From Octopus vulgaris (lineage: Eukaryota), in assembly GCA_951406725.2 (NCBI GenBank), contig OX597830.1, positions 72,540,001 through 72,604,000 on the forward strand: a stretch of DNA of 64,000 bases, in the 5' to 3' direction. The position numbers and the translations under genes are program-made. Numbering within the stretch: the first letter of the stretch is position 1; the number at the start of each line of letters is the position of its first letter. Shown here piece after piece: positions 1 to 64,000 of the stretch. The notes below the pieces were generated by a model, which saw nothing but the letters and a program-made list of their open reading frames with translations, did not search any database and was not told the origin of the DNA.

Positions 1-119
1 TTCTATATACCTGAGTCGTTTGCGATGTGAATGCGTTTGTGGAACTCTTACAATTTGTGTGTGTTTTTGTATGTTATTGTCATTGGAGATAAGAGGCAAG
101 TAATTCCATTCCCTTGCAT

Positions 120-470
120 GAGAAATATATATATATATATATATATATTAGTATGTATATATATCATATTATATATGATATATATATATATATATATATT
201 ATTTATTGTTACATATTGTATATATGATTATACGTATACATAAATCCACATATATATATATTTATATGTGTATGTACGTTCTTGTCTACGTTCGTATATA
301 CGTATGTATGCTTAAAATTTGTTATTATGTATTTGTATTTATGTAAGCATATATATATATGTACGTATATGTGTGTGTATGTATGCCTATATATATATAT
401 ATGTATATATCTACGTATGTGTTTGTATGTATGCCTATATATATATATATACGCACACGTATGCATGTAT
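120..470. repeat. (TA)n/(TATG)n degenerate microsatellite cluster
   Basis: Alternating purine-pyrimidine runs; source of the Y/I-rich spurious ORFs. Similar clusters at about 1157-1620, 2230-2310, 12205-12610, 13880-14160, 23000-23220, 25200-25710, 32090-32385, 32920-33050, 33240-33355, 35570-35705, 36993-37190, 40830-41200 and 43395-43535. Confidence 0.95.
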
Positions 471-1215
471 GTAAGTTGAAGTCATTATTCCCGATTAGTA
501 ATGAATCTAGTTTTCATTTATAGGTAGTATTTGACTAGCTTCCTGTATTTTATCTCATCAGTTTTATGTGCAACCTTTCTGATCATTATTACGTCATGTG
601 GATATGATGATTCCACCATCTTGAAATATCTATAATAATAAAATATCTCGCTACACACATACGTACATATATACACGTATACGTGCAAACGCAAGTACAA
701 ACACATAATCACAACCTCAAGCACTCTCTGTAGCCCCACTACCAGCACCAACACCAACAAGAAGAACTAGAAGAAGAAGAAGACGGATGATAACATTACG
801 AGACGGTTTTAACAACCATCTCACCCAACACTCGGAAAAATCACACGAAACTTTGGTCCCGAGTTTTAAGTGGTTTAGTTTAGTTTAGTTCAAGATACGG
901 ACGCTAAAAATGAGTTGTGCAAGACATATTAAATTCAAATTCTTATTCAGAGAAATTATTTCTTAAAGCATGTGCTCTCTTCTTGATGCCTTTTGTAACG
1001 GAAGTTTGGAAGGATGGGAGGTGCGAAGTAATGGGAAAATGATCTTTATATTGGCACACAGAGAGAACGAAAGTGTATTGTAATGTTGTAATTCGACAAC
1101 AATATTTCGCACCGGTGAATGGGCCTAGCTTTCAAAGAAACCATTAATAAGTGCCGTATATATATATATATATATGTGTATGCATATATATATGTAGGTG
1201 TGTATGTGTTTATGC

Positions 1216-1264
<49 letters not shown>

Positions 1265-2228
1265 TGAATATATATGTTCGCATAAACGTGTATATAAAAA
1301 TACGTACATGTATATGTGTGTGTTCTTATGTATCATCTCTACATATGTGTATATGATGTCCGTATTCCTATTAAAATATATACATTCATATATATATATA
1401 CATTATATATATACATATGTACTTCATATATATATACACATACATAGCCTTGTATCCCATTATATATATATGTATGATTATATATATATATATATGCATA
1501 CATATATACATATATATATGCATATATATATATGCATAAATATATACATACACATATATATACTCACATTGATATGTATATGAATATGTATGTACGTATG
1601 TATGTAAGCATATAAGCATTACACATATGTGCGGACGCCCACTCGCACACAAAGGCACATACCTACACGCACACGGAGATGAAGTAAGGAGAGTGAACAT
1701 GATATCATAACACAGAACATAACACTATATACATTAGATTTTAAGGTGAAAATACAAATTGAATAAAAACATTGAATAGTTTTCTCCAACTTCTGTCTTT
1801 ATTGAAGCTATAATTATTTAGTTATTCAAATAAATATTATTTTAAAGAAACATTCTCAGTAGTAATGGATTTTAACGGATGAAAGCTTTTCTTATAAGTT
1901 TTTATATTTCATATCAATATATACGTATGTAGTATTTTAAAATATTGACAAAGATAGAAATTTCAATATATGCGATATAAGGGTATCAGTGTGCTTCTAT
2001 ATGTGTGGGTTGGTTTGTTTGTGTGTGTGAGTGTGTATGTGTGTGTTTACAGATACACATATACGTATATGAATTAAACATGAAATATCCATACATAGCA
2101 ATGTGGTATGTATTTATATGTGTTTGTGCTTAAGTCCAGCTAAATTTAAGATATTTGCTAGTCTCTCCAATTTTTTTCTGCATCTTCGTACACAGATACA
2201 TATTTATATAGATACATATGTACAAACT

Positions 2229-2266
<38 letters not shown>

Positions 2267-2320
2267 TGTATGTATATATGTATGTATGTTTGTATGTATG
2301 TATCTTATACATATGTTACT

Positions 2321-2444
2321 TTTAACATGAATATTATCAAGAGTGACTTCGAAGTTTCAGCAACCTAAGCCATCATCCAAGCAATCCGGATATAGCTTAT
2401 CTGGCCGAAACTTCGAAGACACTGTCGGTGATATTCTTGCTAAA
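2321..2444. repeat. Imperfect foldback (about 58-bp arms) made of two head-to-head degenerate hammerhead-like motifs; probable Penelope-like element relic
   Basis: tttaacatgaatattatcaagagtgacttcgaagtttcagc (2321-2361) aligns to the reverse complement of gccgaaacttcgaagacactgtcggtgatattcttgctaaa (2404-2444). Similarity continues inward to about 2378 and 2387. Confidence 0.65.
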
Positions 2445-2619
2445 GAACAGTAGACATGTGTTCTACCAACTGTATTAAGTAGGAAGCGGTTATCCATTCG
2501 CTAGACTCCATTTTTCTATAGTTTAAAACATACAACGTGAGTAACTTGTTGATATATCTAATTCACAAATGAAAACTTCTTAAAGAATAATCTGGATATA
2601 TTTTTCGTCAGGATTGACA

Positions 2620-2711
2620 ATTTGCCGTGGTTTCATATCCAGATAAAAGTTTAGTACATCTGATTTTGGATGGTGCATTCGGTACCTTGAAAGGACTGTA
2701 CGGATCTTTCC
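2620..2711 (-). mobile_element. Second short R4/Dong fragment joined out of order to the element above
   Basis: Minus strand reads GKIRTVLSRYRMHHPKSDVLNFYL, a diverged second copy of the motif at about 3540-3610. Confidence 0.7.
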
Positions 2712-3969
2712 ATATTATTCTGGTCGATAGAAGTTTATTTTTTGCTGTCACTTCGTACTGGGATGTTCCAAAGGATGGTGACGCCCTCGACATTTACTAC
2801 ATCCTCTTGATGGTGCCTGTACCACTTATCATGGTATTTAATTTTGTAGTATTTACAAGCATTCCAGTGGATGTACCACCTTAATTTGTCATGTCTTATG
2901 TGGTAATCCTTTTCAGCGAGGACTGGGCAGCCAGAAACAACATGATCAATTGTCTCTTTGAATTTTCCGCAAAATCTTCATGAGGGATCAGATCTATCTT
3001 TAAGGACGTTTGCATGGTAGTTTCTAGTAGGTAAGTTCTGAACTTGCACTGCAACAATTTTCCTCTTCTGTTTCCCCTTTCAGAACTGTCCCTTGTAGCC
3101 ATCAGTGTGTTAGATTTTGATCACTATCTGACTTGAACAGGCGGTTAGGGTATCGTCCATGCAGGAGTTTGCCTCTCCAGTTGCCTTCGATATTATTCAT
3201 GCAAGCCTTCTTTGCTTTTTGATTGATGTTTTTTGCATCAGTGATAGGTCTGTCACTATTTGCATCTCGTTGGTTTTTCTGATTGTTAATTTATAAACCT
3301 GGAGAAGCAATAGTAGGTCTGTTAGTATCAGGGTGTCTTTGGTCATTCTTTTTGCTAATTTGTAGGAAAAGAGACTTTTTAAATTCCTTACTAAGCTTCA
3401 TGCCTGAAGCTTGCTTGGAAACTTCATGCTTCAGTGCACTTCGTGAGATCACATCATTTGTTGTATTAAGGTACGTTTCAAGGCCTATTATTGCTGATTT
3501 GAAGGATTGTTCGAGATGTATCAGCCTTCTTCTTGAGAGATAAATCCTGTCTACATTTGATTTTGGATGGTGCATTCGATAGCACGAAAGTATTTTAGGG
3601 ATCTTTCCATCCAGATTCTGCATATCAGTGAGACTCCATTTAATGATACCGAAGTTATATGTGGTGATTGGTTCGGCCAAAGAATTGATCGCGTTAATTC
3701 TGTTAGCAGCATTTAGTTTTCAGTTTAGGACCATTCTTACCCTTCGGTAGCATTCCTTGCAGATTTTCTCTTTCATTTTAGAGTGCTGGATACCATCACA
3801 TTTATTGGTTCCCAGATATCTGTATACTTCAGATTGGTCTAGGTTTCGAATAGCTGTGGTAGTATCAAGTTCTATGTCTTCTGCTTTTAAGAACTTCCCA
3901 ACCTTCAAAGTATCCCTTGCCCCTTGCACATGTATCAAGTCCAAATTCCAGACCTCTATCCGAGCTGAA
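2712..3969 (-). mobile_element. Decayed, 5'-truncated R4/Dong-clade non-LTR retrotransposon (RT C-terminus, CCHC knuckle, start of restriction-like endonuclease)
   Basis: Manual minus-strand translation gives FSSDRGLEFGLDTCA, YRYLG, MHHPKSNVDRIYLSR, WRGKLLHGRY, *RFCGKFKETIDHVVSGCPVLA..YHIRHD..YIHW and VTILWNIPVRSD, in the order expected for R4/Dong ORFs, with stops and frameshifts. Confidence 0.88.
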
Positions 3970-4118
3970 TTCTTCTTCTTCTTCTTCTTCTTCTTCTTCT
4001 TCTTCTTCTTCTTCTTCTTCTTCTTCTTCTTCTTCTTCTTCTTCTTCTTCTTCTTCTTCTTCTTCTTTTCCTCCTCCTTCTTCTGCTCCTTCTTCTGCTC
4101 TTTCTCCTCCTCCTCCTT

Positions 4119-4202
<84 letters not shown>

Positions 4203-4210
4203 TTTATTAT
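3970..4210. repeat. (TTC)n followed by (TTA)n microsatellites
   Basis: Perfect TTC run about 3970-4068, degenerate TCC/TTC linker, TTA run about 4122-4210. Confidence 0.97.
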
Positions 4211-4764
4211 TGAGTGAGAGAGCAGTTCATGCCATCAAAGTGACACTGGGGTAAAATATACGAATCCCAATATACCCATCATGACTGCCCGACTGATAAA
4301 GGTACACCAGGCACATGCATCACAACCATATGTGCGCGACATGGTGATCTCATATCAAGATAAACAGCACATGACCTTGCAGGTGGGGCCCAGTTAGAAT
4401 TTTCTTCAGGTTGAGTAGCCCATCCCGCTCAAAAGTTCCCTGAATAAGGGTTGTTTAAGGATGTTGAAAGAACCACCCATGTTTCCAGAGGTGAATTATT
4501 CAAACCCCAAAGAATCCCTCTCAACACATGGCTATGATGCTCCCCCACTACTTCTGCTCGTGATCAGAGATGCACATTTCGTCAGCCACTAAGGGACATG
4601 CTCAACTGGTTAAGGTCAAACAAGTGACAAGCAAATCTGTGGTATTGAGCAGAATATTTGCTGTAGCCCATCTTTTATACCAAGACAAAACAATGTACAT
4701 GATAACACTTCCAATCAGTTAAGATCAGAATCCATGAGAGCCAGTGCCTGGTACTGCATCAGGG

Positions 4765-4765
<1 letters not shown>
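4211..4765. mobile_element. About 555-bp non-coding interspersed element inside a (TTA)n tract
   Basis: Complex, GC-richer sequence with sharp edges, flanked directly on both sides by (TTA)n (4122-4210 and 4766-4870). No coding similarity seen. Resembles an abundant octopus repeat from memory. Confidence 0.6.
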
Positions 4766-4842
<77 letters not shown>

Positions 4843-5436
4843 CATTATTATTATTAATATTATTATTGTTGTTATTAAGGCAGAATAGTTTAGCTCGCGA
4901 GAAAAATGCTAGCGGCATTATTTAAAAATTTTGTCTCGAAATTCCACAGTGGCAGTCATAAGAAAGTAAATATTATGAGAACATGGAATAATGTTGTTTT
5001 TTTTTTGGCGGGGGGCTGTGAAATTCGAAGACTATAAATAATAGTATGTGAAGATTGTGTTAAAACACATTAGATAGAAAAAATCGATGGGTATTCGTGG
5101 TACATGAACCTACATCTCTCGAAAGCATGACAGGCGTTCTACCTTCGGACTAAAGAAATAATTTGTCTTTCTCTGCCTCCAGTAAAAAAATTATTGTCAT
5201 GAATGAGAACTGTGTGTTGTTGTCGGCCGAAGTATTTCTATTACTTTTTGGAGATATTCAAAGGATTTGGTCATGTAGTCAGGAGATATAGTTTCGAGTC
5301 CTTGGGAAGACTTTGAATTTTCCTATGCAAAAGGGTTTTTTAACCCAATATTTGCACATTATTATCTATAGCTATGTCTGCTTCGAGATTCACAGTTTCA
5401 AAGTTTAATTATTGTTAATATTGTAGGTGTTGTTAG

Positions 5437-5655
5437 GACGGTGAGATGGCAGAATTGTTAGCACTCCAGACAAAATGCTTAGCGGCATTTCGTCTGCCTT
5501 TAGCTTCTGAGTTCAAATTTCGCCGTAATCGACTTTACCTTTCATCCTTTCAGGCTCGATAAAAAAAAAATGTACCAGATCAACACTTGGGTCAATGTAA
5601 TTAATTTAACTCCTTCCCTCTGAACTGCTGGCCCTGCGCCGAGATTTGATACCAA
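5437..5655 (+). mobile_element. SINE family B (GGCGGCGAGCTGGCAGAA head), diverged copy
   Basis: ggacggtgagatggcagaattgttagcac...gagttcaaatt...ctttcatccttt...gtaccag; homologous to 14982 and 20655. Confidence 0.85.
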
Positions 5656-5699
5656 TATCTGATACCACGCTGTTTTTTTGCTGGGACGAGGTTATGGCA

Positions 5700-7250
5700 G
5701 TGATGTTAGGCTCGGCTCGGTAGTAGTACTCTGGACACATAAATCCTGATACATATATACATTTTGTTTTATATTCTGAGGGTCAATCAGCTTCAGAAAA
5801 TAGTTGACGTCGGTTCAGTTGTGCCAGGATTATTTTTCAGGACTCTGATGCATAGAGACAGATTTCTTTGTCCGTTTCTTGAAAGATGTCTAACGCAGAT
5901 TGGTGTAGATTCGAAGTATTTTCAGTTGTGTGTGTCAATGCAGGTGCCACTCCTAGAAAGGACAAGACCGAAGAAACGAATCAACAACTTTGAAACCATA
6001 ATACTGATAAACATAAATCTAAAGGTTTTCTACTTAGTACTGACAAACAGACTGTCACCTGTTGCGGATTGCATTATTGGGTGTACACACACCAGTAGCA
6101 TTCTAGGTCGATCTTCAGCAAGATCTTCCTCACTCGTTACATCGTTGGGGTACATTTTAACAAGGAGTTAATAAAATGAAATCAATCGGAAACATTCGGC
6201 AGGTTTGATCGCAATTACCTGGTGTCTGTACTAAATGCAGCTGGTTTAAGTCTGGATTTGTGGGGTTAGATCACTGGAGTGTAAAGCGAAAGTCGCTCAA
6301 TGGTGTCGGTAAATAACAGCCCATTAGAATCATTTGATATCTACTCTCAGCCATCAAGTATATCTCTTCTCATCGCTCCTCTTGGTCCGAAAACTTTATC
6401 GGATGCTGTGACAGCTAGAGATGTTCTGGGGGAATCCCACTCTTACTGGAGCACAGAGGAACATTCTTCTTGTAGGCGAACGAAATTACTGTCAAGAGTC
6501 AGACACCACGGGGATTGAAATGGCCAGCAAAATAATGAAGGAATATGAAGAAATAACAGGAAGCAGTTCGCATAATCCGAAACAAGTCCCGAAAAAGGAA
6601 GATTATACCGAAAAGTTGCAGTTTTGTTTCTGTCTGGTTCTCTGTCCCAATATAATGTTAAGAAAATGGTGCATCCTTGTGGATAGAAACTGGAGTGAGG
6701 CTACATTGAAAGCGGCCAGTCATATCCAAACTTGTTTTATGAGGTATCAAGCTCTGAAAGTTTGGGAAGAGATGAACTCGGATACTTTGGTTAACAATAG
6801 AACGCTACTATACTGCTTTACTCCAGGTCATATTTGATCAGGTTGCAGCGTCTGCTCTTTCATTATTATGGTTTCGTTGGTGAGAAGATGGATATGCTGA
6901 TAATGCTTTCTGTGCAGACAATAGCGGAGCGGCTGAGAAATGATACACTCTAGTCCCGACATCTGAAAAAAGAAAACTATACGTGAGAGCGTGTATTCGC
7001 ATTCTAGCCCTTTTTCTGACAGCTTTCTACTTTCACAGAGTCGCATGCTTCATAACAGAATATAGTTTTTATGAAAAAGTGAAAGATGGTGGCAGAGAGA
7101 AGCTGCTTCCGTAATCAAATCAAATTTGCTGAAAAGTAAACATTAGAGGCAAAACTTATATTGTATTAGAGGGACAGTGATTCAATTCCATCTGAGAACT
7201 GCAGGTCAACATTGCCTTCAGGCAGGTAGTGTGTTGGTAGAACTGTTACA
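5700..7250 (+). mobile_element. Highly decayed L1/Tx1-type LINE reverse transcriptase region
   Basis: ORF 5764-6171 has NNFETIILININLKVFYLVLTNRL...ILGRS (compare NFRPITLLNxDxKILAKVLAxRL...IPGRS). It is followed by NQSETFGRFDRNYLVSVLNAAGLSLDLWG*I (compare DQSKAFDRVDHxYLxxVLxxxGFGxxFxxWI), VSVNNSPLESFDI and KEYEEITGS. Boundaries approximate. Confidence 0.75.
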
Positions 7251-8447
7251 AGGAGTGGGAAAAGCTTTGCGTTATCTGCTCCTACTTTTTGTATTTTGAC
7301 ATCGACCTCTATTGCAAGATTTGTGCCATGGGCCTCAACTAAAGTGAGAGGTCTTTTCCTTGGAAAAATACCACTATCATGGAGCGGGGATGCTTAAATG
7401 TTTAATCAACTGACATTTTTAGCAAAAGTATCTTGCTCAAGACAACACAGGGTCAAAGTTGACTCTGCGAATCCCGTAACATTATCTTCTCTCGACAACT
7501 CATAAATATAATTATTGGAATGTTTGCATATCTCTTACGATTATAGATATCGGCCTAAAACGTTTCTTTCAATATCGCAGATATAATCAAGCATTTTTTG
7601 TCGAAGGCCGGGGTATTTCAATGGATACAAGTCTTTCAATTTCCACACCACCGATATTTTCCAAGGGGAAAGCTTGACATCAATGTCGTCGCAGTGGGCA
7701 TATGGACGCAAAATGCCGGAATGGATATCACTACGCATCTCATCCGACGATCATTTACTTTTGCCTGAGTACCGCTCAGATTTGATATTTTATTTAGACT
7801 GTTACATATTTTTTATTGATCCCCTACAAGATGTAAATATAAGTTAATTATGTGGGAATTATGAATTTAAAACAAATATCACTGTTTACTCACCTCGACT
7901 TTCTAGAATCTGCACGTCACTTTATCCAAAACATCCGTCCTCTTTTAAGATTGGTGACTCATATTTGAGAGAGATTTACTTTACTTAACACTTCTAACAT
8001 CGACAGCAAATTAGTAGAGTCGTTAGAGCCTTCAATGACATGCCAAGCAATATTTGTTCAAGCCCTTCTAGTTCAAGCACCTACGAAATTAAACACCCTT
8101 TCTATTTTATCTTTTACATGGTCGATAAAGATGTGCCAATTCTGCAAAGAGGATTGACGAAATCGTATGAAAGTCAGATGCCATGCCTTGCCTTTTGCTC
8201 TCTGAGTTAAGATTCTAAGCTGCCCAACATAATGTTTCACCTTGTTTAGCAAGATCATGTACTTTGAAATTTGGGGTGCTTTTAGCAGTGTTTCACAGAT
8301 CTTGCGGGGTGCTCATGTTACTACTTTCCATCTTCCATGAAAAATTTTTTAAAATATGATCATGCAGAAACCCCACCATCGATTTGTACTTTAGTGGTTG
8401 GTAAACAACATGACTTGTTTCTGGAAACTTTAATAAGAGTTAATCGA

Positions 8448-8688
8448 GGGAGAGAGAGGGGGAAGTGATAGCGGGAGAGAGAGAAAGAGACGTAGAAAGA
8501 GGGAAATAATCATAGAAAGAGAGGGAGAGGACGAGATTAAGGGACACATAGAGAGAGAGAGAGAGTACGAACCTGTGTTGAAAATGTGGAGAAGATAGAT
8601 TAAAAGTCGAAGAAAGACACGTGTAAAGAAAGGCGGACAAATTTATCATGGTTAAGGAGCAATGTTATCGAATGATATGAGGAAATGG

Positions 8689-8738
<50 letters not shown>

Positions 8739-8881
8739 TGTGTGTGTGAACGTGGCCGTCGTATAAAAATAAAGTGCATGTTAGATGCGACGGGAAAGGA
8801 AAGGTTTAGAGAACATAATCAACAAGAATATGATGATGGTGGTAGTGGTGGTGGTTAGGTTGATGATATTGATGACGGCGG

Positions 8882-8924
<43 letters not shown>

Positions 8925-9080
8925 ATAACTTGGTCGAGAACGGACATTCGCAAAACTAAAGCAAGTTGAGAACTACCCAGCCCAGCTGAAGGTAATAGAG
9001 TTAGAACACACGGTGGTTATTGTGGTGGTTTTTTGGGGGAGGAGGATGGTAGTAGTGGTGGTAGTGGTGGTAGGGGCGAT
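8448..9080. repeat. (GA)-rich, (TG)n, (GAT)n and (GGT)n simple-repeat cluster
   Basis: GA-rich 8448-8565, TG 8692-8748, GAT 8883-8923, degenerate GGT to about 9075. Confidence 0.9.
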
Positions 9081-9189
9081 GCTGGGGATATGTATGGAAT
9101 TACATGGTCAAAGAAATTGGTAGTAAATTTATCGAATTTCGGATGAAGGCCAAAAAGTAATTACATAAAATGCCATTAGAATTAAAATG

Positions 9190-9401
9190 AAAACAGAAGG
9201 AGAAAAAGGTTGAATGAATAAAAGAATGAGCTAACGAAAGAAAACAAGCAAAGAAGGATGAAAGCCAACCGAAAATTAAGGGAGAATGAAAATTAGAAGA
9301 AAAGAAATGAACAACGAAAGAAAGTAGAACTCGATTAAAGAACACCGAAGTTTAGAAAGAAGAAACGCATACAAAGGAGAAAGAAAACAAGGGAAAAAAT
9401 T

Positions 9402-9433
<32 letters not shown>

Positions 9434-9437
9434 AGGA

Positions 9438-9473
<36 letters not shown>

Positions 9474-9620
9474 AGAAAATAGACAATAAAAACAAAAAGA
9501 AAAACATTTTTCGAGAAACATCACAGAAATAAATAAGTATAACATGAAAGAAATCTAAAAAGAAGGAAAGAAAGTATGAATGCAAGAAGGGGTGAAGGAA
9601 AGACAGGAAAACAGAAATAG
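9190..9620. repeat. Polypurine tract with (GAAA)n core
   Basis: Near-perfect GAAA run at 9402-9472 inside degenerate purine-rich flanks. Confidence 0.9.
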
Positions 9621-9912
9621 CGCAAGACCGAAAACGAAAATGGGAATTCGTGAGAAAACGGGAGAAAAAAAAACAAAAACAAAGTGGGTAAGTAACTGAG
9701 ATAGAATTCGGCTTTTGAAAGAAGAAATTTGAATCTGTGTTTCAGGAGGTCAGAAGTGGCAGAGATACGCTGGAAGAATTACTTTAGAAATAGGTTTTGA
9801 GAATGCATGGCAGTCTCCGTGAACTTTTTGCACCTGTCTACAAAGAAATGGGCGGATGTCAGGAAGTAATTTTATAACTCCTACTGAGAAAACTGACCAA
9901 ATAACAATAACA

Positions 9913-9916
9913 ATGA

Positions 9917-9950
<34 letters not shown>

Positions 9951-9965
9951 GGTGACGATGATGAT

Positions 9966-10006
<41 letters not shown>

Positions 10007-10219
10007 TGATGATGATGATGACGATGATGATGACGATGATGATGATGATGATGAGGAGGAGGAGGAGGAGGAGGAGAAGGAGAAGAAGAAAAAGAAAGAG
10101 AAAGAGAAAGAGAAGAAGAAGAAGAAGAAGAAGAAGAAGAAGAAGAAGAAGAAGAAGAAGAAGAAGAAGAAGAAGAAGAAGAAGAAGAAGAAGAAGAAGA
10201 AGAAGAAGAAGAAGAAGAA
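9913..10219. repeat. Compound trinucleotide microsatellite (GAT)(GGT)(GACGAT)(GAG)(GAA)
   Basis: Seen directly; accounts for the poly-M/R/H/S/F ORFs at 9750-10374. Confidence 0.97.
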
Positions 10220-10382
10220 ATAACAGCATTCCAAACATAAAAATAAATTCGAAGGAAGATTTGACAAGGAGAAATCAGGGATTGAAAACCGTATAAAGTT
10301 GAAGAAGGGAAAATGTGGTGAGACAGGAAGTAGAAATCAAAAATTAAAAACAAAAAAAGGAAAATTGCTTTCAAAAGGGAGA

Positions 10383-10540
10383 GGGCATGGCTGTGTGGTT
10401 AAGAAGCCTCCTTTACAACCAGGTGGTTTCGGATTCAGTCTCACTACACACTACCTTCGTCAACTGTCTTCGGTAAATGTCACAAGTGTCTTGTGAATAA
10501 ATTTGGTTGACGGAAACTGTTGAAGCAAGTCGTATATATA
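10383..10540 (+). mobile_element. SINE family A, diverged 5' half
   Basis: ggcatggctgtgtggttaagaagc...ggattcagtc...atttggttgacggaaactg; homologous to 24204 and 34104. Confidence 0.75.
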
Positions 10541-11204
10541 ACAGAACCTCTCATACAAACGCAGAAAGCACATGTATATCTTAAGCAGACGGGAATCGTC
10601 TGGTATGGATGCCGGAACTGCTAGATCACGTAATATCAGTGTATTACACTTCTTCAGTGACAGGCGCCCGTTCGTGTGCTAACGATATATATGTGCTCTT
10701 AGCACTGCGCGTCAGTATACGAGTTTATCTCAAGAAGAATATTACTCTATTCAGTGTTTTAACAATACATCCATATTGAGTAGGATATAAAATTGCCATT
10801 CGATTTTAATAATGATTCCGTTGTAAATATTTATTTTTCAATAAACCTTCTCGCTATTTGCAACATCAGTGACTGAAAAGCTACGGCCATTTTATATATT
10901 TGGATATTTGGATGATGTATAGTGATTGGGCACCTGTCACTGAAGAAGCGCGAACACATACACACATATATGCGAGGAAGTAATAATCCCACTGGAAATG
11001 AGGAACCCCTGGTCCTTGAACAGGCAAACTCGTAAATAAAACCTGCTGCTCCTACTGAGCTGGGTATCAAGCATTTTCCGTCATTTTCCGTGAGAATCAA
11101 CGTGGTGTTTTACAAGCAGTACCTGACTTAAAACACTTGCACGGGCATTGATGGCATTTAACAATCGTCAGCGATGGTCGTGATTGTCTAACGAGTAGAC
11201 AGCT

Positions 11205-11284
11205 ATCATATATACACACATGCATACATACATACATACATACATACATACATACACACATACATACATACATACATACATACA

Positions 11285-11369
<85 letters not shown>

Positions 11370-11385
11370 CTGTGTGTGTGTGTGT
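11205..11385. repeat. (CATA)n + (TA)n + (TG)n microsatellite
   Basis: Seen directly. Confidence 0.95.
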
Positions 11386-11777
11386 TCTCTGTATTAAGGC
11401 CAAGTGGGGTGATGGAGACAAGCAAACAGTGAGGTTCGCAATTCTATAAAATTTTCTGAAGGTTTCATTAGAATGAATTAATTTGTTTTAAAAGATGAAA
11501 GGATGTTCAAGTATTGAAGAGGTTCACTCATAGTGCTTCACCATCAGGGATAATTTCGGGCTAATTAGCACAAAAAAAAAAACAACAAACAACAACAACA
11601 ATGGCAAAAATAAATGGGTGTCATATCAATTATATATGAAGGATAATTTAATGTCTCTCTACTGCACTCAGCTACAAGTACTGCGGCAGCTAATACTATG
11701 TGGAAAGGCATGGATGTCAAACACTCTCGATTTTCTATGCGATCTAAAACACATGGCAATATGTTTGATAGATTTTT

Positions 11778-11993
11778 AAGGCGGTGAGCTAGTAGAATCC
11801 TTACTGCACTGGACAAAATAATTACCGGCATTTTGTCCGTCTTTACTTTCTCGCTGTAAATTCCGTCGAGGACGACTTTGCTTTTCATTATTTCAGGGTC
11901 GAGAAAGTAAGTACCAGTTGAACATTGGCGTTCATATTGTCGACGTACATCCTCTCTTCAGACTGCGGGCCTTGTGCCCAAACTTTGAAACTA
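11778..11993 (+). mobile_element. SINE family B, diverged copy
   Basis: aaggcggtgagctagtagaatc...aaattccgtcgaggacgactttgcttttcat...aagtaccagttga...ggccttgtgccc. Confidence 0.8.
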
Positions 11994-12383
11994 ATAAATT
12001 AGATATACTTTTCCTGTGAACATATTAAGTTTCCAGTTCGATGCGGTAGAAAAATTTATGGCAAATATTAATTTCTGCATTAATTACCTAGAGTCATATT
12101 AATTTGTTTATTGCATATATCTTTTGATAACGAACACAATTTACAAGTAGGATCATCTATATGGTAAATAAACAATTCGATTTGGACAACTTCACTTCTT
12201 TCCACGTACATATATATGTATGTATGTCTGTATGTATATATGTATGTGTGTGTATATATAAATATACATACGGATGTATATATATGTATATATACATATA
12301 CACAAGCGCACACACACACATATAGCGATACATATATACATACCTACATACGTATATATATATATATATATGCGTCTATATGC

Positions 12384-12428
<45 letters not shown>

Positions 12429-12480
12429 AATATAAATATAGGTATATACATAGTTATACATAGATACAATTCTCCATTAT

Positions 12481-12543
<63 letters not shown>

Positions 12544-13072
12544 AATATAAATATATACCTGTGTGTGTGCGTGTATGTGTGTGTGTATGTGTGTGTGTCT
12601 GCGTGTGCGTGTGGTCAAAATGAAATATAACTTAATTCAGCGATTTTTATGAATGTGACATCCGTATTAGTATTTCGAAATCTCATGCGCTTATTTACTA
12701 CCTGTTTCTTCTGTTTTATTTCAACCTTGTCAAAGGTGTCATACTTATTTAAAATTTTCAATCTTCTATACGTCAAATCATGCGTTTAAACGTTAAATTT
12801 CATTAAGAAAAAATAGATAAATTTTATTTACTTATTTACCTGTTGTCGTTTTTAGTATTAAATTTAATTATGTTAGTTTATTAGTTTTTTTTTATTTTAT
12901 TTTATTTATTTCTTTAATTTTTCACGGTACCTTATTGATTTTGAATGATTCCAAGAAAACCATTAACCTGCAGCTATATATTCCTTGTGTAAATTTAAGA
13001 AATATTGAAGAATACGTGTCGAAAATATTTTAGTAGTCAACATTTTATATGCGTATAAGTGTATATCGGTGT

Positions 13073-13113
<41 letters not shown>

Positions 13114-13178
13114 CATATATATTTATGATATGTATATAGCTTTATCACTACAGCTGTCTTTTATATATATGTAATGTC

Positions 13179-13252
<74 letters not shown>
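13179..13252. repeat. (GATA)n microsatellite
   Basis: Perfect tetranucleotide run. Confidence 0.97.
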
Positions 13253-13975
13253 CACGACATACATTGTGTTTGTATGCTGGTATTCATGTACATATGAGTG
13301 CTTCGTTGTTATAAAATCTCTCAAACGAAACACACTTCCTTTAAAATCATTTTATGCCAAGACCAAATTATTATTTTAGGCATTAACTCTTTGCCATGTT
13401 AAGCATACACTAAGAACGTAATCTCCAATTTAATCTACGTCGAAGACAATGAAGTTGCATTTCTCACCGGTTGGATTTCTACAAAACACGCTACATTCAT
13501 TAGCTGTTGGTATTTCTGGATTATTTCGTAGAGAAATTCGAGGAATCTTCGAACCAAACTTGCTAATACTTTTTAATACTTCCCTGTCATAAGAATGACA
13601 TATTCCATAGATTTTGCGTCAAAATCTTTATATTTTCTAAATGTTTCCACTTTATTGTTCAACCGTTATTATTTCTGTTATCGCATAAAATTTTTAGATG
13701 ATGCACATAGAAACATGCTGTGTTCATGTGTCCTTTGGAAATTGGAGTGTTCCCAAAGCAGTTTTCTTAAAATCTAATTCCTAATATCTTCTAACTTTTT
13801 ACTTTAAAACTTACGCTTTTTATACTCTATTCGTATTCAAGATAGTGAAGTTGTTGAAACCTATCTCATATACGCTGATATGTTATGTGTGTATGTATGT
13901 ATGAATTTGTATGTATGTATGTGTGTATGTATGTATGTACGGACGTATGTATTTGTATGTATGTATGTATATATG

Positions 13976-14018
<43 letters not shown>

Positions 14019-14981
14019 GTAATATTTGCATATATATGCACACCCATATTTATGTTAGGGAAAATGTCAAAGGGCAGGAGCACTCGCATACACATAGATG
14101 CACATGTACACACGCAAACACACACGCGCGCGTGCATACATGTATATATATATTATATATGTATTGATGATGTTAGTGACATTATTGCCAACTTTGAAAA
14201 GAAATGTCATCTCGTTATTTCTTTCCCACGAAACACGATGTTTTATCTAGAATATGGAATGCATTGCAAAAGATGACAATAAAACAAAATAGGGAGGGAT
14301 ATACTTAGAGTGATGGCTCAAAGAATATTGCTGAAGCCTAAAAATAAAACTACTACCACTCATTAAAAACGTGCTTTGTAATGGAAATCAGCTGCCCGCT
14401 AGATGTCAGTGTGGGAAGAAAAATACTGGAGAAGAAAGATTCCTACGGACCATCGATGAGAAATTCACAGATTCAGTATTCAAGATATACGTTCAGTTTT
14501 ATACCTGATATTGTTAAAGATACAGGTTATATATAGCTGCCTGGACCAAAGTATAACTAAATTTGGATTTGGGAGAAAGGAAGGTGGATCCATAATTTAT
14601 AAGGTACACATGGCCGCGATATCTGATAAGATCAAAAAGGATGAACAATTAGACAAGAGACGATGGCAATTCCCTTTTCTTTCTACCTTGTCACCTAGAA
14701 AGTCAAGAAAGCCTTTTAATTATTCTATAGAATTTATTAGAAGGGAACTGTTCAAGAAAATAGGGGAAATAGGGAGGCAATAATCGAGTACAGATGCAGT
14801 TCGAACAGAGGCTTATATCACGGGATTTTCTATTTATGCAACCTTTGAGCATGCTTACACCTGTTCTTACAGTGGTAAGTTATACTATCAGATACAAATG
14901 AAGTGGATTCACTTTGCTGGTATGAGGTGAGCAGTTAGGATTGTTAGACCTTATTTTACTGCTAGTATACGTCTACTATAC

Positions 14982-15211
14982 GTGGCGAGCTGGCAGAAAC
15001 GTTAGCACGCCGGGCGAAATGCGTAGCCGTATTTTGTCTGTCGTTACGTTGTGAGTTCAAATTCCGCCGAGGTCGACTTTGCCTTTCATCCTTTCGGAGT
15101 TGAAAAATAAAGTACCAGTTACGCACTGGGGTCAATGTAAACGACTTAATTCCTTTGTCTGTCCTTGTTTGTCTCCTCTATGTTTAGCCCCTTGTGGGCA
15201 ATAAAGAAATA
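14982..15211 (+). mobile_element. SINE family B, near full-length
   Basis: A-box-like TGGCAGAAACGTTAG, B-box-like GAGTTCAAATTC, central gtcgactttgcctttcatcctttcgg...gtaccag, tail ttagccccttgtgggcaataaagaaata; closely matches 20655-20885. Confidence 0.92.
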
Positions 15212-15299
15212 TATACGTCTCCTCCGAAGATCCGTGGCTATTTATTTAACCATCTCTGAGATTGGTTCTGTTGACACTTTGTTTATTTTGGCCAACCCA

Positions 15300-17930
15300 A
15301 CAATTATTCCTTTCTAATAATAATAGGAAATACTGCTTTCATCATGATGTATTAGAAGCTAGAATTTGATATAGATATGTTTCGAAACGTACCAACTCTG
15401 TTGCATTTATTTTTATAAACGTTATTGTACTTCCTTTTTTCTTTTCGTTTGATGTCGGCTAGATTAGAAATATTTGCCGAATGACATCCAGTAACCTAGA
15501 GCAGGCGTTGTAGTGTAATGTAATTGTTTAACAAAGCTTCCGGTTCTGTTTTCATTATTGGCTCATGTAATAATTGAAAGAAGAGAGGGGGGGAAAAGGA
15601 GATTTTAAAATGTATAAGTCAAAAACTTACGTTGAGTATGAGCCGTATTGCTTAATACTGATTTCTGGATCCCTTATATGACATTTTACCCTGTTTTTAT
15701 TTTTCAAAGAAACCACTCAGAGTATTTTCTTTATAACACATTGTACTCCTCTCACAACATGTATTATGAGCCACATCAGGATTATTCCAATTTCTAACCT
15801 TTTAGAAGACACATTTTTGTCAGATGAAATTGTCATAACTATAAATAGGCATGCCTTGTCTTTTCCTCTTAACAATATCTGGGTGGCTGGCATTAATTGT
15901 GCAGTCAACATATACAGTAAAATCCGAAAGGATCGTGATGTCGTTACTTACATCTACTGGTGTTTATAACAACATTTTCTATGTTCAGCACAGATGTTTT
16001 TGCGCGAAGCTTAAAGTATGTAATTGTCATCTCTGTTTGATCTATCTTTATATTCACCTGAAACCAAAGCTTGGAACTCCATATACCATATGCTCAGCTC
16101 TTTAGTCAGGGGCATCATTGATTCTGCGCTTGTGGACATCTTACGTAGTAAGTATTGGCCTTGGAATCATTTCCACTTCTACATATATTTCAAAGATTTA
16201 AGTCTTTCTGCTTTTGCTTTCATCTTAGGCATTTTGGCTGCCTTTGTTGGAATCAAATCATCTTCATTAACTCTTTCTATTATTCTAATGAGTAATTCTT
16301 GTTGATATTTCTCAGTTTCTCTGCTTACATAAAGGAGCTTTTTCTGGGGTTCATGTTCTTTCAATAATATTATCATCCAGTCATTGATCTTGCTTTAGTA
16401 CTTTTGCAAACCTACTGTAAACTTTTTATATGAGGGTTCTAGTCCGATCTATAAACTTTCACTCATTTTCCTTGGCAGGTACAGGCGGTCTGTATCTGCA
16501 TTTGGATGGTGTATTTTATTGGCAGTTAAGAGTCTTTATGTAAATTTTCTGTAGGTCAACTAGTTTCCAGTTGATGACATTGAAATTATATTGTATAAAA
16601 GATACTGCAAAGGTGATAATAGTTTCTATGCTGTTCTTGGAGTTCTCTTCAGATTTCAGGAACAGACTTACTCTTCTGCAGAACTCTTTCGAATCTTCTC
16701 CTTCATTTGTACGTACTGAATATATCATCACCCTCAATAATGCCAAGATAATTTTAACTTCCCTCTAGATATAGTTCTTTTATGGCTGTATCTTCGTCAT
16801 GCTGAATAAAACATGCAAGTTTTTACCTTTCAAAAATTGCTTTTCCACCTTTATCGAGACCAAAATTCATACCGCTATCATTTACCGTTGTTAAAATCCT
16901 TCTCTAATTCTCTGTCATTGTTAGCATACAACTTTGAATCGTCCATAAAGAGGAAATAGTTATTGCTTGGTTTATATTCATGCGTTATGTTGTTTTAGTT
17001 CATTTGAATTGTTGAGAGAGAATAACCTGGGAAAATGCCATACCTTATTTAGAGTTTATTAAAATGCATCGGTCTACTGCTGCGATTAAGGAAAAGAGAT
17101 GCGGCACATATATTCATAACATGTCGGAGAAAATATGAGATTACCGGAGTGATGTTGTACTTATCCAGAATTTTCAATTTCCACTTATGGAAGTCACTAT
17201 CAAAATTCTTTTTGAGACAGTTTTCAAGAATCATCCTTTTTTTCAACAACTGAACTAAACAACCATATGTGTTTCGTTTATTACGTTTTCATTCTTATGG
17301 TTTGATCTTATTTACTTCGAGAAGAGAAAGGGGTGCTTTCTGTCTGATAGCATCAGTTTAGAAGCTTGTAAGCTATGGTGAAACATGTGATGGACTTATA
17401 GCTCTTTATGGTTTTAGCTTCTATTATTATGGGAAGGGGACATGTAGTTCCTTCCATCAACCAGTTTGCGGTTTCATTAGGATTTTCAATAATGAGAGTG
17501 ATTTTACAGGTTATACCTTATGCTTCCCTTTAAGCGTGTGCAACCTGTGATTTAATATTCGGTCTATCCTCACTCAGTGTCTTCGATTTACGTGATTTAC
17601 TGAGGGTCTATCTCAGTTCTCGCAGTTGCGTTCGCTCCAGTTGTTCAACTTCCTTCAGTCTTTCATGTTTTCTATTGATTCTCGAAACTTCCTCCCTGTA
17701 TTCCTTTGGATTTCTCCCAATGTTCTTCCAAAATTTCTCTACTTCTTCTGTATTTGGTACTCCCTTTAACCTCTACTTCTTATTTCCTTAATCCGCCATA
17801 GAAAATTTACGTCCGTCTGGAAAATTTTCCTTTGTTTCTAGAACTTATTTCGCTCGTTAAACATTCGGGCCTTTTGCACTTTACGTAAATACGCTGCTTC
17901 AAGGTTTCCTGGATGGTATGGATCGCATCT
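15300..17930 (-). mobile_element. Decayed R4/Dong-clade LINE (RT through endonuclease)
   Basis: Minus-strand motifs in order: PNTEEVEKFWKNI (about 17740), NWLMEGTTCPLP..SYKSITCFTIAYKLL (17360-17470), YFLFMDDSKLYANND (RT catalytic motif, 16915-16960), DSGMNFGLDK (about 16860), HHPNADTDRLYLPRK (about 16490), ILLRGKDKACLFIVMTISSDKNVS (RLE-like, about 15830). Many stops and frameshifts; ends approximate. Confidence 0.88.
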
Positions 17931-18138
17931 TATCTACTTATATTTTATTCCCCTCCTCTCAAATTTGTTGGCCCTGTGCCAAACTTTGATCGAATAAATA
18001 TATGCTCTGATTTCTCTCTCCTGCCTTAATTGACCAGATTAAATAATTTACATAAAAAATGTTTCTTTTCAATATGGATGTTTTCGTATTTCTTGAATAA
18101 TTACATCAAGTATCTTAGTGCAAGTTTTTTATTATGTA

Positions 18139-18477
18139 GGCGCAAACATATCTGTGTGGTTAAGAAGCTCGCAATACAACCTTATGGTTTCGGATTCAGT
18201 CCCACTGCACGGCATCTTTGGTAAGTGTCTTTTACAACAGCATTATACCGATCGACGCTTTGTGAGCGAACTTCTTAGACGAGAAGTGTGTGTATGAGTA
18301 TGTGTATATTTCCTCATTTCTGCCATGTAATTAATGATTCACCAAAGGACACTGTTAGAATGGCTAGTAAGCATCAAACAAAAAATAATCACTGGGGTCG
18401 ATTTTTTTTCACTAAAACTTTAAAAACAGTTCACTAGGACTGTCGCAGTTCAATGTGTGAAACAAGTAAAAGATAAA
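18139..18477 (+). mobile_element. SINE family A, old diverged copy
   Basis: ggcgcaaacatatctgtgtggttaagaagc...ggattcagtcccactgcacggcatctttggtaagtgtc...ctggggtcgatt...gaaacaagtaaaagataaa. Confidence 0.8.
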
Positions 18478-19597
18478 ATATATACTTGAGAATTAATTAT
18501 CTGGTCTACGAAGAGAAAAACACAGCGCAGAGGCGTTATCAGGATATGAACCTCTTATAGCATTTCCTTTTATTGTCCGTCTTTATTGTCTTATCTGCTC
18601 TACAACCATCGTTGCTCTTCTCGATTTTCAATTACTTTCTACTAAAGCAGTTGAAGCTTGCTTACATAACGCCTTTATACGTGACAGCATACCAAAGAAA
18701 AATTGATTCCTCGATACCTTTATAAGTACCTGCGGATATAAATATATAATCTACAGTATCAATATGAAGCTTGTAGCATTAATATTGAATCACATCGGTG
18801 AGTTAGTATCAGTTGTGTCTATTAAATGTCTGCAATGTGAATTTAGCATCGCCTGTATCAAATTAGTGTCATCTATGTTGATTTAACCGTTTCTCTATGT
18901 TCAATTAAAAGATTTCAATGTCGATTTAACGTCACCTATTTCTCTCTACAACTGAATTGAAGAGCTCAAGCTGTTGAAATCCGTTCCTGTCAATAATCTA
19001 CTCGTATTTTTAACGCAAGCAAAAATATTTACAACTCAATGTTGTTTAACACACCATCCCACCACGTATCGCCTCCTGTGATTGATTCGCACCAAAGACA
19101 AAGCTTGCTTCACGTGTTACGCTTGTTTATGTATAACAAGGAAATAAATGTGTATTTCATTCGGGTTCCAAATCTCGAAGTGACAGTGATAAGCGAAATT
19201 GTATTTCTATTGGCTATTGATAATCGAAGCGAACTGTCTAGGTAGAAGAGATAGATTGATCGATCGAATGTTATAGAGTGTAACAGTATTTTTTATATCC
19301 TGTTGCCACACTTGCAAAGTACTGTCAAAACTAACTAAATATAATGAAGTATGTTCTTCAACATGGATGCAAATGTGTGTGCGTGTGTGTATGTGTGTGT
19401 TTACTTAGTGGTTAAGGAATTCGTTTCGCCAATAGGCTGTTTCTGATTTGGTCTCACTACATGTAGCCTTGAAAAAATTGCTATAGCTATAACTTTGAGT
19501 TCACGAATGACTATTGAAAGCGTTTGTGTACACATGCGCACATACGCACGTGCACACACACATTCTCACACATGTATACATACACTCATACACACAC

Positions 19598-19640
<43 letters not shown>

Positions 19641-19642
<2 letters not shown>

Positions 19643-20032
19643 CGTAGGATTGGCTGTGTGGTAAGTAGCTTGCTTACGAACTACATGGTTCCTTGGGCAA
19701 GTGTCTTCTACTATAGCCTCGGGCCAACCAAAGCCTTGTGAGTGGATTTGGTAGACGGAAACTGAAAGAAGCCCATCGTATATATGTTTATATATATATA
19801 TGTATGTGTGTGTAAATATTTGTGTGTCTGTGTTTGTCCCCCTCCCCCAACATCGCTTGACAACCGATGCTGACGTGTTTATGTCCTCGTAACTTAGCGG
19901 TTCGGCAAAAAGAGACCGATAGAATAAGTACTAGGCTTACAAAGGATAAGTCCTGGGGTCGATTTTCTCGACTAAAAGGCGGTGCTCCAGCATGGCCACA
20001 GTCAAATGACTGAAACAAGTAAAAGAGTAAAA
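19641..20032 (+). mobile_element. SINE family A (tRNA-like head, CORE-like CCTTGGGCAAGTG, internal TA/TG microsatellite, (GTAAAAGA)n tail); B-box region deleted
   Basis: Colinear with 24204-24594 and 34104-34525 except that ccgggttcagtcccactgcgtggca is missing. Confidence 0.92.
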
Positions 20033-20654
20033 AATCGTATATGCAAGTAAGTATGGATACGTTAACGTTTCAGATATATATATACGGAAATGTTCTCATA
20101 TACATCAAAATATGATTAGTTACCAGTACGTAGATATTTGATTTGTTGGTGAAAGAAAAAATCTCTCTAAAATGCCTCATACATTCATCTATTCAGCTGT
20201 CATGCACAAAACATTATATTTTCATCTATTCCCTTGTAAGAATGCATGATATTTACCTGTTTTCACAATCCTTACTAACGAAATACAGAAAGTATGAGAG
20301 GCAACTAATATTAATAGTAGGAATGAACAAATATTTTTTTGATCATTGGAAGTTTCGTTATTTATTTTTATTTATTTTTATATTTATATGACTACATTCC
20401 AGTTTAGCCCAATCAGTTACAAGGGAAAAACTATTCGAACCAGTTAATATTTCAAAATTTCTCGCGAAATGCAGGCGGGAGGGGAAACAAGAATTCGGCA
20501 ATACCGAATTGTTGATCAAAATTTCAAAATGCTGTCATCGAATATCATACAATAGATTTTGTGCTTGTTAATACTTACATGCCTTACACTTCAGATATCT
20601 TCATATAGTTAAGTAGCGATGTGTCTGTATAGTTATATTGCATGATCTTTAAAA

Positions 20655-20885
20655 GGCGGCGAGCTGGCAGAACCGTTAGCATGCCGGGCGAAATGCATAG
20701 CCGTATTTTGTCTGCCGTATCGTTCTGAGTTCAAATTCTGCCGAGGTCGACTTTGCCTTTCACCCTTTCGGAGTCGATAAATTAAGTACCAGTTACGCAC
20801 TTGGGTCGATGTAATCAACTTAATTCGTTTGTCTGTCCTTGTTTGTCCCCTCTATGTTTAGCCCCTTGTGGGTAATAAAGAAACA
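20655..20885 (+). mobile_element. SINE family B, full-length, with target-site duplication
   Basis: Head ggcggcgagctggcagaaccgttagc; flanks tatattgcatgatcttt (20634-20650) and tatattgtatgaccttt (20886-20902). Confidence 0.93.
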
Positions 20886-21614
20886 TATATTGTATGACCT
20901 TTTTTAAACATTCTTAGTAAGCTATATCTAACATATTGTTTTACTGCTATCATAATTTGAGAGCATATCTCGATACACTAATGCTCTTGATAGATACATA
21001 ATGTACGAAGAAACACTTATACAGGAGAAACATTTTGTGTATTTATACTGAAAAAGCTTCTTCTGTATACACTGGTTATACAAGGCGTAGTAATTCACTA
21101 TAGAGCTGATATCCTAAGTATCGTACATTCATCTATTCAGCTGTTATAATATATTAGAATTATGTGGAAATATATGATTGAGAAAAATTGAGGCAACATT
21201 AAAAAGAACATTCTGAGTAATGTCTGTTGTGTAATATTTCATGTTCTAGTTTTCTGTTTATAGATAATAGTGTTTATCTGTATGCTATTTATTTTGTTGA
21301 AGTCACTATCTTTTCATACATTATCATAATAATAAGTAACACGGCTAAAAGAGATCAAGTCAGAAGATATGACGTATAAATATTTATTAATGATATTTAT
21401 TAAACTTTTAAGGTTCATCGGGAACGTTTAGAATTATATTCATATATTGTAATTTATCGTTGTATTTACCATCAAGTCGTACTTATTAAAACCTACGTTT
21501 ACATTTTCTTATATTTAGATTCCTTTCTGTGCGATGTTCAAATCTAAAATCTTGTTTAGGATAAAGAACACTTGGTTAATTGCATGAATTTTCCATCTTT
21601 GTGGTATTGATCAA

Positions 21615-21892
21615 GGCGCAGGAGTCGCTGTGTGGTAAGTATAGGCGCAGTAGTGGCTGTGTGGTATGTAGCTTGCTTACCAGCCACATGGTTCCGGGTT
21701 CAGTCCCACTGCGTGACACCTTGGGCAAGTGTCTCCTTCTTACGTCCTCGTAACTTAGCAGTTCGGCATAAGAGACCGATAAAATAAGTACTAGGTTTAC
21801 AAAGAATAAACCCTGGGGTCGATTTGCTCGACTAAAGGCGGTGTTCCAGCATGGCCGCAATCAAATGACTGAGACAATTTAAAGGGTAAAAG
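21615..21892 (+). mobile_element. SINE family A with duplicated head and central deletion
   Basis: ggcgcaggagtcgctgtgtggtaagta (21615) is followed directly by ggcgcagtagtggctgtgtggtatgtagc (21644). The sequence then jumps from ggcaagtgtctcct to ttacgtcctcgtaacttagc. Confidence 0.9.
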
Positions 21893-23023
21893 GTTCTATT
21901 CGGACAAAAATTCATTTGGCGTTTCCATTGTATATGTCCTGTCTTTATCAAGCAATTATTGGTCATTACCTTTACAACCCAATGAATTACATTACAATAG
22001 CCAAGGACCCCTACCGGATATTAACATTATTCAGATAATAATAATATTTGAATCGTTAATTGGAAGAATCTAACCGTTTCTTGTGAGTGTGCGTGTGCTT
22101 TTGTGAAACTTTAGGTTACTAACGGATATAAATCTACTACATTTAAGTTCTAAAACCATTTAATATCTAATAAGCTTTCATTCCAAAATGATGTGTGATG
22201 CGTTTAAAATTTAAGATGACGAATTCCAAAACATGCTTTGCACAAGAAATGTGTCTTCTGTATTCTCCAAAATTTGATGTTTCTTTACAAGTGGACTCTT
22301 GGATCAATTTTGGATTCTTGCTCGGACTTTGTTTCTAGAAATATTCAGAGTTTGATATTCTATTATCAGATTTTGTGATTTCATTTGTGGAGAGTTCTTG
22401 ATAAATAAAGAAATAATATATAAATTGGCTGTAGATAGGTGAATGTTTATATATTTACAAACAGAGAAAAGCATAACTCCAATCATATATAGAATTTATA
22501 AGAAAAATGACGCGCATTCAAAGATTACGATATATTTCGCTTTAAAGATTATTCCAGCAATTCAAATAGAGAAACAGGACGATGAAGACGAAATTTATCT
22601 AAATGATGAGAACCCGCGAAAATGAGGAGTTGGAATAAAAAGAAGAGATAGCGGAGAAGATTCTGACGTGGAAAAGGACAATTTGACAATAAGCGGGACG
22701 ATGGTAAAATGTCGATAAAAATAGCATTGAAGATGAGACTATACCGGTGATGACAACAATAGCATGAGTATGTAGATAAAGCACGTAATGAAAGTGAAGA
22801 CGACAAGAGTAGGACATCATCATTGCTGATGATAATTGTGATGCTTATGATGATGATGTTGTTGATTATGTACAAACAGAGTAACACTTTGGTGTATAGA
22901 TTATTTTTAGATCGAAGGTATTCAACAGGGTTTGAATTGGTCAAGAAACGTACCGTGAATTCTTTCAATAATTATATAAAGACAAATAAAGAGTATGTAT
23001 ATAAATAGACATGTGCATAAGTG

Positions 23024-23077
<54 letters not shown>

Positions 23078-23439
23078 AGTGTGTATATGTCTATATATAC
23101 ACACATATATATATGTATATATAGGTACATACATAAATACATACACGCACACTCATATATATATATATATAAATATATATGTGTGTGTTTATGTATATAT
23201 ATGTGTGTGTGTGTGTGTGTGTTCAATTAAAGGTGACATTGACGTTTTTGGACAGAGTTCAAACATCAAAAAGAATACAAGAGAAAATCTGATGACAATG
23301 AATAGTAGTGAAAAAAAAAATAACCTAAAACAAAATATAAAAGAAAAGAAAACAAGTCTGTGGAAAAACATTGTTGTTTAATCGTGTAATTAAAGCTTCT
23401 TTGCTTCAATGGTGAAAGATATATATTTAACAAGAAGCT

Positions 23440-24200
<761 letters not shown>

Positions 24201-24203
24201 ATA

Positions 24204-24594
24204 GGCGTAGGAGTGGCTGTGTGGTAAATAGTTTGCTTACCAACCACATGGCTCTGGGTTCATTCCCACTGCATGGCACCTTGGATAAGTGTCTTCTACT
24301 ATAGCCTCGGGCCGACCAACGCCTTGTTAATCGATTTGGTAGACGGAAACTGAAAGAAGCGCGTCGTATATATGTGTGTCTATGTTTGTGTGTCCGTGTT
24401 GCCCCGCCAACATCGCTTGACAACCGATGCTGGTGTGTTTACGCCCCCATAACTGAGCTGTTAGGTAAAAGACACCGATAGAATAAGTACTAGGCTTACA
24501 AAGAATAAGTCCTGGGGTCGATTTGCTCGACTAAAGGCGATGCTCCAGTATGGCAGCAGTCAAATGACTGAAACAAGTAAAAGAGTAAAAGAGT
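24204..24594 (+). mobile_element. SINE family A, full-length
   Basis: ggcgtaggagtggctgtgtggtaa...gggttcattccc...tttggtagacggaaactgaaagaagc...ctggggtcgatttgctcgactaaaggcg...gaaacaagtaaaagagtaaaagagt. Confidence 0.93.
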
Positions 24595-24599
24595 GAGTA

Positions 24600-24800
24600 T
24601 AATCCTTTCTACGAAAGGGACAACACCTGATATTTTGAGGGAGGGGGCGAATCAATTACATCGCCCTCAGTCGTCAAGTTGGTGCTAATTTTATGGAACC
24701 TGAAAAGCAAAATCGATCGTAGCGGAATTTGACCTCGGGTATTATAAGCGAACGAAATGCCGCTATACATTTTGTCCGGCGTACTAACGATTCATCTACC
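24600..24800 (-). mobile_element. SINE family B, diverged copy
   Basis: gcggaatttgacctc...acgaaatgccgct...cattttgtccggcgtactaacgattc is the reverse complement of the family B head. Confidence 0.75.
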
Positions 24801-24838
24801 TTTCGTTAACAATAACAACACCACTCAGTAATTATAAC

Positions 24839-24869
<31 letters not shown>

Positions 24870-25310
24870 CAACCACCACCACCACCACCACCATCATCAT
24901 CACAGCTACTATGATTATTGTCATTATTGTTATAGTGGCTGTTGTGGTAGGTGTTTTTGTTGTTGTTGCTGTTGTTGTTGTTTTTGTTATATTTCTCTTG
25001 GTAAAATAATAGTGAAAAGAAAAGTAAGAAGTTAGAGTGGAGTGAAACCCCCTTGGGTGGGATTATTTTCACAAACTATAATGGAGTTTCAAATACCAGC
25101 ATTGTTCCGTGACGTGATTAAACTGAAATACAGCATCCATTGTGAAGCTGATATCGTCTGTACGTGTGTAGTGTGTATCCGTGTGTTCGGCTATATGTAT
25201 GCATATAAATATATATATATATGAATGTGTGTGTGTGTATAAGTGTGTATGTATATATGTATGTATATATATAAATAAATATATATATATAAATACATGC
25301 ATAGATACAT

Positions 25311-25711
<401 letters not shown>

Positions 25712-25998
25712 TGTATACACACACATATGTGATTGTTATTTGTACAAGGTATTAAAAAGTGGTGTTTTCCTGGTTGAGTGCGTATTTGACCATGTGTGTA
25801 CATAGTTGAAGGAATTTTGTCTAAGTATATATATAAATGTGTGCCGGTGCGCCCGCATGTGTATTTGCATCGTTGTAGTTGACTATGTGTATATATGCAT
25901 TCGTACATTTTGACGTTTATTGCGCATCTTTTTCTACTCAGATATTTATATATAGACTAACGTTTTGATACACGCACAAACGCACAAACGCACACTGT

Positions 25999-26057
<59 letters not shown>

Positions 26058-26159
26058 ACGCACAAACTCACACACACGCACACACAAACACACACACACA
26101 ATTGTATATATTTCTAATGCGTATGAGTGAACAAACTGAAATAGCATTCAACACACCCG

Positions 26160-26540
26160 TTGATTTCAAATTTTGTCACAAGGCCAGCAATCTTAGGGGA
26201 GGAGGTAATACGATTACGTCAACTCCACTGTTTACCTGGTCGGGTTTTTTTATCGACTTCAAGAAAGATGTAAAGGGTAAGTCGACCCCGGTGGAAATTG
26301 AACTCAGAGCATACAGACGGATGAAATGTCGCTAAGCAATTTGCCCGGAGTGCTAGCGATTCTGCCAGCTCACTGACTTATACAGCTCCTATACTGGTTT
26401 CAAATTATGGCACAAGGCTTGGAATTGTAGGGGAAGCGGTAAATCCATTACATTGACCCAGATTTGAACACGGAACGTAGAGCGAAAGAAATGCCCCTAA
26501 GTGTTTTGCCCGGCGTGCTAACGATTCAGCCATCTCACCG
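26160..26540 (-). mobile_element. Two adjacent diverged SINE family B copies
   Basis: 26160-26375 and 26390-26540 each run from ttcaaatt(t/a)tg.cacaaggc to gcccgg.gtgcta.cgattc. Confidence 0.8.
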
Positions 26541-26814
26541 TATTTATTAACAGGAAGACGTACCTCCTCACGTTCGTAGGGTTGTTTGTTTTACCAACAG
26601 GAAACAGAAAATTTTGCATGTTTTTCATAGGATTTCAAAAGCATTTTGCGCGATATTCTATAACGTAGCTGGTCAACGCCGGGTATTACAATGAATATTA
26701 AAAAAACATACTTACTTTGAATATATTAGCAAATAATTCATTCAATATTTATAAATATAAATTGTGTTCATTGAAAAAGTGACTTCAATCTGTTTACATG
26801 GTGCATACGATCAA

Positions 26815-26897
<83 letters not shown>

Positions 26898-26923
26898 GCA
26901 GTAGTAGTAGCAGTAGTAGTAGC

Positions 26924-26993
<70 letters not shown>
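26815..26993. repeat. (TAG)n/(CAG)n compound microsatellite
   Basis: Seen directly. Confidence 0.97.
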
Positions 26994-27311
26994 ATTTGTA
27001 TGTATTTATTTTATTATAGATGCAAAACAACACCATGGAAAAATCGACGTAAGCGTAAATAATAAACCGCGATAAGTGAACAGCGATAGGTAAACCGCGA
27101 TAAGGTGTGGGATTGCTGCACTATACCTAAGGGTACCCGATGCAAATGACTTTGTGTTTTGAATAGTTATGTGATAGGGTGTATATCTGTGTGTGCGCTT
27201 TTATTTTATACATGGTGGAGGTATACAGTTATGAGAAAACAAAACGTACAAACTCATATTTTTATCAAGAAAATTAAAAGTTACGATAAAAGTATTATAA
27301 TAGTTATGATA

Positions 27312-27624
27312 TTGTTTGTTCCTTCTCGAGCCATCCCTGGCTCATAAGGGCCGGTTTTCTCGGTTTCCTTGGCGTATAAGTTCCCCACCTGGACGGGACG
27401 CCGGCCCGTCGCAGGTGAGCTGCAAGGAGTAAAGCTGCAGGAGTAAAGAGAGAGAGAAATTAGTGGCGAAAGAGTCAGCAGAAGTTTGCTATTACCTTCT
27501 GCAGGAGCCGTGTGGAGCTTAGGTGTTTCGCTCATAAACACACACATCGCCCGGTCTGAGATTCGAACCCGCGATCCTTCGATCGCGAGTCCGCTGCTCT
27601 AACCACTAGGCCATGTGCCTCCAC
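27312..27624 (-). mobile_element. SINE family C: tRNA-derived head, full-length, with target-site duplication
   Basis: Minus strand gtggaggcacaTGGCCTAGTGGttagagcagcggactcgcgatcgaaggatcgcgGGTTCGAATCtc (A and B boxes) and tail ...ggctcgagaaggaacaaacaa. Flanks atagttatgata (27300-27311) and atatttatgata (27626-27637). Confidence 0.92.
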
Positions 27625-28189
27625 TATATTTATGATAAATGTATTATTATGATCAACGTCACTGAAAATATCAAAAATGAGGCTAACTAATTTAATGTGT
27701 TAATAATTTTAATGAATTATGTATTATAACGTTGATGCGATGCTTTCTGTATACCTACTTTTGCACCCTCTGTATATATCAATGTGCATGCGTGTGTGTA
27801 TTGTTTGGGTGTTCTCTGTGCAAGATAGGTATAACAACAACTGTTTACTCTATTTGCTTAGAATTTAATGCCTATCTAATGCATTCAACTCAGTGTGCTT
27901 GTTTAAATTCCTAGAAATATCAACCAAATATCCCTGACATCCTGACATCACTCTGTACAGTCACAAAAAGGTGAGATATTGAGAATGTATTCTTAGATAT
28001 ATTATGAGTGAAAAAGTAATATATATCTTTTTAGTTTTACTTCAACAGAGCTTTCAGGAAACTCAACCCTAACATAAAGAAAAAATAAAATAAATAAATA
28101 CAGAAAAAATGGAATCTCACAGACAGCACTTATTTTGCTAGAAACAGGAACCGACTCTACCGACATTCACATATTATCATTAAAATATT

Positions 28190-28268
28190 TAGTCATATAT
28201 AAATATATATTGCGGGACAAGAAAAGCAAATATAGATGGGCTGGCCACATCACACAACTGAAGGGCAA
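28190..28268 (+). mobile_element. Possible short RTE-type LINE relic
   Basis: KKSKYRWAGHITQL resembles the RWAGHVAR motif of RTE-clade ORFs; only one motif. Confidence 0.45.
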
Positions 28269-28269
28269 A

Positions 28270-28423
28270 GACGTGCTTCTTTCAGTTTCCGTCTACCAAA
28301 TCCACTCACAAGGCTTTGGATGACGCGAGGCTATAGCAGAAGACACTTGCCCAAGATGCCACGCAATGGACTGAACTCAGAACCATGTGGTTGCGAAGCA
28401 AGCATCTTACCACACAACCACAC
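28270..28423 (-). mobile_element. SINE family A, 5' half
   Basis: gcttctttcagtttccgtctaccaaatccactcacaaggc...gacacttgcccaag...cttaccacac. Confidence 0.88.
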
Positions 28424-29269
28424 TGTATGTATGTATCTCAAATTAAGGCAAGTTTGTCACGGATGGTATGCTTTTGATCATAGGCCAACTTGATCACTTC
28501 TGATCTGGTGCTAAAAAGCAATGGTAATTGCAATGAAAGGGTTAACATTTGGAACGGAATCTCCACTCAATTGAAAGAACGCGGTAGCAAATCGTAATAT
28601 CGTCCACGGTTTTAGCAATGAAATATTAATTAGAAAGGGAAATTCAAAGAATGATTCTTATTTTGTATATCTTTCTCATTATAGCCAGCACACTGCTAAT
28701 GCCATATGGACAGAGAAGTACCGCACGGCAAGACAAAGTCCAATTGACAGCGGAAATTGTAATTTTAAAGGAACGTTTGGTGACTTATTGGCTGCGTTTA
28801 AAAAGCTTTTTCCTTAGCTTGTCAAAAAATGTAAACCATGCGTTTCTATAAAGTGGAAGACTCGAAACAGAACACACCATAAAGCTTTTAAGAATCTACT
28901 AACATGGTCGTGTCTTCTATACGGAGGCATTTTCCAAAAGGAAACTGGATTGCATGAGAGAAAGAGAGAGAAGGAAATGCCTTGATGTTTATATGAAACT
29001 CAATTAGCGTTCTTTTTAAGAGTTGACATCTCTTAATTATTTGTGAAAACGAAAGTAAATTTATTAACCTCCAAGCTATTCTGGACTACATTGCCACTAA
29101 CAAAAGAAAAGCAATGTTTTCGTACTTGATATTGGGATGTTGCATGGAAGATCGGAAGAAATTCTTCCAAGGAATTCGCATGGCAGCACACCCGCCTCGT
29201 TGATTCAGTCTCACATGCACACACACGCACACGCTCGCGCGCAAACGTACACACGAGTATATATATATA

Positions 29270-29445
29270 GACGCAGGAATTTCTGTGTGGTAAGACGTTT
29301 GCTACCCAACTTTCTGACTATATGGTCCCGGGTTCAATTCCGTTGCTTAGCACCTTGAGCAGCTGTATTCCACAGTAGCTTCAAGTCGATGAAAGCCTTG
29401 TCAGTGGATCTGGTAGACGAAAACTGAAAGAGGCTGGTCGTGTAT
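29270..29445 (+). mobile_element. SINE family A, diverged 5' half
   Basis: gacgcaggaatttctgtgtggtaag...cccgggttcaattcc...tggatctggtagacgaaaactgaaag. Confidence 0.8.
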
Positions 29446-30434
29446 TTATATGTATATATGTGTATGTATATGTATTTATATATAATATATAATAAATATG
29501 TAATATATATATTATATATATGTGTGTGTGTGTGTATGTGTATGCATGTATGTACGTACGCACTTATACCTCTGTATGTGTATTTATTATTGCTGTCATA
29601 CCCATTTTAAAAGTGCGAGAAAGTGACATAATTTACTTTATTTGCGTGGGGAGACGGTATATCTGGACGCATATAAAACTCTGACTAATAACGTATCAAT
29701 ATTTGAAGAGAGTCACAAATCGCTCGTGGAACGCGAATGCAGATCTCCTGTAAACATGACAGGCCTACTACCAAAGGACAAAAGCAGTCTTTCGGATTTT
29801 CCTATCTATTTTAAAGATCTTATTGTTACCAGCAGGAATTGTATTTTGCTGACGTCTTAAGGGTTTACATTTTGGACGGACAGAGAATATCGAAGCGCAT
29901 AAAGCTATAAATATGCACACGTTATAATTTATTGCAATCTCTGTTTTGAGTTTTAAATTACTAGATCAAAAACATACATATGTTTGTGTGTGTTTGTGTG
30001 TGTGTGTGTGTGTGTTTGTGTGTATGTTTGTGTTTGTGTGTGTGTGTGTATGTGTGTGTGTGTGCTAGCGCGTATATCTTAAAGTTATCTCCCTACTCCA
30101 TTTTAGTTACGATTAAGGCTAATGACTTTTTTCTTATCTATGTGTTCCCTATTCAGAGTAGCATACTGTGAAACATTCTATCATTGCTTTTCAATTTGTT
30201 AATCAATGAATTATTTTCATTAAAAACGCGTAAGTGTTATAAAAGCGGTTTTAAGCTTTGATATGTTTTTGACTAAGATTCTCTGAAAAGGTCCAATGAA
30301 AAGAGAGACCATTATAATCGAAGTAGCAAAGTTCGTTTTCTAATGTGAACAGTCATATTTTGGGGTTTGGTCAGTGAAGAATTATCGCTTAGAACAAACT
30401 GCCCAGTCATTATCTTTTGTATTTTCACATTCAA

Positions 30435-30850
30435 AGGCGGCTGCTAGCAGAATCGTTAGCATATCGGTTAAACATTCTTAGCGGTATTTTTTCCGGCCCT
30501 TTATGTTCTGTGTTTAGAGTTTTGTATGTCGGCATGCACCAGTCCTTCTGGACAGGCCCCGGTTTTGCAAATATTAATCACAAAGTTGTTCAGACAAGTT
30601 TTTTTTTAACAGGAATTTTTATGCAGTCTATTACGGCGGCGATCTGGCAAAATCCTTAGCACGCCGGACAAAATACTTCAGAGTATTTCGTCCGTCTTTA
30701 AGTTCTGAGTCCAAATTCCATCGCTGTCAACTTTGCTTTTCATCCTTTCAGAGATGAGAAAATGTATAACAGTTAAGCACTAGCTTCAATGTAATCGAGT
30801 TAAACGCCTCCCTCGATGTTCCTGACGTTGTGCCAACGTTTGAAAACATT
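30435..30850 (+). mobile_element. SINE family B head fragment (30435-30510) and diverged copy (30633-30850)
   Basis: ggcggctgctagcagaatcgttagc; ggcggcgatctggcaaaatccttagcacgccggac...ctttcatcctttc. Confidence 0.78.
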
Positions 30851-31877
30851 CCTATGTAGTTTTGAACGTCTTTTATTGTGGAAACGGTAGTATTTAAATG
30901 TAAAGCTTTATCCTCTACTTGCTCTGTTGTTGCTGTAGTGAAGTCAGCTAGTTGACCAAGAAGATCTGCGAAGTGTTCTTTCCATTTGGCTATAAACTTG
31001 TGTTTTGCTCTTATCTTTCCCTATCTAGACATTTCCCACCATTGAAATTTAGTTCATGATCATCAAAATGAATATATGTATATGTGTGAGTGTGTGTGCA
31101 TGTGCACGCACGCGTATGTCTGTGTGCGCGCGTGTTTGTGTGTGCATGTATGTGTTGATACGAAATTCGTTTAATATATAGCCACATTTTCCTTGCTATG
31201 AGTACCTTACGCAAAATGTTAAGCATCATTTATGATTTCCTTCGAATTGTTTAAGCCTCTTCCTCTCTGCACGAAAGAGGATTATTGCTTGGAGTTCGTT
31301 TCATCTTCATTTTCCCATCCTTGGAGAGCGTTTCATAATCTTGGCTGAATGATTTCCCTGGGTTTCCATAAGCGTTTGCTGTAATGTTCGAGAAAAATTT
31401 CAGTTTTGTCATTGGAGTAAGATTGAAAGCTTGGATCTACAACGTACAGGATACATTTATTTTCTTGGTAGTTGTCCAATTTATTCCATTCTTAAAGGAT
31501 CATCACTTTTGTCAGATTTTTGTATCACTTTAACATTTTTCCATTTTTAAAAAATTTATTTCCGCGCAAGTTATTCAAATTGTTTCGGTTCTTAATATAC
31601 GATGTTTAAATGCAACTGAATAATTGCACGCTTCCCAGTCGGTGCCAATATTTCTTCATTTAACATTGAAAAGGATCTTTTCCATTTTCTGAAATGAACA
31701 CTGAAACATACCAGTTCAAATTCAGATATAAAAATTGAGTAAACGCTACTGTTGTATACAAATGCATACATACACTAACACGCACGGGCAGGAAGATTAT
31801 AGATAATTAATTATTAACGTGGAATAATTATCAGAGGAGACATTTCTATTCATTTCTTCATGTATATATATATATAT

Positions 31878-32090
31878 TTTTTTTTTTTCCAATTGTTCGG
31901 TTATTGACTGCAGCGATGCTGGAGCACCGTCTTAAAGGGTGTTAATCAAAGGAGTCGAACCCAGGACTTATTACTTGTAAGCCTAGTACCTATTCTATCG
32001 GTCTCTTATGCCGAAACGCTAAGTTATAGGGGCATAAACACACAAGCGACGGTTGTCAAGTGATGGTAGGGAGACAAACTCAGACACACG
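31878..32090 (-). mobile_element. SINE family A, 3' half
   Basis: atgctggagcaccg...cccaggacttat...tgtaagcctagtacctattctatcggtctctt is the reverse complement of the family A tail. Confidence 0.85.
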
Positions 32091-32336
32091 CAAATATATA
32101 TGTGTATATATATATAGTTATATATATATATATACATATATATATGTGTGTGTGTATAAATATATATATGTATGTATATATGTATATATATATATATATA
32201 TGTATGTAAGTATATATATATATGTGCATATATGTGTGTGTGTGTTTGTATATATATATATATATATTTATATATGTATGTATATGTATATGTATATATA
32301 TAACATATATATGAGTATATACATGCATATATATGC

Positions 32337-32387
<51 letters not shown>

Positions 32388-32935
32388 AGCTGCATCCTCG
32401 TTACACGAGAAAAGCCATTGCCAAGAAGACTTACTGAAATGATTCATGATTGATACCATGTGATGCCCTTTTATATCTTTTAAGCCCGACCAAGCTTTTA
32501 CACATTTTATTACATACTAGACAACGGTGCTAGCTGGCAGGAGAAACAGGTGTCACCATATGCACTCTCTTCCAGGCTGTGGTGTCCTGGGACACCTGCC
32601 GAGCCAGACAACAGAACAAAATGTTCCCGAGTCCTTTTTGCCATTTACTTCATTATCAATATGAACTGACATTGATTCGATGTGCCTTTTTAAGCTTCGG
32701 CCAGCAATGTACATACAAGATGTCCATATTTCTTTTTTCCTCTCCAGCAATACCTGTGCTTGACACTTTTTGAAGTGAGAAAAACTTTGCACAGCAAGCA
32801 TTCCCACTCTCTCAACTACAAAGCATGATCCCAAAAGAAGAGCAAGTCGACATCATTGGGTGCATTTGGAGTCGCAGGTTTTATATCAGAGTGTCCTTCT
32901 CCCAGTCTTTGCCCAGCCATGTGTATACATATGTA

Positions 32936-33005
<70 letters not shown>

Positions 33006-33049
33006 TACATACATATATACATATATACATACATACATATATACATATG

Positions 33050-33238
33050 ATAGATCGTTAGCTCCTACACGCATTTTTTTCACTCCTTGTTTTTTTCTGT
33101 GTATCTTTCTGTTGAAGAGCGTAGGCTCGAAACGTAAAAGACTTTTTCTATTTCTATTCCTGAGCGCTATACTAATACATTTGTTTGTTTGTACTCCACC
33201 TGCCTTCGTCTTTTGTTTATTTTCGTAAACTTTCCCTT
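33050..33238 (+). mobile_element. Penelope-like terminal fragment carrying a minimal hammerhead-like motif, between (TA)n tracts
   Basis: TCTTT-CTGTTGAA-GAG cgtagg CTC-GAAA-CG-TA-AAAGA at 33104-33141, followed by T-rich sequence. Confidence 0.6.
33104..33141 (+). ncRNA. Candidate minimal type I hammerhead ribozyme variant
   Basis: Stem I TCTTT/AAAGA, variant core CTGTTGAA (canonical CTGANGA), stem II GAG/CTC, GAAA, palindromic ACGT in place of stem III, GTA cleavage triplet. Confidence 0.5.
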
Positions 33239-33249
33239 TATATATATAT

Positions 33250-33326
<77 letters not shown>

Positions 33327-34103
33327 CATACATATATATATATATATATATATGCATGCATGGTAAATTCCTGCGTTTTTGTCTATGTGTGAGTGCTTCT
33401 GTATGCATTACAGCTGAGTATATGTCTGCGCCCATCTCTGTGGGTGGATATGTGCGTGTGTTTGTGTGTGTGTGCGCGCCCACGGTTGAGAGTTACCAAA
33501 GATGCTGACGTATCCTGGCGTCATTGAATCAATAAAACGAAAGCGTTTGGTTATAGTTCAGTTCGGTATTGTTAATTAATTAACTACCGATTGATTTGTC
33601 AAGTCATTCTCCAACCAACTCTGTCCTTTTGATATACTTCTCTTTCGTTTATTTTATTTTGCAGATGTAGAGGACGTTTTAAGCCTATGAGGTGTGTAGA
33701 AATTCCTTGCCAAAGGAATCAACATGCAATTAATTGATTAATTGATAAATAAATGATGAAGTAAAGCACTTGAGAATGACACTGTACATTTTCAATGTGG
33801 ACGGGGTTGTGTAGATGTGGGTGGGGTTATCTATATATTATAATACGTTCTGGGAGTGGCTAAAACTGTTATATCACAATTCTACACAGTGGCTGTGTGT
33901 GCCACGAAATCCTCGTCGCCACTGTTATATCGCACGTTCCGACGACCTCTCGACGTCTAGACTTCTCCCTCTATATCTAGGTATTGGGCTAGCCTACTTC
34001 ATCGTCTGGGGGCGTCCACACAACAAAACCCCTTTAAACGGGATTTTCTTGCGCGGCGTATGATTAATATATGAATTCAACTAAACAAAGAAAATAAACG
34101 AAA

Positions 34104-34265
34104 GCAGGAGTGGCTGTGTGGTAAGTAGCTTGCTAACCAACCACATGGTTCCGGGTTCAGTCCCACTGCGTGGCATCTTGGGCAAGTGTCTTCTGCTATA
34201 GCCCCGGGCCGACCAATGCCTTGTGAGTGGATTTGGTAGACGGAAGCTGAAAGAAGCCTGTCGTA

Positions 34266-34338
<73 letters not shown>

Positions 34339-34525
34339 TTGTCCCCCTAGCATGCTGGTGTGTTTACGTCCCGTCACTTAGCGGTTCGGCAAAAGAGACC
34401 GATAGAATAAGTACTGGGCTTACAAAGAATAAGTCCCGGGGTCGATTTGCTCGACTAAAGGCGGTGCTCCAGCATGGCCACTATCAAATCCCTGAAACAA
34501 GTAAAAGAGTAAAAGAGTAAAGAGT
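34104..34525 (+). mobile_element. SINE family A, near full-length
   Basis: gcaggagtggctgtgtggtaagtagcttgc...GGTTCAGTCCC...ttgggcaagtgtc, internal (TA)n(TG)n, tail gtaaaagagtaaaagagtaaagagt. Confidence 0.93.
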
Positions 34526-35648
34526 ATACATGCATAACACCCATACACACACACACATTCTCGAGGCGGTAGGGGTTTTTTTTGTCCTGCCTTTGACCAG
34601 CTCAGTCATGCATGTCTGTGCTTCTCGGTCCGTCTTTCCCCTTGTCTGCTGTCCTTTGGGAGATCTACTTTCATTTCTCCTTTGCGTCACTCAGATTGCT
34701 CTCTTTAACAGCGGTAAGGCTCCTTGTGTTGTATATGTATAATATATATTTTTTTTTTTTGCGTACGTACAGTTATTATATTATTTTAACTTGTCTTGTA
34801 TGTTTTTGTCCTTGTCTTATACGTTCGTTAGCTATTCCAAGTAGCTTTCTGCTCGTGCGCTCCCAAGTGTGAGTGCTATCAATGTAAAAAGCGCGAAACC
34901 ACTATGATCTTTTGGACATTAACTGATGAGGAATCAGCTGCGAATTTTCCGTGTACTATGATCTTGTCAAATTTTCAGTTTATGTTTTTGTTAAATTTTC
35001 TTTTTGTTGTGTTCGCTTTATTTAATAACACTGTATAACAATGGAAAAAATGGAAATGAGGATAACTCTTTCTATGTATATTGGGTATAGATCTCGAATA
35101 TATTATCCGTTTCTTTCAGTGACCTGCAATTTTTTCGTAAATTACCGTCTTACTGATAGTTCTGTAAGAATTGAGTGCAAACAGAATTGAGCCGAAATTG
35201 ATAACTCTAAAAGTTATGAACGGATTTTGATATAATTTTAATGGGGTATTCCTAAAGTATTTGGCAACCTGACCTGTGGAAATTATAAAAGTAAACTTAA
35301 TATTTTTATAGTTCTACACATCTATATATGTGGTGGCTCTTACGTAATGCTTGATAATTTTGTGACTTACTATAAATGTTCCTATTTTTACTTTTTAATT
35401 TAATATTTTTCTTGCTGTTGTTTTTTATATTGGAACAATGGAACCTGTTTGATAAAGATTCTTGAATTACAGTATTCTGGAAGCGTTCTGCGGATCAACA
35501 GCGATTCTTCACATTGAAAAACAAATTGAATTATTGTAATGATACCAGAGACGTATTCAATGTATATTATACAAACACACACATACACACACATATTTAT
35601 ATATATACAGAGACACACACACACGCATATAAATATATATATACATAG

Positions 35649-35705
<57 letters not shown>

Positions 35706-35706
<1 letters not shown>

Positions 35707-36991
35707 GAGGGGCGTTCAATAAGTAATGCCTCTGTCCCACTTGCCTTTGTTTGATCTAGCTGAAATTTTGCATGTGTACTTATTGATATCTTTATAGATG
35801 AAGTGGCAAATTACAGCTCCGAAAGAAATGTGGTTTCTGATTTACAGGTGTTTGAAATGAGTCAAGTGGGAAATGGAGCATGTTGAGTGGCGAGCAGTGA
35901 TCCGGTTTTTGTATTTGAAATGACGCACACCACAGGAGACTTTTAATGAAATGAAAGTAACTTATGGTGATGATGCCCCATCATATGACCTTGTAAAATG
36001 CTGGCATCGTGAATTCAAACATGGACGGAACTCTGTGGAAACAGCTCCCAGATCTGGTCGCACCCCTTCTGCGATTGATGAGGCATCTGTCCGTCAAGTT
36101 GAGGCTGCCATTTTGGAAGATCGACGCATAACTATTCGCCAAATAGCCCATGAGGTCAAGATTAGTACCGGGTCTGTGGAAACTATCATTCATGACCATT
36201 TGCATATGCAAAAGGTGTCTGCCAGATGGATTTCCAGGTTGCTCACACCTTTCCAGAAGCAAGAACGCAATAATTCCAGAAGCAAGAATTTAGGGATGTG
36301 GCAAGAAGATGAGTCAACATTTTTCAAAAGACTGATTACACAGGATGAGACCTGGGTCCATCACTATGATCCAAAGACCAAAGCCCAGTGAATGCAGTGG
36401 AAGCACCATGACTCACCTCCTCCAAAGAAGGCAAGGGTGCAGCCCTCCGCTGGCAAGGCCATGCTCACAGTCTTCTGGGACCAGGACGGAGTAGTGATGA
36501 CAGATTTCCTGGCAAAGGGTACCACAATTACAGGAGCCTATCATGTTTCACTTTTGAGGAAATTAAGAGAAGCTATCGAAACCAAGAGGCGGGACAAGAT
36601 CAGCAAAGGTATCCTCCTCCTGCAGGACAACGCTCCGGTCCACAACTCGCGTGTCGCCAAATCAGAAGCACAGGCGTGCGGCTATGAACTCTTCCTCCAT
36701 CCCCCTACTCTCCTTGCACCCTCTGATTTTCACCTCTTCCCAGCCATGAAGTTGTTTTTGAAAGGAAAGCGTTTCCCAGATGATGTAGCCTTGATTTCTG
36801 AAGTCACGTCGTGGTTGGAGGACCAAGCTGGGGTCTTCTACGAAAACGGTCTCCAGAACTGGGTCAAACGATGGGAGAAATGCTTACCTCTGGGTTGTTC
36901 CTATGTAGAAAAAGACTAATACCTGTGCCAAGTTTCGTTGCTCTACTGCTATGGGAAGTGGGTCAGGGGCATTACTTATTGAACGCCCCTC

Positions 36992-36992
<1 letters not shown>
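35706..36992 (+). mobile_element. Full-length (1287 bp) mariner DNA transposon, probably irritans subfamily, inserted in (TA)n
   Basis: TIR cgaggggcgttcaataagtaatgcc is perfect for 25 bp at both ends and extends to about 40 bp with 3 mismatches; TA on both flanks; internal transposase. Confidence 0.97.
35873..36919 (+). pseudogene. Mariner transposase with two in-frame TGA stops (35921, 36389)
   Basis: One frame from ATG 35873 (MEHVEWRAVIRFLYLK*RTP...). Contains the HTH region, WISRLL (WVPHEL-type motif), TQDETWVHHY, LQDNAPVH and HPPTLLAPSDFHLF (YSPDLAPSDF motif shortened by 2 aa, so D-D spacing is 32 rather than 34). Confidence 0.95.
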
Positions 36993-37051
<59 letters not shown>

Positions 37052-37064
37052 GTATATATATATG

Positions 37065-37117
<53 letters not shown>

Positions 37118-37130
37118 GTATATATATATG

Positions 37131-37190
<60 letters not shown>

Positions 37191-37192
<2 letters not shown>

Positions 37193-37240
37193 TGCAGGTG
37201 TGGCTGTGTGGTAAGAAGCATTCTTACCAACTACAGAGTT
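37191..37240 (+). mobile_element. SINE family A head fragment
   Basis: ggtgcaggtgtggctgtgtggtaagaagcattcttaccaac. Confidence 0.7.
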
Positions 37241-39766
37241 CCCAACCAAAACCTTGGAGAAAGGAAGGTTTGAACGCAGAAAAAATCAATTTATTTATAT
37301 CATATCGCCTACATTCGGTTTCAATTTCTTACCTTCATTCATATTTTGCCCATTAAAATTGCATTATGCATTTAAAAGGTAAAAATCTCTTCAGGGCAAA
37401 AATTAACATAAGTTCATTCCCATCCTAACGGATGGAGAGTTGCTTACCAACAGAAATAGCAGCATGCGCTTGTGTGTTTGTTTGTGTCAGCATCTGTGTC
37501 TTTTGGATTCCTTTCTAAAAAATAGCTTGAGATTAAACTACGACCACAGTGGACAATGGCTAGTTGTTGTTTTGAAGAACTAGGTTATGCTATCATTACA
37601 CTTAATGGAATTTCGATCGGCTTTTATAGGCAGACTACCTTTCCTTTGAAAAGAATGAAAATAAAAACACATACATTAGCAAGAATCCAAATCAATATAT
37701 TTAACTTCAACTTTTTAGTTGTGAGATTTTCAATTCTTATTAAAATTTTTATTTACTTATATGCATTAGTCTTGTTTCGTGATAATTTAGGTTATGATAT
37801 ATATCAATTAATTTCTATTTATATTTAATGAGGGTATGATTCTGTATGTATCACATGTATAGAGTTAGTTTATTAATAAACTGTGAGGTTACATTTCATT
37901 TTAATGTTGCATCCTGTTTATTTTAATTTTTATCATTCATGGAGTGTTTATTTACATATAATCTATTATCTAATAATTTATTATATATATATATATATAT
38001 ACCTATATATATATGCACACACGCATATATATTTATTTTCCCTCATGAATGTAAGAAGTTCTCTATCCTTAATTTATTTGACATAATTGTTAAATAATTT
38101 GTTATGATACTTCAACAGATAGTGAGGGCTTCAATGAGTTTTCCTTCATTTGATTAATATAGAACCAGTAGTTCTAGATATTTATTTATTCACATAGTGC
38201 CTGTTTCATTATATTTATTTGGGATTACTAGACGTATATCTATTTCAATAATGTCTATTCAATTTTATTCATTTTAATTTATTAGATATGTATTTAATAG
38301 TATGTAAACAAGAAAAACCTCTTTCTCTTTTATTTTTGCTTAATTTGTACTTGGCTGTAATGATCTGGAAAATCTCCTCAACGCATAAGTCACACCTTTT
38401 GCTTCCAGTGTCATAAACTTTTCCCTGCTAATTACTTCCCATTTCAGTGTATATTTTGTTCTTAATTTCCCAAATTAATCTACTTAAAATATTGCTATCT
38501 TCATTCTTCTTATGTCTAAAAGTGCTTTCATGGTTGGCTATCCTGCTTTTTATATAATTTCCTGTGGAGCTTCTACTATAGTAATCCTGATCACCAGACA
38601 TTACTTTACACCCATATATTATACATTTTTCTCTACAAAAATTTCTTAATGGACATCTATTTTAATTTTTTTAAATATAATCATAGATAGGTCTTATTCG
38701 CAGGACCTTTCTCTGCTTCCTTATTACAAATTCTATGCTTAGTTTTCACGTTTTCAGGGTTATTTTATTTATGTTTATATCTCATGTATATTTCTTCTCA
38801 ACTAATGTCTTATCCTATTCCATTTTCATATTCATCTTAATATTTATATTCTAACTTATTTTATGTTCGTTGTTGTTACTATAAGTATCAGCATATATAT
38901 TTAAATTATTTACATTAACGGTTTTGTTATCATTATTGTGATTACTACATTTATTTATTTTCGTCGTTGTACGCTGTAAGTTTATATGTTTCGACCTTAG
39001 TGGGGAGAATTAAGGGTTACCTCCCTTTCTTCATTGGTTGTTATTTCCTACCATCGTTATGATCTTCGACATTTTGTTCGTTAAGTAAACCATTTGCATT
39101 TTTCTTACTCTTGTTATTATAAAAATCATTTGATTTTTTTTTGTATTTAATGCAGATAAAATTTGTGCAATGTTTTTCTAAACTCAGAAACCCGCCCTTA
39201 ATTTGTGCGAGTTTATTATTTTGCAATATTTGTTTTCTTTTGACAAGTATTTACATACCGCTTTGTAAAATAGTTTCACTATATCTGTTCTAATTTGTTT
39301 TGTAAATGAATGATATTATGAACCATGCTACATTATTTTCATAGTAATTCTTTTTAGAGTGAATTTCCTGGAGGTTAATTACTTTCACACAAGGGGTGTA
39401 GTGTTTTACAGAATTGTTATGCATATTAGAGTTAATGTTCTCAATTACAGCCTGTTTTTTTTATTATTGCTTGTCCTATTTGGGTTTTTATTTAAGTAGT
39501 CGCAATTAGTGTTTGGTTTTAGGCTTTCTATTCCAAAAGAGAATTATTATACGTTCTCTCCAAAGTTTATGAGTCCTTACTACGTGCAATGTGTACATAT
39601 GTGTGTGTGTGCGTGCGTGCGTGTGTGTGTGTGTGTGTGTATGTTTATGTGTGTGTTTGTGTGTGTAAAGATAAGATCTAAGGTTCAAGGTGAAAGTAGT
39701 TAATGAGATTTAAGCAGTCACTAGAAGCAATTAGGAACAATAGTGGGTTCTTAACACAGAATGCTG

Positions 39767-39821
<55 letters not shown>

Positions 39822-39823
<2 letters not shown>

Positions 39824-40302
39824 TACATGGAAAAATGCGAGGATGAAAAGTCATATTCTTAAGATTATAAACCTGGAAAAGTACAAGACAAGTTATTACA
39901 CCTGTAACAGTGTAGGACAAGCTACTACTTCTAGTAAAGTAAAGAATAAACTTTTTACTTAAAATATTGCAGCAAAGAATGCCAGTTCTTCTAATTTATC
40001 ACTCTTTACAGTTCTCATATTTTAGATTTTTTGTACGAAACTGCTCGGTTAATTTGTAAGTTTGTTTAATTAGTCACTATTTTTCTGCATTTGAGGTAGT
40101 AAATTAGCCAGATTCTACTTAAATAGATATAATGTGATTTTGTAAATTATAACAAAATAAGTTTTAATATTCGCATTTTAATTTTAGCAGCAATATTTTA
40201 AGTAAAAATTTCTTATTCTTTACTTTACTAGAAGTGATAGATTGTCCTATACTGTTACAGTTGTAATAACTTGTCCTGTACTTTACCATTTTTCCATGTA
40301 AT
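39822..40302. mobile_element. Foldback/MITE-like element with about 115-bp inverted arms
   Basis: 39822-39973 (attacatggaaaaatg..aagtacaagacaagttattacacctgtaacagtgtaggacaa..cttctagtaaagtaaagaataa..tttttacttaaaatattgcagc) matches the reverse complement of 40187-40302, apart from about 40 extra bp in the left arm. Confidence 0.8.
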
Positions 40303-40849
40303 CCGTGATTTTTCCAGGCATTGATGTTACAAGATAATTCATAGTGTGTCAATTAATAATTTATGATTTTACACAATAAAATTTTGAAAGATTATATTTC
40401 AATTTTTTCATGTAAGTGATGATAATATTTCAATGTTTTTCGTGCTTAATTTAAATATATGTAGTGATTGAATTATTTGATATTACCTATCCACACCAAA
40501 TTAATGGTAGGGATTTTTACTATGTTGTTGGTTGCACCTTGGCTCACCAAAACTTACAAACAAGACCCCAAAACCGTCAGTTACCATGCTCACCTTACGT
40601 ACCCTAATTTTGCGATATTAGGAGGCCACAGGAATTCATTCAACGAAAAAAAAATGTCCAATGATTCCGGGATTGGGGGGAGCACCCACTTCAATATTCC
40701 GAAGCAAAATAAGGGATTTGCTGCATATTAGGAGGTCAGGGTACTTGATTCCACACAAAAAATCTACGGTTCATATTTCTAGCAAAGACGGTGCTCACTG
40801 CACCCATGTTACTCTTAATGACGGTGAATTATATACATACACACACACG

Positions 40850-40880
<31 letters not shown>

Positions 40881-40946
40881 ATATTTCGGAATGGTCATAT
40901 TGCCAGTTTAGCCAATAATTTGTATATTTGTATATATTTGTGTGTA

Positions 40947-41066
<120 letters not shown>

Positions 41067-41112
41067 TATGTATATATATATATATACACTTATACATACG
41101 TACGTAAATGCA

Positions 41113-41181
<69 letters not shown>

Positions 41182-41873
41182 CATATATATTTGTGTGTGT
41201 GTAGAGAGAGAGAGAGAGGGAGACAGGTAGGAGAATGAAGGCGTGTTCTTAGAGTTTAATCTCACAAAGATTTGATGACTTTTCAACAGAAAACGGACAT
41301 CTTCCAGCGATGAATAAATTATCTAAGAGTTATAAATATGATGCATCGAGTACTTAGTTAAGAGAATTCCTCTTTGTATGCGTGTTTTTAATTTCTGCAG
41401 AATGACCACATTTTGTATATATATGAATCTGAGTGTTGTGCGCATGCGTGCGTGCTTGTGTGTGTGTGCGTGTGTATGTGTGTGTGTGTGTGTGTGTGTG
41501 TTTACATGGGTGGATATGTATTTGCTTCTTTGTGCATGTTAGTGTGATCAAACACAGATATATACACGTGCATGCGCGAACGTTTCTCCCATCATTAGAT
41601 AAAATGTATATACCGGAAACTACTAAAATAAACATTTCCGGTTAGGGATAAAATATGGCATATATTCTGTTGGGCCCAATTTATACACGGCTAATTACAA
41701 TAATTTACACATGCCGTTTGGTGAATATTTATATTTCACCTATGCCCATTTATTTCTGTTTCTGTGCGAACTAATGAACGTTTGAATAATTTAAGTAAAT
41801 TCATTATGGTGGTGAGTTTGAATCATTATGGTCGTTCAGTGCATTAGTTTGATAAAGATTTTAACATTATCTT

Positions 41874-41926
<53 letters not shown>

Positions 41927-42354
41927 ATGAGCTTGTGTGTATGTGTTTGTGTGTGCGTTTGTATGTATGTGAGCGTATATGAATGTGCACGCTGGTTTGT
42001 TTGATTTTTAATCAGATAGGCGACTCTAGTTAGGAGCAGATCAAAGGTAATTTTAATAGTTTAGCAAGGAAACGGAAGGTATACTCAATATGTTCAATAA
42101 TGATAATCAGTGAAGCATTAAGCTTTAAAAGTGTAGGTTACTATAATATTCTTTTTCGAACCAATGACTGAGCATCTATGTGATCGCTTGACATGCTAAA
42201 AAAACAGTGGAAGTTTCTATCAAATTTCAGCCCACTGTCTAAATCAGGCATGCGCAAACGTACGTGGGTCACATGAGACTTGGCTCATCATCAGGCAAGC
42301 AGCAATATTAAAGCTGTTCATGATAACTTTTTATAAACAGTGTCAATCATAAAG

Positions 42355-42510
42355 TCCTGTGCGTGTGTGTGTGTATTTGTCTTTGTATCTGTGCTTGTTC
42401 CCCCACCAAAGCGTGAAAACCGATGTTGGTATGTTTACATCTCCGTGACGTAGCAGTTCGGCAAAAGAAACTAATAGAACCAGCATTAGGCTTACAAAGT
42501 ATATGTTCTG
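42355..42510 (+). mobile_element. SINE family A, 3' fragment
   Basis: aaccgatgttggtatgtttac...tagcagttcggcaaaagaaactaatagaa...taggcttacaaag. Confidence 0.75.
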
Positions 42511-43047
42511 GAATTGTGTGTGTTTATGTATACGCATGTATGCATATATAGATAGATAGAGAGAGAGAGGGAGAGATAGAGATAGAAAGAGTGAGTTTAA
42601 GAGAGAAAGAGAGAGAGAGATAGAAAAAGTGAGTTTAAGAGAGAGGCAGACACACGGATCACAGCTGTGCCACTTTGGCAAAAAACTTTCAGCTTCACTG
42701 ATTTTGCTGACTTAAGTTGTAGGGATTTCTTCGAAAGTTTCTGATTTTTTACAAGGACGGCTGTTGTCCTTGCTTATATTGATGTTTCCTTATTTTTTTT
42801 TTTGTTTTTAGTATATATGTGTTTCTCTATTGTTGTGCTTTTTGGTGGGGTTCCATGGCGAAAGGGAGGCGCAAAAAGTAGAAAGATTTTGCGATAGATG
42901 AAGGTAATGTGCGGGAATATGAATGAAAGAATGTCATTTTGAAGTAAGAGTGAAGAGATAGTGACAGAACGAAAGAAAGATACACGGATATATATATTGC
43001 CCTCTTATGCACGGACGCGCTTACAAACTCGCAGCACACGCACAGTC

Positions 43048-43095
<48 letters not shown>

Positions 43096-43100
<5 letters not shown>

Positions 43101-43393
43101 ATCACTGACCAAACCGTCAGATGCTGTTACACATCGCTGGTCACAATGCGTTCGCATTGTTTTAGCCTTCAAATGACGCCACCCCGCTGGCTAAGCGAGC
43201 AGGCCAACAGAAGAAAGAGTGAAAGAAAGAGTGGTGAAATAGTACAGCAGGGGTCACCACCCCCTGCCGGAGCTTCGTGGAGCTTTAAGGTGTTTTCGCT
43301 CAATAAACACTCACAACGCCCAGTCTGGGAATCGAAACCGCGATCCTACGACCGCTGTCCGCTGCCCTCACCACTGAGCCATTGCGCCTCCAC
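43096..43393 (-). mobile_element. SINE family D: same tRNA-derived head as family C, different 3' tail; flanked by (TA)n
   Basis: Minus strand gtggaggcgcaaTGGCTCAGTGGtgagggcagcggac..ggatcgcgGTTTCGATTCcc..tgtttattgagcgaaaacacct..gctccacg, then tail ggctaaaacaatgcgaacgcattgtgaccagcgatgtg. Confidence 0.9.
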
Positions 43394-43411
43394 ACACATA
43401 TATATATATAT

Positions 43412-43527
<116 letters not shown>

Positions 43528-43690
43528 ATATATATTAAGTAATTGTATACTCTCAACTTAATGTGACAGTCCCATGAAGGGAATCATACTACTGTGTGTG
43601 TGTGTGTGCGTGTCTGTGTGCTTGTTTCTTAGTGTCTTCTCGTATGTGTGTCCGTATTTGTTTTTTGTGTGTTTGTGTATTAATATTTTA

Positions 43691-45204
43691 CTAGCGGGAC
43701 CCGTGAATATTTCATGGAATCAATGGTAAACCTACTCGTTTATTTTAGGAAATTTGATCCAAAAAAACCTGAAAGGGTAGCCTGGGTTGTACCTGTATGG
43801 AAAGATATTCGCTCATCTGCTTCTCATTGAAAAGTGATCGAAATTGGAATACGATTATTACTTAATGCACGTTTTTATATACTCTTTATACACTTTATAC
43901 ACAATTTTATAGATTTAATACACAGCATTCATAAAATAAATATTCAGTCATATTTTTTCCGTTTTCCCATAACCAAAAAATTATTCCGTACATATGATAC
44001 AACTTTTAGTTAAATTGCATATATCTGCCACGTAAATAAGCGTGAATATTTCACACAATTGCACTTATGTGCATGTGAAAAGTGATATAAGAAACTTTGT
44101 TCATTTTTTTAGAAAATACACTTTTCATTATTTTGTTAAGGTTATTTCTACAGATATTCTAAGCCAGTACTGATTTTTGCTACAACGTTTCGTATCGAGG
44201 CATCACATGTAAACAAACAATGTGATCGAAGACAAAAATGAGTATTTAGTGCATTTGCCATATTTCGGGGTTTGTTGCCCCTTCTTCAGCACTCATCTAA
44301 CTAACTACTTCCGCCGAACACATTACTTATATAGCCACCGCATGCAGCGGTGTTAAGTTATTGGATATACCAATTTACATTATAAACGCATTCCTGGAGC
44401 TGGTATATAAACAATAAAGGTTTGTAGGTACGTGGTATGTCGTTATTCAAACACAATATATTATAAGGTATATTAAATATTTCCATAAGTCAGTACCACG
44501 TTCTATTGCATCAGGAGTTCTCTTACATTATTTTGTTAAGGTTCTTTCTACAGATGTTCTATAGAACTCATAGCTAGCAGTGATTTTTTCCAACGTTTTG
44601 TATAGAAATGTCACAATGTGATCGAAGACAAAAGTGGGTATATGACATATTTCGGGAGCTATTGCACTCATTGGTATTTGCAAACCTTAAACACTTGCTA
44701 CTATCCAAATCAGCAATACCACCATATCCACCACAACCACAACCACCACCACCCCCGCCATCATGCTCTCTCGCTCATTATCTTCTCTCTTTCTCACCCT
44801 CCTCCATTTCGCCCCCTCTCTCTCTCTGCTTCTCTTTAACCTCACTATCAGAACATTACCCCACTGCTAAAATTCTTACATCCCCCTACCTACTGTCACG
44901 CACGCTTCTCCCTCTCTCTCTCTCTCTCTTTTCTTTCCGTCTTTTACTTTCTCCCTCTTTCTGTCACGCACTTCGCCTTATCCTCTTTTACTCTCTCATT
45001 TTTCTTTCTCCTTTCGTCCCCTTCAACTAATCACGTGAAAGCGTTACAACATTCCCTCCATCTCGTGTTATGGATGCTTCTCTAACCCTCTTTTCTTTCC
45101 CTTCTTTTTCTAGCATCCTCTTTTACGTCTCACTCTTTTTCTCTAGTCCCCGAAAGCGTTACCGACGGGCAAGTAACGCAATGACAAGAACAATCATAAT
45201 AAGA
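43691..45204 (-). mobile_element. Probable non-autonomous Helitron-type element (about 1.5 kb)
   Basis: Minus strand starts A|TC at 45204 and ends ccatgaa-ata-ttcacgg (imperfect hairpin) gtcccg CTAG|T at 43691. Second hairpin GCGTTAC-N10-GTAACGC at 45156-45179; internal direct repeat at 44126 and 44526. Pairing of the two ends is inferred. Confidence 0.5.
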
Positions 45205-48200
45205 TGATAGTTATATGGACTGAATTTTATGTTTGATGAAAATATTTCATGAAAAATGTTTCATGAAAATGTTTGATGAAAATGATTCATGAAAAATTTT
45301 TGATGATAAATGTATGATGAAAATGTTGGATTAAAATGTTTGATGAAAATGTTTGGTGATAAAAGTTTAATGATAAATGTTTAATGAAAATGTTTGTTGA
45401 AAATGTTTGGTGAAAATGTTAAATGAAAATGCTATATGAAAATGTTTGATGAAAATGATTGATGAAAAGGTTTGATGAACATGTTTGATGAAAATGTTTG
45501 CGGAAAATGTTTGATGAAAAGGTTTGATGAACATGTTTGATGAAAATGTTATATGAAAATGTTTGACGAATATGTTTGATGAAAATGTTAGAAGAAAATG
45601 CTTGATGAAAATGTTTCAAGGAATTATTTTATGAAAATATTAGATATATGATTGATGAAAATGTTTGATGAAAATGTATGATGAAAGCGTTTGACAGAAA
45701 AGGTTTGATGAACATGTTTGATGAATATGATTGATGAAAATGTTTGATGAAAATGTTTGATGAAAATGCTTGATGAAAATGTTTGATGAAAAATGTTTGT
45801 TTATAAATGTTTGATGAAAAATTTTGGTGAAAATTTTTCATGAGAATGTTGTTGAAAATATTTGATGAAAATATTAGAAGAAAATGTTTAATGAAAATGC
45901 TTGATGAAAATGTTTGATGAAAAATGTTTGATGAAAATGATGAATAATGTTTGAAGAAAATGCTTGATGAAAATATTTAATGAAATATGTTTGATGAAAA
46001 TATTTGATGAAAATGTTTGATGAAAAAAGTTTGATGAAAATGTTTGATGAAAATGTTTGATGAAAAATGGTTGATGAAAATGTTTGATGAAAATGTTTGA
46101 TGAAAAAAGTTTGATGATAAATGTTTGATGAAAAATTTGGTGAAAATTTTTCATAAAACTGTTGATGAAAATATTTGATGAAAATATTTGAAGAAAATGT
46201 TTGATGAAAATGTTAGATGAAAATGTTTGATGAAAAATGTTTGATGAAAATTTGATGAAAATGTTTAATGATAAATGTTTGATGATAAATGACGATAAAA
46301 GTTTGAAGATAAATTGTTTGAAAATGTTCGATGAAATGTTTGATGAAGATGTTTGATGAAAATGTTTGATGAAAAATCTTTGATGAAAATGATGAAAAAT
46401 GTTTGATGAAAAAAATTGGTGAGAATTTTTCATGAAAATGTTGATGAAAACGTTTGATGAAAAATGATTGATGAAAAATGTTTGATGAAAATGATGAAAA
46501 ATATTTGATGAAAATGATGAAAAATGTTTGAAGAAAATGTTTAATGAAAATGTTTGTAAAATAGTTTGGTAAAAAATGTTTGATGAAAAATGTTTGATGA
46601 AAATAATGAAATATGTTTGATGAAAATGTTTGATGAAAATGTTTGATGAAAATGTTTGATGAAAAATGTTTGATGCAAATGATGAAATATGTTTGATGAA
46701 AATGTTTGATGAAAATGTTTGATGAAAATGTTTGATGAAAATGTTTGATGAAAAATGTTGATGAAAATGATGAAAAATGTTTTACGAAAACAATTGGTGA
46801 AAATTTTTCATGAAAATTTGAAAATTGTTTCATGAAAAATGTTTGATGAAAATATTTAATGAAAATGTTTGATGAAATGTCTGATGAAAATGTTTGAAAA
46901 TGTTTGATGAAAAATGTTTGATGAAAATGATGAAAAATGTTTGATGAAAATGTTTGATGAAAATGTTTGTGAAAAAGTTTGATGAAAAATGTTTGATGCA
47001 AATGATGAAAAATGTTTGATGAAAATGTTTGATAAAAATTGTTTCATGAAAAATGCTTCATGAAAATATTTGATGGAAATGTTTCATGAAAAATTTGATG
47101 AAAATGTTTGAAAATGTTTGATGAAAAATGTTTCATGAAAATGATGAAAAATGTTTGATGAAAATGTTTGATGAAAATGTTTGGGAAATAGTTTGATGAA
47201 AAATGTTTGATGAAAATGATGAAAAATATTTGATGAAAATGATGAAAAATGTTTGATGAAAATGTTTGATGAAAATGTTTGGGAAATAGTTTGATGAAAA
47301 ATGTTTGATGAAAAATGTTTGATGAAAATGTTTGATGAAAATGTTTGATGAAAAATGTTTGTTGCAAATGATGAAATATGTTAGATGAAAAATGTTTGAT
47401 AAAAATGTTTGATGAAAATGTGTGATGAAAAATGTTTGATGCAAATGATGAAATATATTTGATGAAAATGTTTGATGAAAATGTTTGATGAAAAATGTTT
47501 GATGCAAATGATGAAATATGTTTGATGAAAATGTTTGATGAAAATGTTTGATGAAAATATTTGATGAAATGTTTGATGAAGATGTTTGATGAAAATGTTT
47601 GAGGAAAATGTTTGATGAAAAATGTTTGATGAAAATGTTTGATGAAAAATCTTTGATGAAAATGATGAAAAATGTTTGATGAAAAAAATTGGGTGAGAAT
47701 TTTTCATGAAAATGTTGATGAAAATATTTGATAAAAATATTTGAAGAAAAATGTTTAATGAAAATGTTTGATGAAAACGTTTGATGAAAAATGATTGATG
47801 AAAAATGTTTGATGAAAATGATGAAAAATATTTGATGAAAATGATGAAAAATGTTTGATGAAAATGTTTGATGAAAATGTTTGGGAAATAGTTTGATGAA
47901 AAATGTTTGATAAAAATGATAAAAATGTTTGATGAAAATGTTTGATGAAAATGTTTGATGAAAATGTTTGATGAAAAATGTTTGTTGCAAATGATGAAAT
48001 ATGTTTGATGAAAATGTTTGATAAAAATGTTTGATGAAAATGTGTGATGAAAAATGTTTGATGCAAATGATGAAATATATTTGATGAAAATGTTTGATGA
48101 AAATGTTTGATGAAAAATGTTTGATGCAAATGATGAAATATGTTTGATGAAAATGTTTGATGAAAATGTTTGATGAAAATGTTTGATGAAATGTTTGATG

Positions 48201-48925
48201 AAGATGTTTGATGAAAATGTTTGAGGAAAATGTTTGATGAAAAATGTTTGATGAAAATGATGAAAAATGTTTGATGAAAATGATGAAAATGTTTGACGAA
48301 AAAAATTGGTGAGAATTTTTTATGAAAATGTTGATGAAAATATTTGATAAAAATGTTTGAAGAAAAATGTTTAATGAAAATGTTTGATGAAAACGTTTGA
48401 TGAAAAATGATTGATGAAAAATGTTTGATGAAAATGATGAAAAATATTTGATGAAAATGATGAAAAATGTTTGATGAAAATGTTTAATGAAAATGTTTGA
48501 AATAGTTTGGTGAAAAATGTTTGATGAAAAATGTTTGATGAAAATGCTTGATGAAAATATTTGATGAAAAATGTTTGATGAAAATGCTTGATGAAAATAT
48601 TTGATGAAAAATGTTTGATGAAATGTTTGATGAAAATGTTTAATGAAAATATTTGATGCAAATGATGAAATATGTTAGATGAAAATATTTGATGTAAAAT
48701 GTTTGATGAAAATGATGAAAAATGTTTGATGAAAATGTTTGATATGAATGTTTCATGAAAAATGTTTGATGATAAATGTTTTTATGAAAATGTTATATAA
48801 AAATGTTTGATAAAAATGTTTGATGAAAAATGTTTGATGAAACTGATGAAAAATGTTTGATGAAAATGTTTGATGAAAATGTTTCATGAAAAATGTTGGA
48901 TGATAAATGTTTGATGAAAATGTTA

Positions 48926-49164
48926 TTCATCAAACATTTTTATTATTTTCATCAAACATTTTTAATCAGACATTTTAATCAAACATTTTCATCAAACATT
49001 TCATCAAACATTTTTCATCAAATTATTTCATCAAACATTTTCATCAAACATTTTTCATCATTTGCATCAAACTATTTTCATCAGTTTCATCAAACATCTT
49101 TCATCAAACATTTTTATCAAACATTTTTATGTAACATTTTCATAAAACCATTTATCATCAAACA
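48926..49164 (-). repeat. Inverted satellite block, type A copy 1
   Basis: Monomers read TTTTCATCAAACA on the + strand. Confidence 0.97.
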
Positions 49165-51097
49165 TTTGATGAAAAATGTTTGATGAAAATGTTTAATGAA
49201 AATGTTTGAAATAGTTTGGTGAAAAAGGTTTGATGAAAAATGTTTGATGAAAATGATGAAAAATGTTTGTTGAAAATGTTTGATGAAAATGTTTGTGAAA
49301 TAGTTTGATGAAAAATGTTTGATGAAAATGTTTGATGAAAATATTTGATGGAAATGTTTCATGAAATGTTTGATGAAAATGTTTGAAAATGTTTGATGAA
49401 AAATGTTTGATGAAAATGATGAAAAATGTTTGATGAAAATGATGAAAAATGTTTGAAGAAAATGTTTAATGAAAATGTTTGTAAAATAGTTTGGTGAAAA
49501 ATGTTTGATGAAAAATGTTTGATGAAAATAATGAAATATGTTTGATGAAAATTTTGATGAAAATGTTTGATGAAAATGTTTGATGAAAATGTTTGATGCA
49601 AATGATGAAATATGTTTGATGAAAATGTTTGATGAAAATGTTTGATGAAAATATTTGATGAAATGTTTGATGAAGATGTTTGATGAAAATGTTTGAGGAA
49701 AATGTTTGATGAAAAATGTTTGATGAAAATGATGAAAAATGTTTGATGAAAATGATGAAAAATGATTGACGAAAAAAATTGGTGAGAATTTTTCATGAAA
49801 ATGTTGATGAAAATATTTGATAAAAATGTTTGAAGAAAAATGTTTAATGAAAATGTTTGATGAAAACGTTTGATGAAAAATGATTGATGAAAAATGTTTG
49901 ATGAAAATGATGAAAAATATTTAATGAAAATGATGAAAAATATTTGATGAAAATGTTTGATGAAAATGTTTGGGAAATAGTTTGATGAAAAATGTTTGAA
50001 AATGATGAAAAATATTTGGTGAAAATGATGAAAAATGTTTGATGAAAATGTTTGATGAAAATGTTTGGGAAATAGTTTGATGAAAAATGTTTGATAAAAA
50101 TGATAAAAATGTTTGATGAAAATGTTTGATGAAAATGTTTGATGAAAAATGTTTGTTGCAAATGATGAAATATGTTTGATGAAAATGTTTGATAAAAATG
50201 TTTGATGAAAATGTGTGATGAATAATGTTTGATGCAAATGATGAAATATATTTGATGAAAATGTTTGATGAAAATGTTTGATGAAAAATGTTTGATGCAA
50301 ATGATGAAATATGTTTGATGAAAATGTTTGATGAAAATGTTTGATGAAAATGTTTGATGAAATGTTTGATGAAGATGTTTGATGAAAATGTTTGAGGAAA
50401 ATGTTTGATGAAAAATGTTTGATGAAAATGATGAAAAATGTTTGATGAAAATGATGAAAAATGTTTGACGAAAAAAATTGGTGAGAATTTTTTATGAAAA
50501 TGTTGATGAAAATATTTGATAAAAATGTTTGAAGAAAAATGTTTAATGAAAATGTTTGATGAAAACGTTTGATGAAAAATGATTGATGAAAAATGTTTGA
50601 TGAAAATGATGAAAAATATTTGATGAAAATGATGAAAAATGTTTGATGAAAATGTTTAATGAAAATGTTTGAAATAGTTTGGTGAAAAATGTTTGATGAA
50701 AAATGTTTGATGAAAATGCTTGATGAAAATATTTGATGAAAAATGTTTGATGAAAATGCTTGATGAAAATATTTGATGAAAAATGTTTGATGAAATGTTT
50801 GATGAAAATGTTTAATGAAAATATTTGATGCAAATGATGAAATATGTTAGATGAAAATATTTGATGTAAAATGTTTGATGAAAATGATGAAAAATGTTTG
50901 ATGAAAATGTTTGATATGAATGTTTCATGAAAAATGTTTGATGATAAATGTTTTTATGAAAATGTTATATAAAAATGTTTGATAAAAATGTTTGATGAAA
51001 AATGTTTGATGAAACTGATGAAAAATGTTTGATGAAAATGTTTGATGAAAATGTTTCATGAAAAATGTTGGATGATAAATGTTTGATGAAAATGTTT

Positions 51098-51336
51098 TTC
51101 ATCAAACATTTTTATTATTTTCATCAAACATTTTAAATCAGACATTTTAATCAAACATTTTCATCAAACATTTCATCAAACATTTTTCATCAAATTATTT
51201 CATCAAACATTTTCATCAAACATTTTTCATCATTTGCATCAAACTATTTTCATCAGTTTCATCAAACATCTTTCATCAAACATTTTTATCAAACATTTTT
51301 ATGTAACATTTTCATAAAACCATTTATCATCAAACA
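51098..51336 (-). repeat. Inverted satellite block, type A copy 2
   Basis: Offset 2172 from copy 1, near-identical. Confidence 0.97.
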
Positions 51337-53270
51337 TTTGATGAAAAATGTTTGATGAAAATGTTTAATGAAAATGTTTGAAATAGTTTGGTGAAAAAGG
51401 TTTGATGAAAAATGTTTGATGAAAATGATGAAAAATGTTTGTTGAAAATGTTTGATGAAAATGTTTGTGAAATAGTTTGATGAAAAATGTTTGATGAAAA
51501 TGTTTGATGAAAATATTTGATGGAAATGTTTCATGAAATGTTTGATGAAAATGTTTGAAAATGTTTGATGAAAAATGTTTGATGAAAATGATGAAAAATG
51601 TTTGATGAAAATGATGAAAAATGTTTGAAGAAAATGTTTAATGAAAATGTTTGTAAAATAGTTTGGTGAAAAATGTTTGATGAAAAATGTTTGATGAAAA
51701 TAATGAAATATGTTTGATGAAAATTTTGATGAAAATGTTTGATGAAAATGTTTGATGAAAAATGTTTGATGCAAATGATGAAATATGTTTGATGAAAATG
51801 TTTGATGAAAATGTTTGATGAAAATATTTGATGAAATGTTTGATGAAGATGTTTGATGAAAATGTTTGAGGAAAATGTTTGATGAAAAATGTTTGATGAA
51901 AATGATGAAAAATGTTTGATGAAAATGATGAAAAATGATTGACGAAAAAAATTGGTGAGAATTTTTCATGAAAATGTTGATGAAAATATTTGATAAAAAT
52001 GTTTGAAGAAAAATGTTTAATGAAAATGTTTGATGAAAACGTTTGATGAAAAATGATTGATGAAAAATGTTTGATGAAAATGATGAAAAATATTTAATGA
52101 AAATGATGAAAAATATTTGATGAAAATGTTTGATGAAAATGTTTGGGAAATAGTTTGATGAAAAATGTTTGAAAATGATGAAAAATATTTGGTGAAAATG
52201 ATGAAAAATGTTTGATGAAAATGTTTGATGAAAATGTTTGGGAAATAGTTTGATGAAAAATGTTTGATAAAAATGATAAAAATGTTTGATGAAAATGTTT
52301 GATGAAAATGTTTGATGAAAAATGTTTGTTGCAAATGATGAAATATGTTTGATGAAAATGTTTGATAAAAATGTTTGATGAAAATGTGTGATGAATAATG
52401 TTTGATGCAAATGATGAAATATATTTGATGAAAATGTTTGATGAAAATGTTTGATGAAAAATGTTTGATGCAAATGATGAAATATGTTTGATGAAAATGT
52501 TTGATGAAAATGTTTGATGAAAATGTTTGATGAAATGTTTGATGAAGATGTTTGATGAAAATGTTTGAGGAAAATGTTTGATGAAAAATGTTTGATGAAA
52601 ATGATGAAAAATGTTTGATGAAAATGATGAAAAATGTTTGACGAAAAAAATTGGTGAGAATTTTTTATGAAAATGTTGATGAAAATATTTGATAAAAATG
52701 TTTGAAGAAAAATGTTTAATGAAAATGTTTGATGAAAACGTTTGATGAAAAATGATTGATGAAAAATGTTTGATGAAAATGATGAAAAATATTTGATGAA
52801 AATGATGAAAAATGTTTGATGAAAATGTTTAATGAAAATGTTTGAAATAGTTTGGTGAAAAATGTTTGATGAAAAATGTTTGATGAAAATGCTTGATGAA
52901 AATATTTGATGAAAAATGTTTGATGAAAATGCTTGATGAAAATATTTGATGAAAAATGTTTGATGAAATGTTTGATGAAAATGTTTAATGAAAATATTTG
53001 ATGCAAATGATGAAATATGTTAGATGAAAATATTTGATGTAAAATGTTTGATGAAAATGATGAAAAATGTTTGATGAAAATGTTTGATATGAATGTTTCA
53101 TGAAAAATGTTTGATGATAAATGTTTTTATGAAAATGTTATATAAAAATGTTTGATAAAAATGTTTGATGAAAAATGTTTGATGAAACTGATGAAAAATG
53201 TTTGATGAAAATGTTTGATGAAAATGTTTCATGAAAAATGTTGGATGATAAATGTTTGATGAAAATGTTT

Positions 53271-53509
53271 TTCATCAAACATTTTTATTATTTTCATCAA
53301 ACATTTTTAATCAGACATTTTAATCAAACATTTTCATCAAACATTTCATCAAACATTTTTCATCAAATTATTTCATCAAACATTTTCATCAAACATTTTT
53401 CATCATTTGCATCAAACTATTTTCATCAGTTTCATCAAACATCTTTCATCAAACATTTTTATCAAACATTTTTATGTAACATTTTCATAAAACCATTTAT
53501 CATCAAACA
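53271..53509 (-). repeat. Inverted satellite block, type A copy 3
   Basis: Offset 2173 from copy 2. Confidence 0.97.
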
Positions 53510-55031
53510 TTTGATGAAAAATGTTTGATGAAAATGTTTAATGAAAATGTTTGAAATAGTTTGGTGAAAAAGGTTTGATGAAAAATGTTTGTTGAAAATG
53601 TTTGATGAAAATGTTTGTGAAATAGTTTGATGAAAAATGTTTGATGAAAATGTTTGATGAAAATATTTGATGGAAATGTTTCATGAAATGTTTGATGAAA
53701 ATGTTTGAAAATGTTTGATGAAAAATGTTTGATGAAAATGATGAAAAATGTTTGATGAAAATGATGAAAAATGTTTGAAGAAAATGTTTAATGAAAATGT
53801 TTGTAAAATAGTTTGGTGAAAAATGTTTGATGAAAAATGTTTGATGAAAATAATGAAATATGTTTGATGAAAATTTTGATGAAAATGTTTGATGAAAATG
53901 TTTGATGAAAAATGTTTGATGCAAATGATGAAATATGTATGATGAAAATGTTTGATGAAAATGTTTGATGAAAATGTTTGATGAAAATGTTTGATAAAAA
54001 TGTTGATGAAAATGATGAAAAATGTTTGACGAAAAAAATTGGTGAAAATTTTTCATGAAAATGTTGAAAATATTTGAGGAAATTATTTCAAGAAAATGTT
54101 TAATGAAAATGTTTCATGAAAATGTTTGAAAATTGTTTCATGAAAAATATTTGATGAAAATATTTGATGGAAATGTTTGATGAAATGTCTGATGAAAATG
54201 TTTGAAAATGTTTGATGAAAAATGTTTGATGAAAATGATGAAAAATGTTTGATGAAAATGATGAAAAATGTTTGATGAAAATGTTTGATGAAAATGTTTG
54301 ATGAAAATTGTTTCATGAAAAATGCTTCATGAAAATATTTGATGGAAATGTTTCATTAAATGTTTGATGAAAATGTTTGAAAATTTTTGATGAAAAATGT
54401 TTCATGAAAATGATGAAAAATGTTTGATGAAAATGTTTGATGTAAATGTTTCATGAAAAATGTTTGATAAATGGTTTTATGAAAATGTTACATAAAAATG
54501 TTTGATAAAAATGTTTGATGAAAGATGTTTGATGAAACTGATGAAAATAGTTTAATGAAAATGATGAAAAATGTTTGATGAAAATGTTTGATGAAAATGT
54601 TTGTGAAAGAGTTTGATGAAAAATGTTTGATGAAAAATGTTTGATGAAAATGCTTGATGAAAATATTTGATGAAAAATGTTTGATGAAAATGCTTGATGA
54701 AAATATTTGATGAAAAATGTTTGATGAAATGTTTGATGAAAATGTTTAATGAAAATATTTGATGCAAATGATGAAATATGTTAGATGAAAATATTTGATG
54801 TAAAATGTTTGATGAAAATGATGAAAAATGTTTGATGAAAATGTTTGATATGAATGTTTCATGAAAAATGTTTGATGATAAATGTTTTTATGAAAATGTC
54901 ATATAAAAATGTTTGATAAAAATGTTTGATGAAAAATGTTTGATGAAACTGATGAAAAATGTTTGATGAAAATGTTTGATGAAAATGATTCATGAAAAAT
55001 GTTGGATGATAAATGTTTGATGAAAATGTTT

Positions 55032-55325
55032 TTCATCAAACATTTTTATTATTTTCATCAAACATTTTTAATCAGACATTTTAATCAAACATTTTCATCA
55101 AACATTTCATCAAACATTTTTCATCAAATTATTTCATCAAACATTTTCATCAAACATTTTTCATATTTTCATGAAAACATTTTTCATCAAAAATTTACAT
55201 TATACATTTTCATCAACAATTTTCATGAAACATTTGAATCAATCATATATCATCAATCATTTATCGACATTTATCATCAAACATTATGATTAAACATTTT
55301 CATCAAATATTTATCATCAAACATG
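55032..55325 (-). repeat. Inverted satellite block, type B copy 1
   Basis: Shares the first 130 bp or so with type A, then has a distinct, more degenerate distal half. Confidence 0.97.
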
Positions 55326-57188
55326 TTCATCATGTTTGATGAAAAGGTTTAAAGAACATGTTTGATTAAAATGTTTGACGAAAATGTTTGATGAAAATTT
55401 TGATGAAAATGATGAAAAATGTTTGATGAAAATGTTTGATGAAAATGATTGGTGAAAATGTTTGATGAAAATGTTTGATGAAATGTTTCATGATAATGTT
55501 TGATGAAAATTTTTGATGAAAAATGTTTGATGAAAATGATGAAAAATGTTTGATGAAAATGTTTGATGAAAAATGTGTGATGAAAATGATGAAAAATGTT
55601 AGATGAAAATGATGAAAAATGTTTGATGAAAATGTTTGAAAATGTTTGATGAAAAATGTTTGATGAAAATGATGAAAAATGTGTGATGAAAATGATGAAA
55701 AATGTTAGATGAAAATGATGAAAAATGTTTGATGAAAATGTTTGATGAAAATGTTTGAAGAAAAATGTTTGATGCAAATGATGAAATATGTTTGATGAAA
55801 ATGTTTGATGAAAATGTTTGATGAAAACGTTTGATGAAGATGTTTGATGAAAATGTTTGAGGAAAATGTTTGATGAAAAATGTTTGATGAAAATGATGAA
55901 AAATATTTGATGAAAATGATGAAAAATGTTTGATGAAAATGTTTGATGAAAATGTTTGGGAAAATGTTTGATGAAAATGATGAAAAATATTTGATGAAAA
56001 TGATGAAAAATGTTTGATGAAAATGTTTCATGAAAATGTTTGATGAAAAATGTTTGTTGGAAATGATGAAATATGTTTGATGAAAATGTTTGATAAAAAT
56101 GTTTGATGAAAATGTGTGATGAAAAATGTTTGATGCAAATGATGAAATATATTTGATGAAAAAGTTTGATGAAAATATTTGATGAAAAATGTTTGATGCA
56201 AATGATGAAATATGTTTGATGAAAATGTTTGATGAAAATGTTTGATGAAATGTTTGATGAAGATGTTTGATGAAAATGTTTGAGGAAAATGTTTGATGAA
56301 AAATGTTTGATGAAAATGATGAAAAATATTTGATTAAAATGATGAAAAATGTTTGATGAAAATGTTTGATGAAAATGTTTGGGAAATAGTTTGATGAAAA
56401 ATGTTTGATGAAAATGATGAAAATATTTGATGAAAATGATGAAAAATGTTCGATGAAAATGTGTGATGAAAATTGTTTGATGCAAATGATGAAATATATT
56501 TGATGAAAATGTTTGATGAAAATGTTTGATGAAAAATGTTTGATGCAAATGATGAAATATGTTTGATGAAAATGTTTGATGAAAATGTTTGATGAAAATG
56601 TTTGATGCAAATGATGAAATATGTTTGATGAAAATGTTTGATGAATATGATGAAAAATGATTGATGAAAATGATGAAAAATGTTTGACGAAAAAAATTGG
56701 TGAGAATTTTTCTTGAAAATGTTGATGAAAATATTTGATAAAAATGTTTGAAGAAAAATGTTTAATGAAAATGTTTGATGAAAACGTTTGATGAAAAATG
56801 ATTGATGAAATATGTTTGATGAAAATGATGAAAAATATTTGATGAAAATTATGAAAAATGTTTGATGAAAATGTTTAATGAAAATGTTTGAAATAGTTTG
56901 GTGAAAAATGTTTGATGAAAAATGTTTGATGAAAATGATGAAATATGTTTGATGAAAATATTTGATGAAAATGTTTGATGAAAATATTTGAGGAAAATGT
57001 TTGATGAAAAAATGTTTGATGAAAATGATGAAAAATGTTTGATGAAAATGTTTGATGAAAATGTTTGTGAAATGTTTGATGAAAATAATTGATGGAAATG
57101 TTTGATGAAATGTTTGATGAAAATGTTTGAAAATGTTTGATGAAAAATGTTTGATGAAAATGATGAAAAATGTTTGATGAAAATGTTT

Positions 57189-57482
57189 TTCATCAAACAT
57201 TTTTATTATTTTCATCAAACATTTTTAATCAGACATTTTAATCAAACATTTTCATCAAACATTTCATCAAACATTTTTCATCAAATTATTTCATCAAACA
57301 TTTTCATCAAACATTTTTCATATTTTCATGAAAACATTTTTCATCAAAAATTTACATTAAACATTTTCATCAACAATTTTCATGAAACATTTGAATCAAT
57401 CATATATCATCAATCATTTATCGACATTTATCATCAAACATTATGATTAAACATTTTCATCAAATATTTATCATCAAACATG
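57189..57482 (-). repeat. Inverted satellite block, type B copy 2
   Basis: Offset 2157 from B copy 1. Confidence 0.97.
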
Positions 57483-59434
57483 TTCATCATGTTTGATGAA
57501 AAGGTTTAAAGAACATGTTTGATTAAAATGTTTGACGAAAATGTTTGATAAAATTTTGATGAAAATGATGAAAAATGTTTGATGAAAATGTTTGATGAAA
57601 ATGATTGGTGAAAATGTTTGATGAAATGTTTCATGATAATGTTTGATGAAAATTTTTGATGAAAAATGTTTTATGAAAATGATGAAAAATGTTTGATGAA
57701 AATGTTTGATGAAAAATGTGTGATGAAAATGATGAAAAATGTTAGATGAAAATGATGAAAAATGTTTGATGAAAATGTTTGAAAATGTTTGATGAAAAAT
57801 GTTTGATGAAAATGATGAAAAATGTTTGATGAAAATGATGAAAAATGTTAGATGAAAATGATGAAAAATGTTTGATGAAAATGTTTGAAGAAAAATGTTT
57901 GATGCAAATGATGAAATATGTTTGATGAAAATGTTTGATGAAAATGATGAAAAATATTTGATGAAAATGATGAAAAATGTTTGATGAAAATGTTTGATGA
58001 AAATGTTTGGGAAATAGTTTGATGAAAAATGTTTGATGAAAATGATGAAAAATACTTGATGAAAATGATAAAAAATGTTTGATGAAAATGTTTCATGAAA
58101 ATGTTTGATGAAAAATGTTTGTTGGAAATGATGAAATATGTTTGATGAAAATGTTTGATAAAAATGTTTGATGAAAATGTGTGATGAAAAATGTTTGATG
58201 CAAATGATGAAATATATTTGATGAAAATGTTTGATGCAAATGATGAAATATGTTTGATGAAAATGTTTGATGAAAATGTTTGATGAAATGTTTGATGAAG
58301 ATGTTTGATGAAAATGTTTGAGGAAAATGTTTGATGAAAAATGTTTGATGAAAATGATGAAAAATGTTTGATTAAAATGATGAAAATTGTTAGATGAAAA
58401 TGATGAAAAATGTTTGATGAAAATGTTTGATGAAAATGTTTGAAGAAAAATGTTTGATGCAAATGATGAAATATGTTTGATGAAAATGTTTGATGAAAAT
58501 GTTTGATGAAAACGTTTCATGAAAAATGTTTCATGAAAAATGTTTGATGAAAATGATGAAAAATATTTAATGAAAATGATGAAAAATGTTTGATGAAAAT
58601 GTTTGATGAAAATGTTTGGGAAATAGTTTGATGAAAAATGTTTGATGAAAATGATGAAAATATTTGATGAAAATGATGAAAAATGTTCGATGAAAATGTG
58701 TGATGAAAATTGTTTGATGCAAATGATGAAATATATTTGATGAAAATGTTTGATGAAAATGTTTGATGAAAAATGTTTGATGCAAATGATGAAATATGTT
58801 TGATGAAAATGTTTGATGAAAATGTTTGATGAAAATGTTTGATGAAATGTTTGATGAAGATGTTTGATGCAAATGATGAAATATGTTTGATGAAAATGTT
58901 TGATGAATATGATGAAAAATGATTGATGAAAATGATGAAAAATGTTTGACGAAAAAATTGGTGAGAATTTTTCTTGAAAATGTTGATGAAAATATTTGAT
59001 AAAAATGTTTGAAGAAAAATGTTTAATGAAAATGTTTGATGAAAACGTTTGATGAAAAATGATTGATGAAATATGTTTGATGAAAATGATGAAAAATATT
59101 TGATGAAAATTATGAAAAATGTTTGATGAAAATGTTTAATGAAAATGTTTGAAATAGTTTGGTGAAAAATGTTTGATGAAAATGATGAAATATGTTTGAT
59201 GAAAATATTTGATGAAAATGTTTGATGAAAATATTTGAGGAAAATGTTTGATGAAAAATGTTTGATGAAAATGATGAAAAATGTTTGATGAAAATGTTTG
59301 ATGAAAATGTTTGTGAAATGTTTGATGAAAATAATTGATGGAAATGTTTGATGAAATGTTTGATGAAAATGTTTGAAAATGTTTGATGAAAAATGTTTGA
59401 TGAAAATGATGAAAAATGTTTGATGAAAATGTTT

Positions 59435-59727
59435 TTCATCAAACATTTTATTATTTTCATCAAACATTTTTAATCAGACATTTTAATCAAACATTTTCAT
59501 CAAACATTTCATCAAACATTTTTCATCAAATTATTTCATCAAACATTTTCATCAAACATTTTTCATATTTTCATGAAAACATTTTTCATCAAAAATTTAC
59601 ATTAAACATTTTCATCAACAATTTTCATGAAACATTTGAATCAATCATATATCATCAATCATTTATCGACATTTATCATCAAACATTATGATTAAACATT
59701 TTCATCAAATATTTATCATCAAACATG
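59435..59727 (-). repeat. Inverted satellite block, type B copy 3
   Basis: Offset 2246 from B copy 2. Confidence 0.97.
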
Positions 59728-62700
59728 TTCATCATGTTTGATGAAAAGGTTTAAAGAACATGCTTGATTAAAATGTTTGACGAAAATGTTTGATAAAAAT
59801 TTTGATGAAAATGATGAAAAATGTTTGATGAAAACGTTTGATGAAAATGATTGGTGAAAATGTTTGATGAAAATGTTTGATGAAATGTTTCATGATAATG
59901 TTTGATGAAAATTTTTGATGAAAAATGTTTGATGAAAATGATGAAAAATGTTTGATGAAAATGTTTGATGAAAAATGTGTGATGAAAATGATGAAAAATG
60001 TTAGATGAAAATGATGAAAAATGTTTGATGAAAATGTTTGAAAATGTTTGATGAAAAATGTTTGATGAAAATGATGAAAAATGTTTGATGAAAATGATGA
60101 AAAATGTTAGATGAAAATGATGAAAAATGTTTCATGAAAATGTTTGATGAAAATGTTTGAAGAAAAATGTTTGATGCAAATGATGAAATATGTTTGATGA
60201 AAATGTTTGATGAAAATGTTTGATGAAAACGTTTGATGAAAAATGTTTGATGAAAAATGTTTGATGAAAAATGAAAAATATTTGATGAAAATGATGAAAA
60301 ATGTTTGATGAAAATGTTTGATGAAAATGTTTGGGAAATAGTTTGATGAAAAATGTTTGATGAAAATGATGAAAAATATTTGATGAAAATGATGAAAAAT
60401 GTTTGATGAAAATGTTTCATGAAAATGTTTGATGAAAAATGTTTGTTGGAAATGATGAAATATGTTTGATGAAAATGTTTGATAAAAATGTTTGATGAAA
60501 ATGTGTGATGAAAAATGTTTGATGCAAATGATGAAATATATTTGATGAAAATGTTTAATGCAAATGATGAAATATGTTTGATGAAAATGTTTGATGAAAA
60601 TGTTTGATGAAATGTTTGATGAAGATGTTTGATGAAAATGTTTGAGGAAAATGTTTGATGAAAAATGTTTGATGAAAATGATGAAAAATGTTTGATTAAA
60701 ATGATGAAAATTGTTAGATGAAAATGATGAAAAATGTTTGATGAAAATGTTTGATGAAAATGTTTGAAGAAAAATGTTTGATGCAAATGATGAAATATGT
60801 TTGATGAAAATGTTTGATGAAAATGTTTGATGAAAACGTTTGATGAAAAATGTTTCATGAAAAATGTTTGATGAAAATGATGAAAAATATTTAATGAAAA
60901 TGATGAAAAATGTTTGATGAAAATGTTTGAAGAAAATGTTTGGGAAATAGTTTGATGAAAAATGTTTGATGAAAATGTTGAAAAATATTTAATGAAAATG
61001 ATGAAAAATGTTTGATGAAAATGTTTGATGAAAATGTTTGGGAAATAGTTTGATGAAAAATGTTTGATGAAAATGATGAAAATATTTGATGAAAATGATG
61101 AAAAATGTTCGATGAAAATGTGTGATGAAAATTGTTTGATGCAAATGATGAAATATATTTGAGGAAAATGTTTGATGAAAATGTTTGATGAAAAATGTTT
61201 GATGCAAATGATGAAATATGTTTGATGAAAATGTTTGATGAAAATGTTTGATGAAAATGTTTGATGAAATGTTTGATGAATATGATGAAAAATGATTGAT
61301 GAAAATGATGAAAAATGTTTGACGAAAAAATTGGTGAGAATTTTTCATGAAAATGTTGATGAAAATATTTGATAAAAATGTTTGAAGAAAAATGTTTAAT
61401 GAAAATGTTTGATGAAAACGTTTGATGAAAAATGATTGATGAAAAATGTTTGATGAAAATGATGAAAAATATTTGATGAAAATTATGAAAAATGTTTGAT
61501 GAAAATGTTTAATGAAAATGTTTGAAATAGTTTGGTGAAAAATGTTTGATGAAAAATGTTTGATGAAAATGATGAAAAATGTTTGATGAAAATATTTGAT
61601 GAAAATGTTTGATGAAAATATTTGAGGAAAATGTTTGATGAAAAATGTTTGATGCAAATGATGAAATATGTTTGATGAAAATGTTTGATGAAAAATGATT
61701 GATGAAAAATGTTTGATGAAAATGATGAAAAATATTTGACGAAAAAAATTGGTGAGAATTTTTCATGAAAATGTTGATGAAAATATTTGATAAAAATGTT
61801 TGAAGAAAAATGTTTAATGAAAATGTTTGATGAAAACGTTTGATGAAAAATGATTGATGAAAAATGTTTGATGAAAATGATGAAAAATATTTGATGAAAA
61901 TTATGAAAAATGTTTGATGAAAATGTTTAATGAAAATGTTTGAAATAGTTTGGTGAAAAATGTTTGATGAAAAATGTTTGATGAAAATGATGAAATATGT
62001 TTGATGAAAATATTTGATGAAAATGTTTGATGAAAATATTTGAGGAAAATGTTTGATGAAAAATGTTTGATGAAAATGATGAAAAATGTTTGATGGAAAT
62101 GTTTGATGAAAATGTTTGTGAGAAATGTTTGATGAAAATATTTGATGGAAATGTTTGATGAAAATGTTTGATGAAAATGTTTGAAAATGTTTGATGAAAA
62201 ATGTTTGATGAAAATGATGAAAAATGTTTGATGAAAATGATGAAAAATGTTTGATGAAAATGTTTGATGAAAATGTTTGTGAAATAGTTTGATGAAAATT
62301 GTTTGATGCAAATGTTGGAAAATGTTTGATGAAAATGTTTGATGTAAATGTTTGATGAAAACTGTTTGATGCAAATGATGAAATATGTTTGATGAAAATG
62401 TTTAATGAAAATGATTAAAAATGTTTGATGAAAATGTTTGATGTAAATGTTTCATGAAAAATGTTTTATGATAAATGTTTTTATGAAAATGTTATATAAA
62501 AATGTTTGATAAAAATGTTTGATGAAAGATGTTTGATGAAACTGATGAAAATAGTTTGATGAAAATGATTGATGAAAATGTTTTATGATAAATGTTTGTG
62601 AAATAGTTTGATGAAAAATGTTTGATGAAAAATGTTTGATGAAAATATTTGATGAAAAATGTTTGATGAAATGTTTGATGAAAATGTTTAATGAAAATGA

Positions 62701-64000
62701 TTAAAAATGTTTGATGAAAATGTTTGATGTAAATGTTTCATGAAAATGTTTGATGAAAAATGTTTGTTGGAAATGATGAAATATGTTTGATGAAAATGTT
62801 TGATAAAAATGTTTGATGAAAATGTGTGATGAAAAATGTTTGATGCAAATGATGAAATATATTTGATGAAAATGTTTGATGCAAATGATGAAATATGTTT
62901 GATGAAAATGTTTGATGAAAATGTTTGATGAAATGTTTGATGAAGATGTTTGATGAAAATGTTTGAGGAAAATGTTTGATGAAAAATGTTTGATGAAAAT
63001 GATGAAAAATGTTTGATTAAAATGATGAAAATTGTTAGATGAAAATGATGAAAAATGTTTGATGAAAATGTTTGATGAAAATGTTTGAAGAAAAATGTTT
63101 GATGCAAATGATGAAATATGTTTGATGAAAATGTTTGATGAAAATGTTTGATGAAAACGTTTCATGAAAAATGTTTCATGAAAAATGTTTGATGAAAATG
63201 ATGAAAAATATTTAATGAAAATGATGAAAAATGTTTGATGAAAATGTTTGATGAAAATGTTTGGGAAATAGTTTGATGAAAAATGTTTGATGAAAATGTT
63301 GAAAAATATTTAATGAAAATGATGAAAAATGTTTGATGAAAATGTTTGATGAAAATGTTTGGGAAATAGTTTGATGAAAAATGTTTGATGAAAATGATGA
63401 AAATATTTGATGAAAATGATGAAAAATGTTCGATGAAAATGTGTGATGAAAATTGTTTGATGCAAATGATGAAATATATTTGATGAAAATGTTTGATGAA
63501 AATGTTTGATGAAAAATGTTTGATGCAAATGATGAAATATGTTTGATGAAAATGTTTGATGAAAATGTTTGATGAAAATGTTTGATGAAATGTTTGATGA
63601 AGATGTTTGATGCAAATGATGAAATATGTTTGATGAAAATGTTTGATGAATATGATGAAAAATGATTGATGAAAATGATGAAAAATGTTTGATGAAAATG
63701 TTTGATGAAATATGTGTGATGAAAATGATGAAAAATGTTAGATGAAAATGTTTGATGGAAATGTTTGATGAAAAATGTTTGATGATAAATATTTAGTGAA
63801 AAATTTTGTTGAAAATTTTTCATGGAAATGTTGATGAAAATATTTCATGAAAATATTTGAAAATGTTTAAAGAAAATGTTTGATGAAAATGTTTGATGAA
63901 AAATGTTTCATGAAAATGTTTTATGGAAATTTTTGATGAAAATATTTCATGAAAATGTTTGATGAAAAATTTTGCTGAAATTTTTTTATGAAAATGTTTG

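Follow-up and report, generated by a model that had tools for sequence, protein, structure and literature searches.

Inverted blocks in a 13-bp satellite array of Octopus vulgaris: probable passive amplification of one old inversion

In a 64,000-nucleotide stretch of Octopus vulgaris DNA (the window), a 13-bp satellite array contains six short blocks in reverse orientation, which fall into two types, A and B. The left junction is common to all six, and the first 133 bp show 0 substitutions when block A1 or A3 is compared with block B1, with 27 of the 123 11-mers of this shared start missing from the forward array. Because they share this junction and a start carrying private variants, the six blocks are the descendants of one inversion rather than fold-back artefacts. 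We consider it probable that one old inversion, rebuilt once, was copied passively inside duplications of 1.8-2.3 kb. The initial annotation had offered passive amplification of one old inversion as an alternative to function, and it proved to be the best fit, with the addition of a recent second strand switch that would have made type A.

The evidence comes from 19 kb of array at a single locus, in which the commonest unit is TGTTTGATGAAAA (316 of 1324 forward units in the unit parse). The array, its diverged parts and the blocks, the last delimited by segmentation, are as follows.

45229..64000, forward strand: 13-bp satellite array (TRF and unit parse), continuing beyond the window end
45229..45880, forward strand: diverged proximal edge, an older array layer (mismatch counts and private 11-mers)
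63690..64000, forward strand: diverged units reappear (private 11-mers 40/150 and 41/141)
48926..49164, reverse strand: inverted block A1, 239 bp
51098..51336, reverse strand: inverted block A2, 239 bp
53271..53509, reverse strand: inverted block A3, 239 bp
55031..55332, reverse strand: inverted block B1, 302 bp, old type
57188..57489, reverse strand: inverted block B2, 302 bp
59434..59734, reverse strand: inverted block B3, 301 bp

Mismatches in the proximal edge number 10-17 per 130 bp, compared with a median of 5, and private 11-mers 32-51 per 150, while the return of diverged units at 63690-64000 possibly means that the distal end of the array is near. Ordinary repeat-rich DNA precedes the array, and both visible array ends are diverged, a pattern suggestive of a small interstitial block. 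The long open frames that cross the array were considered as genes and rejected, their products being the low-complexity translation of the 13-bp repeat. A mariner fragment and a retroelement fragment are also present in the window; a similarity search gave an octopus-named match for the retroelement fragment, but none among the 120 matches listed for the mariner fragment and none for a short-repeat frame. An Rfam search of the window gave 0 matches, as did exact searches of metagenome contigs with the left-junction word and of metagenome and viral contigs with three plain units. When words from 55000-55400 were compared with sequencing runs, run X1 contained 0.68 of 37 sampled words, which may or may not include junction-spanning ones, and X1 may be the source sample, so that the match lends no support. 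Runs X2 and X3 contained almost none of these words, which does not prove absence (three runs, one study), and no RNA run was among the listed runs with these words.

An independent search, combining word counts per strand with a two-state segmentation, recovered the six reverse blocks at the starts first proposed (48926, 51098, 53271, 55032, 57189 and 59435; spacings of 2172, 2173, 1761, 2157 and 2246). The reverse-word count was 0 in every 100-bp bin outside the blocks from 45201 to 64000, and the junction hairpins were stronger than all 200 shuffles at each of the three junctions folded, which indicates that the pattern is not due to chance. The size range of 240-295 bp given initially is close for type A (239 bp) but too short for type B, which measures 301-302 bp because most of what had been read as the loop of the type-B palindrome is inverted-block sequence. 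The reversed part takes up 239-302 bp of units of 1761-2246 bp (11-17%), and 8.6% of the array as a whole (1622 of 18772 bp). A recurrence about every 2.2 kb holds for 48926-59734 but not for 45229-48925 and 59735-64000, both of which lack an inversion, leaving 3.7 kb of array block-free upstream of the blocks and 4.3 kb downstream.

The larger units in which the blocks lie are less uniform than the description of two higher-order repeat families had implied.

47935..54014, forward strand: higher-order repeat family A, about 2.8 copies of a 2172-bp unit
61700..62241, forward strand: copy of the B2 left flank that lacks the inverted block and stays forward (98% over 541 bp)

Homogeneity as a higher-order repeat is confined to family A, whose copies differ over 2171 bp by 3 substitutions and two gaps of 1 bp (99.8% alike) and whose multi-monomer units are far more alike than neighbouring monomers. 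The units of family B, on the other hand, are mosaics for which alignment, at 98%, is limited to stretches of 280-860 bp, and in B2 a new left flank is joined about 20 bp or less from the junction. The inversion was indeed amplified within larger units and carried through both families, but it is not built in, because the B2-type flank recurs at 61700-62241 without the block and 3.7 and 4.3 kb of the array are block-free. For the same reason the sites are not regularly spaced, the B repeat family continuing there without the block.

The two block types differ in age. Type B is judged old because 75 of the 149 11-mers of its right half are missing from the forward array and because the rare words of the block and both flanks are found elsewhere only in the proximal edge (GAACATG three times, a 12-mer at 45643 and a 10-mer at 45282). 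Collinear homology between the B right half and the array edge found no support in alignment scores, edge windows scoring 111-159 against an all-window mean of 140 and a best of 178 at about 46550; the two have only rare words in common. An origin of the shared 133 bp by local fold-back of the adjacent flank was rejected, the best forward match being 91.6% and no better beside the junction than in other places. When type B is turned back, 10/13 and 13/13 of the 14-mers spanning its two junctions are found in the forward array, for all three B blocks, whereas in all three A blocks the worse side reaches at most 6/13. The test is suggestive of a type B that is reversible into register at both ends, a score that independent junction pairs matched in 20/300 to 98/300 simulations, depending on the null. 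Type A, by contrast, is recent, since just 3 of the 96 11-mers of its right half are missing from the forward array and 89 bp match one forward segment exactly.

54465..54583, forward strand: segment whose reverse complement is the type A right half, likely the donor lineage of a second strand switch

This segment gives an 89-bp exact inverted match to the type A block and 98% over 102 bp, and has two diagnostic units in common with it, each occurring once in the forward array. On these alignments, the type A right half and 54465-54583 have a common origin. Copying from the segment into type A, rather than the reverse, is inferred from the greater variety of its forward relatives.

The history that we favour would have three steps. 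About 302 bp in the older array layer would have flipped in place once, giving type B, through replication template switching or repair at a 3-base T/A microhomology between a unit and the unit's own reverse complement. A switch in a stretch of about 33 bp that the block has in common with forward sequence (about 54551-54583) may then have swapped the right half for a fresh 106-bp reverse copy of the forward segment, giving type A. Short inversions and inverted repeats are a known product of template switch-and-return events (PMC5453318), and the four-point template-switch model, in which a reverse-complement copy is inserted, fits type A; the model was described for single-copy human DNA at short range, whereas the putative switch here spans about 600 bp or more and lies in a satellite. 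Finally, tandem duplications, which are themselves demonstrated, multiplied both block types and once gave a new left flank, presumably by unequal exchange. RNA from the array, if transcribed, would fold back and would likely be an ADAR substrate, as a side effect and not as the cause of the persistence of the block.

The junction palindromes invite a functional reading, and we compared them with inversions simulated in the array. The left junction, described as 14-bp arms around a 7-nt spacer, has this form in the first block only; the other five of six have 16-18-bp arms and a 3-nt loop, which places them in the upper tenth of the null. In long perfect AT-rich palindromes of the cruciform-forming type, near-perfect arms of hundreds of bases flank a tiny spacer. 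The blocks are not of this kind: perfect arms at the palindrome tips are 12-18 bp, and within 1.2 kb of a block exact inverted matches extend to at most 33-43 bp at five of six blocks and 89 bp at one. Arms of at least 14 bp arose at 23% of 3000 random junctions, and arms of at least 16 bp with a loop of at most 5 at 9-12% of 300. The DNA hairpins at the junctions (-12.1 to -20.7 kcal/mol) far exceed those of plain array (-2.2 +/- 2.0) but match those of simulated inversions (-15.6 +/- 4.6). The same holds for RNA: read-through transcripts are predicted to fold strongly into duplex, as had been proposed, at -197 to -238 kcal/mol (489-542 nt) compared with -2 to -78 for 500 nt of plain array, yet 12 simulated inversions gave -232 +/- 25 kcal/mol. 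Either strand pairs 71-86% of its bases in these predicted folds, the uninterrupted stems measure 17-55 bp, and the fold of 48700-49400 has a z of -23 against 20 shuffles. Since simulated inversions match the arm lengths, DNA hairpins and RNA folds, the junctions bear no sign of optimisation, and the special meaning attached to their palindromes is not supported. Within our preferred explanation, the simulations point to junction hairpins that follow from the geometry of inverting any tandem array.

Conservation gives a similar picture. Stronger conservation of the block, apparent in pairwise changes (2/904 in the block against 16/1620 in the flank, p 0.027, the same changes being counted repeatedly), was lost once each site was counted singly, with 1/301 variable columns in the B block and 6/404 in the right flank (p 0.25). 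Of the six flank changes, four are variants with at least 15 occurrences across the array, a pattern expected from exchange between forward units. Such tests are low in power because the six blocks represent only three independent junctions. Against purely passive copying, the left junction has outlasted two adjacent rearrangements, and five of its six copies carry the tight hairpin described above.

A hairpin-RNA or endogenous siRNA locus folds into long duplexes, is transcribed and is processed into small RNAs; the array has the long duplexes in its predicted fold only. Plain satellite transcribed in both directions would yield dsRNA without any inversion, which counts against the idea that the blocks were retained because hairpins of read-through RNA are diced or edited and silence the satellite family. 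We consider this idea unlikely: the predicted pairing on either strand favours it, but folding is no stronger than in simulated inversions, the repeat family also has copies that lack the block (61700-62241), the block's conservation is not in excess (p 0.25) and the window has no Rfam match. The hyper-editing rate of Octopus bimaculoides, among the two highest of 19 species, speaks for it, and the same source describes many predicted long duplexes in this octopus and a palindromic repeat as the most edited family in Xenopus (PMC5625713). An extended version, which as a joint claim is equally unlikely, makes the block a self-renewing fold-back seed that pairs with any forward copy and drives strand switches and dsRNA, leading to self-silencing or editing of the satellite; it takes type A as the record of a driven strand switch, in a host that is an extreme A-to-I editor. 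It is very unlikely that the junctions are cruciform-forming, centromere-type dyad symmetries, as proposed for Tribolium pericentromeres. The perfect arms and 3-nt loops at five of six left junctions and the hairpins well beyond plain array agree with such a role, and Tribolium has conserved inversion points, but even the authors of the Tribolium work regard the function as unconfirmed (PMC13081366, PMC12581902), only 8.6% of the array is reversed compared with near-symmetric kilobase arms there, and the six copies lie in one place, in what may be a small interstitial array.

Two further readings concern the origin of the blocks. That the old block and its flanks were imported from another locus as a cassette, or that the array is an expanded Helentron-type central repeat whose copying switched strand, seems unlikely to us. 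The confinement of the rare words of block and flanks to the array edge would fit, as would a motif 50 bp upstream of the array.

45152..45179, forward strand: weak resemblance to a Helentron-type left end (11-bp word, 10 nt, 7-bp inverted copy)

The motif has the geometry of the oyster HINE left end, an 11-12-bp subterminal repeat with a 7-12-bp inverted copy 1-12 bp away and a microsatellite (PMC7492417), but its hairpin (z -1.0) is no better than shuffles, of which 36/200 fold as well, and no clear microsatellite follows; the comparison rests on the left end, the array's right end lying beyond the window. All junctions lack foreign sequence, and the flip brings the register back in place, both of which speak against a cassette. 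Assembly or fold-back read artefacts are highly improbable as the source of the junctions. The 99.8% identity of family A copies could have led an assembler to inflate or collapse copy number, but a fold-back read is an exact mirror of adjacent sequence with one switch, whereas the blocks show two switches apiece, together with private variants without a forward source, block copies differ at single bases, and one junction is common to two block types.

Among known systems, TmSat2 (MAD2) of Tribolium madens has a 704-bp unit with subunits of about 110 bp in opposite orientation (PMC13081366). Both are larger units made wholly of one basic repeat, partly reversed without foreign DNA at the switch, and both have conserved inversion points and predicted hairpins of unproven function. 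In TmSat2, arms of about 300 bp fill most of the unit, and the satellite, analysed in 5764 arrays, lies in multi-megabase putative pericentromeric regions; the octopus array is built from a basic unit of 13 bp, reverses 11-17% of each larger unit (1.8-2.3 kb), shows six copies of the reversed part at the one locus in view, and has one block type that was likely rebuilt by a second switch. Intra-unit dyad symmetry is present as opposite-orientation subunits of one repeat without foreign DNA, but not as a near-symmetric palindrome (239-302 of 1761-2246 bp), nor as an inversion fixed in a homogenised unit, given the block-free flank at 61700-62241 and the B mosaics. An inversion within the amplified unit is also found in the 1061-bp satellite of Tribolium brevicornis (inverted subunits of about 470 bp) and the 385-bp satellite of Trichogramma brassicae (80-bp inverted repeats), both as cited in PMC13081366 and PMC12581902, and in the latter species the inverted part is likewise a minority of the unit; those satellites have homogenised, complex monomers, whereas in the octopus array a simple unit forms a higher-order repeat that is local and unfinished and has block-free relatives. 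The macro-dyad symmetries of TfSat01 and TfSat03 in Tribolium freemani resemble it in their few conserved junction types, lack of intervening sequence and short loops, but there whole kilobase subarrays reverse, on 3-7 chromosomes per type, whereas here short blocks reverse and return (PMC12581902). Human HSat3B5 (chr9) and beta satellites, with more than 200 inversion breakpoints, are likewise short-unit or diverged satellites with many strand switches, in which head-to-tail order is often broken; their arrays are far larger, and the passages describing them report no fixed short block in a higher-order unit (10.1101/2021.07.12.452052).

A 2026 paper calls it uncommon for a satellite unit to contain a long inversion (PMC13081366). 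Our literature search found no account of an octopus satellite, and the lineage described here would therefore be new. The array is a clear, small record of satellite turnover, with an old flip, a second switch whose donor survives at a distance of 0.6-1 kb, and recent duplications of 2.2 kb. It also calls for caution with the dyad-symmetry model of centromeres, since amplifying one inversion yields conserved palindromic inversion points without selection. Should small RNAs or editing prove to centre on the junctions, comparing units with and without the block would test directly, within one array, whether satellites are silenced by intra-unit inversions.

Word counts made separately on each strand, together with a two-state segmentation, called six reverse blocks, short stretches of the 13-bp satellite in the opposite orientation to the majority (forward) units, at the coordinates of the initial annotation and nowhere else; these blocks are a real feature of the array. 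The lengths of 240-295 bp that had been claimed for them needed revision.

Reverse blocks in the satellite array
Starts 48926, 51098 and 53271, minus strand: type A blocks (A1-A3), 239 bp
Starts 55031, 57188 and 59434, minus strand: type B blocks (B1-B3), 301-302 bp

Reversed sequence makes up 1622 of the 18772 bp of the array, which is without inversion over its initial 3.7 kb and visible final 4.3 kb. The commonest unit, TGTTTGATGAAAA, accounts for 316 of the 1324 forward units, among which 191 are distinct, and four satellite unit words had no match in 1-45228. A single-base variant of the unit creates a perfect 10-bp palindrome, TTTCATGAAA, which occurs 49 times in the array (45229-64000) and is a ready microhomology for additional strand switches.

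The satellite begins abruptly at 45229 and extends through the window end. The roughly 45 kb before it is AT-rich animal DNA with abundant microsatellites and dispersed repeats.

Features preceding the array
3291-4226, minus strand: degraded non-LTR retroelement fragment, broken up by long microsatellites of TTC and ATT
5424-5655, 11776-11934, 14984-15215, 20644-20889, 26160-26391, 30631-30814, both orientations: short dispersed repeat family 2
19638-20032, 21636-21892, 24201-24601, 28270-28425, 31876-32142, 34104-34528, both orientations: short dispersed repeat family 1
25347-25629: 132-bp tandem duplication, copies 99% identical, within a TA-rich microsatellite field
35924-36919, plus strand: mariner-type transposase (PF01359 relatives)
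43683-44420: dispersed repeat immediately upstream of the array

The retroelement fragment (3294-3719) was closest, among 5 matches, to Octopus bimaculoides (71% over 142 aa), with a weaker named match in Octopus vulgaris; on this one fragment the source is likely an octopod, and no octopus-named match was listed for two other queries. The transposase is read in two frames split by one stop codon (36389-36391); its listed matches include unnamed proteins with identities of up to 80-90%. Copies of the two short families, which we take to be likely SINEs, are 70-95% alike and represent an additional origin of inverted pairs in the region. The 43683-44420 repeat is covered by hundreds of distinct contigs in three sequencing runs, with loose contig ends clustering at 43683-43690 and 44157-44161. 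Its minus-strand reading terminates in CTAG then T at about 43690, a pattern typical of Helitron 3' ends, and its hairpin was no better than in shuffles. The 11-mer GAAAGCGTTAC is found at 45037-45047 and again, 115 bp away, from 45152; behind this second copy come a 7-bp inverted copy and a degenerate AAN-like run, and then the array. This second motif (45152-45179) could be a Helentron-type left end or, on the minus strand, the 3' end of a Helitron; the Helentron-like motif preceding the array (cf. PMC7492417) is a weak lead.

The left junctions had been described as palindromes around a 7-nt spacer, which holds for the first block (14-bp arms), while in the other five of six perfect arms of 16-18 bp enclose a 3-nt loop; the best arms at the right junctions are 12-13 bp. 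Over 61 nt, junction DNA hairpins have energies of -12 to -21 kcal/mol, compared with -2.2 +/- 2.0 in plain array. Modelling also bore out the proposal that a read-through RNA would fold back, with predicted energies of -197 to -238 kcal/mol and 71-86% of bases paired (12 folds: three blocks, two sides, two strands), against -2 to -78 in 10 plain folds. The proper control, however, is random inversions made from the array itself, and these gave junction hairpins of -15.6 +/- 4.6 kcal/mol (300 trials), RNA folds of -232 +/- 25 kcal/mol (12 trials), arms of at least 14 bp in 23% and, at return junctions, of at least 12 bp in 33% of 3000 trials, and 16-bp arms with a loop of at most 5 in 9-12% of 300 trials. 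The hairpins and folds thus stand out against plain array but not against random inversions. Nor was there a significant excess of conservation in the B blocks (1 of 301 columns variable versus 6 of 404 in the right flank, p 0.25); p was 0.027 when changes were tallied pair by pair, a procedure that counts the same ones repeatedly. Because there are just three independent junctions, these tests do not demonstrate selection on the blocks and are too weak to exclude it.

As judged from their sequence, the six blocks likely trace to one old inversion. Their initial 133 bp is common to all, with no substitutions between A1 or A3 and B1, and 27 of its 123 11-mers are private variants not found in the forward array; the top forward match is 91.6%, and sequence beside the junction matches no better than distant sequence. 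A fold-back read would mirror its neighbour exactly, and we excluded this origin because of the private variants and the two switches in each block. The B right half is more diverged than the shared part (75 of 149 11-mers not in the forward array; 11.3 mismatches per 100, where forward tiles have a median of 5 per 130). The diverged initial 600 bp of the array is the only other place with rare words from B and from both its flanks; over the whole segment, alignment with this edge scored no higher than average. Type B would have arisen by a simple in-place flip of an array segment. When turned back in place, all three B blocks regained head-to-tail register at both ends: of the 14-mers that span the junctions, 10 of 13 and 13 of 13 also occur in the forward array. 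A simple flip would give this result; the match is suggestive only, because under four nulls unrelated junction pairs scored equally in 20, 84, 36 and 98 trials out of 300. Both B junctions lie, as read from the sequence, at a T3/A-run overlap common to the unit and its reverse complement.

Type A blocks did not return to register in the flip test. Their right 106 bp is the reverse complement of forward 54465-54566 (89 bp exact; 98% over 102 bp); five other forward relatives match this half at 93-96%. Two diagnostic units of this half have their single forward-array occurrence at 54465-54566, in a comparison that aligned four of the six forward relatives, the remaining two being family A duplicates. 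The homology extends about 33 bp into the part common with B, an overlap that likely marks the crossover of a second switch, which would replace the old right half with a reverse copy of 54465-54566. We infer this copying direction because the forward relatives show greater variety. The simplest reading is that type A is the product of a switch-and-return (template-switch) event, as modelled in PMC5453318. The array's sole long perfect inverted repeat is 53414-53502/54465-54553 (89 bp, 962-nt spacer).

Family A, the higher-order repeat with type A blocks, spans 47935-54014 in about 2.8 copies of 2172 bp, copies 1 and 2 differing by three substitutions and two 1-bp gaps; its copy number could still be wrong. 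The B units are alignable only in 280-860 bp pieces. B2 and B3 share a left flank that differs from that of B1 and A; the join lies no more than about 20 bp from the junction. The exchange maps to 57168-57188, close to the hairpin tip; a single exchange, in an array where alignment often breaks, does not establish a breakage hotspot. Another copy of the B2 and B3 left flank lies at 61700-62241 (98% over 541 bp) and continues forward without a block, and the B-unit middle recurs at 62717-63698, also without one. The inversion, claimed to be part of the amplified unit, therefore rides in only some duplications. Such duplications would carry blocks along passively.

Inversions fixed within satellite units are reported for Tribolium madens TmSat2 (PMC13081366) and, as cited there and in PMC12581902, for T. 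brevicornis and Trichogramma; human HSat3B5 and beta satellites have over 200 inversion breakpoints (10.1101/2021.07.12.452052). The array described here resembles these in that its strand switch is conserved and has no foreign DNA at it. Unlike the unit-fixed cases, it lacks symmetry and fixation in the unit, and we therefore class it as a variant of inverted-subunit satellites. A text search of literature listings on octopus and cephalopod satellites, centromeres and assemblies found no description of the repeat.

Because units are diverged at both visible ends, the array appears to be an interstitial block of roughly 20 kb with its distal end beyond the window, which would argue against a centromere. 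We consider it most likely that the blocks were amplified passively; the boldest alternative, in which a cephalopod satellite would silence itself through a hairpin carried in its own unit, seems improbable. Any transcript of the array region would likely be edited, since the very high A-to-I hyper-editing of octopus is tied to long duplexes (PMC5625713).
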